Source: a virus
Taxonomy: Duplodnaviria > Caudoviricetes
IMG/VR virus record: IMGVR_UViG_3300046824_000127
Coordinates: 1-54,248 of that record
DNA: 54,248 bases
Direction: 5' to 3' (one strand)
Shown here: positions 1 through 54,248 of the stretch, in pieces
Layout: the number at the start of each line of letters is the position of its first letter
Numbering within the stretch: the stretch's first letter is position 1
Position numbers and translations under genes: made by a program
Notes under the pieces: model-generated
Database searches by the model: none
Told to the model about the DNA's origin: nothing
What the model saw: only the letters and a program-made list of their open reading frames with translations

Positions 1-127
1 CAACGACTCCGTCTCCTAGTCCAGTTCCCTTCGACCTGAGCATGTCAATAAACTGCTCAGAAAGGTGCGCATGCCGCACATCAAGGACAAGAACCTCTTC
101 GCCGCGAAGGCGCAGGTCGACGACCTC
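1..127. repeat. Terminal overlap identical to 54122-54248 (circular assembly overlap)
   Basis: Exact 127-nt identity between contig start and end; ORF 53865-54140 and the gene at 71 read through the junction. Confidence 0.97.
24..59 (+). ncRNA. 36-bp pseudoknot-like cis element, copy 2 (same locus as 54145-54180)
   Basis: GTTCCCTTCGACCTGAGCATGTCAATAAACTGCTCA is identical to 53819-53854; GAC/GTC and TGAGCA/TGCTCA pairings cross; followed directly by SD-like GAAAGGT. Confidence 0.55.
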
Positions 128-376
128 AAGGTCGCGGACCTGAAGAAGATGACGATCGAGGAGGTCGCCAAGCTGGCGATCGAGACCGACGTCATCGAGA
201 AGGAGTTGAAGGCTCACGCGAAGATCGTGAAGGACCACGTCAACCAGATCTACGCGCCCATGTGCGCGAAGAAGAAGGAGCTCGAGATCAAGTACGCCTT
301 CCTGAGCGCCAAGCTCGAGAAGGTGAAGGAAGTTAACCCCGCCGTGGGAGCGATCGCCAAGCTCGTCGGTAAGTAA
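71..376 (+). CDS. Hypothetical Lys/Glu-rich helical protein
   Basis: ORF with strong genome-typical codon bias; AAAGGT upstream of ATG. Confidence 0.8.
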   Translation: MPHIKDKNLFAAKAQVDDLKVADLKKMTIEEVAKLAIETDVIEKELKAHAKIVKDHVNQIYAPMCAKKKELEIKYAFLSAKLEKVKEVNPAVGAIAKLVGK

Positions 377-725
377 CAACCGACGCTTCCAGCGATAAAC
401 CACGACAATGTGGTACTACATTCGCGGTCCGCCTGATATTCCGTAACATTACGGAATAAGGTCGAACAACGGCCTCCCGCTGGGTGGGGAGACTCTAATT
501 ATTTATCCCTAGGGTCCACCCCTAACTTCAAGCCCCGTCCCCGGCGGGGAATACTGGCGCGAAGTGTGCGGGAGGGCTATAGCTCCAGAGTGAGGATCTG
601 AGTCGAAATCCATGAGTCTGCGTTGCGTCCTTGACGCGTCGTATCGCCATGCACTGCACGCGCACTCTGGGCCCTAAAACAAAAGTTAGTTTTGTAGGTC
701 CCTATTTTTCTCGATTTCTGCTAGG
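377..725 (+). other. Structured non-coding region
   Basis: Palindrome TATTCCGTAA-CA-TTACGGAATA (437-458); nested stems 473-480/568-575, 482-487/516-521, 533-549 and 585-592/663-670. Confidence 0.5.
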
Positions 726-851
726 ATGGCAGCTATGTTGATTGACGGCTTGATCAGACTGAGAGGCATCAGCCGTGTGGCTGGCCCTCACACGACGGGA
801 CCTGATACAACATACGGAGGCCGTGCTCTAACCGGGCACGGCAGTGATGCT

Positions 852-1163
852 ATGGGTGAAGTCCAGAAGACGACCGAGGGCGTGACGAAGCCGGCGATGA
901 AGGGTGACAACCTGCCGCCGACCAAGAAGAGGCAGATCGAGGCGTTCGTGCCCGAGACGCCCAACAAGACGGCCGACGGCCTGATCGAGTTCCCGTGCTG
1001 CGCCATCCTCGTGTACGCCAACGGGACGCGCATCGTCCTCCCCATCCGCCAGCCGAAGCCGTCGGCCGCGAGCGGGAAGATCAACGCGTGGGGCGGCGGC
1101 AAGATCGCCCTCGAGGACAACACGCAGGTGCAGGTCGGCATCAACCTCACCATCCTCGACTAG
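852..1163 (+). CDS. Hypothetical protein
   Basis: Biased codon usage begins at ATG 852; followed by a long hairpin. Confidence 0.75.
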   Translation: MGEVQKTTEGVTKPAMKGDNLPPTKKRQIEAFVPETPNKTADGLIEFPCCAILVYANGTRIVLPIRQPKPSAASGKINAWGGGKIALEDNTQVQVGINLTILD

Positions 1164-1191
1164 CAGCCAGTGCTAGTCGCTGAGCCTACCA

Positions 1192-1226
1192 CCCACCCAT
1201 TGCAGGGAGACCTGCAATGCGGTGGG
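1192..1226 (+). terminator. Long GNRA-loop hairpin (terminator or processing site)
   Basis: CCCACC-CATTGCAGG-GAGA-CCTGCAATG-C-GGTGGG after a stop codon; no U tract. Confidence 0.45.
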
Positions 1227-1320
1227 CGGTGCCGTTTACGGACCCGTGCCATACGGCTGGGGTCCAATCACCGGGCGGAAGCCCAAGCGGAGGAAAGCCT
1301 CCACAACAGCGGAGTACGCT

Positions 1321-1575
1321 ATGGCCAAGAAGGAAGACGACATCGACCCCGCCCTCAAGCGTTGGGTCACTGCGCACATGCCGGAAAAAGAGGGACCTCC
1401 ACCTGAGAAGGCGGATACGTCCTACACCATCTACGTCTCGAAGAGCGAGGCGGAGAAGATCGCGAAGATCCAGCGACAGTTCGGCACCACCCGTCAAGAG
1501 GTGATGCGGCAACTCCTCCAGGCGGGTCTCAAGCAACTCGGAAAGCTGACTGGATGGTGGACCGATGCCGAATAA
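1321..1575 (+). CDS. Ribbon-helix-helix (CopG-like) DNA-binding protein
   Basis: YTIYVS strand followed by two helices (EAEKIAKIQRQFG, TRQEVMRQLLQAGL); GGAG upstream. Confidence 0.6.
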   Translation: MAKKEDDIDPALKRWVTAHMPEKEGPPPEKADTSYTIYVSKSEAEKIAKIQRQFGTTRQEVMRQLLQAGLKQLGKLTGWWTDAE

Positions 1576-1837
1576 GACCTACTGGGTTGCGGCCCACGAG
1601 CGACGCTATCCCGGCGAAGCCGAACCGCAGTGGATCCTCATCCACGAACAGGCAGACGGTCTCTCTTGTCTCTGTGGTCTACGACCGATGTGGTGGACCG
1701 GAGACCTCGGCAAGGCGAAGTTCATGCTGAAGCGGCAAGCGAAACAGTATGCCGCCAGCCAGTTCGGGGAACTCGAGTGGGACAAGCAGAACCACGTCGC
1801 AGTTCCCGGTGGTCGACTGTGGTTGGTGCGTCCGTGA
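1565..1837 (+). CDS. Hypothetical protein
   Basis: Tightly packed operon ORF. Confidence 0.65.
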   Translation: MPNKTYWVAAHERRYPGEAEPQWILIHEQADGLSCLCGLRPMWWTGDLGKAKFMLKRQAKQYAASQFGELEWDKQNHVAVPGGRLWLVRP

Positions 1838-2103
1838 AGATCTACATCAGGACTCGCCGCCATGCCCTCGGTCCACCGAAGGCATTCACCACTCGCTCGC
1901 AAGCCATGGAAGTCGGTAAGCGCAAGGCTCACTGGCAGAAGCATGGACACTCAACGTGGACCTGTGAGTACGGAACCCGTGCGCACTACACCATCAACGT
2001 GGTGCACCTCGATGGGATCCGAGACACGGACATGGCTGCGATCGAGAAGCTGCGACAGGCGATCGAGCTCATCCGAGACTCGGTCGGAGAGCTGATGTCA
2101 TGA
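1834..2103 (+). CDS. Hypothetical protein
   Basis: GTGA start/stop coupling. Confidence 0.65.
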   Translation: MKIYIRTRRHALGPPKAFTTRSQAMEVGKRKAHWQKHGHSTWTCEYGTRAHYTINVVHLDGIRDTDMAAIEKLRQAIELIRDSVGELMS

Positions 2104-2345
2104 GCCACGATCCACAGTGTGCGAAGTGCCTCGTTCTCGGGGTGCTCTGCTTCATGATCCGAGAGAGGATCCGACTGCGACGAGAGCCTAAGCTAGTTCA
2201 GCTGACGCTCCTCGCATACGACGCCGCGTCAAGCGGGTCTCACTACACTGACGAGCAGCTGATCGAGGGCGCAAGACTCCTCACCAAAGACGGATGCAGG
2301 GTCCGCATGGTGAAGGGAAGGAAGCACCCGTATGGCCGCCCGTAA
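2100..2345 (+). CDS. Hypothetical protein (CxxC)
   Basis: ATGA coupling. Confidence 0.6.
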   Translation: MSHDPQCAKCLVLGVLCFMIRERIRLRREPKLVQLTLLAYDAASSGSHYTDEQLIEGARLLTKDGCRVRMVKGRKHPYGRP

Positions 2346-2529
2346 CCAGTGCTCGCAGTGCATCAAGCGTGCGAAGCTCTGCAAGATGTGCAAGACGTGG
2401 TTGTGCTACGACCACTACGTCAACCACAGCTGCATGATCGACAAGGGTGACCTTGACGATCCATCGGAGAAGGTGCTCGAGTACCAGATCCGCCGCGACG
2501 AGGAGTTGCGGCGAGAGGAGGACCTGTGA
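2332..2529 (+). CDS. Small zinc-finger protein (AN1/B-box-like)
   Basis: CSQC..CKMC..CYDH..HSC. Confidence 0.65.
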   Translation: MAARNQCSQCIKRAKLCKMCKTWLCYDHYVNHSCMIDKGDLDDPSEKVLEYQIRRDEELRREEDL

Positions 2530-2837
2530 TCCCCGGCGAATTCAAAGCAGAGCTCGATCGCATCTGCAAGCTCTTCGCAGACACCGAGCGGAAGCTCAAC
2601 GAGGAGCTGATCATCAAGAAGAAGTTCGAGTGGAAGAGCGAGGCGCTCGAGTACCCGATATACTTCGAGCCTCTCCGAGGTAGGTGGCGTATCTTCTACG
2701 GCGACAAGCCCATCAACGACTGCTCTGCGGTCGAGAAGGTCGACGTCGCCGAGCAGCTCGCGGCGTTCGAAGAGGCGTACATCGTAGATCTCACCAAGCT
2801 CGCCGATAGGGCGAAGAAGGCAGGTAAGCGTGCGTAA
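2526..2837 (+). CDS. Hypothetical protein
   Basis: GTGA coupling, GGAGG upstream. Confidence 0.75.
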   Translation: MIPGEFKAELDRICKLFADTERKLNEELIIKKKFEWKSEALEYPIYFEPLRGRWRIFYGDKPINDCSAVEKVDVAEQLAAFEEAYIVDLTKLADRAKKAGKRA

Positions 2838-3516
2838 GCACACGGTCAACACGATCCTCGCTGCCGTTGCGGCGGACTACTCCGTCGACAACCGTCGCAA
2901 GATCGCCATGAACGAGTTCGCGCAGGACGTCGGTCGGTGGGCCGAGAAGCAACTCGAGTTCATCAGCCCAATGCCACGCCAGGTGTTCGAGTGGTCTACC
3001 AGCCACAAGTGGGACGACGTCGACGAGGCTCGCAAGCGGATCACGGAGCTCGGCGAATCGGCCTCCATCGACCTGTGCAACGGGTATCGGTGGATCGGGC
3101 AGATGATGGACTGGGTGGCGACCCACATGCAGATCAACATGTCCGTGTGCTTCAAGTGTGCGGACCACGCGACGAAGGTCTATGGAAGTCTCCCGGTCTG
3201 CGAGAAGTGCTTCAAGCTCGTGAACCCGGAGCGACCCGTCAAGAAGGAGGAGATCCGCGAGGTCCAGGATCGGATCGCGGCCGTCTTCGCTCAAGCCGCC
3301 AAGCCTCGTCCTTCGCACCGCGAGGTGTGTTCCAACCGGAAGATCCGGCACTCCTTCGTCATCAAGACGCCGACCGGCTTCGTGATGTACGACGGGACCA
3401 CGGTGCCCGAGATGCACCTCGCCGACAAGTGGACTCGCCATGAGGTCGAGATCGAGCGGGCAGTGTTTGACGACCTCGGCACGCCGCTGTCGATCTTCCG
3501 AGTGGTGAAGCCGTGA
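2830..3516 (+). CDS. Hypothetical protein with internal CxxC...CxxC motif
   Basis: CFKC...CEKC; typical codon usage. Confidence 0.75.
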   Translation: MRKHTVNTILAAVAADYSVDNRRKIAMNEFAQDVGRWAEKQLEFISPMPRQVFEWSTSHKWDDVDEARKRITELGESASIDLCNGYRWIGQMMDWVATHMQINMSVCFKCADHATKVYGSLPVCEKCFKLVNPERPVKKEEIREVQDRIAAVFAQAAKPRPSHREVCSNRKIRHSFVIKTPTGFVMYDGTTVPEMHLADKWTRHEVEIERAVFDDLGTPLSIFRVVKP

Positions 3517-3686
3517 GGCACCACATCAAGGTCAAGGCCGGCGACATCCTCGTCATCCAGGTGGACTCCGGCCGCGACTACACTGTCGAGGTCCTGCAGC
3601 ATCTGCTATGGATCTCGCCCGGCATCCCCGAAGAGAACCTCCCGGTCGAGCGGATCTCGATCAGCCACCCGAAGAAGAAGCCGTGA
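3513..3686 (+). CDS. Small hypothetical protein (not in ORF track)
   Basis: MRHHIKVKAGDILVIQV...KKKP fills the gap with GTGA coupling at both ends. Confidence 0.6.
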   Translation: MRHHIKVKAGDILVIQVDSGRDYTVEVLQHLLWISPGIPEENLPVERISISHPKKKP

Positions 3687-3988
3687 GCGAGGGACTGATC
3701 AGCGCAGATCCAGACAACGTCTGGATCTGCGTCTCCCGACGGCGGGAGTACAAGACCCTCGAGCTCAAGTCCACCAAGGACCCGGTGAAGCTCGTCTCAC
3801 AGCTCCACCAGCTCGGGTTCAGGCAGACGTCCGGGAAGTACCGGATGGCCTGCATCTGCACCCACACGAAGAAGGAACGCAAGCGGTTGGGCGGGGATCA
3901 CGGCGCGGACTTCAACCGCCGCGTTCATCCCACGCTCTGCATCATCCTCCCGTGGGAGATCCTACGGGAACTCAGGAGGCTTGGGTGA
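3683..3988 (+). CDS. Hypothetical protein
   Basis: GTGA coupling. Confidence 0.65.
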   Translation: MSEGLISADPDNVWICVSRRREYKTLELKSTKDPVKLVSQLHQLGFRQTSGKYRMACICTHTKKERKRLGGDHGADFNRRVHPTLCIILPWEILRELRRLG

Positions 3989-4272
3989 ACACCATGATGG
4001 TGTGGGTTGTCGAGGGAACTCCGGTCCCAGTGGAGGACGAGTTCTACCGCGACGGTGGGGTGAAGGTCCCCGAATACCGAGTCAGCTACGACTCAGCCCG
4101 CAAGCGGGTGTGGATGTGCGAGTGTCCGCACAATACGTACCGCAAGGTACAGTGCAAGCACATCATCGAATGCCTGCCCGAGCTCCGTCGCCACCAGGAG
4201 ATACTCTCCTGGTGGCACGGGCTCATCAACAGACCACTCACGCCGGAAGACCGGCTTGAGTATCTGTGCTAG
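3985..4272 (+). CDS. SWIM zinc-finger protein
   Basis: YRV...WMCECP-x8-CKHI matches the SWIM CxC-xn-CxH pattern. Confidence 0.8.
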   Translation: MNTMMVWVVEGTPVPVEDEFYRDGGVKVPEYRVSYDSARKRVWMCECPHNTYRKVQCKHIIECLPELRRHQEILSWWHGLINRPLTPEDRLEYLC

Positions 4273-5192
4273 GGATCCACCATCGCCATCAGCAACGCCG
4301 GCGGCGCATTGCGCAGTTCCGGCGGGAGGATCTCATCGGCCATGATCTTCGACCACATCAGCTGCAGCTCCGACTGCAGCCTCAGCTGGAAGTCCCGGCC
4401 CACGTGACACCGGTACACGTAGATCTCCACGGTGTCCGAGTCCACGAGCAGGATCTTGTCGATCCGCCCGGAGATCTCCGACCCCGGTCCGTCGCCCATC
4501 ATCCAGGCGTACATGGCGATCTGGATCGCCCAACGCTCGGACAGGATCTCGAGCGGCTCGATCGCCCTCGCGTGCGGTCCCTCGTCGACCCAGATGGACC
4601 GACCTTCCTCCATCCGCTGGACGTAGCGGTAGGAGTATCCCGGTTCCGGCGTCGCCCTGTTCATCGCGAACGCGCCGCTGGTCTTCCAGTCCGTCACGAT
4701 GCGTCGCCCGCCGTGGAACAGCTCGAGGTCGAGCTTGCCCCAGATCGGGACGCCGTTGACCATGTGGACCTTGTCTGCCGGAGTCACCTCGATGTTGGTG
4801 ATCTGCTGCAGGAGCGTCCGCATCGCCGGCGATTCCTTGTAGGCGTGGTACGCCCGCAACCCCTCCCACAAGACGAGCTGCTCGTACTTGTCGAGCGAAC
4901 CCTTCCGCCCGAGCATGCGGGCTTCGATCCCGTCCTCGAGCATCGTGGGCGAGAGGTCGTGCCTCCCGACGGTCGACGCCAGGTGGTACTTGATGTGGGT
5001 GTCGAACACGTTGCCGACCGCCATCTGCGGGGTCTGCGCGGGTCGCGGTGGCTTGATCTCCGGCGGAGCCAAGTACCGCATCCAGAACCCCACTGGGTTC
5101 TCTCGCCAGAGCATGAAGCTCGTCGGCGAGATGTAACTGGGTTTCCCGTCCGCCTGTTTCGGAGGACCGTGCGATGGAGTGCTGCTTGTCAT
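4269..5192 (-). CDS. PD-(D/E)XK exonuclease (RecB/Cas4-like)
   Basis: YISPTS, GNVFD, GKLD...VTDWKT, QIAMY motifs. Confidence 0.8.
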   Translation of the reverse strand: MTSSTPSHGPPKQADGKPSYISPTSFMLWRENPVGFWMRYLAPPEIKPPRPAQTPQMAVGNVFDTHIKYHLASTVGRHDLSPTMLEDGIEARMLGRKGSLDKYEQLVLWEGLRAYHAYKESPAMRTLLQQITNIEVTPADKVHMVNGVPIWGKLDLELFHGGRRIVTDWKTSGAFAMNRATPEPGYSYRYVQRMEEGRSIWVDEGPHARAIEPLEILSERWAIQIAMYAWMMGDGPGSEISGRIDKILLVDSDTVEIYVYRCHVGRDFQLRLQSELQLMWSKIMADEILPPELRNAPPALLMAMVDP

Positions 5193-5225
5193 GTGTTGCC
5201 TTCCTGTTGTTCGTGCTGCTGTGCG

Positions 5226-6035
5226 CTAGCCGCGCAGGTCGAGCGCGGGCAGCAGAACCCGGATCTCGGCGGCGACGTCGACCGTCCCGAAGCCTCCGGC
5301 CGACAGCTCGAACAGTCGCCTTCGGATGGCTCCCATTCGTTCGTTGGCGTGCCAGCTGGCCTTGGCGTCGCACCGGCTCAGGTGCGGATCGTACAGGATC
5401 CCGAGGACCTGGCAGACGTTCGTGAGCGACCACTTGCCGAAGTGGAGCACGCCGTCCTTCTGCATGTTGTACGCGGTCGTCGCGGTGTCCTGGTAGTGGT
5501 AGTCGAACATCATGCCCCACGGGATGTCGATGCCCGCGTACGTCAGCTGCTTGAGGAACGGGACGTCGAACGGTCCCACGTTGTGGCCGACGAGGTGGAA
5601 CTGCGGCGAGCCGATCGATTTCCACCAGGCGAGCAAGCGTTCCGCGGCCTCCTTGATCGGCACGCCCTCCGAGGGGTTCAGGCCGTTGGCCTGCAACGCT
5701 CTCGGGTGGATGCCCATCGGCATGTCGAAGCGGTTCTTGCGATCGGTGCCGATCACCCGCTGCGAGAAGCACGGACCCGTGGGATGCCACAGGTCGATCC
5801 CCAGAATGGGGTTGAGCTCCGGATCCAACCCTCCGGTTTCGGTATCCAACGCGATGTCCATGACGCGAACCTCCTGAACGTGAACCTCTCTTCCAGCCAT
5901 CCCGATGCCCTCCTCGGCGAGGAGAGACCAAGTCGTCGGGTTGTTGGGACACAACGGCGCGTGCTCTTCAACACGCTCACGGCTCAGATGACTTGTGTGG
6001 TACTCCAACCCACCGCAGCAGTCCAGCCTTCTCAT
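5226..6035 (-). CDS. DEDDh 3'-5' exonuclease (DnaQ-like); alternative start 5861
   Basis: LDTETGG, GHNVGPFDVPFL, H-x4-DA; AGGAGG before the ATG at 5861, ATGA coupling at 6035. Confidence 0.85.
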   Translation of the reverse strand: MRRLDCCGGLEYHTSHLSRERVEEHAPLCPNNPTTWSLLAEEGIGMAGREVHVQEVRVMDIALDTETGGLDPELNPILGIDLWHPTGPCFSQRVIGTDRKNRFDMPMGIHPRALQANGLNPSEGVPIKEAAERLLAWWKSIGSPQFHLVGHNVGPFDVPFLKQLTYAGIDIPWGMMFDYHYQDTATTAYNMQKDGVLHFGKWSLTNVCQVLGILYDPHLSRCDAKASWHANERMGAIRRRLFELSAGGFGTVDVAAEIRVLLPALDLRG

Positions 6036-6424
6036 GGCTTGAACTCCTTCACGGTGTATTTCCACCAGTTGGGCTTCTCGAATAGGAGTGGGTAGTCATG
6101 CATCGTCTCGAGGATCCAGATCCCGACGCCATGCGTCTGGAAGTCGATGAACACCCGGTACTGGTCTGGCGTCAACTTGCCGGTCTTCGGTCGCTTCGTC
6201 TCGATGAAGCGCTGGCCGAACTCCGCGTGCGATGCGAAGACGTCCGGCCAACCGGTCATCGAGTCATGCATGACGGTGATCTTCCTCACCATCCAACCTC
6301 GAGCCATCATGAAGTCGCGGAGCTCGCGGTAATGATCCTTCTCGAGCATCACACCATCTTTACCAGAACCGGCGAGCTTCTGCGGTTGGACCTTGCGAGA
6401 TCCTTTCCTACCCCAGGGGTTCAT
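6032..6424 (-). CDS. VRR-NUC endonuclease
   Basis: GWPD...FIETKRP..GKLTPDQ. Confidence 0.85.
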   Translation of the reverse strand: MNPWGRKGSRKVQPQKLAGSGKDGVMLEKDHYRELRDFMMARGWMVRKITVMHDSMTGWPDVFASHAEFGQRFIETKRPKTGKLTPDQYRVFIDFQTHGVGIWILETMHDYPLLFEKPNWWKYTVKEFKP

Positions 6425-6925
6425 CTATCCCTCCACCGGTCCGATGCGGTAGGCTACGTTGCCGAAGTACTCCACGATGAAGTGCTTCCCTTCCTTGACG
6501 CCATCCACGATGTCAGCCTGATGCTTCAGCACCCAGTTCGAGGAGACGGTCGCCACGCCATCCATTCCGAAGTCGGCAGCCGCGTCCTTGACCTGTCGCT
6601 GGTAGTCGTCCCGCATAACCTTCGTCTCAGCGGGATGCCGCGAACGCCAGCTCTCGTTGGAGGCGTTCTTGCACTTCATGCAATAGGACGTCTCGTAGTA
6701 CTTGTTCCGCCGTCCATCCCAGTGCATCACCGTCTTGAACAACGTACGACCGTGATGCTTGCAGACCTTGTACTTGCTCGGGACCGCGGGCTTCGGTTGA
6801 GGCTTTCCCTCCCGCAGCATCTGCTTCTCGTGGCCGTTCCTCGGCGCGCGAGTCCATCCAGCCTTCTCCCAGTCCTTGAGCTCAGGTTCTGGTCGTACTA
6901 CCCTGGTAGAGACTACAGTTCGCAT
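6425..6925 (-). CDS. Hypothetical protein with zinc-binding motif
   Basis: CKHHG...CMKC. Confidence 0.65.
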   Translation of the reverse strand: MRTVVSTRVVRPEPELKDWEKAGWTRAPRNGHEKQMLREGKPQPKPAVPSKYKVCKHHGRTLFKTVMHWDGRRNKYYETSYCMKCKNASNESWRSRHPAETKVMRDDYQRQVKDAAADFGMDGVATVSSNWVLKHQADIVDGVKEGKHFIVEYFGNVAYRIGPVEG

Positions 6926-7212
6926 TTCTTCTCCCCGCACTTCGGGCACGTCATGTCTCGTATGGTGGCCGCAACCTGGTCACCCTCGGCGAGGTTAGCT
7001 GCGGTATCCTTCTGCAGCTTCCTCAGCTCATCGACGAGCGTCTTGGTTCTTGTCTGGTCGATGCGGAACATGATCATCACGAAGATCCACGCGAAGAAGG
7101 TCACGATCCCTTGCCACACGAAGTGCGCTTCCCAGTATGCCCAACCAGTAAGGCACAGCATGGTTGATAGCAACGCGCCGTTGATGCAGCCTCTCATGCC
7201 GCTGGTCCCCAC
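6913..7212 (-). CDS. Two-TM membrane protein with C-terminal CPKCG
   Basis: Two hydrophobic segments. Confidence 0.6.
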   Translation of the reverse strand: MGTSGMRGCINGALLSTMLCLTGWAYWEAHFVWQGIVTFFAWIFVMIMFRIDQTRTKTLVDELRKLQKDTAANLAEGDQVAATIRDMTCPKCGEKKCEL

Positions 7213-7424
7213 ACGTCCTTCTCGAGGTCATACGGTTCCTCCAGCAAGATGTACGCTGCGCCGCTCTCGGTGCGCATCACCATCTGTGGGGAGTAGATCA
7301 TGACGAGTCCCTGCTTCTCCGCGGCCGAGATGGTCCGACGATCGTGGATCTCCACCAGGGAGACCATGCTCTTCGGGTCATCCAAGTCCCGCAGGAGTGC
7401 AAGCATCCTAGCTCTGGTCGACAT
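7194..7424 (-). CDS. Hypothetical protein (winged-helix-like)
   Basis: AEKQGLV...MRTESG pattern; fills the gap. Confidence 0.5.
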   Translation of the reverse strand: MSTRARMLALLRDLDDPKSMVSLVEIHDRRTISAAEKQGLVMIYSPQMVMRTESGAAYILLEEPYDLEKDVWGPAA

Positions 7425-10062
7425 GACACAACCGATCTCCGCGCCTCTCGAGGCGGGCATGACGCTTCTCCATCGCAACCAACGAGAGGTTGCCGATGTG
7501 AATCTGACCCTCACCGGTGTAACGACCGGTCGGGTGTCTCGCGGGCAGTTTGCCCTTGACCGTACGCTGGTTCCAGTACTGATGGCGTTCCAGCGGCAGC
7601 CAGTTGAAGAACGCCTCGTAGAACTTGGAGATCTGGACGACCTCACCCTCGACCTGCGTACAGACGTCCTCGAGGAACTCGGTCAGCTCGTCCCGGTTCG
7701 CCCTCGCCTGATCTTCCTTGAGTCCGGTCTCGACGACCGGGATCCGCAACCGTTCGTTGGTGGGCGGGATCTCGAGCTTCAAGATCGTGTGGAGGAAGTG
7801 CGGCGCCTCTTCGACCAGTCGCTCCATGAGCGTGTGCTTCGGGATCTCCTCCTCCGGAGGATCCACGTAGATCATCACGATGCGCGTGTCGCCGACTTCC
7901 ACCGGACAGTAGTCCGGCGAGTTAGCGCACTGGATGAAGTGGAGAGTGTTGTTCACGTCGTAGATCGTCTTGCCCTTGAAGTGGATGGCGATGGTCTCAC
8001 CGGTCACGAGGTCCTTGATCCGGTTGTACGCTTCCTTGTTCTTCTTGAGCGAGACCTCCTCGATGATCGCGAGTACACGCCCCACGAGTTCTCCATTGAA
8101 AGCATCCCGAGACCGAAGTGCCTGGTCCGCCTTGGCAACACCCTTCATGGGGTCCGCAAACAACCGCCGCAAGGCCTCGTGAAAGGTCGACTTGCCAGAC
8201 TTCTGCGGCCCTACGAAGAAGAGATAGGGCAGCGGCCTGGTCGGCTCTTGGAACAGTGCAGCGGTCCAGCACTTCCCATAGTCCGCCCCGCTTGCGATAC
8301 CGTATCGCTTGCACCACGGATTCTCCAGGACCGCCGGGGTCAACGTGGAGAACACATGCCCCAACAACATGTCCCACGTTGGGTGCGGTCCCTCCTTCGG
8401 GCTGAAACCAAGTTGTGCCGCTCCACGATTCCATCGCCGTCCTCCTGGATACTCGTCCTTGAACGGGATGCTCACCATCACCCACGGATTGGTGATGCTC
8501 AGACCGAGCAGCTTATCGATGTCCGTGAACCCCTGCGACTTGAGCACGGTGTTCACGTTGACTCGCGGTTCCCACATCCAGCCTTCATGCGAGTTGATGA
8601 ACCAACCAGCGTCCTCCGAGGCCGAGACCACATGTCGGACCACCTGATCGGGAGGCTCCGGTTCCTCTCGCGCTCCCTCGATCGTCACTACTCGCTGCCA
8701 GAACGCACCCTTCGGTCGGGAACTCTGGAGCCAACCGGTTTCGTGGTTGTCGGTCTCCTCTCGCACCACGCGCAGCAGTACCTTGCCCGGCTGTCCCTTG
8801 ACCCCGGAGATCGAGGTCTGACGCATGTGGAACAGCTGCGTGAGTTCGAACTTCGGTCCACCGAGGTCCTTCAGGCACTGCATTGCCTTGAGGGCGGATT
8901 TGAACACGAATGCACCCTTCTCATCCTCCACACCATCGTGAGCCGCGGCGGCTGCCGCCAACTCCGCTGGGTGGTTGAACAAGCAGCGCGTCCAACCGTT
9001 GGCATCCTTCTGCCAGGCGGAATGCTCTCTCGCGTTCTGGGAGAACCGTCGCACCACCCACGCTCCACCTCTGATGGGGAACATGTAGCAGTTCTTGTCG
9101 GAACTACCACCCTTTCCCTCGGAGATCGTGTAGAAGATACCCTTCAACTTCAGCGTCTCGTGCGCCTTCTTGAGCGCGATCGTGTGGGTGACCAACATGT
9201 TGCGATCTGAGTCCCACGAGGTGAAGCAGTTCTGGGTCCGCAGGAAGTCGATCACCCGTAGGTGGTCCTGGTCAAGGACCGTGTACTTCACCCGCGACAC
9301 AATCTCCTCGAAGTTCGCCTCGTTGTCCCCGGTCTCCGATGGAGGCTTGACCTTGTGATGCTTACCCTCGACGACTTCTGCGTGGTCCTTCCAGTTCTCC
9401 GGGACCTTCGTCAGCGCGGTTCCCGCCTTCACCAGCGAGAACCCCTGTGGCTTCGTCTCACGATGCCAGACCCACAGGTTCCCGCCGAGCTTGTCGACCT
9501 GCGAGGCGAGGTTGTGTCCGACCACGCCGCTCAACTCCGAGAGGATCGCTCTGGCCAAGGCCGCGTGCACGTTGTGGTTCTCGGTCGGAACCGGTGGATC
9601 GAGGAAGACGTACAGGTGCAGACCAAGTCCTCCCTTGCTCCGACGCACCGTAACCCACTCAACCGTGGATACGCGGTCCTTGATGGTGTCGAGTTCGGTG
9701 GCCGTCAACCCCTGCACGTGGCCGATCACCGCGTCGAAGTCGAAGCCCACCCACCGCGAGCACCTGGCCTTCCAATCCCAACCCGTCATCCCGACAGCCT
9801 CGATGTGTTTCGTGCTCCACTTCAACGGGCGATCGATGTACTCAGGAGTCGCGTTCGCCTTCCACGGGATTCGGAAAGACTTCCAGGTCTCACCGTCGGC
9901 TCTCCAACCGGTCCAGTGATGACCTTGCCAATCTCCTTCCACTCGCTCCCCACCGTCCTGCGCAACGTTCACCTGACATTCCATGTCAGCGTTGTACAAG
10001 TGCGCAAGCTCAGGGTTCGCGTTCGTCGAGAGGAACTGGTGGATCACGTCGGTACGGAGCAT
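7408..10062 (-). CDS. Primase-helicase (AEP/prim-pol N-terminus, SF3/D5-like helicase C-terminus)
   Basis: FDFD and SKGGLGLHLY primase motifs; GPQKSGKS Walker A; IIEE Walker B; CAN motif C. Confidence 0.88.
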   Translation of the reverse strand: MLRTDVIHQFLSTNANPELAHLYNADMECQVNVAQDGGERVEGDWQGHHWTGWRADGETWKSFRIPWKANATPEYIDRPLKWSTKHIEAVGMTGWDWKARCSRWVGFDFDAVIGHVQGLTATELDTIKDRVSTVEWVTVRRSKGGLGLHLYVFLDPPVPTENHNVHAALARAILSELSGVVGHNLASQVDKLGGNLWVWHRETKPQGFSLVKAGTALTKVPENWKDHAEVVEGKHHKVKPPSETGDNEANFEEIVSRVKYTVLDQDHLRVIDFLRTQNCFTSWDSDRNMLVTHTIALKKAHETLKLKGIFYTISEGKGGSSDKNCYMFPIRGGAWVVRRFSQNAREHSAWQKDANGWTRCLFNHPAELAAAAAAHDGVEDEKGAFVFKSALKAMQCLKDLGGPKFELTQLFHMRQTSISGVKGQPGKVLLRVVREETDNHETGWLQSSRPKGAFWQRVVTIEGAREEPEPPDQVVRHVVSASEDAGWFINSHEGWMWEPRVNVNTVLKSQGFTDIDKLLGLSITNPWVMVSIPFKDEYPGGRRWNRGAAQLGFSPKEGPHPTWDMLLGHVFSTLTPAVLENPWCKRYGIASGADYGKCWTAALFQEPTRPLPYLFFVGPQKSGKSTFHEALRRLFADPMKGVAKADQALRSRDAFNGELVGRVLAIIEEVSLKKNKEAYNRIKDLVTGETIAIHFKGKTIYDVNNTLHFIQCANSPDYCPVEVGDTRIVMIYVDPPEEEIPKHTLMERLVEEAPHFLHTILKLEIPPTNERLRIPVVETGLKEDQARANRDELTEFLEDVCTQVEGEVVQISKFYEAFFNWLPLERHQYWNQRTVKGKLPARHPTGRYTGEGQIHIGNLSLVAMEKRHARLERRGDRLCHVDQS

Positions 10063-10118
10063 ACTTTCCTTTACTTTCCTTTAGTTTCCTTTAGGTTCCT
10101 TTTCTTGAGGAAGAGGAA
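10063..10118. repeat. Phased TTCCT array A
   Basis: TTCCT at 10066, 10076, 10086, 10096; overlaps the primase SD region. Confidence 0.85.
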
Positions 10119-10129
10119 AAGATTGACTC

Positions 10130-10222
10130 TTCCTTCTCTCTCTATCCATCACACTTCTACTCACCACCTTTGGGAAATAAAGGACATAGAAGACTACCAC
10201 TTCTCTTCTTCATTACTTCACT
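10130..10222. repeat. AT-rich element, diverged copy 1
   Basis: TTCCTTCTCTCTCTAT...GGAAATAAAGGACA shared with 50222-50310. Confidence 0.8.
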
Positions 10223-10232
10223 ACTCTACCCG

Positions 10233-10315
10233 GGGAAGAACGAGGAACATAGAGGATAGTTTCCTTATTTTTCCTTTTTATTCCTTTCCATTCCTCGGAC
10301 TTCCTCTGGTAGAAT
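10233..10315 (+). promoter_or_regulatory. Phased TTCCT array B plus extended -10 promoter
   Basis: TTCCT at 10261, 10271, 10281, 10291, 10301; inverted-like copies at 10233, 10243, 10253; TGGTAGAAT at 10307-10315. Confidence 0.75.
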
Positions 10316-10321
10316 GTACCC

Positions 10322-11185
10322 ATGATGGAGTTTGCGCGTGAGTATCCGAGGCTGGTGCGCGACACATGGGAGCACGGTGCGCATCGCACAGCTCGCGGTC
10401 GACCGCATCGAGCACTCTTCAACGTGGTGATCGATACCCTCGCGGTTGAGAACACCCTGATCGGCAACGGCTTCTCGAAGAAGTTCGCCATCGCAGAGCT
10501 CATGGCCTATACGGCTGGTTGGGACGACGTCGCCTGGTTGGCGCGGTTCAACAAGAACATCGCGCAGTTCAGTGACGACGGCGTGTCCTTCTACGGAGCG
10601 TACGGTGCCCGAATTTCGGAGTTGATCCAACCTCTCCTCACGCTCCTCACCGAGGATCCTGAGACTCGTCAAGCGGTGTGTCAGATCTACGATCCCACCG
10701 ACCTCATGGCGGAGACGAAGGACAAGCCATGCAACACGATGTTCCAACTCCAGACGATCGGTCACGTTCTCGACATGACGATCTACCAGAGGTCGTGCGA
10801 TCTGGTGTGGGGACTTCCGTACGATCACTTCAGCTTCTCTACGCTCCTGATCCTGTTCGCGCATCAGCTGGGTTTGCAACCTGGGCGCGTGATCAGGATG
10901 ATCGGGAACGCGCATGTCTACGAGCCCGAAGCTGGTTTCGCTAACCACGCTCGCCTGAACAAGGCGATGGAGAAGCAGCAGACTGAACTGTGGTTGCCGA
11001 AGCCCAACTCGCTGCTCGCATTCCGCGAGACCGCGATGATCGCTCGGTATTACATCGAGGCCGCGGACAAGAAGGACTACAAGGCCTTGACCCCAGAAGA
11101 GTTCACACCCGAGGCGCAGCAACTCGTCGAGCAACTCGGGTATCCCATCATCATGGACGAGAGCCACAAGGTGAAGAAGCCATGA
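10322..11185 (+). CDS. Thymidylate-synthase homologue, dCMP hydroxymethylase/methylase type
   Basis: AEL, GAYG, TRQAV, KDKPCN, QRSCDLVWGLPYD, NAHVY; Asp at the substrate-specificity position. Confidence 0.85.
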   Translation: MMEFAREYPRLVRDTWEHGAHRTARGRPHRALFNVVIDTLAVENTLIGNGFSKKFAIAELMAYTAGWDDVAWLARFNKNIAQFSDDGVSFYGAYGARISELIQPLLTLLTEDPETRQAVCQIYDPTDLMAETKDKPCNTMFQLQTIGHVLDMTIYQRSCDLVWGLPYDHFSFSTLLILFAHQLGLQPGRVIRMIGNAHVYEPEAGFANHARLNKAMEKQQTELWLPKPNSLLAFRETAMIARYYIEAADKKDYKALTPEEFTPEAQQLVEQLGYPIIMDESHKVKKP

Positions 11186-12105
11186 GACTGATCCTCGAAG
11201 GTATCGATGGCGTCGGCAAGTCGACCATCCTCGAGCACATCGAGCGCACGCACCGCGTGAAGTCCCTTCACCTCGTGAAGCCGCCGAAGGGCGTGACTCC
11301 GCACAAATGGTCGGATTACTTCCGCCAGTCGTACGACACCGCGGAACTCCTCTCCCGCTCACACATCTCCGAGCGGGTGTACGGAACCCTGATCCGCAAC
11401 AAGTCGCTGATCGACGACTGGCAGAACTGGCTCCTCAACCTTCAGCTCGAGGTCCGCGGCTTCCACATCGCGTACATCGTCCGCGATCTCGCGTTGGTCG
11501 AGGAGCAGATCAAGGCTCGAGGAACCTCCGCGAGCGACTACGACCTGTGGGTCATCAACAACTGGTTCGCGATGGGTCAGGCGTATCTGAAGTACCTGCC
11601 TCCGCATCTCACGACGCAGGTCCACAACGCCGGCCAACTCAGTCAGGCGGTGGATGCCGCCGCGATCGTGGGAACCAGTCCGCTCTTCACCAGCAGCACC
11701 GAGCTGCGTGGGATCGGTTCGCTCACCCCGAAGGTCATCGTCGTCGGCGACGAGTTCACGCTCCGCCGCAGGGATTTCGTTCACGCGAAGCCCTTCGACT
11801 TCGGGGAAGCGTCGAAGCTCCTGTTCGAGGCGCTGCAACAGCTCCGCCACATCTACATCACCAACAGCTTCTACGCTGACCTCGGCGAGATCCGCTCGCA
11901 GTTCCAACTCGGCGACGAGTTGCGTCGGTTCGCTGGCGCGAAGATCATCGCCTTGGGAGTGGAGGCCGCGAAGCGACTCAAGCGGGTCGGGTTCGAGGCC
12001 AATCAGATCGTCCCGCATCCGCAGTACTGGCGGCGCTTCAAGTACGCCGACCGCGGATCCTACGTCAACGACCTGCGTCACGTCGCGGAGAACTTTCATG
12101 GATAA
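11182..12105 (+). CDS. dNMP kinase fused to a uracil-DNA-glycosylase-superfamily domain
   Basis: EGIDGVGKST P-loop and RSHISERVYG; then VIVVGDE, PF, YITN, IALG..A, HPQYW. Confidence 0.75.
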   Translation: MRLILEGIDGVGKSTILEHIERTHRVKSLHLVKPPKGVTPHKWSDYFRQSYDTAELLSRSHISERVYGTLIRNKSLIDDWQNWLLNLQLEVRGFHIAYIVRDLALVEEQIKARGTSASDYDLWVINNWFAMGQAYLKYLPPHLTTQVHNAGQLSQAVDAAAIVGTSPLFTSSTELRGIGSLTPKVIVVGDEFTLRRRDFVHAKPFDFGEASKLLFEALQQLRHIYITNSFYADLGEIRSQFQLGDELRRFAGAKIIALGVEAAKRLKRVGFEANQIVPHPQYWRRFKYADRGSYVNDLRHVAENFHG

Positions 12106-12595
12106 GAGCGCGCTCATCGCGATCCTTGGCCAGTTCGGTGAGGCGGAGGCAATCGCTGAGGTGATCCACGATTGCCTCCCACTCCGTGATCCGCTGCCGT
12201 TCAAGCGGCGCACCGAGCGGAAGACCGTCACGGTTTCCCTCGGCACCGATGGCAACATGGCCGTCGACGTCGAGGTCGGGTTCTACGAGGACGGAAGTCC
12301 GGGCGAGGTCTTCCTCAAGTCCGGCAAGGAGGGCACGGCGATCCGCGACCTGTTCGACGGGATCGCGATCATGCTCTCCGTCTCAATGCAACATGGCGTT
12401 CCGATCTCTGCGTTCCCAGTCCGCGGCCGGGGCAACGAGCTCACGGGCGAGGGGAACGAACTCTTGGACAGCATCTTCGAAGCCGTGGAGGAACTGTGCA
12501 CCACTCCGAAGCCGACTACTTCACAGACCGCGTCCGTGAGTTCATGCTCAAGCACGGAGCACCCATCGGCGTCGGACCCACCCTCGCAGCGCTGA
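12098..12595 (+). CDS. Stand-alone class II RNR C-terminal (TSCPD-like) domain
   Basis: VGFYEDGSPGEVFL..GKEG...AIMLSVSMQHGVP. Confidence 0.7.
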   Translation: MDKSALIAILGQFGEAEAIAEVIHDCLPLRDPLPFKRRTERKTVTVSLGTDGNMAVDVEVGFYEDGSPGEVFLKSGKEGTAIRDLFDGIAIMLSVSMQHGVPISAFPVRGRGNELTGEGNELLDSIFEAVEELCTTPKPTTSQTASVSSCSSTEHPSASDPPSQR

Positions 12596-13044
12596 CTCTT
12601 CGCAAGAGTCTCGTCTACGAAGAGGCCAGCGAGATCCTCCTCGCGGTCCACGACAAGAACGAAGAGGACTTCATCGACGGACTCGGCGACTTCATCTACG
12701 TCGCCGCTGGAACGTGGGTCTCGGTGGCCACGAAGAAAACCCCGATGCGGCACAACCTGAACCCGATCAAGGGTGTCCACAACCTGTGGGATCCTCGGTT
12801 CGTCGACGCGGTCCATCACCGGATCGACAAGACGCTCGAGAGTCTCATCAAGCATCGCTACTCCGAGGTGATCTACCACGCCGTCGCACTGCCCCACGAA
12901 CTGGGGTACGACGTCAAGGGGATCTTCGACGAGATCCACTCGAGCAACATGACCAAGACGCCCACCAAGGGCGATATCAGGGTGCGTGTCAAGGGTCCCG
13001 ACTTCCGGCTCCCCGACCTCACCCGCTTCTTGAGAGGGAAGTGA
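12496..13044 (+). CDS. MazG/HisE-like nucleotide pyrophosphohydrolase
   Basis: EEASE, DGLGDFIYV, EIHSSNMTK, KGPDFRLPDL; GGAGG before GTG. Confidence 0.85.
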   Translation: MHHSEADYFTDRVREFMLKHGAPIGVGPTLAALTLRKSLVYEEASEILLAVHDKNEEDFIDGLGDFIYVAAGTWVSVATKKTPMRHNLNPIKGVHNLWDPRFVDAVHHRIDKTLESLIKHRYSEVIYHAVALPHELGYDVKGIFDEIHSSNMTKTPTKGDIRVRVKGPDFRLPDLTRFLRGK

Positions 13045-13045
13045 C

Positions 13046-13192
13046 ATGGACGATCTGCTCCAGCAGATGAAGATGGCGATGGAGTCGCAGATGAACTGCG
13101 AGGTCGAGGTGACCGGCGAGAACGAGCTCTCCGTCTCCATCGAGGCCGAGGGCGAGACCAAGACGTACACCGTCACGGTTCGCCAGGACTAG
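13046..13192 (+). CDS. Small acidic protein (48 aa, not in ORF track)
   Basis: MDDLLQQMKMAMESQ...TVRQD; strongly biased codons. Confidence 0.65.
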   Translation: MDDLLQQMKMAMESQMNCEVEVTGENELSVSIEAEGETKTYTVTVRQD

Positions 13193-13194
13193 TC

Positions 13195-13314
13195 GTGAAC
13201 CTCTGGGAATACCTGAACGGCTGCGGCTTCTGGCAGTGGATGGGGAACTGCTTCCTCGCTCTCTGCCTGGCTGCCGGTCTCTCAGGTCTGATCCGGATCA
13301 CGGTCAAGAAGTGA
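13195..13314 (+). CDS. Small membrane peptide (not in ORF track)
   Basis: MNLWEYLNGCGFWQWMGNCFLALCLAAGLSGLIRITVKK; GTGA-coupled to the next gene. Confidence 0.5.
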   Translation: MNLWEYLNGCGFWQWMGNCFLALCLAAGLSGLIRITVKK

Positions 13315-13709
13315 GGGACAAGCTTCTCCGCCTGCACATGGACTTCGCGGTTCGCGTTGCTGAGCTGTCGCATTGCGTGCGGCAACAGAACGCGTGCGTG
13401 TTGACGTCCCTCGACGGAGAGCGAGTCCTCGCGTTCGGGTACAACGGGACCTGGAGGGGTGGACCCAACCAGTGCACAGGTCCCAATGAACCCGGGAAGT
13501 GCGAGTGCATCCATGCTGAGGTGAATGCCCTCATCAAGAGTCGGGCGTTCGAACCCTTCGTTGCTTTCGTCACGACGAGCCCCTGTCCGAACTGCGCCAA
13601 GTGCCTGGTGAACTCTGGGTGCAAGATGGTGGTTTGCGGTCAAGCGTACCGCGTAACGGATGGCGTCGTGCTGCTTCAGGACGCGGGAGTGGAGGTTTCC
13701 TTTGTCTAA
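13311..13709 (+). CDS. dCMP deaminase
   Basis: GYNG, HAEVNAL, SPCPNC. Confidence 0.92.
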   Translation: MRDKLLRLHMDFAVRVAELSHCVRQQNACVLTSLDGERVLAFGYNGTWRGGPNQCTGPNEPGKCECIHAEVNALIKSRAFEPFVAFVTTSPCPNCAKCLVNSGCKMVVCGQAYRVTDGVVLLQDAGVEVSFV

Positions 13710-13781
13710 GGAAACTCGAGGAAAACTTCCTTTTTATTCCTCGACATTCCTTCTCACTCCTCGGCGTTCCTCTGGTAGTAT
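13709..13781 (+). promoter_or_regulatory. Phased TTCCT array C plus extended -10 promoter
   Basis: AGGAA at 13709 and 13719; TTCCT at 13727, 13737, 13747, CTCCT at 13757, TTCCT at 13767; then TGGTAGTAT. Confidence 0.75.
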
Positions 13782-13868
13782 GGGTAGTGTGAAGATTGGA
13801 CTTCGGGTGGTGTCTGCCGGCACGGTGTCGGCGGGAGAAACCCGAGCATCTGTACAGGAGTCAGAGTC

Positions 13869-14801
13869 ATGACCATGAGAGTCGCAGTCCTCGCCCTCGC
13901 GGCGATCGTCCCGCCGAAGGTCGCGCTTCGGACCGTGGACAAGGAGGATTCGAAGGGAGTCTACAAGGGACTCGTCGAGTCGATCAAGGAGTCCGGCGTC
14001 ATCAACGCGATCGCGGTCAAGGAGGCCAAGATCAAGGACGAGCAGACCGGCGTCGAGCGCGACATGTACCAGATCATCGACGGTCTGCAGCGCTACTGCG
14101 CGAGCGTCGACGCGGGTCTGACGGAGATCCCGGTCCAGATCCTCGACGCCGACGAGGCCGAGGCGCTGGAGCTGCAGATCGAGGGCAACGTCCACAAGAT
14201 CGAGACGAAGCCGATCCAGTACTCGAAGCAGCTGCTCAAGATCCTCGCCGCGCACCCCGAGCGCACCGTGAAGATCCAGGCCGCGCGTCTCGCGAAGAGC
14301 GAGGGCTGGCTGAAGGACAAGCTGCGCCTGCAGAAGCTCGTGCCCGAGGCGCAGACGCTCGTCGACGACGGCAAGATCCCGCTGAGCTCGGCGTACATCC
14401 TCGCCAAGCTCGACGACGACGAGCAGGACGAGTGGCTGGAGAAGGCGCAGACGCTGCCGCCCGACCAGTTCATGCCGCAGGTCGCGAACCGCATCAACGA
14501 GCTGAAGAAGCTCCACAAGGACGACCCGAAGCCGGAGCGCAAGCCGACGCCGCTGATCCGCAAGAAGGGCGAGATCCTCGAGATGTTCGGCAACCTGCCG
14601 GCGGAGCCCAAGGACGACAAGCAGTCCGGCTTCAAGTCGGCGCTCGAGTGGGTCGTCCAGATGGACGAGTCCTCGATCGCCGCGTGGCACGCCAAGGAGG
14701 CGGAGGAGCTGGCCAAGCGCGAAGCGCGCAAGGCCGAGAAGGCGAAGGAGAAGGCGAACAAGAAGTCCGAACTCCCGAGCATCGACGACCTCCTCAAGTA
14801 G
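13869..14801 (+). CDS. ParB/Srx-family protein
   Basis: LVESIKESGVINAI, YQIIDGLQRY, following HTH-like region. Confidence 0.85.
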   Translation: MTMRVAVLALAAIVPPKVALRTVDKEDSKGVYKGLVESIKESGVINAIAVKEAKIKDEQTGVERDMYQIIDGLQRYCASVDAGLTEIPVQILDADEAEALELQIEGNVHKIETKPIQYSKQLLKILAAHPERTVKIQAARLAKSEGWLKDKLRLQKLVPEAQTLVDDGKIPLSSAYILAKLDDDEQDEWLEKAQTLPPDQFMPQVANRINELKKLHKDDPKPERKPTPLIRKKGEILEMFGNLPAEPKDDKQSGFKSALEWVVQMDESSIAAWHAKEAEELAKREARKAEKAKEKANKKSELPSIDDLLK

Positions 14802-14820
14802 CCGAAGGCCTCGCGGCCGA

Positions 14821-14897
14821 CGACTACGCGCGTCCTGCCCTTGACGAAATGAGGGTAGCCGCTGGATCTGCAAGGGTCCAGCGGCTCGCGTAGTTGG
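14821..14897 (+). ncRNA. Repeated hairpin motif, copy 1
   Basis: AGCCGCTGGATCT-GCAA-GGGTCCAGCGGCT-CGCGTA-GTTGG; upstream CGACTACGCG can pair with the 3' tail. Confidence 0.6.
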
Positions 14898-14944
14898 GAG
14901 GAGTCCTCCCACCGACCGGCGCGGACTCGCCGAGACGAAAGGTG

Positions 14945-15631
14945 ATGGACATGACGGATCCGAAGCCCGCCAGCGACATCGTGGTCGTGGGCAGCCAGCT
15001 CGACGCCGACAAGGCGATGGCGCTGGTCAACGAGATGAGCGAGGGCAACTACGTTCCTCGCATCGACCTGCTGCAAGCCGGGAGCGGCGCTCGCCGTTCG
15101 GGCGTGGGGAACGACGGCGAGTTCGTGCACAACGGCAGCACGAACCTCGGCAAGACGTTCACCGGCATCTTCGCGGACTGGCGTCCGCACGCGATCATGT
15201 TCGACGAGGACGGCAACGTGATCGCGGAGTCCTTCGACCCCGCGAGCGAGACGTTCAAGTCGATCAAGGCGAAGGAGGCGGGTCCGAAGGTGAAGGGCGA
15301 GCGACCGGGATCCGGCGCCGACTTCCTCGTGTGGATCCCCGAGCACGGCGTGTTCGGCATCCTCCCGCTGCTCAAGACCGCGCGCCGCCACATCAAGCCG
15401 GCGTACACGTTGCTCCTGCAGAAGAAGGCCGCGGTCATCACCAGCCAGCTGGTCGAGGCTCGTGGTTACGCGTGGATGTCGCCGAACATCAGCGCGTTCC
15501 AGGGCACGATCGACCCGACGAAGGGACCGCTGCCGGAGCTCACGGAGAAGGCGACCCGTCTCTTCCGTGCCGGCGGTCAGGTCGCCGAAGCCGAGGCGGC
15601 GCCCGCCGACTCGACCGCGCGTCCGCGCTAG
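14945..15631 (+). CDS. Putative ssDNA-binding/annealing protein
   Basis: PRIDLLQ..S N-terminus, aromatic beta-rich core, low-complexity tail, position in replication block, strong codon bias. Confidence 0.45.
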   Translation: MDMTDPKPASDIVVVGSQLDADKAMALVNEMSEGNYVPRIDLLQAGSGARRSGVGNDGEFVHNGSTNLGKTFTGIFADWRPHAIMFDEDGNVIAESFDPASETFKSIKAKEAGPKVKGERPGSGADFLVWIPEHGVFGILPLLKTARRHIKPAYTLLLQKKAAVITSQLVEARGYAWMSPNISAFQGTIDPTKGPLPELTEKATRLFRAGGQVAEAEAAPADSTARPR

Positions 15632-15696
15632 ACGGATCGAGAGATCTGCGTTCACGAAGGTCTTGGCCTCAACCTAGACTGGACACGCTAGCCGGA

Positions 15697-15739
15697 CAAC
15701 AGCCGGCGGATCGCAAGGTCCGCCGGCTCGCGTAGTTGG
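15697..15739 (+). ncRNA. Repeated hairpin motif, copy 2
   Basis: CAAC-AGCCGGCGGATC-GCAA-GGTCCGCCGGCT-CGCGTA-GTTGG. Confidence 0.6.
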
Positions 15740-15749
15740 AGGGTCACGT

Positions 15750-17645
15750 ATGCCGGCAGTCAAGCTCAAGGCGGGCGGATATCTAATCCCCGTAGAGCTG
15801 ACAGAAGTAGGCGAGAACTGGGAGCTGGAGTTCCGTTACAACCGCGCGCTTCTGGACGAGATCAAGTCCATGGAGGGCGCTAGATGGAACCCCAACCGTC
15901 GTGTATGGACGGTCAAGCGCTCCGCGCGCAATAAGTTCTCCCTGGCGTTCCTGCTCGGGAAGCCAGTGTTCGCTCCGTACGACGCGCCTCTCGTCTACGT
16001 GAAGCCGAACCGCCCCGAACCCTGCGGGCACAAGATGCACCCCAACGGTCCGTGCCCGGAGTGCGGTTGTGCTTTCTGCTTGGGTAAGCACCAGATGGTG
16101 ATGCTGAGTCACGTCATGACTCGCAAGCGGTGCATCCTCGCAGGCAAGCCGGGAACCGGCAAGACGCTGGTCGCGATGGAGTTCATGGAGTTGACAAACG
16201 AGCGCCACGATCTACCGTGGTACATCGCTCCCGACTCTGGTCTTCAAGCCGTGATCGCGGACTTCCGCAAGCATCGCCTTGGTGTCCAACCGAGATTGAT
16301 GACGTACGACGGGTTGAAGAAGGAGCTGGCGACATGGAAGCCAGGAGTTCCTCCTCCCCGTCGAGTGATCATGGATGAGTCCTCTCGCGTCAAGGGTCAC
16401 AAGACCCAACGATCCGAGGCCGCGCTCTACCTCTCCCAGAACATGGAGAACTACTGGAAGGGCGACGAGTACTTGATCGAGATGTCCGGAACCCCGGATC
16501 CCAACGAGCCGGTGGATTGGTGGATGCAGTGTGAGATCGCGCGTCCCGGTTACCTCAAGGAACCGAGCTGGTATGCGGAGCGCAAGCGCTTGGCGATCAC
16601 CGTCGAGCGGCAAGGGATGAACGGCAACTATCCTCACCACGTCCAGTGGAAGGACGGTGGTGAGTGTGTCACCTGCAAGGAGAAGCGATCCGTCGCTGAG
16701 GCGCAACTTGAGGGCATCCGTCAGGAACTCGAGAGCATGCACAAGCTGGCGCTCGAAGCTGGCGTGCAGATGTCGGATGAGAAGAAGAAGGAAGTAGAAG
16801 ACCTGATCAACGTCAACAAGCGTGGTCAGATGGAACAGATGCTGATGAAGGAGTTCGACTCCGAGAACTGTGAGTACTGCAAGGGTACGAACCACGTTCC
16901 GGATGAGGTCGGTCTCCTCTCGAAGCGACTTGACGGGTTGGTGCTGAAGGTCGAGAAGCCTGATCTCCCCGCGAAGATATACCGCCGCATCCAATGCGAG
17001 GTCCCACCCGATCTGCTCCGCGCCGCTGAGATGATCGCGATGACTAGCGAGAACGCGCTCGACGCGCTCAACCGGTTGCGCCAGCTGAGCGACGGGTTCC
17101 TGTATGACAAGGAGACCCATGAGCCGAAGTACGCCGGCGGTGCGAAGGAGAAGATCCTCCGCAACCTCCTTGACGAATATTCTGACCAGGGCCGTGTCAT
17201 CATCTACGCGGCGTACACCGCTTCTATCAACCGGATCAAGGCCGTCTGCGAAGAAGAAGGATGGTTGGTCTGGAAGTATGATGGTAAATCTCTCGAGACC
17301 TGGGACGGTCGAGATTTCCAGAGCGCCTATAAGGCTTTCCAAGACAGAAAGGGTTTCCCTCCAAAGATTGCTTACGTCGCTCACCCGAAGAAGGGAGCGA
17401 TGGCTCTCACACTCACAGCTGCCGTCTGCGCTATCTTCTTTTCCAATGACTTTGAGGGTGAGAGTCGGGAACAGGGTGAAGATCGTATTCACCGTATCGG
17501 AATGGACCTCGAGCTAGGCGCGACGATCATCGACATCCTGAACCTGGGCACTGACCTCCTCGTTCTCGAGCGACTGCTCACAAAGCGAGCGATGTCTGGT
17601 CTCACGATCGCGCACGTCACCAGCGCGCTGAAGCAGGCGGCATGA
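15750..17645 (+). CDS. SNF2-like SF2 helicase
   Basis: PGTGKT, IMDESS, MSGTP, QGEDRIHRIG; N-terminal ARWNP..WTV domain. Confidence 0.9.
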   Translation: MPAVKLKAGGYLIPVELTEVGENWELEFRYNRALLDEIKSMEGARWNPNRRVWTVKRSARNKFSLAFLLGKPVFAPYDAPLVYVKPNRPEPCGHKMHPNGPCPECGCAFCLGKHQMVMLSHVMTRKRCILAGKPGTGKTLVAMEFMELTNERHDLPWYIAPDSGLQAVIADFRKHRLGVQPRLMTYDGLKKELATWKPGVPPPRRVIMDESSRVKGHKTQRSEAALYLSQNMENYWKGDEYLIEMSGTPDPNEPVDWWMQCEIARPGYLKEPSWYAERKRLAITVERQGMNGNYPHHVQWKDGGECVTCKEKRSVAEAQLEGIRQELESMHKLALEAGVQMSDEKKKEVEDLINVNKRGQMEQMLMKEFDSENCEYCKGTNHVPDEVGLLSKRLDGLVLKVEKPDLPAKIYRRIQCEVPPDLLRAAEMIAMTSENALDALNRLRQLSDGFLYDKETHEPKYAGGAKEKILRNLLDEYSDQGRVIIYAAYTASINRIKAVCEEEGWLVWKYDGKSLETWDGRDFQSAYKAFQDRKGFPPKIAYVAHPKKGAMALTLTAAVCAIFFSNDFEGESREQGEDRIHRIGMDLELGATIIDILNLGTDLLVLERLLTKRAMSGLTIAHVTSALKQAA

Positions 17646-17881
17646 TGGTCGCGAAGCCTGAGCCGATCTTCCACGATGATGGCAAGACGCCGTGGATGGC
17701 ATTGGGTTGCCCGATGAACGGGTGCAAGCACAAGTTCAAGGTCACGTGGATGTACGAGAGCAAGCTCATCTCCTTTCGTAGGATGAACTACTACCTGATG
17801 CTGATGATCAAGAAGCACATGATGGCGGAGCACAAGAGTCCTCCTCCCCAGATCATCATCGATGACCCGGAGGCACCGTGA
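17642..17881 (+). CDS. Hypothetical C2H2-like protein
   Basis: CPMNGC...HMMAEH. Confidence 0.6.
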   Translation: MMVAKPEPIFHDDGKTPWMALGCPMNGCKHKFKVTWMYESKLISFRRMNYYLMLMIKKHMMAEHKSPPPQIIIDDPEAP

Positions 17882-18390
17882 TCACCTTCCTCCCCAGTCG
17901 GACCTTTACGGTCTGCGCGAAAGCGTTGGACGACAAGCGACTCCTCTCGCAGGTCGGTGAGGCGCGCATGATCCTTGAGGCCATTCTCGAGGGGAAGCAG
18001 ATCGGTCAACCGGCATTCGACATGTGGCGTCCGTATCCCGGTCACCTTGCGATCTACGGCAAGATCATGAGTGACGAACGCCATGTTCGCTGGGGAACGC
18101 GGACCGAGGCATTCTTCGTACCTCACATCCCTCAGTGGTTCTACGGGTTGGGTCACGCAGGTGAGAGCGAGATCCACATCGACCAGAAGGACTGGAACCG
18201 GTGGGACCCGATGAAGGTCAAGGATCCGCCGTGGCTCGGAGACAAGCGGTTGCACATCTCCCACATCCGTCGACTCTTCGACAAGGACCCTACGTTCTAC
18301 GCGAAGTGGCATGACATCGTCAACCATCCCGCCACGTACTGTTGCATCGGTTGCAACTACTGGTGGCCGACGCATGTGGGTGTCGTGTGA
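17878..18390 (+). CDS. Pyrimidine-dimer glycosylase/endonuclease V-like protein
   Basis: TFLP...LDDKRL..QVGEA, PA..MW, PPWLG...H.SH...KDP.FY. Confidence 0.8.
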   Translation: MITFLPSRTFTVCAKALDDKRLLSQVGEARMILEAILEGKQIGQPAFDMWRPYPGHLAIYGKIMSDERHVRWGTRTEAFFVPHIPQWFYGLGHAGESEIHIDQKDWNRWDPMKVKDPPWLGDKRLHISHIRRLFDKDPTFYAKWHDIVNHPATYCCIGCNYWWPTHVGVV

Positions 18391-18575
18391 CGATCCGCGT
18401 CAAGATCTACGTCGACGGCAAGCTCAAGAAGGTCTTCACCGAGGACATCGGTGAGGATGAGCACATCGGCCTTCAGAACACCCTGTTGCTTCCGGTTTGC
18501 GGTCGTGAGATCGCGGAGTCACGAAACAACACGTGGTCCCGGGACGTACGCTGGGAGATTGAGGTGATCCGGTGA
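18387..18575 (+). CDS. Hypothetical protein
   Basis: GTGA coupling. Confidence 0.6.
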   Translation: MTIRVKIYVDGKLKKVFTEDIGEDEHIGLQNTLLLPVCGREIAESRNNTWSRDVRWEIEVIR

Positions 18576-18916
18576 ACACCGTCCAGTTCTTTCGCGTCTG
18601 TGAGTACTACCAGACTAAGCTTCGTAGCTATGGCGCGAAGCCGATGGAACCGTTAGTCAACCCACAGGCAGTTGACTTCCAGACCCTCAAGACGTTGTCA
18701 CTCTGCCACGCGCTCTACATGGTGGAGAAGATGACTGCGATCTACCCGACCGATCGGGAGAAGGCAATGCGCTGGCTAGGCTTCGTGCAAGGTGTCTTCT
18801 ACATGACCGGTTACATGACCATCGAGCAGTTGAAGGAGGACAACCGATCCTGCACTCATCCCGGTTACCATACCGGTGAGCTTTGCTCATTGTGCCAGGA
18901 GACGGTAACCCGATGA
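18572..18916 (+). CDS. Hypothetical phage protein (KAMRWLGFVQG motif) with Cys/His tail
   Basis: Coupled ORF; helical motif of a type seen in small phage proteins. Confidence 0.7.
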   Translation: MNTVQFFRVCEYYQTKLRSYGAKPMEPLVNPQAVDFQTLKTLSLCHALYMVEKMTAIYPTDREKAMRWLGFVQGVFYMTGYMTIEQLKEDNRSCTHPGYHTGELCSLCQETVTR

Positions 18917-19407
18917 GAAGAAGCGGCCGGACGACCCGGATGATGGAGCAAGCGGAGAAGGAAGCACAGGCCGGCAAGGCGGTCTACGTGATCTTCGCTA
19001 ACGCGGCACTGGCGGCGATGTACAAGACGCCGGAGCGTGAGGCGATGGGCATCAAGTTCGAGACGCCGTCCTCTTTGCCGAACTTCAATTGGCGACGGTG
19101 GACCAACCCAGGCGCCAATGAGAACTGCGTGTTCCTGGCAGATCACTTCACGATCGAGAACCACTGGTCCACCGTCTTGGAGATGGCACACCGCTGGGAT
19201 GCAACGACCACCTTCGACATCGATGACTTCGTCCGAAAGGAAGGCGGAGACTTCAGTTTCGAGGGACACGTGGTCTCGGTAGTCCGCAAGAAGCGAAGCG
19301 GTGAGATCCGCTACGTGGTCGAAGATGACCGTGGTCTCCTGTTCATCTTCCGCGGTGAACAACTCACGTACGCTGGTCATGGGACCGTGAGGAGTTCAGA
19401 AGCGTGA
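18913..19407 (+). CDS. Hypothetical protein: P-loop-like N-terminus plus SH3-like C-terminus
   Basis: RRSGRTT followed by VYVI; C-terminal beta-rich KEGGDFSFEG...RYVVE. Confidence 0.6.
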   Translation: MRRSGRTTRMMEQAEKEAQAGKAVYVIFANAALAAMYKTPEREAMGIKFETPSSLPNFNWRRWTNPGANENCVFLADHFTIENHWSTVLEMAHRWDATTTFDIDDFVRKEGGDFSFEGHVVSVVRKKRSGEIRYVVEDDRGLLFIFRGEQLTYAGHGTVRSSEA

Positions 19408-21590
19408 GGTTCCTCGACTCTGAGACCGCTGGGTTTGTCGGACCCGCCGTTATCTGGCAGCACGCGATCGACAACGATCCGATCCAGATCCACCACGTGT
19501 GGCGGCGACCGGTCCGTGAAACCCTGCAGCTCTTGGAGAACTTCACCGGCGAGTCGATCTGCGGGTTCAACCTGACGTTCGACTGGTTCATGGCGAACAA
19601 GGACTACAACGTCTTCCGTCATTTCCAGAACCTGAGCGATCCTCCTACGATCGCGGAGTGGAGAGCCAATGAGCTCAAGGGATCCCGTGAAGCGCTCTGC
19701 CTCAAGCCCGCTTCTGCTCTTGACCTCTACCTGTATGCTCTGCGCGGGCCGATGCAAGTGCTTATGGACCGCGATCCAATCGTTATCAGACGGGTGCCGA
19801 AACTACTCGCCACTCTTCTCTGTGAAGAACTGGCCAGACTCGTCCACTTCGACAAGATCCACTTCAAGTTCGGCAAGGACTGGTACGTCGATCCGGAGTC
19901 CAAGGATCCCGACTTCCCTGACATCGTGCTGGCCTTCGGAGCCACCGCCGCTCTGAAGCCGATCATCCAGCACGTCTTCGGGATCGAGACCATCGACTTC
20001 CCGCTTCCCGACGGACTCAAGACAACTGATGACAAGAAGACGCAGTACTTCCCCTGGAGCGTCAAGCGCCAGTGGCCGGAGAAGCTTCCTGGTCTGATCG
20101 ACTATTGGTACACCAACAAGAAGGCGATCGAGTATGCCACAGAAGACGTCGAACACCTCCGGCGACTTTGGTATCACTGGGGACGACCCGAACCGGGAGA
20201 CGATGACTCGATCCTTGCGTGCGCTGTTGCGGCAACAAGATGGAAGGGATTCAATCTCGATCGAGACCGAGCCCTCGCCTTGTACAAGTCCCAACTGGAC
20301 CTCGCCCGCTCAAGTGTCCGCTCTCCTACGGCAGTTCGATCCGGACTTCTGCCGCTGCTGTCAGACGTCGAAAGGCTTGTCGTCCAAGACACGCGCGCTG
20401 AGACTCTTGAACAGCTGGTTCACTGGAATGTCGATGGATCCCATACGGGAGGCTTGGACGACGGTACTGCGATCGTCGGAGATCATCCTGCTGCGAAATA
20501 TGCTGCAGGAGTCATTGGTGCCCGGACTGCCGAGAAGCGTGCTAACCTCGCCGGTAAGCTCTGGCGAGTTGGAAGCTTTCATCCGGATTTCAAGATCCTT
20601 GGGGCGAAGTCCGCTCGAATGTCTGGAGCTGGTGGTCTCAATGCACATGGCATTGATAACTGGGGACCCATGCGCTCCGTGTTTCCTTTCGCATTCCCCG
20701 GCGAAGGGTTTTCTGGAGGAGACTTCGACTCCTTCGAGCCCAACATAGGTTGTGCCGTCTACGGTGACAGCAACCTTGAGCGAGACCTCAAGTCCGGTAG
20801 GAAGATCCACGGTCTCTTCGGTGAGATGGCGTACGAGCTGGACTACTCGATCGTTGTGGCCAACAAGGCCGCTGGCTCGCTCTACGACCGTGCGAAGAAG
20901 GGTTACCTCGCGTGGTCCTATGGCGGGCAGGCGAAGAAGATCGCTACCGTGCTCGACAAGCAGGAGAAGGAGATCACTGCCTTCTTCATGAGAATGGGGC
21001 AACGCTATCCCCAGATGCTAGCGTACCGAGAGAGACGCGCGATGGAGTTCTGCTCCATGCGGCAACCGCATGGGATCGGTACCCGCGTAGTCTGGCATGA
21101 TCCGGCGGAGTTCGTCAACTCCCTGCTGGGTGACAAACGGTACTTCACGCTTGAGAACCAGACCTGCAAGGCGCTGTTCAATCTGGCGCAGGAGATGCCG
21201 CGGGAGTTCATGGATCTCGGGAGGTTCCAGGTCAAGCGTCGCGATCGTACGCAGACCGCGACCGGAGCCTGTCAGTCAGCGCTTTACGCAGCGGCGTTCG
21301 GGATCCAAGGCTCGAACATGCGAGCCGCGCTGAACCACGAGATCCAGTCCACCGGTGCGCGCATCACTAAGGCGACGCAACGCCGAGTCTGGGACCTACA
21401 GCCGTGTGGGATCCACGCGTGGCGTGTGCGTATCATGCAGGTCCACGACGAACTCCTCGTAGTCCATGACAACATCGCTGACGCTGTGTACATCACTGTG
21501 ATGGGCAGCATCGAGCATTTCAAGACCGTGGTCCCACTCCTGGCCATCACCTGGCGCAAGGAACTTCCAGACTGGAGCTACATGAAATGA
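19404..21590 (+). CDS. polA: Family A DNA polymerase with 3'-5' exonuclease domain
   Basis: LDSET, FNLTFD, YATED; motif A DFDSFE; motif B KKGYLAWSYG; NHEIQS; motif C VHDE. Confidence 0.92.
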   Translation: MRFLDSETAGFVGPAVIWQHAIDNDPIQIHHVWRRPVRETLQLLENFTGESICGFNLTFDWFMANKDYNVFRHFQNLSDPPTIAEWRANELKGSREALCLKPASALDLYLYALRGPMQVLMDRDPIVIRRVPKLLATLLCEELARLVHFDKIHFKFGKDWYVDPESKDPDFPDIVLAFGATAALKPIIQHVFGIETIDFPLPDGLKTTDDKKTQYFPWSVKRQWPEKLPGLIDYWYTNKKAIEYATEDVEHLRRLWYHWGRPEPGDDDSILACAVAATRWKGFNLDRDRALALYKSQLDLARSSVRSPTAVRSGLLPLLSDVERLVVQDTRAETLEQLVHWNVDGSHTGGLDDGTAIVGDHPAAKYAAGVIGARTAEKRANLAGKLWRVGSFHPDFKILGAKSARMSGAGGLNAHGIDNWGPMRSVFPFAFPGEGFSGGDFDSFEPNIGCAVYGDSNLERDLKSGRKIHGLFGEMAYELDYSIVVANKAAGSLYDRAKKGYLAWSYGGQAKKIATVLDKQEKEITAFFMRMGQRYPQMLAYRERRAMEFCSMRQPHGIGTRVVWHDPAEFVNSLLGDKRYFTLENQTCKALFNLAQEMPREFMDLGRFQVKRRDRTQTATGACQSALYAAAFGIQGSNMRAALNHEIQSTGARITKATQRRVWDLQPCGIHAWRVRIMQVHDELLVVHDNIADAVYITVMGSIEHFKTVVPLLAITWRKELPDWSYMK

Positions 21591-21925
21591 AACCCCTAAT
21601 CGAAGTCAAGTCCGTCAACGCAGATGGCGTGTTCACGAGGATCACCCTCGACTTCGACTCCATCTTCGGGATGTCACCTCACCAGTCGAAGATCCGGTTG
21701 GAGGCAGGACCGCAGGTGGTCAACGGGACGATCCTGATGTTCAAGAACGGGAAGGAGATGTTCGTCACCGACGACTACGACAAGTTGACGGATCAGTGGA
21801 TCAAGCTCACCCACCCGTGTGTCAATGTTCCCGAGGGCAGCGACGCGCCACATCACGTCTGCGGTCACGGTTACGCGGCACGGACCTGCGGGTTGTGCGA
21901 GCGTGATGGGATGCTCGGCAAATGA
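21587..21925 (+). CDS. Hypothetical protein (FlbD-like small beta domain plus Cys tail)
   Basis: TILMFKNGKEMFVTDDYD pattern; C-terminal CGH...CGLC. Confidence 0.55.
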   Translation: MKPLIEVKSVNADGVFTRITLDFDSIFGMSPHQSKIRLEAGPQVVNGTILMFKNGKEMFVTDDYDKLTDQWIKLTHPCVNVPEGSDAPHHVCGHGYAARTCGLCERDGMLGK

Positions 21926-22206
21926 ACCGCTGGGCAGTGCTGCTCGAGAAGCAATCCAAGGACGGTGACACCAAGACAAGATGGTGCATCGCCGGGGCTC
22001 GCAAGCACGACATCGACTACATCGAAGCTACCTGCCGTATCAGAGGCAAGGAGTTCGGTGTCACCAAGAACGGCGGACCAGTGGCGTTCATCGCCCAGGC
22101 CGTCGTGATCTGGGAGACCGCGGAAGACAAGCTCGACGCTGAGACCCGCGTGATCATCGAGAAGTGGGCCAACGGTGACTTTGTCATCGATGCGAGTACA
22201 GCATGA
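21922..22206 (+). CDS. Hypothetical protein
   Basis: ATGA coupling. Confidence 0.65.
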   Translation: MNRWAVLLEKQSKDGDTKTRWCIAGARKHDIDYIEATCRIRGKEFGVTKNGGPVAFIAQAVVIWETAEDKLDAETRVIIEKWANGDFVIDASTA

Positions 22207-23138
22207 ACTTCGAACCGATGCTTGCACAACCGCTGGACTACGAGTACGACGAGGAGACTCTCCAGCCGAAGTTCACCGAACAGCAGTTCCAGTGGGACGC
22301 TGAGGTCAAGCTCGACGGCGTCCGCATGCTCGTCTACCTGGAGCGGAACTGCAACAACTCCCGTGCTCTGACTAGAGTCAAGGGCAAGCACACCGGGGAG
22401 TACGCCAACAAGCTCGGGCATCTCGCATGGGCGAGGACCGACGGGTTGGTGGAGAGCGGGACAACGGTCCTCGACGGTGAGGTCACGTGGGGCAAGAACT
22501 CGCGGACCACGATGGAGATCCTCGGTTGCCACGCGAACGAGAGTCTCATCCGTCAAGCGCGAACCGAACCACTGAAGTTCACCGCGTTCGACATCCTCAT
22601 GGGAGGCGGTCGGGACTATCGCTACAAGACCTACGAGCAGCGTCGCGACATCCTCACAGCGGTGATGTTCAACCTGAACGTCCAGTTTCCTGGCGAGGTC
22701 GATTGGGTGATGCCCGGACCCGCGAAGGCGTTATGGGCTCGCGGCGGCGAGGGCATCATGCTCAAGGAGCCGATGCACAACTACCAGACCGGACGACGAT
22801 CCGAGTCCTGGCTCAAGGTCAAGCGCTTCAAGAAGTACATCGCGGTGGTGACCGGTTACACGGCCGGAAAGCAGGGCAAGACGGGTCAGATGGTAGGACT
22901 CATGGGTTCTCTCTGGCTCGGGATGTTGGATCACCGTGGGATCCTGTTGCCGGTCGGATCAGCCGGCACTGGGTTCGGTATGTCAGAACGTTCGCCGTCC
23001 GCATGGCCAGTCCGCACTGTGGTGGAAGTGGCTTCATCGGACGTAACCGAGGATGGCAAGCTGTGGCATCCCAGGTTCCTCAAACGACGTCCCGATCTGA
23101 GGGTCGAGGACGCACTACTGTCACAGCTGGAGGCCTGA
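22203..23138 (+). CDS. ATP-dependent DNA ligase
   Basis: KLDGVR, LDGE, AFDIL, EGIMLK, WLKVK, AGTG, HPRF. Confidence 0.95.
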   Translation: MNFEPMLAQPLDYEYDEETLQPKFTEQQFQWDAEVKLDGVRMLVYLERNCNNSRALTRVKGKHTGEYANKLGHLAWARTDGLVESGTTVLDGEVTWGKNSRTTMEILGCHANESLIRQARTEPLKFTAFDILMGGGRDYRYKTYEQRRDILTAVMFNLNVQFPGEVDWVMPGPAKALWARGGEGIMLKEPMHNYQTGRRSESWLKVKRFKKYIAVVTGYTAGKQGKTGQMVGLMGSLWLGMLDHRGILLPVGSAGTGFGMSERSPSAWPVRTVVEVASSDVTEDGKLWHPRFLKRRPDLRVEDALLSQLEA

Positions 23139-23139
23139 G

Positions 23140-23355
23140 ATGGCGAAGAAGAAACCGGATCTCGCTTCTCTCGAGGTCGAGCTCCGCGATTCGTTTCAGA
23201 AGTACAGGCGTCGTCTGGACATGCTCACACGTTTCCGCGCCTTGGGCAAGGTGTCGGAAGAGCAGGTCGGGGAGTTCGTCACTGCGATGAACGATGACGA
23301 TGAGCTGACCGCCCGCAAGGTCATGAAGATCATCGAGGTGCAGCGTGGCAGCTGA
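23140..23355 (+). CDS. Hypothetical protein
   Basis: GGAGG upstream. Confidence 0.65.
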   Translation: MAKKKPDLASLEVELRDSFQKYRRRLDMLTRFRALGKVSEEQVGEFVTAMNDDDELTARKVMKIIEVQRGS

Positions 23356-23521
23356 CGAGATCATGAAGAAGAACGCCAAGCTGGCGTACCGCTTCTTCGA
23401 CCTCCCCGCAGAAGTGCGGACGGGGCAGTACATGGAGTTCGCCCGTCTGTGGGACTCCGGTCGCTACCACGAGGCCGAGCTCATGCTCGAGCGTCTGGAG
23501 AAAGCCGCTGGTGGTGCATGA
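23345..23521 (+). CDS. Small hypothetical protein (not in ORF track)
   Basis: GAGG upstream of GTG; MAADEIMKKNAKLAYRFF...; ATGA-coupled to the next gene. Confidence 0.55.
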   Translation: MAADEIMKKNAKLAYRFFDLPAEVRTGQYMEFARLWDSGRYHEAELMLERLEKAAGGA

Positions 23522-23820
23522 ACAAGAGCAAGCTCATGGAGCGGTTCCGGGGTTGCTACCCAGTTCTTCAACGGTGCGGGATCACCGTCGAGAAGATCGC
23601 CGCCGTCGAAGGAGCGATCAGCAAGCTCGACGGTCCTGCGCTGTCGAAGAAGCACAAGTGGCTGCACCGCGTCGAGGTCGCGTGCAAGCATGAGGCCGAG
23701 CACTGGGCTGATCTCACGCCGAAGGCGTGGGGCAACCTCGCGCTGCTGTCTCCCGGTTCGGAGGACATCAGGAAGCTCAAGTCCTACCGGAAGGCGGTGA
23801 AGGTCGCGTTCAAGTCGTAG
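23518..23820 (+). CDS. Hypothetical protein
   Basis: Last gene of the + block. Confidence 0.65.
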   Translation: MNKSKLMERFRGCYPVLQRCGITVEKIAAVEGAISKLDGPALSKKHKWLHRVEVACKHEAEHWADLTPKAWGNLALLSPGSEDIRKLKSYRKAVKVAFKS

Positions 23821-23829
23821 CAGCAGTTC

Positions 23830-24621
23830 TCAAGTCGTAGTGGGAGCGGAAGCTTCCACGGTGGCCCGGGGTTTGGCGAGTCGCTGTTGACCCTCCAAGT
23901 TGCCGGCACTCCCGCCCCGGTGCCACCATACCAGATGCAGCTGATGGATCAGCGCAACCCGGTCGATGTTGTTGTTCACCGTCTTGTAGTTCCCTTCGGA
24001 ACCAGGACGAGGCGGGATCCGGAGACTCTGGGCGTAGTCATCCTTGCCCGAGTCGTATCCGTCGAACCCGACCATGACGAACGTCTTGATGCCCATCACG
24101 CCGGACATCACCTCCAAGGCGACGGGCGCGGTCTCGTACCCCGGCGAAGTGTGAACTCCCCATTCCCAGACCGCCATGTTGGGGAACGCCTGATGGGTCT
24201 GCTTCGGCTCGACGCACGCGATTGAGTCCACGCGTCCCTGCGCTAGTTTGATCAGAGGTCCGTCGTCCAGCGCGAAGACGTACTTGCACGGGTACAACAG
24301 TCCTGCCTCGTTGATCCCGATCGGGACGACGTGCCAGCGATGACGCTTCCCCTCGACGAGGAAGCGGTCGAGACTCGGTCCCTTGCCGAGCATGAGTCCG
24401 ACCATCCCCTCGTGGGCGTTCTTGTACTTCATGATGTCGAGCTTCTTGAACTCGCCGGGAGCCATCGGCTTCCACCGGAGATCCTGCGGTCGAGTCCGCA
24501 GCATCGTGCGATCAAGGTAGGCCTCGACCATCTTGTTCGGCTTTGTGAGCCAGATCGTTCCGTCTTCGTCACGGCGAAGACCGTCGCAGTTCCGGCAACC
24601 GGGGAGATTGACCTGACTCAT
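23830..24621 (-). CDS. Maf/DUF115-like glycosyltransferase-fold protein
   Basis: LGKGPSL, IGINEA, FALD, MGIKTFVMVGFD. Confidence 0.7.
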   Translation of the reverse strand: MSQVNLPGCRNCDGLRRDEDGTIWLTKPNKMVEAYLDRTMLRTRPQDLRWKPMAPGEFKKLDIMKYKNAHEGMVGLMLGKGPSLDRFLVEGKRHRWHVVPIGINEAGLLYPCKYVFALDDGPLIKLAQGRVDSIACVEPKQTHQAFPNMAVWEWGVHTSPGYETAPVALEVMSGVMGIKTFVMVGFDGYDSGKDDYAQSLRIPPRPGSEGNYKTVNNNIDRVALIHQLHLVWWHRGGSAGNLEGQQRLAKPRATVEASAPTTT

Positions 24622-24812
24622 GTTAGCGCTGCCTTCCACTTGGTCACGACGGCATCGTAGGTCTCCTTGACCTCCATACGCTCGCCGGTGCTCTTGAGCA
24701 CAAGCCACGCCCAACCATTCTTGTTCTTGCCTACCTGGGCGATATCGGTGGCATCGACTGACATACTGCCGTGCGTCGTACAGTTGAGGATGATCACCTG
24801 AGTGTTGCTCAC
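24618..24812 (-). CDS. Small hypothetical protein (FlbD-like)
   Basis: GGAGG before GTG; VDATDIAQV...TGERMEVKETYD. Confidence 0.55.
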   Translation of the reverse strand: MSNTQVIILNCTTHGSMSVDATDIAQVGKNKNGWAWLVLKSTGERMEVKETYDAVVTKWKAALT

Positions 24813-25588
24813 AGATCCTCCGGAGGATCTGGCGGCGTATACCCACCTTGACCCGTGTATGGACATCCACCTAGCGCGATGACGTTCGGGGCATTCGCCA
24901 GCCCGTTGAAGCATGCGTAGTTCGGGTTCCACCCACGATACTGAAGGAGATCGGTTCCGACTCCCGCGGTGAACGCTGGCCAGTTGAGGTTCCCATGTGG
25001 ATCATTGGCAAGGTAGTTCGGATCTCCGTATCCCACCTCAACCTGAAACTTGATCGGGAACCAGATGTCCTGATTGCCTCCGTTGAAGTAATAGTGACCT
25101 TGGTACTGGATGATCAGGTTGCCGCCACCGAGACTCAGGTGGAAGCCGTTACCTACTCGTGTGAACCCTTGGTTACCTTGGACGATCGCGTTGATGGTCC
25201 CAGGTGGTGTGCGACTCGGAGGACTCGTCCCGTAGTACGCGAGCATGTAGCCGCCGCGGTACAACCCGCGAACGCGCCAGGAGTTGTAGACCGACTCATC
25301 ACCTATCAGAACCGCCTGCGTGAAGTACGAGGTCAGATCGGCGTTGGCCTCGTTATCCACCCAAAGGTTCGACCACTCGAAGGTTCCCAGCACCGTGGGT
25401 CCCGAACCGAGCTCGAGATTGAACGGCGTATCGTCGAAGTACTGGTAGTAGTCCTCCGCGATCAGTCGCTTTCCGGTGAGCGCGTAGACCTCCTCCGGGG
25501 TGGGGATGTAGAGCGGCGCATCCTCGCTGGAGTCCAGCAGATGCGTTGGCTCGTCAACGTACCGTTCGATGGTAGGATGGATCGCCAC
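24809..25588 (-). CDS. Putative tail-associated protein
   Basis: Gly/Asn/Tyr-rich; end of tail module. Confidence 0.55.
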   Translation of the reverse strand: MAIHPTIERYVDEPTHLLDSSEDAPLYIPTPEEVYALTGKRLIAEDYYQYFDDTPFNLELGSGPTVLGTFEWSNLWVDNEANADLTSYFTQAVLIGDESVYNSWRVRGLYRGGYMLAYYGTSPPSRTPPGTINAIVQGNQGFTRVGNGFHLSLGGGNLIIQYQGHYYFNGGNQDIWFPIKFQVEVGYGDPNYLANDPHGNLNWPAFTAGVGTDLLQYRGWNPNYACFNGLANAPNVIALGGCPYTGQGGYTPPDPPEDL

Positions 25589-25935
25589 TATTCAGCCACA
25601 CCGTTGGTGAGGTTCCCGTGCCAGTGCGTCGGGCCTCCCTTGAACTCGTGAGCATGGACGCTGGGCGTAAGGGTGAGATTAGGGAACTCACCCTCACCGT
25701 GCCAGATGTAGAGATCGTCATTGAGACGGTACGCCGGGGCAAACCGAACGAACCTCGCCATGATGCAGTCACCGTCTCCCTTAGGGCAAGTGAACACCAC
25801 CGCCTCGAACCCATCCGCACGCGTCATGTGAGCCGCAGGGTCCTCAGCGAGTACTACTCTCAATTGACCTTCCTCGGCCTGATGAGCGGCAAGTAACCTA
25901 CCCAAGAGTCCGCAACCTTCGCGACGATCATCCAC
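25588..25935 (-). CDS. DUF6527-like protein (start uncertain)
   Basis: FTCP...C, W, LTLTPSV, HWHGNLTNG. Confidence 0.6.
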   Translation of the reverse strand: MDDRREGCGLLGRLLAAHQAEEGQLRVVLAEDPAAHMTRADGFEAVVFTCPKGDGDCIMARFVRFAPAYRLNDDLYIWHGEGEFPNLTLTPSVHAHEFKGGPTHWHGNLTNGVAE

Positions 25936-28900
25936 GTCCCGGCGGAGATCTTCGCGGTAGACTGCAATCGCGGGGTCTTGACTGTGATGTCCTCGTCCCC
26001 ATTCCCATCGAAGTCCGTCGTCTTGTAGAGTCGCATCGAGATGTTGTTCTTGTCAGCGGCGTCGGACTTCACGACCGCGAACCCGAAGGGGTTGTCGATA
26101 GGGAGAACCCATGCGGTGCCGTCGTTGGCTACGTAGACCGGGAGAACCTGACCGTCAAAGACCTTGTTGGTTCCCATCTTCCGACCGATACGGTTTCCAG
26201 CAGAGGTCGAGAATGCCGACCCGACTTCCGTCAGCGACATGCTCGCATAGTGGTCCTTGTTTCGATCCGGAGAGACGTAGACGTCGTGGTTCGTCCCGGT
26301 CCAGAAGCCGGCGTAGTGTGGCATGAGGTAGGCGTACTTCGACTCGTTCGAGAACGTGGGGTGGTTCGGCTTCTTGAACGTATCCGGCCAGTGACCCGAG
26401 TCGGGATCCGCCGTCACGCCAGCGAGGAACGCACCACGGTAGTCGTAGTCCTGACCGGAGTCTGTCGGAGCATTGATGAGCTTCCACGCTTGGAACTTGG
26501 ACTCCTGATCCACGGTAAGCGCGGTGTTCCACCTGGTATCGTTCGGATCAGGAGTGTCATCGAAGCCGGACGGATCTCCGTTGTCCTCGACCTGCATCGT
26601 CCCTACCATCGTCCCACCGCGAGCGGAGGTCGTGCTAGAGCTTCCACCCTTGGTCGCGTAGAACGTACCGTCCTCTGCCTTGTGGACGACGACCTGATCG
26701 CCTTCCTGGATCGGAGTGCCAGAGATATTCTGGACCTTGACCTCAGTCTCGTAGACGTCTCCCGACGCGTTGTTGCTCTTATAGAGTTTCGCGTTGAATA
26801 CACCACCGATCGGACCCGCCGGAGTCTCCGCGGTCGTTGCGACACCCACATGGGTCTGTTTCTCGGTGAGACCAAGATCGAGGGCAGAGACCTCGATGAT
26901 CTCCGCGATGTCGTCGCCCGCTGAGAGTGAGAGCGCGGCAGGTGCTGTGTCCCCGGTATCGTCGAGGTAAGCGAAATTGGATTGAGTGTGGTTACCGACA
27001 ACCACCGGGGTCCACAGCAACGCCGTGATCTGGTTCTCCTCCGTGTCATGCTCCAGCTGTTCGATCATCGCGTTTGTGACCAGCTCGGACAACGTGGACT
27101 TCACATCGTCGTACACTGTCATCGCGATCGCGTCGAGGTCCCCGATGACTCGCAGCTTCCGCCACGCGTTTGCCCATCGGTAGAACCAGAACGTAGCGGT
27201 TTTCTGAACGAGGGTCTTGTGACGGTATGCCCAGATCTCGAGGTCCCGCTTCTTGCGACCGTACGCCAGGATCGATGCAGCGTCCTTGTAGTGTAGACGC
27301 TCTGGGTGTTGCTGGCTACCACGCCGATGCCACGCCACCCACAGGTCGTTGGTGATCTGCGTGGTCTCGGTCGACGTGACCTGAACCGTTCCCTCGAGGG
27401 TCGTGTCCTCGTCGTACGTGAACGGGATGGATGTAGGAGCAGCGGATAGATACTTGAGGTACGCGGTCGATCCCAATACCGAGAGACCGCATCGACCTTG
27501 GAAGGCGATGTCCCCGGCAACCTGCAGCGCGTCCTTCCTGGCGGTGAACGAGAAGTTCATCGGGTATTTCACGCACGCGGTCTTCACGGCGAGGAACGAT
27601 GCTGCATCTACCGTAATCCCGGCTTCGGTCATCAGGTTCGAGATGATGTCTGAGACGTTCGATCCCACCGTGGTGACCAGCGTCACGAAGAGCTCGTCCT
27701 GCCATCCCGTCCCGCGGGCGGACAAGGGCTTCTCCAACGTGATCGAGGTGCAGTGCCTTCCAGCGATCACGTCGTTCAGGTTCACCGTGTAGAAGTCGGC
27801 AGGAAGCACAACCAGTTGTCGCTCCCGACCGCCACGACTGTCCAGTTGAACCTCTCGCCAGGCACGGACCTGGAGTACAGAAGTCGATGGGACATCATTG
27901 GCGACGTATACCACGTTGGTGACCAGTCGAATAGAAGTTCCCGCTGGCCATAGAGTATCGTTGACATCCAGCACACCGCGGATGTCGGCTCGCGCTCCCG
28001 TCGTGATGTAGTATAGTCCCGACGCGACGATCCAGGGGAACTGTCCACGGGTCGCGTCTCCCTTCTGGTAGAGGATGTAGTTCTTGTAACCCACGAACGA
28101 TGGCACCGTGAAGTTCCCGTACAGAACGCTTCCGCCCGGAACCTCGATGCTGTTGATCAGACCGGAAGACGACAGCTCAGCGGTGTCGAGAAGGAAGAGC
28201 CAGTTGCCAGCGAGGATCTTACCTTGCGTATCCCATGCGGAGTACCGCGGGTCAGCTTCCCACGTGTTGTTCTCATTGGGATCCTGCTCGATCGAGGTCA
28301 ACTCAGACCTATCGTTCGAGTAGATGATGCCCTTGCTCTCGTTCCTCGAGGTGATGTGGAAGCGGAGGATCACGACAGGGTCGGTGGCGATAGACTCGAA
28401 CTTCCCGGTCAGGTACTCGTTTCCGATCTCCACAGTGACCAGGGTGTTGAGCGGGAAGGTCACGTCGTCTGCGACCTCGATGTCCACATGGTCAAACGTG
28501 GGTTGGAGCTCGCGGATCAACGTGCCCTTCGGGGCATCCACTACGAGGACCGCTGGTGCGTCGACCGGCGTGCCGTAGCATCGTGGCCACGGCTTGTTCC
28601 ACGCGAACTCCTGCAAACCGCTCGACTCGTCAGGCGCGAACGGGACCTCGGTATCGGAGTTGGACTCGTAGAAGGCGATGATGTCGAGCTCGAACGTCCT
28701 ACTGTCTTCGCTCCAAACGATAGGTGATCCGATTCTACCTACCATCAGCTCTACCGCATCGGCCACGTTGCCATCGAAGATCTGGAGAACCCTGGCGGTC
28801 CTTCCTTCGAGCCGCGTATTCCCGATCATCGTCAGGAAGTAGAAGTCCTCATCGCTGAGTTTGACGGAGATCGAACCGGCGGTTGCCGGAGCGCTTTCCG

Positions 28901-29069
28901 CGATCTGCATGTTCGCGTTGCCGAGCTCCATGATCCGACCGTCGGTACCGTCGAGGTCGCGATCCGCGAAAGTGAGCTTCCCGGCTCCGGTGTCGATCTC
29001 AACCAGGATGGCGGACTCATGTCCCTCGGTCGTCGCCGCAATCAGGTTGGCTGCGCTGACGCTTCTCAT
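25860..29069 (-). CDS. Tail tip/baseplate hub protein
   Basis: 1069 aa downstream of tape measure; PWPRCYG motif typical of hub proteins. Confidence 0.7.
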   Translation of the reverse strand: MRSVSAANLIAATTEGHESAILVEIDTGAGKLTFADRDLDGTDGRIMELGNANMQIAESAPATAGSISVKLSDEDFYFLTMIGNTRLEGRTARVLQIFDGNVADAVELMVGRIGSPIVWSEDSRTFELDIIAFYESNSDTEVPFAPDESSGLQEFAWNKPWPRCYGTPVDAPAVLVVDAPKGTLIRELQPTFDHVDIEVADDVTFPLNTLVTVEIGNEYLTGKFESIATDPVVILRFHITSRNESKGIIYSNDRSELTSIEQDPNENNTWEADPRYSAWDTQGKILAGNWLFLLDTAELSSSGLINSIEVPGGSVLYGNFTVPSFVGYKNYILYQKGDATRGQFPWIVASGLYYITTGARADIRGVLDVNDTLWPAGTSIRLVTNVVYVANDVPSTSVLQVRAWREVQLDSRGGRERQLVVLPADFYTVNLNDVIAGRHCTSITLEKPLSARGTGWQDELFVTLVTTVGSNVSDIISNLMTEAGITVDAASFLAVKTACVKYPMNFSFTARKDALQVAGDIAFQGRCGLSVLGSTAYLKYLSAAPTSIPFTYDEDTTLEGTVQVTSTETTQITNDLWVAWHRRGSQQHPERLHYKDAASILAYGRKKRDLEIWAYRHKTLVQKTATFWFYRWANAWRKLRVIGDLDAIAMTVYDDVKSTLSELVTNAMIEQLEHDTEENQITALLWTPVVVGNHTQSNFAYLDDTGDTAPAALSLSAGDDIAEIIEVSALDLGLTEKQTHVGVATTAETPAGPIGGVFNAKLYKSNNASGDVYETEVKVQNISGTPIQEGDQVVVHKAEDGTFYATKGGSSSTTSARGGTMVGTMQVEDNGDPSGFDDTPDPNDTRWNTALTVDQESKFQAWKLINAPTDSGQDYDYRGAFLAGVTADPDSGHWPDTFKKPNHPTFSNESKYAYLMPHYAGFWTGTNHDVYVSPDRNKDHYASMSLTEVGSAFSTSAGNRIGRKMGTNKVFDGQVLPVYVANDGTAWVLPIDNPFGFAVVKSDAADKNNISMRLYKTTDFDGNGDEDITVKTPRLQSTAKISAGTWMIVAKVADSWVGYLPLIRPRKVN

Positions 29070-32000
29070 GACGCGAGGATCCCTTCGAACTCCAGCGCGA
29101 ACTGACCACCGCGGTCACGTCCTTCTTCAGCGAGATCGATGTCCGAGGTGGTGATGTACCCGATCCACTTCCTGTTCTTCTCGTCGATGTAGTAGATCTT
29201 CTTGCCCTTGCACACGCGCAGGAAGTTGCGGACCTGTTCGAGCTTCAGGTACGAGAGGGACTCGAAGGTGATTGACTGCGGCTCATAGGTCGGGGTACGC
29301 GAGTGCGGTCGAAGCTTCCCACCACGGGTTCGATTGACCTTCACCTGCAACGCCTGACGGCGGGAGTTCCCATACTCAGGTCGCTTGAGCTGAACCGTGA
29401 GCGAGAGGTTCGGCAGTGGACCGATCAGATAGACGATGTTCACATCATCTTCGCTGGCCGGAAGCGGGCGCTCGGGCGTGAACCCCGGTTGGCATCCCTC
29501 GTCCGCCTTCATCGCCACAAGACCGACGATGAAGTTGATGATCCCGGACATCGTCTTCTTCAGCGAAGCGTTGTACGTCAGGGACTGCGTGAAGTTGATC
29601 ACCTGCGAGAAGACCTGTCGCTTGACCACGTTGACCACGAACGCCCCAGAGAAGGCGATAGAGTTCGTCATCGTTGCGGAGACCACGCGATTGAGGCGAG
29701 ACTCGAAGTTGATGCTCTGGTGGATGTCCAGCGTCGGGGACTTCACGCCACTGAGCGTGCTGGTGAAATGGACGGTCTGTGTGATCGGCTGGACGTTCAC
29801 ACCTGCGTCCAGGTGCTGCGTGAAGTCGATGTTGTTCGTCATCGCCCTGGTCCGGGCGAAGTTCAACCTGGAGAAGAAGTTGATCGTGTTGCGGAGCGTG
29901 AGCGAGCGAACCGCGGACAGGGCCGACGTGAAGTTGATCGTGTTGGTCAGGACTCGACGCTGGGTCGACAGGATCGACGTGAAGTTGAGCGTCGTCTCCA
30001 TCGCGGCCGCGTTGCCCGAGATGATGTCCGTGGAGTAGAAGTACTCCTCCGAACCTCGCATCGACCCTACCACGCCACGCGTGTAGTTGAGCGAGCTCCC
30101 GTAACCCGGACCGTGAACCGTCTGCACCGAGTCACGTGCGTTGGCCGTGATTTGGAAGTAGGTCCACGAGGCGTCCGATCCGCGCTTCGCCATGGTGACA
30201 TTGAGACCCAGCGAGGCCGAAGCCCAGCAGATCACCGGGGTGCGCAGGTTCAGCGAGAGCGAAGGGTAATCCTGGTCATCGTCCACGTCAGTGTGAACGT
30301 ACTCCACCGCACCCCACGCGGTCGTCCGCTGGAAGTACGCAATCCGGACTCGGCCGGTGTAGAGCGTCCCGCGAACGCGGCAGGCGACGTGAACGTAACC
30401 ACGGTCGTCCACCGCGATCGAGATGCCGGAGTGGAAGTCCGTGATGTTGTTGCCACCGTACCCAGTCGCGATCAACTCCTCGGTTCCCCACGCGCCACTG
30501 GAGTACTTGCGGTAATAGAGCTTGTGGGTCGACGAGGACCGGATCGAGTAGACCGCGTGGACATTGCCCGAGGCATCGAGGCACGAGGCGACTCGACGGT
30601 AGACGTGCGGACCGGTTCCGGAACCGTCACCGTTCTTGACCAGGACTCCCGCAGCCCACGTGACGAGGTCGGCCGAGGTTCGACTGTAGACGCGACGATC
30701 GCTGGTGCTGGTGATGTAGGCGTACACCATCATGTACGTCGAGCCGGTGTACATGATTTGGAAGGAACCGCTCTCCGCGATCGGTTCGTTGAGCTGCTTC
30801 TTCAGGACCCACGAGGTTCCATTCCACAGGTAGATGTAGAAGTCGTCGTTGCTCGGGCGGGTGAGGACGAGAGCCGGTGCATCGCCAGCTCCAATGCACA
30901 TCGCCATTCCCGCCGGTACCCAAGTGGGACCGACGACCGTCACCGTCCACGTGGTTCCGTTGTCGCTGGAGTACGCGACCTTGACCGCGCCTCCCTCGTA
31001 GTACACGTGCCACAGGATGCCAGCCGCCGACTTGATGATCTGACGACCACCACCCTGGACCCGCGTGACCGCGGACGCAACCACGCTCCGGATGATGAAG
31101 CCCTGCAGCGAGAGGGTCTGATTGAACCGGATCGTCTGGGAGATCGTCTTCGGGTACGTGCCCGAGTCCAGGTCGCTGGAGACGAAGACCTTCCAGTCGT
31201 TGTCGTTGTTGTTGAAGTACCCGATCAAGTCGCCAGCCTTCAGGCGGCTGGTGCTTCCATCGCTGAGGATCGAGATCCCGTATTGATCCTTTGCTTCGTC
31301 CAGGAACTCTGTGATCACCCAGGAACCGGTGGACTTGTCGGAACTCTTGATGCTGAAGTGGGTGGTATCCGCTCCACCGTTCTTCATGTCCGACCAGATC
31401 TTCCATGACGTAGCCGAGTAGTACATCACCCGACAATCGTGATAGCTGGCGTCCAGGTAACCGTTGCTGTCCGAACCTCCCCACGTTCCGCTGGTCCGTA
31501 GCCTGGTTCGGATGATGTCGTTTCGCGCGCCGCTCTGATAGTCGCGGTAGATGATGCGCATGTCTGAGGTCCCAGGAACCCACGCGAGGTGAATTCCGCG
31601 AGGTCCCAAGCCAGCGCTGTACGGTCCACCCATCGATGAGCTGATGTCGGTCGTGGTGATCGAGGCAGTTCCACCCGACCAACCACTGGTCAGCTGAACT
31701 CGCCACATCGCCTCAGCACCGGTGCGAACGATGCAGACACCATCGATCGCACCGGTGGAGTCCATGAGAAGCCAGGACTGACCACCGGTATTTCCCGACG
31801 TTCCCATGTTGATGATGGACGCCGGAGCTCCCCAGGTCGACATGTCGTTCTGCGACACTGAGTACCGCATCGGGTTGCTGGCGGTCGTGTCGATCCAGGT
31901 CAACAGCCACGAGTTCGGAACCGTGGGATGCTGGAACAGGTGAATGCGAACCGAGGGTTCAAGCGAGGCAGGCGTTACCGTTCCCTTCGCGACCCACGAA

Positions 32001-32329
32001 CCGCTCTCGCGCCGGAACATGCGGATCCGGATACCGACCGTGTCCTGCAGCATCACGGCAACGACCGGAAGTCCCGCGGCATCCGCGGTCAGGTAGTAGT
32101 TCCACTGACCAGGGTTAGCCGGGGTACTCGGGGTGAAGACGATTTCCTCGGAACCCCATGTGAGACCGAAGTCCGAAGATGAACGTGCACAGACCTTGTT
32201 GCCAGTTGCGCTTTGGTACAGCGTCCATACGATGGCACCGATCCGCACCATGCGGTCGTTTGAATACGCGCTAATGTTTCCATTAGCCGAATTCGACTCG
32301 ATCGTTACGTTCGTCCACGTAGTCGGCAT
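29066..32329 (-). CDS. Large tail protein: BNR/beta-propeller domains, repeat stalk, distal-tail-like C-terminus
   Basis: SSDFGLTW and SSDNGTTW Asp-boxes; about nine INF-type repeats. Confidence 0.7.
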   Translation of the reverse strand: MPTTWTNVTIESNSANGNISAYSNDRMVRIGAIVWTLYQSATGNKVCARSSSDFGLTWGSEEIVFTPSTPANPGQWNYYLTADAAGLPVVAVMLQDTVGIRIRMFRRESGSWVAKGTVTPASLEPSVRIHLFQHPTVPNSWLLTWIDTTASNPMRYSVSQNDMSTWGAPASIINMGTSGNTGGQSWLLMDSTGAIDGVCIVRTGAEAMWRVQLTSGWSGGTASITTTDISSSMGGPYSAGLGPRGIHLAWVPGTSDMRIIYRDYQSGARNDIIRTRLRTSGTWGGSDSNGYLDASYHDCRVMYYSATSWKIWSDMKNGGADTTHFSIKSSDKSTGSWVITEFLDEAKDQYGISILSDGSTSRLKAGDLIGYFNNNDNDWKVFVSSDLDSGTYPKTISQTIRFNQTLSLQGFIIRSVVASAVTRVQGGGRQIIKSAAGILWHVYYEGGAVKVAYSSDNGTTWTVTVVGPTWVPAGMAMCIGAGDAPALVLTRPSNDDFYIYLWNGTSWVLKKQLNEPIAESGSFQIMYTGSTYMMVYAYITSTSDRRVYSRTSADLVTWAAGVLVKNGDGSGTGPHVYRRVASCLDASGNVHAVYSIRSSSTHKLYYRKYSSGAWGTEELIATGYGGNNITDFHSGISIAVDDRGYVHVACRVRGTLYTGRVRIAYFQRTTAWGAVEYVHTDVDDDQDYPSLSLNLRTPVICWASASLGLNVTMAKRGSDASWTYFQITANARDSVQTVHGPGYGSSLNYTRGVVGSMRGSEEYFYSTDIISGNAAAMETTLNFTSILSTQRRVLTNTINFTSALSAVRSLTLRNTINFFSRLNFARTRAMTNNIDFTQHLDAGVNVQPITQTVHFTSTLSGVKSPTLDIHQSINFESRLNRVVSATMTNSIAFSGAFVVNVVKRQVFSQVINFTQSLTYNASLKKTMSGIINFIVGLVAMKADEGCQPGFTPERPLPASEDDVNIVYLIGPLPNLSLTVQLKRPEYGNSRRQALQVKVNRTRGGKLRPHSRTPTYEPQSITFESLSYLKLEQVRNFLRVCKGKKIYYIDEKNRKWIGYITTSDIDLAEEGRDRGGQFALEFEGILAS

Positions 32330-32343
32330 GTTCACCCCGAAAG

Positions 32344-32412
32344 CCGGCAGGGCGTCAGGCTTTCGCCGCTACCCTGCCGGTGAAGAGAGGGAAGCCCGCC
32401 GTGCCGGGCTTG
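32344..32412 (-). terminator. Two hairpins after the 32425-33285 gene
   Basis: Minus strand AAGCCCG-N6-CGGGCTT plus pyrimidine run; then CCGGCAGGG...GAAA...CCCTGCCGG. Confidence 0.5.
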
Positions 32413-32424
32413 CAGCCGCGAGGT

Positions 32425-33285
32425 CTAGCTCGCGGTCGTGCTCAGGGTGTACGTGAGCTTCAGCGTGTCGCCGTTGCTCACCGTCTGGTTGCCGCCGGAG
32501 AACGTGGCGGTCATGAACAGCGTGCCCGTGGTGCCGGACTTCGTGCTGACCGAGGTCAGGAAGCCACCGGCCACCGTGCCGCTGCCGTTCATCGAGAAGT
32601 CGGACGTCGTGTTCGAGGTGTTGCTGCCGGCGGCCGCGGCGGTCTCGTCCCACGCGACGCGGTTGGTCTGCGAGTACGTCGTGTACTCCGTCCAGCCGGC
32701 GTGCGAGCTCATCACGTCCGCCGCGGCGAGTGTCGGCGTCGACGCGCCGTTGATGAGTCCGAGATACCACGTGGTCACCTGCGTGCCGGCGTGGAACTCG
32801 GTGTCGAGGATGTGGTTCAGGCCGGCGGTCGTGATCCCGTTGATCTCGGCCGTGCGCTCCGAGATCAGGTTCCCGTCCTTGTCGTACTGCTGGCTGGTGA
32901 GAGTCCCGCCGGCGGCCAGGATCATCGCCACGCCCATGCGGATCGCGTAGCGCTTGACCATGTTCCACGGCATGAACTTCATCAGGTTCGCGATCCAGGC
33001 CTTCGCCTTCGACCGCAGTCCCTTGAACGAGAGCACGAGCTTCTCGCCGATGGTCGTGGCGCCGCGATCGGCCTCGACCCGCATCCGCAGCTTGTCCCGC
33101 AGATCGATCAGGTCCTCGGGCGGGAGATTCTCGAACTCCGCCCTCAGCTGTTCGAAACTGTGGAACCGACGCAGACGGAGGTCGAACTCCCGCTGCGCCG
33201 TGCGGGCGGCGAGATCCGCCACGCGCCTCGCTTCCTGCTCCGGCGTCAGCCGGACCTTCTCGACGTCGATCCGTCCAGCGTCCAT
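32425..33285 (-). CDS. Virion structural protein
   Basis: NGITTAGLNHIL, WYLGL, GDTLKLTYT; strong codon bias. Confidence 0.7.
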   Translation of the reverse strand: MDAGRIDVEKVRLTPEQEARRVADLAARTAQREFDLRLRRFHSFEQLRAEFENLPPEDLIDLRDKLRMRVEADRGATTIGEKLVLSFKGLRSKAKAWIANLMKFMPWNMVKRYAIRMGVAMILAAGGTLTSQQYDKDGNLISERTAEINGITTAGLNHILDTEFHAGTQVTTWYLGLINGASTPTLAAADVMSSHAGWTEYTTYSQTNRVAWDETAAAAGSNTSNTTSDFSMNGSGTVAGGFLTSVSTKSGTTGTLFMTATFSGGNQTVSNGDTLKLTYTLSTTAS

Positions 33286-33286
33286 G

Positions 33287-36200
33287 TCACTTCCTCCTGG
33301 TAAGAGCGGGTGCTTCGCCTCGCTCGATGTGCCTCTTCAGGTCCCTCGCCAGCTTCCGAGCATCGGCCTTCTTCGGTCCACCACCCTCGGAGCCGGCATT
33401 GATTGTGGTGCCCCGCATGTCTACGTTCGTCGTGTTGTTCACGTTGCTGGTTCCCTGCAGTCCGTCCCACCATGAGGTCCACGGTGGCGTCTTGCCGGTA
33501 CCTTCGTACAGCATCTTCCTTGTCGACTCGTCGTTCCCGAGCGCGCTGTTCAGGAAGTCCGGAACGGTCGCCAACTCGGTCTTCAGCTCCTTGACCTTCT
33601 CGATTGTCCGGTCGAGAGCGGAGAGGGCTGGATCGTTGTCGATCGTAACGAAGAACTGCGCGTCACCCATTAGCTTCATGATCCGATCCTTGAGCGTCTT
33701 CAACGCCTCCTCGGTCGGAGCCTTGCTCAACTTCGTGATATCGCGAGTCAGGTCGGTGACACCTTGCTCGAACTCCTTGAACTTCTGCTCGATGAGGTTC
33801 GCCTTGTCGGTGAAGGCCTTGGCCGCCTTCTCCGAAGAGTCGATCCGCTTCTTCGTCGCCTCCTGTTCGGCCTCGTAAACCTTGTCCATCTGGTCCTTGA
33901 GGCGCTGCATTGCCTCGATGACCGTCTCACGGTTCTTCTTCGTGTTCGCGCTGTCCACACCGAGGATGGACTCGTAGATCCCGGAGGCCTCTTGGACGAG
34001 TCGCTGGACTTCGTCGCGGTCGCCGATCTTCGCAGCGACGTTCGCGCGTTCCTCGAGGATCTGACCCTTCGCGATCCGGTTCTTGACGATCTCGTCCGGC
34101 TTCTGATCTTGCTCCTTGATCTTGTCGATGGAGTTCTGAACCGAGTCGTCGTACTTCTCTCGGTCCTTGATCAGGTCCTTCATCTCACCCTTGAGCTTCT
34201 TGGTGAGAGTCTCCTGTTCAGTAGCGAGCTTGCGGTAACCGGCGATGACCTGCTTGACCGCCTCGCTGTTGTCGTGGACCCACTCCTTCAAGAGAGTCTT
34301 GCCGGAGTCGACCTGATCCTTCAACAGGTTGACCACGAGTTCCTGCGTCGCCTTCGCCTGTTCACGGATTGCCTCGGTCGCCTTCTTCGTGACGGCCGTG
34401 AGCGAGGCCTGATACTTCACCATCGCCGCGTGATCTTCGGCCGAGTTCTTCATCACGACGTCCAGATCCGCGATCTCCTGCTGGAGGTCGTGGATCTTGT
34501 CCGCGTTCTCGGCGAGCGCCTTCCCCAGCGCTGCCGCTGGCTTGAAGACGTTCTCCATCCCGTGACCCCACTCCTCGAACGTCTTGTCGATGTCCGACAC
34601 TCGTTGACGTTGCTGGTCGTGGACTTCGGTCAACTGCTGCTGGATCTCGTCTCGCTGCTTGGTAAGCTGGTCGATCTTCTCCTTGAGGATCGGTTCATCG
34701 CGCGAACCGAGCTGGGTCTTCAATCGGAAGATCGCGTCGTTGACACGTTCGATATCGCCAAGCAGGGACTTCTCTCGCAGTCCCTGGAACATGCCGGCGA
34801 TCATCTTGCCGCCGACCTCGAAGCCCTTGTAGACCGTGTAGACCGCGCCGGCGATCGCACCGAGAACTGCCATCACGCCGGTACCCACGAACTCCATCGC
34901 GCCCAGGAAGTAACGGACCGCGAGTTCGATCTGCTTGAAGCCCTGCGAGATCTTCATCTGCGCGGCCTCGACACCGCCCGAGCTATCGACCCACTCGTTG
35001 AAGCTCTTCATGACCGCGATGCCCATCTCCATTGCCGATTGACGCATCTGTGCCATCAACCGGTTCCAACGGACCTCAGTCGTATCCATCATTTCGTTGA
35101 AGTGCTGGTCACCGACTCCGACCGAGTTGTACATGTCCTCCATGATGGACTTGAGAGCATCGAACTGGGAGCCAGTGATCTCACCCCACGCCCGGAGTTC
35201 ACGGAAGTCGTCCGTGATCTGCTCGACGATTGCAGGGTTCTTCTCCAACGCGTCGTGGATCTTCTCGATCTGCTTGATCAAGCCCTCAGCCTTCGTCTGT
35301 TCGGGCGAGAGCGTGATGTTCAGGTCGCGGAGGATCTTCTTCGCTTCCGGACCTTGCTTGGAGATCAGCTTGAAGAGGTTGATGAGCATCGTACCGGCTT
35401 GCTCGGGACCCTTGGTCCGAGACAGCGCGGCAAAACCAGCGAGCATCTCCTGCATGTTCACGCCAGCGGTGGCGGCGACCGAGGAGATCTTGCCGATCTC
35501 GCCGGAGAACTGCTCGACCTCGACACGACCGCGATCCGTCATCACGAAGATCATGTCGCGTAGGCGACTCATGTCCTTCGTGGTGAGGTTGAACGCGTTG
35601 CGCATCATGGACATCATGTCCGCGGTCTTCTCGATCGTGGCGGACTGCGTGACCGCGAGCTTGCCGGCTTCCTCCATAAACTTCGCGACTTCACCGGGAG
35701 GCACATCGCTGGAGATCGCGATGCGGAAGCCTTCGGCGCTTGCCATCGGCGACATGCCGAATGCCTTCGAGAACTCCTTCACCTGGTTCGTGAGGGTCGG
35801 AAGATCGGACTCGCCCTTCTTGACGAGGATCATGATCCGAGCCATCGCGTGCTCGAAGTCGGACGCCATCTTGAACGTAGCACCGATAGAGGCACCGGTG
35901 ATGATCGCGAAGAGACCGCCGATGCTGGCGGTCATGAACGCCATCGAGCTACCGGCCGACGTCAGCGAGCGGACCAGAGACATGACGCCCTTGCTCGCGA
36001 GCTGGCTACCACGCTCGATGTTCTGGAAGAGACCGGTAACGAACTTCGACTCGAGCTTGCCACCCTTGCCGAACAGACCGCCGAAGATGTCGCTACCGGC
36101 AGGCTTGGTGATGTACTGCTTCGCGGTAGCGGAGCTCATCGACACGTACATCTGGTCCATCTCTCGACGAACCTCGTTGGCACGGATCTTCGCCATCTCT

Positions 36201-37039
36201 TGCTGCTGTCGGATCTCAGCCCTGTGGAGCGCCTCACGTTGCTTGATCGCGGCGTCCAGGTTCTTCTTCATCAGCGCGAAATGGCCACGCTCATCTTGCT
36301 CGAGCTCACGCTCGTCCTTCGCGACCTTCCTGATCTCCTTGCCCAGGTTCTCCCAGGTCATTGCGAGACGCGCCATGTTGATGCGCGCCTTGTCCTCTCC
36401 CATTTCGATCATCGGGAGCTTGACCGCGATGCCTGCTTCCTTTGCGGCCTCGGTGATCTTCTGGATCTTGCGCGCCAGCGCGATCTCCCCGGCGGACTCG
36501 TAGTCCATCGGGTTCTTGGACATGTAGACGTCAGCGCTTCGAGCCTTTGTGGCTCGCTGACCACTCGGATCCAGGACCGCACCGCGCATCCCGCTTGCGC
36601 CTAGCTTAGCGGAGAGTGCCTGCGTCATCGACTCGACTTGGCGTCGAGACTGAACGAACAAACCCTCCTCGATCCGCTCCTTCTGGAAGGCGAGGCCGAG
36701 GGAGGCCAGAGACTGCTCGACGTTCGAGTTGCCGACGATGAGGCGCATCACCTCGGCATTGATCTGCTCGGACGTCGAGCCCATCGACTGCATGATCTGC
36801 TGGGCTGACGCACCGGATGCGACGAGACTCTGGAGACTTGCTTGAGCTTCCGCACCGACCCCGCCGATGGCCGCGATCGCGGCTCCGGCTTCCATGCTAC
36901 CGCCGGCCAACTTCAGCAGCACGGAGTTCATGTTCTCCATGAACGCCATGAACGCTGTCGTGTGCAGCTGAGCGTCAGACAGACCCTTCGCCCAGTTGGC
37001 GGAGTCCAGTCCTAGCCTTGCGGTAACATCGTCAGCCAC
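33287..37039 (-). CDS. Tape measure protein
   Basis: 1250 aa, helical Ala/Lys/Glu-rich; TP901-like core; follows the tail chaperone. Confidence 0.92.
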   Translation of the reverse strand: MADDVTARLGLDSANWAKGLSDAQLHTTAFMAFMENMNSVLLKLAGGSMEAGAAIAAIGGVGAEAQASLQSLVASGASAQQIMQSMGSTSEQINAEVMRLIVGNSNVEQSLASLGLAFQKERIEEGLFVQSRRQVESMTQALSAKLGASGMRGAVLDPSGQRATKARSADVYMSKNPMDYESAGEIALARKIQKITEAAKEAGIAVKLPMIEMGEDKARINMARLAMTWENLGKEIRKVAKDERELEQDERGHFALMKKNLDAAIKQREALHRAEIRQQQEMAKIRANEVRREMDQMYVSMSSATAKQYITKPAGSDIFGGLFGKGGKLESKFVTGLFQNIERGSQLASKGVMSLVRSLTSAGSSMAFMTASIGGLFAIITGASIGATFKMASDFEHAMARIMILVKKGESDLPTLTNQVKEFSKAFGMSPMASAEGFRIAISSDVPPGEVAKFMEEAGKLAVTQSATIEKTADMMSMMRNAFNLTTKDMSRLRDMIFVMTDRGRVEVEQFSGEIGKISSVAATAGVNMQEMLAGFAALSRTKGPEQAGTMLINLFKLISKQGPEAKKILRDLNITLSPEQTKAEGLIKQIEKIHDALEKNPAIVEQITDDFRELRAWGEITGSQFDALKSIMEDMYNSVGVGDQHFNEMMDTTEVRWNRLMAQMRQSAMEMGIAVMKSFNEWVDSSGGVEAAQMKISQGFKQIELAVRYFLGAMEFVGTGVMAVLGAIAGAVYTVYKGFEVGGKMIAGMFQGLREKSLLGDIERVNDAIFRLKTQLGSRDEPILKEKIDQLTKQRDEIQQQLTEVHDQQRQRVSDIDKTFEEWGHGMENVFKPAAALGKALAENADKIHDLQQEIADLDVVMKNSAEDHAAMVKYQASLTAVTKKATEAIREQAKATQELVVNLLKDQVDSGKTLLKEWVHDNSEAVKQVIAGYRKLATEQETLTKKLKGEMKDLIKDREKYDDSVQNSIDKIKEQDQKPDEIVKNRIAKGQILEERANVAAKIGDRDEVQRLVQEASGIYESILGVDSANTKKNRETVIEAMQRLKDQMDKVYEAEQEATKKRIDSSEKAAKAFTDKANLIEQKFKEFEQGVTDLTRDITKLSKAPTEEALKTLKDRIMKLMGDAQFFVTIDNDPALSALDRTIEKVKELKTELATVPDFLNSALGNDESTRKMLYEGTGKTPPWTSWWDGLQGTSNVNNTTNVDMRGTTINAGSEGGGPKKADARKLARDLKRHIERGEAPALTRRK

Positions 37040-37048
37040 AGTAGCTCC

Positions 37049-37767
37049 TTACTCCTCGTCCTGTGGTCCGGCTTTCTCCTGCATTCTCAGCTGGGAGTAG
37101 GCCATCAACAGCACCTGTTCCAAGTACGTCAGATCACGCCAAGGCCTCCCGAAGTAGCTGCGCGGGTCGACCGTCTCGACCGCGCGCAGCTGCCAGTAGT
37201 CCAAAGAGCGTCCGGAATGCTTCGGGAGTTTCGGTGGTTGTCCGCCACCGACACCCCGGACGATCAGTTTCCCTTCGTCGTCTCCACGTCCTCGCTGAGG
37301 TTCATCAGGCCGGTGATCTCGCCCATGAGCTTCGTGAGATCGCCCATGGTGAACCCGAAGTCCACGAGCTTGTCGAACAACTGCTCGTAGAACGCCGCGG
37401 TGTTGTTGTCGCCGTCCTGCTCGAACTCGACCGAGGGATCGTCGATCCCGTGGAACAGGATGTACGCCATCCGTCCGTGCGTCGTCTTGCGGTTCAGGTC
37501 ACGCCACTCGGGCGTTTCCAGATCCGCGATCATCGGCTTCTTCGTCTCCGGATCGCGGAGGATGATCCCACCCGGACCCTTCGCCCAGTCCTGCGGCTTC
37601 ACCGGTTCCGGGAACAGCTCGAACATCTTCTGGTCGACGCCCATCGGGAGGGCGCGAACCCTGATCTGGATCGTCTCGATCCCTTCCTTCCCGTCCTCGG
37701 AGGTCGCCCGCGTGAGCGTGACGACCTTCCGAGGGGTGCTGAACTTCTGCTTGCCACGGATCTTCAT
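37049..37767 (-). CDS. Tail assembly chaperone, -1 frameshifted long form
   Basis: G GGA AAC at 37273-37267 just before TGA; the -1 frame stays open to TAA at 37049. Confidence 0.8.
37264..37767 (-). CDS. Tail assembly chaperone, short form
   Basis: Lies between tail tube and tape measure genes. Confidence 0.8.
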   Translation of the reverse strand: MKIRGKQKFSTPRKVVTLTRATSEDGKEGIETIQIRVRALPMGVDQKMFELFPEPVKPQDWAKGPGGIILRDPETKKPMIADLETPEWRDLNRKTTHGRMAYILFHGIDDPSVEFEQDGDNNTAAFYEQLFDKLVDFGFTMGDLTKLMGEITGLMNLSEDVETTKGN

Positions 37768-37795
37768 CTGCCTCTCTCCTCTTCTTCTCGGCGGC

Positions 37796-38308
37796 CTAGA
37801 CGCCGCGCGTGCTGGTGGGCTCCAGGGACGCACAGATCCCGGAGTACGTCGTCATGTCGGCGTTGTCGCCTTCCTCGAAGGCCACGTCGTCGCAGTGGAA
37901 GTCGGGGAGCACGATGCGCTCCGTCTGGTCGATGCCGTTCGCCTCGCACGGGTTGGCGAGATCGAACCGGATGTCGACGCAGTACGGACCGCAGTCGAGC
38001 GTGGAGACCCAGGCCGACGCGTTGCCCTTTCGGCGCATCGCGTCCGGAACGGAGGGAACCGTGGCGAACGCGGTGAGCGTCCGACCCGTCCACTCCTCGA
38101 ACTTCGCCGAGAACGAAGCGTTCATCGGCTCCTCGTTGCCCTCGGCGAGTCCTGCGACTCGGCCGCGGTTCATGATGACCTTCGCCGGGCGACGGACGTT
38201 GAACCGGAGGTTCCCGTCCTCGATCGGAACCACGAGGGTCTTCGGGGTGGTGGACCCGTCGACCAGCGTGATCTGCCCGTGCGTCAGGTTTCGCGTCCTC
38301 TGACTCAC
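37796..38308 (-). CDS. Major tail tube protein
   Basis: Position, size, beta-rich sequence, strong codon bias, GAGGA upstream. Confidence 0.7.
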   Translation of the reverse strand: MSQRTRNLTHGQITLVDGSTTPKTLVVPIEDGNLRFNVRRPAKVIMNRGRVAGLAEGNEEPMNASFSAKFEEWTGRTLTAFATVPSVPDAMRRKGNASAWVSTLDCGPYCVDIRFDLANPCEANGIDQTERIVLPDFHCDDVAFEEGDNADMTTYSGICASLEPTSTRGV

Positions 38309-38318
38309 TCTTTCCTCC

Positions 38319-38810
38319 TCAGCTGGCGATGAGCACAGCCTGGAACGTGACCACTACGCTGTGGGAGTTACCCTGCTCCACCGCGAAGTTGCCTTGTCCT
38401 TGGAACGTGATGTTGCGTCTCGGCAGGTAACTTTGCCGGGCTTCCTTGACATTGAGCGTACCGATGACCGGTTCGGGAGCCACACCGATCGTACGGATTG
38501 GGATGTCCTTCTTTTCTATCAGCGTCCGGAGACCGGATGCCATTCGGAACGGGCGGAGCGTGTCGTGATCCGAGAGACCCTCTTCGAGCTTCGCACAGCA
38601 GGCGACTTGCCAGAGCAGTATGCCACCCCAAACACCACGGCGAGTGCGCATACGAGCGTCACCCATCGGCGAGAAGTCATACCAATCCTCGGTGTCATTC
38701 TTCGGTCGCATGCCTACGCTGTTGACGATCGTGTCGGCCGGGAGTCCTTCCCTGATCGCCGCAAGGATTGACATGTAGGCGTAGGGTTCGATCAGATCCA
38801 GATCACTCAC
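38319..38810 (-). CDS. Tail terminator/completion protein
   Basis: Gene order only. Confidence 0.55.
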   Translation of the reverse strand: MSDLDLIEPYAYMSILAAIREGLPADTIVNSVGMRPKNDTEDWYDFSPMGDARMRTRRGVWGGILLWQVACCAKLEEGLSDHDTLRPFRMASGLRTLIEKKDIPIRTIGVAPEPVIGTLNVKEARQSYLPRRNITFQGQGNFAVEQGNSHSVVVTFQAVLIAS

Positions 38811-40063
38811 TTGTTCCTACCTCCCCAGATCCTTTCCAGCTCCGCGGCTTGCGCCGCGATTGGGTCGGACCCTGTCTTGGGAGTTGCAGTTCCACGCACG
38901 TGTTCGACCTGGGTCTCCGTGTAGGTGACCACTCGACCGACGCGTGTCGGGTGTCCAGCCTCGAGGTTGAAGCCCTCTTCCTCGAACTTCGCCCGCTCGA
39001 AGCGGACCACCGAGGACTCGAAGATCGCGTTGCGTTCCGGGAGTTCGCCAACCGTGTGCCAGTCCTTCGGGTCGTCGATGCGCATCGCCAGGTAGGCCTC
39101 GGCATTCAGTTGCGCAACAGGCTTGTCCAAAGGCAGGCGCACCTTCAAGCGACCCATCAGTTCACGCCACGTCAACGAGGGAAGTCGACGCTCGATTTCC
39201 GCGGGATCCATCGGGACACCAGCACCCTGCTGTTCATCCCACTTGAAGCCGCGGAGTCTGAACTGCTGCTGTTGCCAGAACGCGATGAGCTCGTCCATCA
39301 GGTTCAGCAGTTCCGTTCGAGCCTGGAGCATCGTGACGCGCGACATTCCCTGCGGAGCCTTCTCCGAATGTCCGTGCTCCAGGTAGATGACATAGCCGAC
39401 CGGGTTCGTGATCCGGAAGCCTACACGGCCGTAACCCTTTCCGACGCTCCGGAGCTGCGGCGAGATTGTCCAAGCTCCTGCGGCTCGACCCGTCTCAACC
39501 GGGGTCTTCCACACCATCTCCATCATTGCCCAGCGACCCACGTGCCACACCACGAAGCGGGCACCGATGTACGGGATGCCGGTGATGGCCAGCAAGCGGT
39601 TCAGCGGCGCTCGAAGCGCCTTGATGTCCACGAGCTGCGACTTCTTGCCGAACCGATCCACGGAGGTCGCCAGACGCATCTGGGCTCCAGCGGAGATGTA
39701 GGGCAGGAGACCGAAGCTGGGGAACGCTGCCGCGCCATGGAAGTCCTTCGGACCTCCGGGCTTCTTGATGATCCTCGGCGGTGCATACGGGATGCCGGCG
39801 AACATGGGCAACTTCTTGCCGGACGCGGTCCGGAAGGTCGTACCCTTGATCTGCGTGGACGGCGGCATCATCCGGGTTCCACTGCGAACGACAGTGCTGG
39901 GAGCCTGAGCTTTCATCTTGAACTGACGGGAGAGCTCGAGAAAACGCATCGCAGTCGTGGCGAGGTTCCTCGCCCGACCCGTGCCTGCGGCAGGGTACGT
40001 ACCACGCGTACGCCCCTTGTTGCCACCAGTTTCTCGTACGAAACTTGCCATTACTCCCTGCAC
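38807..40063 (-). CDS. HK97 gp10-like neck protein with extensions
   Basis: TPVETGRAAGAW...NPVGYVIYLEHGHS..APQGM. Confidence 0.75.
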   Translation of the reverse strand: MQGVMASFVRETGGNKGRTRGTYPAAGTGRARNLATTAMRFLELSRQFKMKAQAPSTVVRSGTRMMPPSTQIKGTTFRTASGKKLPMFAGIPYAPPRIIKKPGGPKDFHGAAAFPSFGLLPYISAGAQMRLATSVDRFGKKSQLVDIKALRAPLNRLLAITGIPYIGARFVVWHVGRWAMMEMVWKTPVETGRAAGAWTISPQLRSVGKGYGRVGFRITNPVGYVIYLEHGHSEKAPQGMSRVTMLQARTELLNLMDELIAFWQQQQFRLRGFKWDEQQGAGVPMDPAEIERRLPSLTWRELMGRLKVRLPLDKPVAQLNAEAYLAMRIDDPKDWHTVGELPERNAIFESSVVRFERAKFEEEGFNLEAGHPTRVGRVVTYTETQVEHVRGTATPKTGSDPIAAQAAELERIWGGRNK

Positions 40064-40467
40064 CAGAGGATGTACATCCTCGTGAGTGGATCCTTGTCGA
40101 TGCCCAGGACGTGGTACGTCTTGTCGGAGAACTTCAACTCGTCACCGATCAACGGTTCGACGGTGAGTTCCTTCACCGAGACCTCAGCGCGGATGTCACC
40201 TACCTTCAGGTGACCGTTCGCGTTGTCCAACAGGTCCCGATAGTTGATCACGTAGCGACCGACATGACAGAGATGGATCACCGTGGAACCGGTGTTCATC
40301 TTCCCGTCACGACCAAGATCCTTCGTGTACCGGGTGAACGTAGCCTCTTCTGGATTGTCGAACATCAAGTAGTCGTCCGATACATCCAGCGTCGACACCG
40401 GTTCGCGGCACACCGCGAGATCCGAGGTGAAGCTGATCGTATGGCCGATGTTCTTGGTGTAATCCAT
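40051..40467 (-). CDS. Head closure protein
   Basis: Gene order; PLIGDEL...YHVL pattern. Confidence 0.6.
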   Translation of the reverse strand: MDYTKNIGHTISFTSDLAVCREPVSTLDVSDDYLMFDNPEEATFTRYTKDLGRDGKMNTGSTVIHLCHVGRYVINYRDLLDNANGHLKVGDIRAEVSVKELTVEPLIGDELKFSDKTYHVLGIDKDPLTRMYILWCRE

Positions 40468-40468
40468 G

Positions 40469-40702
40469 TCAGTAGATCGGGTCGTCCGGGGTGACGAGTT
40501 GCGTCTCCGCGTACATCGGATCTTCCGCGACGAGGAGGTCGTTGATGTCCTTGAGCTGCTGACGGAGCTCGCGCAGGTAACCGTTCCAATCCACCTGCTG
40601 ACCCGTGGCCGACTTGTAGCTGGCCTTCGGGGACGCGGTCACCTCCTTCAGTCTCGCGATGAGCTGGGACTTGATCGCGACGAGCTCCGTAGCATCGCTC
40701 AC
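40469..40702 (-). CDS. Head-tail joining protein (gpW-like)
   Basis: Helix, SYK..GQQVDW, helix; GTG start. Confidence 0.65.
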   Translation of the reverse strand: MSDATELVAIKSQLIARLKEVTASPKASYKSATGQQVDWNGYLRELRQQLKDINDLLVAEDPMYAETQLVTPDDPIY

Positions 40703-40704
40703 GG

Positions 40705-41040
40705 CTAGACCTTCGCCGGCTCGCCGGTGAGGATCAGGACGCTGGCGGTCTTCTGGCCGGAGTGCGTGCCCGACTTCTCGGACGTCGCCACGACCTCGAC
40801 CTCGTGGTCGCTGCCCTTGATGCCGAAGAACTCGTGCCACTTCTGGCGAGCCTCGCCTTCGGACGTCGCGGTGCAGACGCACCAGTCGTGCTTCGACGAC
40901 ACCTTGAAGGTGTTCGGCTTCGGCTTGGGAGCCGCAGCCTTCGCCCTCCCGCCCATCGCGGCGGCGAGCTTCTCGGCCGGGGTTTCTCCGGTCGCGGAAG
41001 ACGCACTGTCTTCGGCTCCGGCGGGATTCGGATCGGACAT
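40705..41040 (-). CDS. Hypothetical protein
   Basis: GAGGTG upstream; follows capsid gene. Confidence 0.7.
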   Translation of the reverse strand: MSDPNPAGAEDSASSATGETPAEKLAAAMGGRAKAAAPKPKPNTFKVSSKHDWCVCTATSEGEARQKWHEFFGIKGSDHEVEVVATSEKSGTHSGQKTASVLILTGEPAKV

Positions 41041-41075
41041 GGTTCACCTCTCTTGAACTTGGGACTTCGGTCCCG

Positions 41076-41119
41076 TCAACTCCGCGAGCCGCCCGGACCT
41101 TCGTCCGGGCGGCCGTTGA
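41076..41119 (-). ncRNA. Repeated hairpin motif, copy 3
   Basis: Minus strand TCAAC-GGCCGCCCGGAC-GAAG-GTCCGGGCGGCT-CGCGGA-GTTGA. Confidence 0.6.
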
Positions 41120-41137
41120 GTCAGAGTCGCCGAAGGA

Positions 41138-42319
41138 CTAGGCCTGCGGCTGGCTGAAGATCACGTAGCGCGGGTTGCCGACCGCGGCGACGCCCATCTC
41201 GGAGCAGCGCCACATCGCGACGACGTCCCTGGTGAACTCCTCCGGGTTGTTCGGCGGAGCCTGGATGACCTGGATCGGCCAGTTCTGCATGTACCAGAAC
41301 GCCTGCTTGAAGTCGCCGCAGATCGCGGTCCCCTTCGCGTTCGCCGCCGAGAACGACAGCAGCGTCTGCAGCAGCTGGTACAGGAAGCGGGAGACGATCG
41401 GCTCGTTCCATCCCTGCAGCGGGTTCGGTCCCTTCGTGACCGGGGTCGTCCCCTGCGTCGTGTCGCCGTAGTCCACCTCGGTCGAGTGGAGGATGCGGCG
41501 GATCGTGTGCTTCAGCGCCGGCGTGCAGAGCACGTCCAACGTCGCCGCGAGCTCGATCGGGTTTCCGGTGTCCGGATCCGTCATGTCCGCCCAGAGGAGC
41601 TCGAAGTCCTCGAAGTCGGTCCAGTCGGCGATCGTGTGGGACGCGATCTTGTTGATCCAGTTGCCGGAGGTGAGGTACGTGTTGTACGACGTACCGCGCC
41701 ACTTGTAGTTGTTGATCGAGCCGATGATCACGGCGAGCAGACGCTTGAAGCGGCCGGTCGCCTGACGGGCTCCGATCGTGGAGCAGTTGCGGAGGACCAG
41801 ACCCGTGCGGTCGAAGAAGACCGTCTCCTTCAGGATCTTGATCATCTCGCCACGCTTGGTCGTGGCGGGCGTCTCCTGGTAGTCCTCGCCGAACCCGGTC
41901 TCCGGGTACTCCTTGCCCGGGTGGACCTCGTACTCCTCGTCCTTGACCTTCTGGACGCCGGGGATCTTCTCACCCGAGAACTCCGTCGGGATGACGGTGC
42001 AGAGACGGTCGAAGAGACCGCCGTCCGCTTCCGCGTAGCCCTGCAGGACCTTCGAGTAGACGATCTGACCGGTGATGTTCGAGAACGCCGTCACGTCGAC
42101 GGCGTCTTCGCCGGCCGTGATCAGCTGGTTGCCGGCGTAGCGCGGGTGAAGCTTCTTCACCCACTCGTGCCCGCAGAAAGCCTCGGCGATCTCGCGGAAC
42201 GAGAAGTCGTCGGGCTTGAGCTCCTTGTCGGCCAGAGCCTGGCCCAGCTTGTCGCAGGTCGCGACCGCGCCCTCGGACGCGTACAGCTGCTTGAGGTTGA
42301 CTCCGTGGTTGCGCAGCAT
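41138..42319 (-). CDS. Major capsid protein
   Basis: 393 aa; strongest codon bias; follows protease and decoration genes; EVHPGKEYPE, DRTG motifs. Confidence 0.85.
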   Translation of the reverse strand: MLRNHGVNLKQLYASEGAVATCDKLGQALADKELKPDDFSFREIAEAFCGHEWVKKLHPRYAGNQLITAGEDAVDVTAFSNITGQIVYSKVLQGYAEADGGLFDRLCTVIPTEFSGEKIPGVQKVKDEEYEVHPGKEYPETGFGEDYQETPATTKRGEMIKILKETVFFDRTGLVLRNCSTIGARQATGRFKRLLAVIIGSINNYKWRGTSYNTYLTSGNWINKIASHTIADWTDFEDFELLWADMTDPDTGNPIELAATLDVLCTPALKHTIRRILHSTEVDYGDTTQGTTPVTKGPNPLQGWNEPIVSRFLYQLLQTLLSFSAANAKGTAICGDFKQAFWYMQNWPIQVIQAPPNNPEEFTRDVVAMWRCSEMGVAAVGNPRYVIFSQPQA

Positions 42320-42346
42320 TGGAGTGTGTTCTGTCCCTTCCGACGC

Positions 42347-42811
42347 TTACGCGTCCGCCATGACGGTCGAGCGGATCTTGACCATGACCTTCGTCAGGCC
42401 GGTTCCGCGCGACGCGCACTTGCCGATGGAGCGCGTGGTCAGGCCCGCTCCGAAGACCCCGAGTCGGACGACCTTCTGGTCGTCGAGCGCGAAGGCGCTC
42501 GTCTCGGCGACGCCGACCTCGTCGCCGATCTCCCAGTTCGTGCTGTCGCACGGGAACTCGTGGGTGCCGCCCGAGTCGAAGCGGATGTCGGTGACGTCCC
42601 CGGACCGCGACCGCTGAGCGGCCACTCCCGCGAACTTCCCCTTGAACGTCGCCTGGGTGTTGGCCAGGGCGGAACCGGCGGCCTGGCTCGAGGCCGGACG
42701 AAGGTCGTCCGTCTCGAGGTACAGGAGATCGCCGATCTCGATGACGGTGCCGGAGTCCACCGCGCCCACGAAGGGCGCCGGATCCCCGAACTTGTGTCGC
42801 TGCGTGTCCAT
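42347..42811 (-). CDS. Capsid decoration/cement protein
   Basis: IEIGDLL, FAGVA, IGK pattern; gene order. Confidence 0.7.
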   Translation of the reverse strand: MDTQRHKFGDPAPFVGAVDSGTVIEIGDLLYLETDDLRPASSQAAGSALANTQATFKGKFAGVAAQRSRSGDVTDIRFDSGGTHEFPCDSTNWEIGDEVGVAETSAFALDDQKVVRLGVFGAGLTTRSIGKCASRGTGLTKVMVKIRSTVMADA

Positions 42812-42817
42812 GGAGGG

Positions 42818-43831
42818 CTAGCTCCCCTTCACTGCGCTGGCGAAGCCCTTGGAGGTCGACGTGTCCTTGCCCGCGGGGACGCCGGCGCTCTCGCCGACTC
42901 CCTTCGAGCTGGACGTCGGCTTCGTGGAGACCTTGCCGGTGGTCTTGTCCGCCAGTTCCTTGCGCTCGGCGAGCAGGGCGGTGAACCGCTCGTCCGTGGT
43001 CGACGACTCCATGCACATGGCCTGGAACGTCGACGTGTTGAGATGCTCGGGCAGCTTGGCCTCCGCGATCTTCACCTTGCGGGCCTCGTCGCGCGTGCCC
43101 TTGGCGGTGACCGCCTTGTGCCCGTCGATCTGGACCTTGAGCTCCTTGTTCTCGGCCTCCGCGGCCGTGACCTTCGTCTCGAGCTCCTTGAGACGGGTCT
43201 CCTGGACCAGTGCTTCCGCGACGGTGAGGATCTTGAGATCCTGACGCGCCGCCTGGAGCTGGTCGCGAGTCATGGAGATGAGCTCCACTGTGCGTTCTCC
43301 TTCCTGCATGGCGGCGCTTTCGTAAAGGCCCGCCGTGGTCCCGCCATTGCTGACCACGTCGACCGAATGGACTTTCTCGATGTCGCTCGTCACGAACCAA
43401 CCGGACTCGTAGCTGCCCACGAGATCCGCGAGATGTGACAGCGCGTACTGGCCCGGATCGTTCTCCGCCGCCCACTTGACGGCCTCGGCGAACGGGTGAC
43501 CGGGGTTGAAGTGGAGGTCTCCGATGAGACCTCGCGACTCGTCGACCCGCGGGTTGCGGATGCGACCGAACGGTGTGGACGCCGGCCGCGGCTGGTTCCG
43601 CTTGCTCGGGTCGTAGAGACCGGCCGGGTGATCGAAGTTCACCTGGGCGTTCTCGTACTTGTTCGCGTTCCGGCGCATCGCCTCGACTGGGTACTTGCGC
43701 TTGTGGCTCGGGCTTTCGAACCCGAGGACCTTCACGCCGGGGATCACGTTGCCCGTGATCTTCGTTCCGGCTGCCGACCACTCCGCGACGGTCTCGCGAA
43801 CGGGTGGAGCCTTTTCAGCGACTGAAGACAT
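42818..43831 (-). CDS. Prohead protease/scaffold fusion
   Basis: NFDH, ALSH, SVDVV protease motifs; coiled-coil C-terminus. Confidence 0.8.
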   Translation of the reverse strand: MSSVAEKAPPVRETVAEWSAAGTKITGNVIPGVKVLGFESPSHKRKYPVEAMRRNANKYENAQVNFDHPAGLYDPSKRNQPRPASTPFGRIRNPRVDESRGLIGDLHFNPGHPFAEAVKWAAENDPGQYALSHLADLVGSYESGWFVTSDIEKVHSVDVVSNGGTTAGLYESAAMQEGERTVELISMTRDQLQAARQDLKILTVAEALVQETRLKELETKVTAAEAENKELKVQIDGHKAVTAKGTRDEARKVKIAEAKLPEHLNTSTFQAMCMESSTTDERFTALLAERKELADKTTGKVSTKPTSSSKGVGESAGVPAGKDTSTSKGFASAVKGS

Positions 43832-45293
43832 AGGTCCTCACTCCCTCCCGCCCGAGGGCGGTTTCTGTGTCGTTCTTCTCGAGGAGGCGGAAACCCTTCT
43901 CGGTCATGAAACGAACGAAGCCTGAGTCGGTCCAGTAGTGCATGTGCTCGCGGGGCTTGAAGTGCCTCGAGCGAAGCACATGCTCACGGTCGTTGTAGAT
44001 CGGCATCGAGACCACGCAACCGACCGTCGTCCGACGGAGGAGGTCGTCGATCTCGCTCATCTCCAAGTGCTCGAGCGAATCCCAGAAGGTCAAGACCTCG
44101 AAGTCGTCCATGACCTTCGGGTCGACGTAGCGACCGAGTTGCTTCAGCCGGGCGTTCGTCGTGGGATTGATGTCGAAGCCGTAGGCGCCGGAGGCTTCCA
44201 CGAAGTGGCAGGCTCCGGGACCGACGTCGACGTACTCCTTGAACTTGAAGTACTTGTCCGTGATCGCGACGCGGAAGTGCGTGATCTCCTGACCCATGCC
44301 CGTGCACTTCAGGCGTGCGTAGTTGTTGAAGTACGACTCGTCGTACTGCCCATCGAGGAACACCGGGTAGTGACCGTACTCACCATCCCACGTGAGGAGG
44401 CGAGGACATGCGATCTTCGAGAACGCGGCGTCGACCTGTTCCAGGACCTTGTTGCACTGGCCGTTGGTGTGGCGGTTCGAGAAACCGCAAGTACAGAACG
44501 GGGTCGGTTCGATCGCGGCATACGGTCCGCCGATCATCCAGGGTTCGACGAGCGAGCGGTCAGGCAGATCGCCACCGTAGAGGCAGAGGGTCGGGGTCCT
44601 CAGAGCAATCCCCAAGGGGAGCATGAAGCCCACGCAGGTGACGATCACGTCAGCGACCGCCATGAGGGCGATGAGCTGTTCCGTGGTGAACTGACCGCGC
44701 ATCAGGGAGCGGGTGACTCCCTTGAGAGCATCGCCGTACAGAACCTCGTGAGGTTCGTCCAGCCACCCTAGTTCCCACCACTCGAACTCCTGATGCTGGT
44801 CGATCAGCTGCTGCATGTACCGAGGATCATTCGGTCGCGCGCTGTTCGGCCACTCAGTCCTGACCGTGCCGGGATGCACGATCGCCAGGGGCTTGCGACA
44901 CTGCGACTTCTTGTACTCCTTCGCCCAGTCCAGCCACTCGGGCTTCGGACGGAACGAGAAGTCCACCGGTCCGTTAGTGAAGCCAGCGTTCTCCAGGAGA
45001 GCGCTGGGGATCGACATTCCCTTGGCGAAGTCCGTCGTCGAGTAGCGGAGATGCCGCCGTTCGTACGGGGACTCGGGACGCTCGTCCCACCCGTCGGCGT
45101 AGGACTTCAGGTTCGCAGCCTGAGTCCTGAGCTGGGTCTCCGTCGGGAGGATCTTGACCGGCAGATCCCACCACACCTGAGGCCAGGAGGTTCGGGCCCA
45201 AACCTCCCAGCCTTGTGCGAGACAGGCTCGCGCAACAACGCGCTGGTACACGTTGTCACCGAGTCCCTGCATGCACTCCAGGATCAATCGCAT
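43815..45293 (-). CDS. GT-B (GT9-like) glycosyltransferase fused to class I SAM methyltransferase
   Basis: QGLGDNVY, ADVIVT, ALRTPTLCLYG; then DVGPGAC, GFDIN, FWDSLEH, EHMHYW. Confidence 0.8.
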   Translation of the reverse strand: MRLILECMQGLGDNVYQRVVARACLAQGWEVWARTSWPQVWWDLPVKILPTETQLRTQAANLKSYADGWDERPESPYERRHLRYSTTDFAKGMSIPSALLENAGFTNGPVDFSFRPKPEWLDWAKEYKKSQCRKPLAIVHPGTVRTEWPNSARPNDPRYMQQLIDQHQEFEWWELGWLDEPHEVLYGDALKGVTRSLMRGQFTTEQLIALMAVADVIVTCVGFMLPLGIALRTPTLCLYGGDLPDRSLVEPWMIGGPYAAIEPTPFCTCGFSNRHTNGQCNKVLEQVDAAFSKIACPRLLTWDGEYGHYPVFLDGQYDESYFNNYARLKCTGMGQEITHFRVAITDKYFKFKEYVDVGPGACHFVEASGAYGFDINPTTNARLKQLGRYVDPKVMDDFEVLTFWDSLEHLEMSEIDDLLRRTTVGCVVSMPIYNDREHVLRSRHFKPREHMHYWTDSGFVRFMTEKGFRLLEKNDTETALGREGVRTYVFSR

Positions 45294-45451
45294 CCGAACA
45301 CCTTCTTGAACTTGGCCCACTCTTCCGGGGTTGCGACCTTCTTGTACTCGTTCGCGTAGATCGTGAAAACGTGCCAGATGCGCGGATAGAGGAAGATCGA
45401 GCGGAGAATGCTCTTGCCGAACTTCTTCCAGAGCGCGCCTCTGAACGTCAC
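45284..45451 (-). CDS. Small basic protein
   Basis: GTGA coupling; MTFRGALWKKFG... Confidence 0.5.
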   Translation of the reverse strand: MTFRGALWKKFGKSILRSIFLYPRIWHVFTIYANEYKKVATPEEWAKFKKVFGCD

Positions 45452-46008
45452 GCGGTCTTCGGCGACGCGGGTCCGTCCGCGTTCGGCGGCGCGGCGACCG
45501 GAGTTCCAGGGGTGCTCCACCAGCGACGCACGTGCTTCTGACCGCGGGTGCCGGCGTAGATTGTGCCGACCGCCGCGCCGAAGAGTTCCATCCCGTTGAT
45601 GATCGTGTCGGTCCACGGGGTGCTGTGCGCAGCAGCCTTGAAGCTGACGACCGCATGCGTCCGGCCGGAGATCGACTGGTCGCCCTTCAACGCGGCGTCG
45701 GCGATGGCCTTGATCTCGGGCTTGGTCGTGTCGACCTTGCCGATCAGGTCCATGATGTTCTTGTGGTTCGCCTCGGCGAGATCGTTCGAGACGCCGAGAT
45801 GCGTGATCTGGCTTCCGGTTCCCGTCGCGTCGGCGAGCTCGGCCGCGGTGGCCGAGGCCTGCTCCGCGAGCGGGACGTTGGCCGGATCGGCCTTGACGGC
45901 GATGTCCGCGAGGGCGTTGACGGCCTCGAGGTTCGACTCGCCCATCTTGGAACTCACGCAGGCGATCACAGCGACGGCACACACAAACAACGCGATGACG
46001 TACTTCAC
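45448..46008 (-). CDS. Putative lipoprotein with C-terminal hydrophobic segment
   Basis: MKYVIALFVCAVAVIAC signal/lipobox-like N-terminus; AGGAGG upstream. Confidence 0.65.
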   Translation of the reverse strand: MKYVIALFVCAVAVIACVSSKMGESNLEAVNALADIAVKADPANVPLAEQASATAAELADATGTGSQITHLGVSNDLAEANHKNIMDLIGKVDTTKPEIKAIADAALKGDQSISGRTHAVVSFKAAAHSTPWTDTIINGMELFGAAVGTIYAGTRGQKHVRRWWSTPGTPVAAPPNADGPASPKTA

Positions 46009-46017
46009 GGTTTCCTC

Positions 46018-46332
46018 CTAGACCTTGAGGAGCCTCAGAACCTCCACGATCGTGATGATCGCGGCAGGGATGGCGATCACCACTGTGATCGCGCCACCCC
46101 ACTTGGACATCTTCTTCTCGATGGTGTCCAGCGAACCGTCCTGTTTCGCCAGATGCTTGTTGATGTTCTCGAGCGACTCCTTCATCGCTCTCTCGGTCTG
46201 CTGGTGGAGGAGTCGGAAGTCCTCCAATGCCCGCAGACGTTGAGCATGCACGTTGAGTCTCTTCTCGTGGCTTCCCACGATGTTGAGTCCACCGCCCACC
46301 TCGGAACTCTCGTCCAGTTCATCTCCAGCCAA
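46018..46332 (-). CDS. Holin/XhlA-like coiled-coil plus C-terminal TM protein
   Basis: HAQRLRALE coiled coil; WGGAITVVIAIPAAIITIV; GGAGG before TTG. Confidence 0.55.
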   Translation of the reverse strand: MAGDELDESSEVGGGLNIVGSHEKRLNVHAQRLRALEDFRLLHQQTERAMKESLENINKHLAKQDGSLDTIEKKMSKWGGAITVVIAIPAAIITIVEVLRLLKV

Positions 46333-46333
46333 G

Positions 46334-47821
46334 TTACCCTCCCGGAGGCTGACCGGTGCGAGCACCGACTTGCTTGTTCGGATCCACGGGAGGAACCAGC
46401 GCCTTGTCGTCGCCGTCTTCCTCACGCTGCTGCTGTTCCCGATCGAAGTCGAGGCCTTCCTCTTCCGCGACCGTACGACGCGACTTGACCTTGCCCTTGA
46501 CGAGCAGGTCGTTCGAACGGACGATCGAGAACCGGTCGCGGGACTGAACGGCAGGTCCGGTGACCTTGTACTTCAAGGTTGGATCGAGGAGCTTCGTGGA
46601 CAAACGACCTGAGATGATGCCGATGAAGATGATGCGCTTGTAGAGATCTCGAAGCCGGGACGCGTACCACTTCTGCGTCTTCTGGAACATCTTCATCCCC
46701 GGCTGCTCGGCCGCGATCAGAGACGCATAGTTGGAGGACGCGGCATTTGCCGAGAACAGGTACTCCGGCTGAGACACACGGCACGCGCAAGCGCGCAACA
46801 GGGTGTCGATCACGATGGCGAGCTTGTCAGCGGACTGACCCGCGATCGGGAAGTGGTACTTCTGTCCGGGCGGGACGTCGAGGATCGAGCCGGCTTGGAT
46901 GACTCGCTGCCGGATGTTCTCGCCTGAGGTGGAGTCGCGAGGCGTACGTTGTGCCATGGCGTCGGCCATCGCGGCGATCTTCGAGCCTGTCGTACCGTCC
47001 GGATGCTCGCGGACGACCGCGATGGCCGCCTGGATCTCCGCCATCTTGCGGATCACGCGTAGCATCTTCTTCGCGCCCTCGAGTGGTTCGACCACCGGGA
47101 GGAAGGTCGGGATCCCACGGAGCACGTTGCGGTCGGTGTTCTTCTTGAAGAAGGTGATCTCGTCCGCCGGGATGATGATCTCCGGACCGGTGCCACCCTG
47201 CTTGTAGACGTAACCGAGGATCTTCTGCTTGTCGCCGGCGCGGGTCACCATGCCGTACTCGAATGCCGGATCGGAGGAGTCGATCTCTTCCGGCTCGATG
47301 AACCTGGTGGTCGCGAGACCGTCGCCCTCCATGAACGTCCTGATGAAGGCCTCACCCTCGCGGTCGCTTCGGAGAATGATCTCGTGTTCGACCTCGTCCC
47401 ACTTCTCGGTCTCGTGGAACTCTTCCCAGTAGTCCTCTGCAGCGGCGATCGCCTTGGCGAACGTGGAGCGCTGGCGCTTGTCCTGGATCTTGTACGCGAA
47501 GCCGGTGCCCGCTACGAAGTTCTGGATGTTCTGGTGACCGTTGATGGCGTAGGGATTCGTGAACGCCAGCTTGCGGCCGAGGTTTCGCCAGTTGATCAGG
47601 GCACTGGTGTTCAGACCTGAGAGACCGGAGACGTTGCCGGGGATGCCGAGCGGGCTGACATCCATCCAGCCTTCGTAGCGATCGGCGGGGTTCACCCACC
47701 GATCCATGTACCACTCCCAGGATTCGTAGGCCTTGAGGAGGATCTCCTGACGCTTGATGAGTGCCGCTTCGCCGACTTGCGCGAGGCGGTTCACGGCGAC
47801 TGGATCGGGAGTCTCGATCAT
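46334..47821 (-). CDS. Portal protein
   Basis: NPYA, DREGEAFI, RGIP, NYAS; follows terminase. Confidence 0.88.
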   Translation of the reverse strand: MIETPDPVAVNRLAQVGEAALIKRQEILLKAYESWEWYMDRWVNPADRYEGWMDVSPLGIPGNVSGLSGLNTSALINWRNLGRKLAFTNPYAINGHQNIQNFVAGTGFAYKIQDKRQRSTFAKAIAAAEDYWEEFHETEKWDEVEHEIILRSDREGEAFIRTFMEGDGLATTRFIEPEEIDSSDPAFEYGMVTRAGDKQKILGYVYKQGGTGPEIIIPADEITFFKKNTDRNVLRGIPTFLPVVEPLEGAKKMLRVIRKMAEIQAAIAVVREHPDGTTGSKIAAMADAMAQRTPRDSTSGENIRQRVIQAGSILDVPPGQKYHFPIAGQSADKLAIVIDTLLRACACRVSQPEYLFSANAASSNYASLIAAEQPGMKMFQKTQKWYASRLRDLYKRIIFIGIISGRLSTKLLDPTLKYKVTGPAVQSRDRFSIVRSNDLLVKGKVKSRRTVAEEEGLDFDREQQQREEDGDDKALVPPVDPNKQVGARTGQPPGG

Positions 47822-49395
47822 GCGACCTCCAGAACCGTGGAAGGACTCTCGCGGGAGCGGTCGTAGTAGTGGGTCACCCATTCGAAGATGCAGGTGCTCA
47901 GCATCTCGAGAGCGTCGGGACCGTCGTCGTGGTCACCGTACCCGGTCTCCATGATCTGCTTCACGAGCACCTTCATGTCACGCGTGTTCCGCGCGAACTT
48001 GAAGGTTCCCTTGGAGAGAGGAGATCCGAGACGCTCGATGCGGGTCGGCTTGGGAGTTGAGTGCTGGATCTCGAGGACCGGCAGGATGATGCCGCGAGCT
48101 GCAGACTCCATCGCGAGCTGCTGGGCCATCGTGACCTGGAAGGCGTTCGACTCGAAGGCGCAGAAGACGAAGTTCCGGCGGGCGTGCATGTTCAGACAGC
48201 GCGGAATGATCTCCGCGTGCGGCACACGCTGCACCAGACCGTCCACATAGATGTGACGGTTGCCTGGCTTCCAGAAACCCTCGAGGATCGCAACGAAGTC
48301 ACCCTTCTTCGCGTCGTTGCCGGTGCTGGGGTCGACAGCAAGGAATGGATAGGCACCATGTGGAGGACCGTCATGCCAGATGTCGTAGGCCTCGGAGAAC
48401 CACATCTCGTCGAACACCGCGTGGGCCGGGTTCATCGGCGAGTTCTGCTTCTCCGCCATGAAGGCACCGTGACCGCCTTCGGCGCGCATCACCATCAGGT
48501 CGTACAGCGGCTCACGTTCTGGCCAGAGGACGATAGCGCCCTCGTTGAGCTCCTCCTCGAACTTCTCGTAGTACGCCCTAGCGACGCTCGGGTCGTCGAA
48601 GTAGAACTTTTCCCATTCCTCCCAACTCGGCTGGCCTTCGGCGATGTTCATTCGGACCGGCCACACGACGATCGACTGGAACCGACGGTGCTCCCAACCC
48701 GGTCGATCCAGCAGTCCCGCCATAAGGCAGGCAGAGTTGATCAGGGTGCCGTTCACGAAGAAGTTCGTTCCCGGCTGTCCTGCCTTCAAGACACCAGCAT
48801 CGAGCCACTGGCGGATCCTCTCTCGGACGATCGGAGAACGAGCACCTTCGTCATTCTCGGGGTCGTCGATCATCACCACGGTGGGGCGGCTCTCTTCGTG
48901 GCGACGACCGCGGACCTTCTTGCCAGCACCGAGGGCATCGATGCGGACGTTGTTCCGAGTGATGATGGACTCTTTCGACCAGAGGCTACTTCCCTTGCCG
49001 ACGACGTGCGGGTAGTCCTCCGCGAGTTCTTCGTTGGTCTCCAGCTCTTCCTTGACGTGGGAGAGGTGCTGAGCACTTTGACTGAAGGTGTCGGCGCCCG
49101 TGACGATGTACCGCTCCAGACCTTCGCAGGTCCACCACAACGGGGCAGCGAAGGAGCAGATCGTGGACTTGGCCGAACCTCGAGGACCGGCGATCGCGGA
49201 CTTGACGTTCCGCGTGAACGTGGCCTCCTGGATGTGCGCGATGAGTTCCCGGTGGAAGCGGGACGGCGGAGCAGTGAAGTAATGGCCGAGGTACTTCTTG
49301 ATGAAGTCCTCGAAGCGAACGTTCCCGCCTCGCAGACCGCGAGCCATCGCACTGAAGAAGTGCGCCTGGATCTGCTGGCTGGTCGCGAACCTCAC
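47818..49395 (-). CDS. terL: Terminase large subunit
   Basis: PRGSAKST, RGRR, IDDPE, AVDPS, FESNAFQ, HDDGPDA. Confidence 0.95.
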   Translation of the reverse strand: MRFATSQQIQAHFFSAMARGLRGGNVRFEDFIKKYLGHYFTAPPSRFHRELIAHIQEATFTRNVKSAIAGPRGSAKSTICSFAAPLWWTCEGLERYIVTGADTFSQSAQHLSHVKEELETNEELAEDYPHVVGKGSSLWSKESIITRNNVRIDALGAGKKVRGRRHEESRPTVVMIDDPENDEGARSPIVRERIRQWLDAGVLKAGQPGTNFFVNGTLINSACLMAGLLDRPGWEHRRFQSIVVWPVRMNIAEGQPSWEEWEKFYFDDPSVARAYYEKFEEELNEGAIVLWPEREPLYDLMVMRAEGGHGAFMAEKQNSPMNPAHAVFDEMWFSEAYDIWHDGPPHGAYPFLAVDPSTGNDAKKGDFVAILEGFWKPGNRHIYVDGLVQRVPHAEIIPRCLNMHARRNFVFCAFESNAFQVTMAQQLAMESAARGIILPVLEIQHSTPKPTRIERLGSPLSKGTFKFARNTRDMKVLVKQIMETGYGDHDDGPDALEMLSTCIFEWVTHYYDRSRESPSTVLEVA

Positions 49396-50102
49396 CGGCT
49401 TGTGACACTTTCAACGTGGGCGCGAAGCGGCTCACCGGTCAGGCGACCGTGGATCCGATCGACGATGGCCTCGCCATTCGGCTCGTCCTTGAGCTCTTCG
49501 CGGACGATGTTGATGAAGCGTTCCGCGATCGCGGACATCTCCTCGAAGGTGATGGACTGATCCTTGGCATCGATCCAGCCAGCGCGAGCCTTGAGCCCGA
49601 AGATGACCAGCGCAGGATGGATCCCTGCTTCTTGGGTCATCGCCTCGTCTTCGAAGAACGAGGCCTGATAGTCCTTGACGAGCTGGTCGATCTCAACGTC
49701 CTTGCGTCGCAGCTTGAAGAGTGTGGACGTCGAGATGTTGAGGATCTCGCACAGGGCTGGCAGGGAGAGCTTGGACTGCGCGGTGAGCAGGTAGCAGAGT
49801 TCTCCGCGGATGTTGTGGCTCGTCGCGTTTCCGGAACCCCGGCCGTGGCTGGAGTTCTCCATGATCGCGAGCAGGTCCGCGGCTTGAAGCTTTTTCGGAT
49901 CCTTGCGGTATCCAGCGAGAAGCTCCTGTGCTTCGCGCTTCAGGTCTGCAAGCCGAGTCTTTCGACCCTCAATGAGAGCCAGCTTCGCGTTTGTGTTCGC
50001 GCTCTGGATGATTGGACTTGCAGCTCCGCCCTGTCCGGCCAAGTAGTCCTCCGCGTAGCGAACTCGTAGCGAGTACGTAGCGTCCGCCTCTACTACAGCC
50101 AT
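49392..50102 (-). CDS. Putative terminase small subunit
   Basis: HTH (LCEILNISTSTLFKL) and IFGLKARAGW; directly upstream of terL. Confidence 0.7.
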   Translation of the reverse strand: MAVVEADATYSLRVRYAEDYLAGQGGAASPIIQSANTNAKLALIEGRKTRLADLKREAQELLAGYRKDPKKLQAADLLAIMENSSHGRGSGNATSHNIRGELCYLLTAQSKLSLPALCEILNISTSTLFKLRRKDVEIDQLVKDYQASFFEDEAMTQEAGIHPALVIFGLKARAGWIDAKDQSITFEEMSAIAERFINIVREELKDEPNGEAIVDRIHGRLTGEPLRAHVESVTSR

Positions 50103-50334
50103 AGTACCGAAACTACTGCGCTACGTAAACGAACGAAGTTTTCTGGCGAGCTCGCTACGAGTTCGCTACGAGTTCGCTACGCAACGTACCGTACACGGAG
50201 CGAAGAAGTCAAGAGTGAGTTTTCCTTCTCTCTCTATTATATACACTTTCTATTTCATAATCATAGGAAATAAAGGACAAGATAACATATCTCCTTTCTT
50301 CTTTACTACTTCGAGGCGAACTCGCTACGCGGAG
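50049..50334. repeat. CGCTACG box arrays with 11-bp period
   Basis: CGTAGCG at 50054, 50065, 50076; CGCTACG at 50119, 50153, 50164, 50175, 50323. Confidence 0.85.
50222..50310. repeat. AT-rich element, diverged copy 2
   Basis: Shares 16-nt and 14-nt exact blocks with 10130-10222. Confidence 0.8.
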
Positions 50335-50533
50335 TCCGAGGCGCTGACCTCAGCACTCTGCTGACTTTTCAGAAATTCTAGAAAATTTTTCGTGCACCCC
50401 GGCAAGCCCATCGAAACGCAACCTCGGACACCATGCCCTCCCACTTTCCGCCTGCACCCAGACGGTCAAAGGGCTTTCTAGTACTGTATGTTGATACATA
50501 TCTTTTAGGTACCATTTGTCTCCAAGGTGAGCC

Positions 50534-50758
50534 ATGTCCAACATGAATGAAGATCAGGCATCTGACCATGAGGAGTATGACATGATCGAGTATCTGAAGA
50601 GTATGGGCTATGACTGCTGGTATGCAGTAGTGTGCTGCATGTGTCATAAGACCATAGAACTGAGGGCTACAGAGGAGGAGCACATGAAGATGGACACATC
50701 ACATACTTACTGTGATGTGTGTCAGGTGATCATGCTCAGGCAAGTCGAGGAGATGTAA
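50534..50758 (+). CDS. Small acidic zinc-ribbon protein
   Basis: CCMC...CDVC; AAGGTG upstream. Confidence 0.7.
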   Translation: MSNMNEDQASDHEEYDMIEYLKSMGYDCWYAVVCCMCHKTIELRATEEEHMKMDTSHTYCDVCQVIMLRQVEEM

Positions 50759-50759
50759 C

Positions 50760-51029
50760 ATGTTCGTCATCCGTATATCTGACAAGTTAGATCCTGACTA
50801 CCCTCGCTTCGTAGGGTGCAGCTTCATCTATGATGGAGCATCATATCCTACATGGGAGGAAGCATACTCAGGTATGTTGGGCTTCGCCCAGACAGGTCCA
50901 ACTGATCTCGTCTATGCAGTAGAGGAGATCACACAGGAACAATGGGATGAGCTACAGAGGATCAAGGCTAGTGAGGTAGATGATGATCACCAGCAGCAGG
51001 ATGATCCTGCTGATTGGTGGAAGAAGTAG
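50760..51029 (+). CDS. Small acidic protein
   Basis: GAGGAG upstream; C-terminal DDPADWWKK. Confidence 0.7.
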   Translation: MFVIRISDKLDPDYPRFVGCSFIYDGASYPTWEEAYSGMLGFAQTGPTDLVYAVEEITQEQWDELQRIKASEVDDDHQQQDDPADWWKK

Positions 51030-51069
51030 GCAGGATAACTAGTCCATAGGACTAGAAGGGAGTAACACC

Positions 51070-51273
51070 ATGTTCTATCTGACCTACATCCAGGTCAAGG
51101 GCAAGCGTGAGTGGCAGCAAGAGCCCTACGCTATGATGCACCAGGCCCTGATGGAGGCAGAGCGATTCGCAGGCAAGAAGCTTAGGTTTCGCGTGATCAG
51201 CGGCCAGCTGTACGCTACCTTTGCGAACGCCAAGCGTGAGCGCTTTGCGGTCCACATCTACTTCAACAAGTAG
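51070..51273 (+). CDS. Hypothetical protein
   Basis: GGGAG upstream. Confidence 0.7.
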   Translation: MFYLTYIQVKGKREWQQEPYAMMHQALMEAERFAGKKLRFRVISGQLYATFANAKRERFAVHIYFNK

Positions 51274-51391
51274 ATCCACTGACCCTTCTACGGGAGGGGA
51301 GACTCTGCAGTACCACACAACCGGTGATGGGGACTACCGACCAATCCAAGTGTCCCCAAGAACTAGTACGTCCTGCAGCACTGCAGGAAGG

Positions 51392-51559
51392 ATGAGAACC
51401 GTGAGGAATTATCAGTTCAGGGAACTCGACAAGGACGGAGTCGTGCTCCGCTTCGTGTTCGATCTGACTCGCCGTGAGGCGGTCAAGAGGTATTGGAGTT
51501 CGAAGGCGCCCAAGGTCCAGATGCTCGCCAACAGGCGGGTCTACGCAGAGAGGAGCTAG
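51392..51559 (+). CDS. Hypothetical protein (start uncertain)
   Basis: 3' part of ORF 51221-51559. Confidence 0.5.
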   Translation: MRTVRNYQFRELDKDGVVLRFVFDLTRREAVKRYWSSKAPKVQMLANRRVYAERS

Positions 51560-51560
51560 C

Positions 51561-51728
51561 ATGTTCACGATCATCATCATGTGCGGTGATCACATCATCG
51601 ATGTGGACATCGTCATGAAGGACGGACAGACGATGCTGGAAGTCGAAGCGGCATTCAAGGCTGCGCGTGCAGTCGCCGCAGAGTTCGCCAAGGACGAGAA
51701 GGTCGCAGACACCACTGTCTGCAGCTAG
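51561..51728 (+). CDS. Hypothetical protein
   Basis: GAGGAG upstream. Confidence 0.6.
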   Translation: MFTIIIMCGDHIIDVDIVMKDGQTMLEVEAAFKAARAVAAEFAKDEKVADTTVCS

Positions 51729-51736
51729 GAGACGAC

Positions 51737-52078
51737 ATGAAGTATTGGATCAACAAGCTGCGGTTCCTCTTCACGGGGAAGCTGCGGATCTGGACGCTCG
51801 CTGAGAACTGCGCGAAGGACTACGCAGACTGCAACGAGTGCGGCGCTGGACTCTATCACTGGAGCAGCGATCATCTGACCTACGACGAAGCCATGGTCGA
51901 TGCGCTCGACATGGTGAAGCAGCAGCTCGAGTACGAGGAGGAGGGCGATCCCAAGCCCGAGATCGTGATCAACAAGGATGATCCCAAGCACGTGACCGTG
52001 GTGGTCACGATCGGTGGGATCGAACAGTCGCAGTGGTACGAGATCATCCAGTGCGAGATCGAAAGGAGTCAGAAGTGA
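51737..52078 (+). CDS. Hypothetical acidic protein
   Basis: AGGAG upstream. Confidence 0.7.
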   Translation: MKYWINKLRFLFTGKLRIWTLAENCAKDYADCNECGAGLYHWSSDHLTYDEAMVDALDMVKQQLEYEEEGDPKPEIVINKDDPKHVTVVVTIGGIEQSQWYEIIQCEIERSQK

Positions 52079-53466
52079 AGAAGAAGTACGTCGCTCCTGA
52101 ACGAACTGTGGTCACGCCACAGGAGTTGAACCGCGCGAGCAGGCGCGCGGCAGTGTTGGTGCTGAACACCATCATCAAGGCAGCTAAGCTGAGGACCAGC
52201 ACGTGGGCTCAGATGGCTGCGAAGAAGGACAACGATCCGGAGTTGAGATTGATCGCAATCTGCGACGAGTTCATGGGCAAGGACGCGTGGGACACGGTGA
52301 ACTTCAATCCGTTCCTCATGACGGCTGATGCCCATCTGTATCTGTCCAAGCACGCGACCGAGTGTCGACGTGGTCACTGGCGTGAGAACTATCACACCAG
52401 CGGCGAGGGACCGTTCCAGAAGGCGAAGCTCGTGGTCGGATCCACGAACAAGGAGAAGTACACCGAGTACGGTAAGTCCAGAGTCGTGGACGCCGTTCCG
52501 GTGTACAAGTGGCGCGACTGTCTCGTGATGGTCGACTGTCCGATCGGTAGCGGTCACTACACCTGCGTGCTGGTGACTCCCAAAGGTAAGGTCGAAGAGC
52601 GACTGAGGGAGTTCGAGCAGCACTACCTGGAGAACTGCTACATCAAGAACAAGTACGCGGAGGTGTGGACTGATCAGCAGGGCGGACTCCACTTCTCGCT
52701 GGTCGAAGTCGAGATGAAGGACGTCTTGATGGAAGACACCGACGATCACAAGATCGCTCGCATCGAGCGGGTCGTCGAGAACTGGGACAAGCTCGAGCGT
52801 GGAGAGCGTCGTATGGGATTCCTCCTGTACGGATCTCCTGGTACGGGCAAGACCGCAACGATCTCACAACTGGTGCTGCGGCTGAAGGGCAAGGCTACGG
52901 TCCTCTGTCTCAAGGGTGGATCGCAAGCGGCGCTGGTCAGTCTCTACAGCTGGTTGGACAAGATCGGTCCCAACATGGTGATTGCTGAGGACTTCGATAC
53001 GCTGTCTACGAGTCGTGACAACGTTCACACGTACGATGGCGAGAAGAAGTTCATCAGCATCTTGCTGAACGTGCTCGACGGAGCGAAGCAGCACGACGTG
53101 ATCACGATGGCGACTACGAACTACCCGGATCGACTCGATCAGGCGCTGACGAGACCTGGTCGTCTGGGCATCAGTCTCAAGCTCGGCGAACCGTCGAACG
53201 AGCTGAGGAAGCGGATCATCGGACACTACGCGTTGAAGTTCGGTCTCGATCAGAACGACGCGAAGTACTACGAGGCATTGAACACTCGAGGTGTGCTCGG
53301 GTGTCACGTCTTCAACATCTTGAAGGAGGTCAGTGTCGAGGTCAAGCTCGGCGAGTCCGCCCACGACGCACTGCATCGAGCGTGTCAGTCGTACTTCGGA
53401 GCGGACAACGTGAACTGGGAGATCAAGGACAACAAGAAGCCGATGGGCTTCGGAAAGGAAGAGTAG
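52075..53466 (+). CDS. AAA+ ATPase
   Basis: LLYGSPGTGKT, AEDFD, LLNVLDG, ATTNYPDRLD.AL.RPGRL, C-terminal MGF. Confidence 0.92.
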   Translation: MKKKYVAPERTVVTPQELNRASRRAAVLVLNTIIKAAKLRTSTWAQMAAKKDNDPELRLIAICDEFMGKDAWDTVNFNPFLMTADAHLYLSKHATECRRGHWRENYHTSGEGPFQKAKLVVGSTNKEKYTEYGKSRVVDAVPVYKWRDCLVMVDCPIGSGHYTCVLVTPKGKVEERLREFEQHYLENCYIKNKYAEVWTDQQGGLHFSLVEVEMKDVLMEDTDDHKIARIERVVENWDKLERGERRMGFLLYGSPGTGKTATISQLVLRLKGKATVLCLKGGSQAALVSLYSWLDKIGPNMVIAEDFDTLSTSRDNVHTYDGEKKFISILLNVLDGAKQHDVITMATTNYPDRLDQALTRPGRLGISLKLGEPSNELRKRIIGHYALKFGLDQNDAKYYEALNTRGVLGCHVFNILKEVSVEVKLGESAHDALHRACQSYFGADNVNWEIKDNKKPMGFGKEE

Positions 53467-53817
53467 ATGGTGAACATGGAAGGCATCGTCATGCTGGTCA
53501 ACGACCGACTGGCGGGCAAGAATGAGTGGGGCTGTGAGGAGTGGGAAGACCACAAGATCCAGCTGACCACGATCAAGCCGGTGTCGAAAGACATCTGGGA
53601 TATCGTCATCCAGTTCGGAACTCCCGGTGAGAACGGGAGTGGTGGTGGGCAGTTGCGAATCGAACTGCTCGATCCCGTCGTGCTGGGCAAGCCGTTGTGC
53701 TTGCTGTCGTTCTTCGAACACGTGATGGACTCCCCGACCACGGCCAAAGGACAGCAGTCCAAGGGTCACGTCATCGAGTTCCATCCCGAGTGCATCGCTG
53801 CGTTCCTCGCTCTGTAG
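53467..53817 (+). CDS. Hypothetical protein
   Basis: Abuts the ATPase stop. Confidence 0.6.
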   Translation: MVNMEGIVMLVNDRLAGKNEWGCEEWEDHKIQLTTIKPVSKDIWDIVIQFGTPGENGSGGGQLRIELLDPVVLGKPLCLLSFFEHVMDSPTTAKGQQSKGHVIEFHPECIAAFLAL

Positions 53818-53818
53818 T

Positions 53819-53854
53819 GTTCCCTTCGACCTGAGCATGTCAATAAACTGCTCA
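53819..53854 (+). ncRNA. 36-bp pseudoknot-like cis element, copy 1
   Basis: Identical to 24-59; directly followed by AGGAGA and the ATG at 53865. Confidence 0.55.
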
Positions 53855-53864
53855 AGGAGATTCT

Positions 53865-54140
53865 ATGTCGTCCAAGAGTACTTTCGTTCCGCCTGCCGCT
53901 CGTCCCGATCCGTTCAGCCCGCGTACTCGGGTGAACATCAGGGCGGACGTGATCAAGGTCGATCCCAGCACCGGGATCGTGACTCTCGCGATCGAGTCCA
54001 ATCCACTTCCGCGTGAACTCTCGGAAGCGATGCAGAAGCACTTCCCGCACTGCTACGAGGAGATCGAGGCGATCTGCGCCAAGGAACTCCTCCTCTCGTC
54101 CTTCACCAGCGACGGAAACCTCAACGACTCCGTCTCCTAG
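53865..54140 (+). CDS. Hypothetical protein
   Basis: AGGAG upstream; flanked by the two 36-bp repeats. Confidence 0.7.
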   Translation: MSSKSTFVPPAARPDPFSPRTRVNIRADVIKVDPSTGIVTLAIESNPLPRELSEAMQKHFPHCYEEIEAICAKELLLSSFTSDGNLNDSVS

Positions 54141-54248
54141 TCCAGTTCCCTTCGACCTGAGCATGTCAATAAACTGCTCAGAAAGGTGCGCATGCCGCAC
54201 ATCAAGGACAAGAACCTCTTCGCCGCGAAGGCGCAGGTCGACGACCTC
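54122..54248. repeat. Terminal overlap identical to 1-127
   Basis: Exact identity. Confidence 0.97.

Follow-up and report, generated by a model that had tools for sequence, protein, structure and literature searches.

A single gene of the window, by which is meant the whole 54,248-nucleotide stretch of viral DNA that was analysed, encodes a nucleotide kinase fused to a minimal, cysteine-free UDG fold. The kinase-UDG fusion is a large, unremarked phage family: the gene belongs to a group of 628 representatives at E<=1e-3 whose members are annotated only as "thymidylate kinase". The protein is predicted to have two enzymatic functions in a T4-like pathway of cytosine replacement, a modified-dCMP kinase being joined to a uracil-type DNA glycosylase, and the chances of this combined reading were judged to be even.

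Two domains in one reading frame

The reading frame at 11182..12105 (+ strand) is free of stops and translates to 307 residues plus the stop codon; the protein contains no cysteine (0 Cys), as the preliminary description had stated. Its ATG shares the letters ATGA with the TGA of the upstream thymidylate-synthase (TS) homologue, and the start codon appears sound because the same methionine is used in 19/19 close homologues. Residues 1-169 (11182..11688, +) form a P-loop kinase domain of the YorR/thymidylate-kinase type, as judged by structure, profile and Pfam, and residues 170-307 (11689..12102, +) form the minimal UDG fold, as judged by profile, structure and the Pfam matches of relatives. 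The predicted structure of the whole protein is confident (pTM 0.87).

An artefactual fusion, arising from an assembly join, a frameshift or the read-through of two genes, was refuted by 19 close homologues of 301-315 aa that lie on separate contigs, and its probability is negligible. The 628 representatives also speak against an artefact, nearly all of the 150 that were listed being about 290-360 aa long, as do the confident two-domain model and the full-length genes annotated in four cultured phages (DSL-LC01, AXL3, PW916 and Bacillus phage G). A full-text literature search found no description of the fusion, and the available portion of PMC8670742 mentions neither a kinase nor a glycosylase.

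The kinase domain matched YorR (2axp) with a VIA Z of 16.7 and TMP kinases with a Z of about 13.5. A family profile built from 60 diverse relatives matched YorR at E 1.4e-25, and Pfam Thymidylate_kin was found in 46 of those 60 relatives. The window protein has the kinase fold with a GxxGxGK(S/T)-type P-loop, GIDGVGKS (G7-S14; 11200..11223, +), and E6, G7, G12 and K13 are invariant in the 60 diverse relatives. Thymidylate-kinase-like kinases carry a DR(Y/H)-type motif; here its arginine, R59, is invariant, and the residue before it is Asp in 144/149 relatives and Ser in the window lineage. Single-sequence searches with the window protein (Pfam, NCBIfam, PHROGs and PDB sequences) returned weak P-loop/kinase matches and none for the C-terminal domain.

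Single-sequence searching was too weak for the C-terminal domain, for which the family profile was used. The window protein alone reached no UDG model in Pfam, NCBIfam or PHROGs and has no PF03167 match, and its membership of the UDG superfamily (Pfam PF03167 and relatives) therefore rests on its relatives: the family profile matched the family-4 UDG TM0511 at E 2.1e-9, and 24/60 relatives individually matched Pfam PF03167 (best E 1.4e-14). As the structure matches of the whole model were all kinases and were silent on the C-terminal domain, this domain was folded alone, giving a model with a pLDDT of 92.2. Foldseek returned 37 matches to it at E<=1e-3, all of them UDGs, with TMq values of 0.64-0.75. 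In a VIA scan of 48,161 chains, which is independent of Foldseek, the top 12 matches all belonged to the UDG superfamily (Z 12.8 to 8.2), and Z was 12.8-11.8 against family-5, family-4 and UdgX structures. The fold had been set beforehand as the check on the claim of a UDG-superfamily C-terminus; profile, Pfam in relatives, Foldseek and VIA all returned UDG, and a four-strand parallel alpha/beta UDG fold is confirmed at the level of the predicted structure. A search of the phage genome found no second UDG (PF03167).

Similar domains also occur alone. Three clusters of stand-alone viral proteins, 127-146 aa long, resemble the UDG-like domain (Atlas scores 0.93-0.94), and PF03167 is present in 18-30% of the members of two of the three. 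In three kinase-only loci a mini-UDG ORF (a stop-to-stop frame of 122-130 aa) lies about 1.1 kb downstream of the kinase gene and carries GINPS and HPSPLN motifs. These stand-alone forms count for the autonomy of the domain. Searching with residues 170-307 for closely related short proteins gave no match. One 133-aa relative (P0020) may be a fragment, and locus L027, considered as a free-standing UDG domain, was ruled out because the ORF listing gives a full-length fusion of 332 aa.

Gene neighbourhood and the predicted modification pathway

The gene immediately upstream (10322..11185, +) encodes the TS homologue, which has the sequence motifs of a predicted 5-hydroxymethyl-dCMP (5hm-dCMP) synthase. 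The published criteria for such an enzyme are a catalytic Cys, an Asp at position N177 of ThyA, an acidic residue at L143 and retention of Asp169 (PMC13326640). In E. coli ThyA numbering, the window homologue has Asp at L143, keeps C146 and D169, and has Asp at N177; its signature stretches are KDKPC..., QRSCD and GLPYD. It is therefore predicted to be of the T4 5hm-dCMP-synthase type. A genome search found no ThyX. Downstream of the fusion are a TSCPD-domain ORF (12098..12595, +), the ATG of which lies inside the kinase-UDG gene, so that the two share 8 nt, and two genes identified by database matches: a MazG/PRA-PH-type nucleotide pyrophosphohydrolase, which is a candidate dCTPase (12496..13044, +), and a dCMP deaminase (13236..13709, +).

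Related viral loci were collected by the P-loop pattern of the kinase; the TS homologue played no part in their selection. A same-strand TS homologue was present in 51 of the 54 viral loci with a UDG-like domain (counts of loci and of alignment rows, here and below, are not phylogenetically independent), adjoining the fusion in all but one; the start of 50 of these TS homologues falls -60 to +407 nt from the end of the kinase gene. The Asp-type residue was present in 62/62 of the TS homologues found, and the D/C/D/D signature of the T4-type 5hm-dCMP synthase in 61/63, that of the window included. Both the tie between the fusion and modification operons and its co-occurrence with Asp-type TS homologues, as proposed in the preliminary description, were borne out by these counts. 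In many loci a dCMP deaminase gene lies in the sequence flanking the kinase gene, covered out to at most 6 kb, and a deaminase and a MazG-type pyrophosphohydrolase are usually near the fusion. Among the loci that lack the UDG-like domain, a kinase-only form adjoins the same TS homologues in 11/26, indicating that the kinase does not need the UDG-like domain.

Of the 34 window ORFs scanned, only the kinase-UDG gene encodes a nucleotide kinase. Judged by its gene context, the kinase domain probably phosphorylates 5hm-dCMP to 5hm-dCDP, the role played by T4 gp1. Two of the cultured carriers bear on the modification of the DNA itself. The DNA of AXL3 was cut by two of 37 restriction enzymes, both with A/T-only sites, and resisted the 35 with G/C in their sites (PMC7504290). 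In Bacillus phage G, a gene for an alpha-glucosyltransferase lies two genes from the fusion.

The phage had also been credited with much of an excision-repair toolkit. The genes themselves are present in the window: a pyrimidine-dimer glycosylase of the T4 endonuclease V type, identified by Pfam Pyr_excise (17878..18390, +), and, by database match, a family-A DNA polymerase (19404..21590, +) and an ATP-dependent DNA ligase (22203..23138, +). However, the endonuclease V-type gene was found in 3/43 related virus records, and in 0/20 of the records that are at least 90% complete. It does not generally accompany the fusion, and a dedicated repair toolkit was dropped as a general feature of the family. 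Taken as a whole, the interpretation in the preliminary description was partly supported.

Conserved residues and candidate functions of the UDG-like domain

The motifs previously named in the protein are all present: the P-loop at G7-S14, GDE at 189-191, PF at 204-205, YITN at 225-228, LG..A at 258-262 and HP at 279-280. Family-4 UDGs have a motif A of the form GE(A/G)PG, which includes the catalytic Glu. In the alignment with TM0511, G189-D190-E191 (11746..11754, +) aligns with the VGE of the family-4 GE(G/A)PG and is a remnant of motif A: the window protein has VGDEFT where TM0511 has VGEGPG, and the acid is kept but the Pro-Gly is missing, a departure from the family-4 form. Position 190 is D or E in 145/149 relatives. 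P204-F205 (11791..11796, +) is aligned to the 'PF' of the family-4 'GxPFvGxaG', with Phe in 52/55 rows. N228, within YITN (225-228; 11854..11865, +), is aligned to the family-4 base-reading Asn; ALGVEA (A257-A262; 11950..11967, +) is aligned to ALGATA of TM0511, and motif B, HPQYWRRF (H279-F286; 12016..12039, +), to its HPSYLLR. N228 is invariant in the alignment of 60 diverse relatives (A2) and in alignment A3, and H279, P280 and R285 are invariant in A2. The sequence retains both the base-reading Asn and the HP(S/A)xxxR motif B of family 4.

In family-4 UDGs four cysteines bind a 4Fe-4S cluster. No column with a Cys majority was found among the conserved columns of 149 relatives, and the family-4 cluster ligands are absent. 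The domain is about 55 residues short of the family-4 enzymes, and its ALG-to-HP stretch is about 12 residues shorter than that of TM0511; parts that may touch DNA are therefore missing.

The conservation of D190, N228, H279, P280 and R285 argues for a glycosylase. In the active PolA-UDG domain of phage phiLo, catalysis is attributed to the corresponding Glu and His (PMC13697223). The charge of the domain counts in the same direction: C-terminal domains that retain every key residue are basic, in keeping with DNA binding, with a median pI of 8.55 and 17/24 above 8 (window, 9.69); the remaining 31 have a median pI of 6.12, with one above 8. We infer that the domain could well be a working monofunctional glycosylase, at odds that are close to level or a shade below. 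F205, N228 and H279 would form the pocket that receives a flipped-out uracil-type base, and D190 would be the acid that activates water. The candidate substrates are U, from a dUMP-rich pool made by the deaminase, or 5hmU from deaminated 5hmC, and their removal would keep the cytosine-substituted genome clear of bases that are open to attack by host enzymes. The resulting AP sites would pass to host enzymes or, in the window phage, to the endonuclease V-type lyase, PolA and ligase. The fusion would couple uracil surveillance to the enzyme that feeds in the modified nucleotide, much as PolA-UDG does in thymine-modified phages.

A non-catalytic role is a serious rival. The UDG-fold domain would then be a pseudo-enzyme that leaves the glycosidic bond intact and serves the kinase by binding a base or nucleotide, by regulation or as a scaffold; it might, for instance, sense a uracil-type nucleotide for pool balance, or keep the kinase within a complex for nucleotide synthesis or replication. 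In 25 of the 55 rows, which form one clade of 313-aa proteins, Pro replaces the motif-B His and R285/F286 are lost, yet this clade still keeps the UDG-like domain with its motif-A acid, Phe and Asn. Six more rows are degenerate yet full length. The pocket residues (acid in 50 of 55 rows, Phe in 52, Asn in 51) have outlasted the motif-B His (27), and the pTM of the whole model suggests a fixed two-domain body. The vaccinia D4 UDG has a processivity role. Its chain in the polymerase holoenzyme 8q3r is among the matches of the C-terminal domain (Z 7.2), and the crystallisation of UdgX with dUMP (6ajp) implies that a UDG fold can hold a mononucleotide. Against a pseudo-enzyme, every catalytic-type residue is kept in the window lineage and 23 further loci, where the domains are basic; similar mini-domains exist alone; and kinase-only relatives stand beside the same TS homologue. 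A non-catalytic role was on balance considered unlikely, but with a substantial share of the probability.

Activity on free nucleotides is improbable. The domain would in that case be an N-glycosidase that destroys a free uracil-type deoxynucleotide, such as 5hm-dUMP or dUMP formed from the pool by the dCMP deaminase, and the cytosine derivative alone would be passed on by the kinase. Fusion to a mononucleotide kinase puts the pocket where mononucleotides are handled, the uracil-type pocket is retained, and the deaminase genes lying up to 6 kb from the kinase gene in many loci are also consistent with such a role. However, the canonical domains are basic, as DNA binding would predict, R285 is aligned to the conserved motif-B Arg of family 4, and we know of no member of the UDG superfamily that hydrolyses mononucleotides.

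Two further readings involve cytosine or its derivatives in DNA. Thymine-hypermodifying phages have 5-hmdU DNA kinases, and the fusion might be their cytosine-side counterpart: the UDG fold would flip a 5-hydroxymethyl-pyrimidine from the duplex, acting as a base-flipping reader and not as a hydrolase, and the P-loop domain would phosphorylate its hydroxymethyl group for hypermodification. By analogy this is conceivable, but very improbable. A cytosine-DNA glycosylase that attacks unmodified host DNA, spares the 5hmC genome and frees host nucleotides would suit a phage that is predicted to replace C, and T4-type phages destroy C-DNA by other means. An engineered cytosine-excising UNG needs Asp at the base-reading position, however; this residue is Asn in 51/55 rows and has changed to Asp in no lineage, which makes a cytosine-DNA glycosylase extremely improbable.

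Significance and comparison with known systems

Cytosine-replacing phages are known mostly from the T-even phages. The same chemistry is predicted here in many unrelated phages, among them siphoviruses of about 50 kb, actinophages, Xanthomonadaceae phages and Bacillus phage G, and in these the predicted pathway runs via a different kinase with a glycosylase-fold domain that annotation pipelines have missed. If active, the domain would be the smallest natural UDG architecture (about 135 aa, and free of a metal cluster) and a second example, independent of the first, of uracil surveillance built directly into the phage machinery that makes modified DNA. If inactive, it would clearly illustrate how a repair fold can be taken over for nucleotide binding or scaffolding. 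In either case, the pairing of the kinase-UDG fusion with an Asp-type TS homologue would provide a compact marker that predicts C-modified, restriction-resistant phage DNA in metagenomes, and AXL3 provides a cultured system for the fusion.

In fold, the kinase domain resembles the YorR of Bacillus phage SPbeta (2axp, 3kb2) as well as thymidylate kinases, and it likewise has a P-loop and the DRx-motif Arg. YorR, however, is a protein of 173 aa that lacks the C-terminal domain, and in the window lineage Ser replaces the Asp of the DR motif. T4 gp1, a dNMP kinase, is the functional analogue, the expected reaction being phosphorylation of the 5hm-dCMP made by the phage TS homologue; its RB69 homologue converts 5ho-dCMP to 5ho-dCDP, and a TS homologue and a dNMP kinase have been co-expressed in E. 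coli (PMC13326640). T4 gp1 has no detectable sequence relation to the window protein and no UDG domain, whereas the window kinase is of the YorR/TMPK type.

With the family-4 UDGs (TM0511, 1l9g/1vk2; Thermus UDGA, 1ui0; Sulfolobus, 4zbx) the window domain shares the fold (Z 12.2, rmsd 3.2, 134 aligned), the motif-A acid, the PF, the Asn, the ALGxxA and the HP...R, besides the profile match at E 2.1e-9. Unlike them, it has 138 aa (as against about 190-205), neither Cys nor a 4Fe-4S cluster, GDEFT in place of GE(A/G)PG and a shorter segment before motif B; its kinase partner also sets it apart. The fold is shared with Mycobacterium smegmatis UdgX (6ail and others; Z 11.8; profile E about 4e-9), but UdgX has an Fe-S cluster and an insertion with H109, which cross-links to DNA; by length and alignment, this segment is absent from the window domain. 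The PolA-UDG of phages phiLo and YerA41 (PMC13697223; PDB 9qhs; match Z 10.0) likewise places a UDG fold inside a phage modification/replication enzyme, and its catalytic positions, the motif-A acid and the motif-B His, are like those of the window domain. In PolA-UDG the partner is a replicative polymerase, the genomes are T-modified and activity has been demonstrated, whereas in the window protein the partner is a nucleotide kinase, the genome is predicted to carry modified C and the activity is putative.

Architecture and setting of the kinase-UDG protein

The ORF at 11182-12105 (+) encodes a 307-residue protein, P0001, that contains no cysteine. Its ATG overlaps the stop codon of the upstream gene (ATGA), and the same Met start is found in 19 of 19 close homologues (49-87% identity, 301-315 aa). 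The preliminary description had read this ORF as a P-loop kinase fused to a Cys-free UDG-superfamily domain; its coordinates, the absence of cysteine and all of the motifs it named were correct.

As a single query, P0001 gave weak P-loop matches and none for its C-terminal half. When 1.84 billion representatives were scanned exhaustively with HMMER (E<=1e-3), 628 proteins matched; among the best 150 of these, nearly all are ~290-360 aa long and most match P0001 over its whole length, so the architecture belongs to a family and did not arise by accident. A profile of 60 diverse members was compared against PDB sequences and matched YorR of phage SPbeta over residues 1-159 (E 1.4e-25) and, over residues 167-270, the family-4 UDG TM0511 (E 2.1e-9) as well as UdgX and Thermus UDG (E ~4-5e-9). 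Scanned singly, 46 of the 60 members were matched by Pfam Thymidylate_kin and 24 by Pfam UDG (best E 1.4e-14).

In the AlphaFold model of full-length P0001 (pLDDT 87.9, pTM 0.87), the N-domain aligns with YorR at Z 16.7 and with thymidylate kinases at Z ~13.5. For the C-domain modelled alone (pLDDT 92.2), all 37 Foldseek matches at E<=1e-3 were UDGs, and the top twelve of 48,161 chains in a Foldseek-independent scan were UDG-superfamily chains; Z scores were 12.8 for Thermus family-5 UDG (2d3y), 12.2 for TM0511, 11.8 for UdgX and 10.0 for the UDG domain of phiLo PolA. Profile and structural matches thus bear out both proposed domains.

The window, which is 54,248 bp long and has direct terminal repeats, constitutes a complete virus record; its tape-measure protein, large terminase and portal identify the phage as a siphovirus. 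The P0001 gene is followed by genes for a TSCPD-domain protein, a MazG-type pyrophosphohydrolase and a dCMP deaminase. The TSCPD ORF (12098-12595, +; 165 aa; Pfam E 3e-9) starts 8 nt before the kinase-UDG stop and sits within the nucleotide module; TSCPD domains usually belong to ribonucleotide reductases. Neither ThyX nor a second UDG was found in the window genome. Genes for a ParB-like protein (ParB_N + HTH_ParB; 13869-14801, +) and an SNF2-type helicase (15750-17645, +) separate the nucleotide module from the endoV, PolA and ligase genes. In the structural module, a 613-aa protein (43815-45656, -) adjoins the portal gene; a PHROG 'methyltransferase' family matches its C-terminal 185 residues (E 2.4e-52), and the protein could be a methyltransferase, either virion-associated or DNA-modifying. 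Two ORFs downstream of the tape-measure gene (25860-29069, -, 1069 aa; 29066-32335, -, 1089 aa) had no PHROG match at E<=1e-3.

Association with predicted 5hm-dCMP synthases

The gene upstream of P0001 (10322-11185, +) encodes a thymidylate-synthase (TS) homologue in which GLPYD stands where true synthases have GVPFN, its Asp aligning with that of the CMP hydroxymethylase MilA. According to a 2026 report (PMC13326640; E. coli ThyA numbering), Asp at N177 confers selectivity for dCMP, hydroxymethylation is accompanied by an acidic residue at L143, and 5-hydroxy-dCMP synthases are recognisable by Asn at D169. The window homologue reads D/C/D/D at L143, C146, D169 and N177, which by those criteria corresponds to the T4-type signature of a predicted 5hm-dCMP synthase.

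The generality of this link was examined in 80 viral loci fetched by the kinase P-loop pattern and therefore not selected for TS. An HMM of the C-domain detected the UDG-like domain in 54 loci, 51 of which carry a same-strand TS homologue; among the 26 loci that lack it, 11 have the TS homologue. These counts and those that follow include 25 similar contigs from a single clade and are thus not independent of one another. In 50 of the 51, the TS match starts -60 to +407 nt from the end of the kinase gene; locus L001 shares the window's arrangement, with the TS match upstream. All 62 TS homologues among the fetched loci are Asp-type, so the co-occurrence raised in the preliminary description was found, and 61 of 63, the window's included, have the D/C/D/D signature.

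Four cultured phages also carry the full-length fusion, under the name 'thymidylate kinase' or unannotated, with a dCMP deaminase and an Asp-type 'thymidylate synthase' in the vicinity: Actinomycetia phage DSL-LC01, Stenotrophomonas phage AXL3 (gp29), Pseudoxanthomonas phage PW916 (L084, 2211-3296) and Bacillus phage G (gp315, L083). AXL3 DNA is reported to be cut by only two of 37 restriction enzymes, both with A/T-only sites, from which its authors inferred altered G/C bases (PMC7504290). AXL3 also encodes ThyX, so its 'thymidylate synthase' is free to serve another role. In phage G, gp313-gp319 comprise an alpha-glucosyltransferase (two genes from gp315), the fusion (motif A AQNPG), a dCMP deaminase and a D/C/D/D-type TS homologue; from this cluster, glucosylated 5hmC is predicted in phage G DNA. 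The PW916 record leaves the kinase-UDG gene without any annotation and labels the adjacent Asp-type TS homologue 'deoxyuridylate hydroxymethyltransferase', a label contradicted by Asp at the N177 position.

Anatomy and possible role of the UDG-like domain

HMMER alignments with TM0511 pair VG-D190 of P0001 with VGE of VGEGPG, P204-F205 with PF, YITN228 with yitN, A257-L-G..A262 with ALGATA and H279-PQYWR-R285 with HPSYLLR. N228, G259, H279, P280 and R285 are invariant in the 60 diverse members, and an acidic residue (D or E) occupies position 190 in 145 of 149 relatives. Unlike family-4 UDGs, P0001 lacks the Fe-S cysteines and the Pro-Gly of motif A, and ~55 residues are gone, including ~12 between ALG and HP. 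Because two features that define family 4, the full motif A and the Fe-S cluster, are absent, this much reduced, family-4-like domain is assigned to the UDG superfamily and not to family 4 itself.

One clade of ~313-aa fusions (L020, L023, L025, L031, L033-L036, L038-L044, L051, L052, L058, L062, L064, L065, L073-L075, L077) has 'MLCDKGP' as motif A and 'PPPLYHMQ' where others read 'PHPQYWRRF'; its UDG domains are acidic, and the adjoining TS homologues carry GMAND.

Several observations favour an active uracil-type DNA glycosylase. The window lineage and 23 of the 54 loci keep every residue aligned with the family-4 pocket and catalytic positions, and C-domains with this full set are basic (median pI 8.55; window 9.69; remainder 6.12). 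Similar stand-alone mini-domains occur in viruses, and three kinase-only loci have a mini-UDG ORF (GINPS and HPSPLN motifs; 122-130 aa stop-to-stop) ~1.1 kb 3' of the kinase gene (L054 2619-3008, L059 7611-8000, L061 7635-8000). In these three loci the kinases are YorR-like (185-190 aa) and no TS homologue was detected. The UDG domain fused to PolA in thymine-modified phages offers a parallel: it is reported to excise dU, with the same Glu and His named as catalytic (PMC13697223).

Counting against activity, Pro replaces the motif-B His and R285/F286 are lost in the clade of 25 loci, where the domain, acid, Phe and Asn are nevertheless kept, and six further loci have degenerate UDG domains. 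The heavy truncation, the kinase-only forms that adjoin the same TS homologue and the rarity of the window phage's endoV-type gene (3 of 43 related records) point the same way. On balance, an active glycosylase is therefore given close to, or slightly below, an even chance, and a non-catalytic binding or scaffold module is rated clearly less probable. A pool-sanitising N-glycosidase and an attack on host C-DNA receive small shares, and the conserved Asn opposes the latter. That P0001 is a DNA-base kinase flipping 5-hydroxymethyl-pyrimidines via the glycosylase fold is very improbable.

Relation to known systems

Full-text literature searches found no fusion of a UDG fold to a nucleotide kinase tied to 5hm-dCMP synthases, and databases label the kinase-UDG proteins 'thymidylate kinase'. 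Each of the two folds, kinase and UDG, is already known, and fusions of UDG domains to phage polymerases were reported in 2025-2026.
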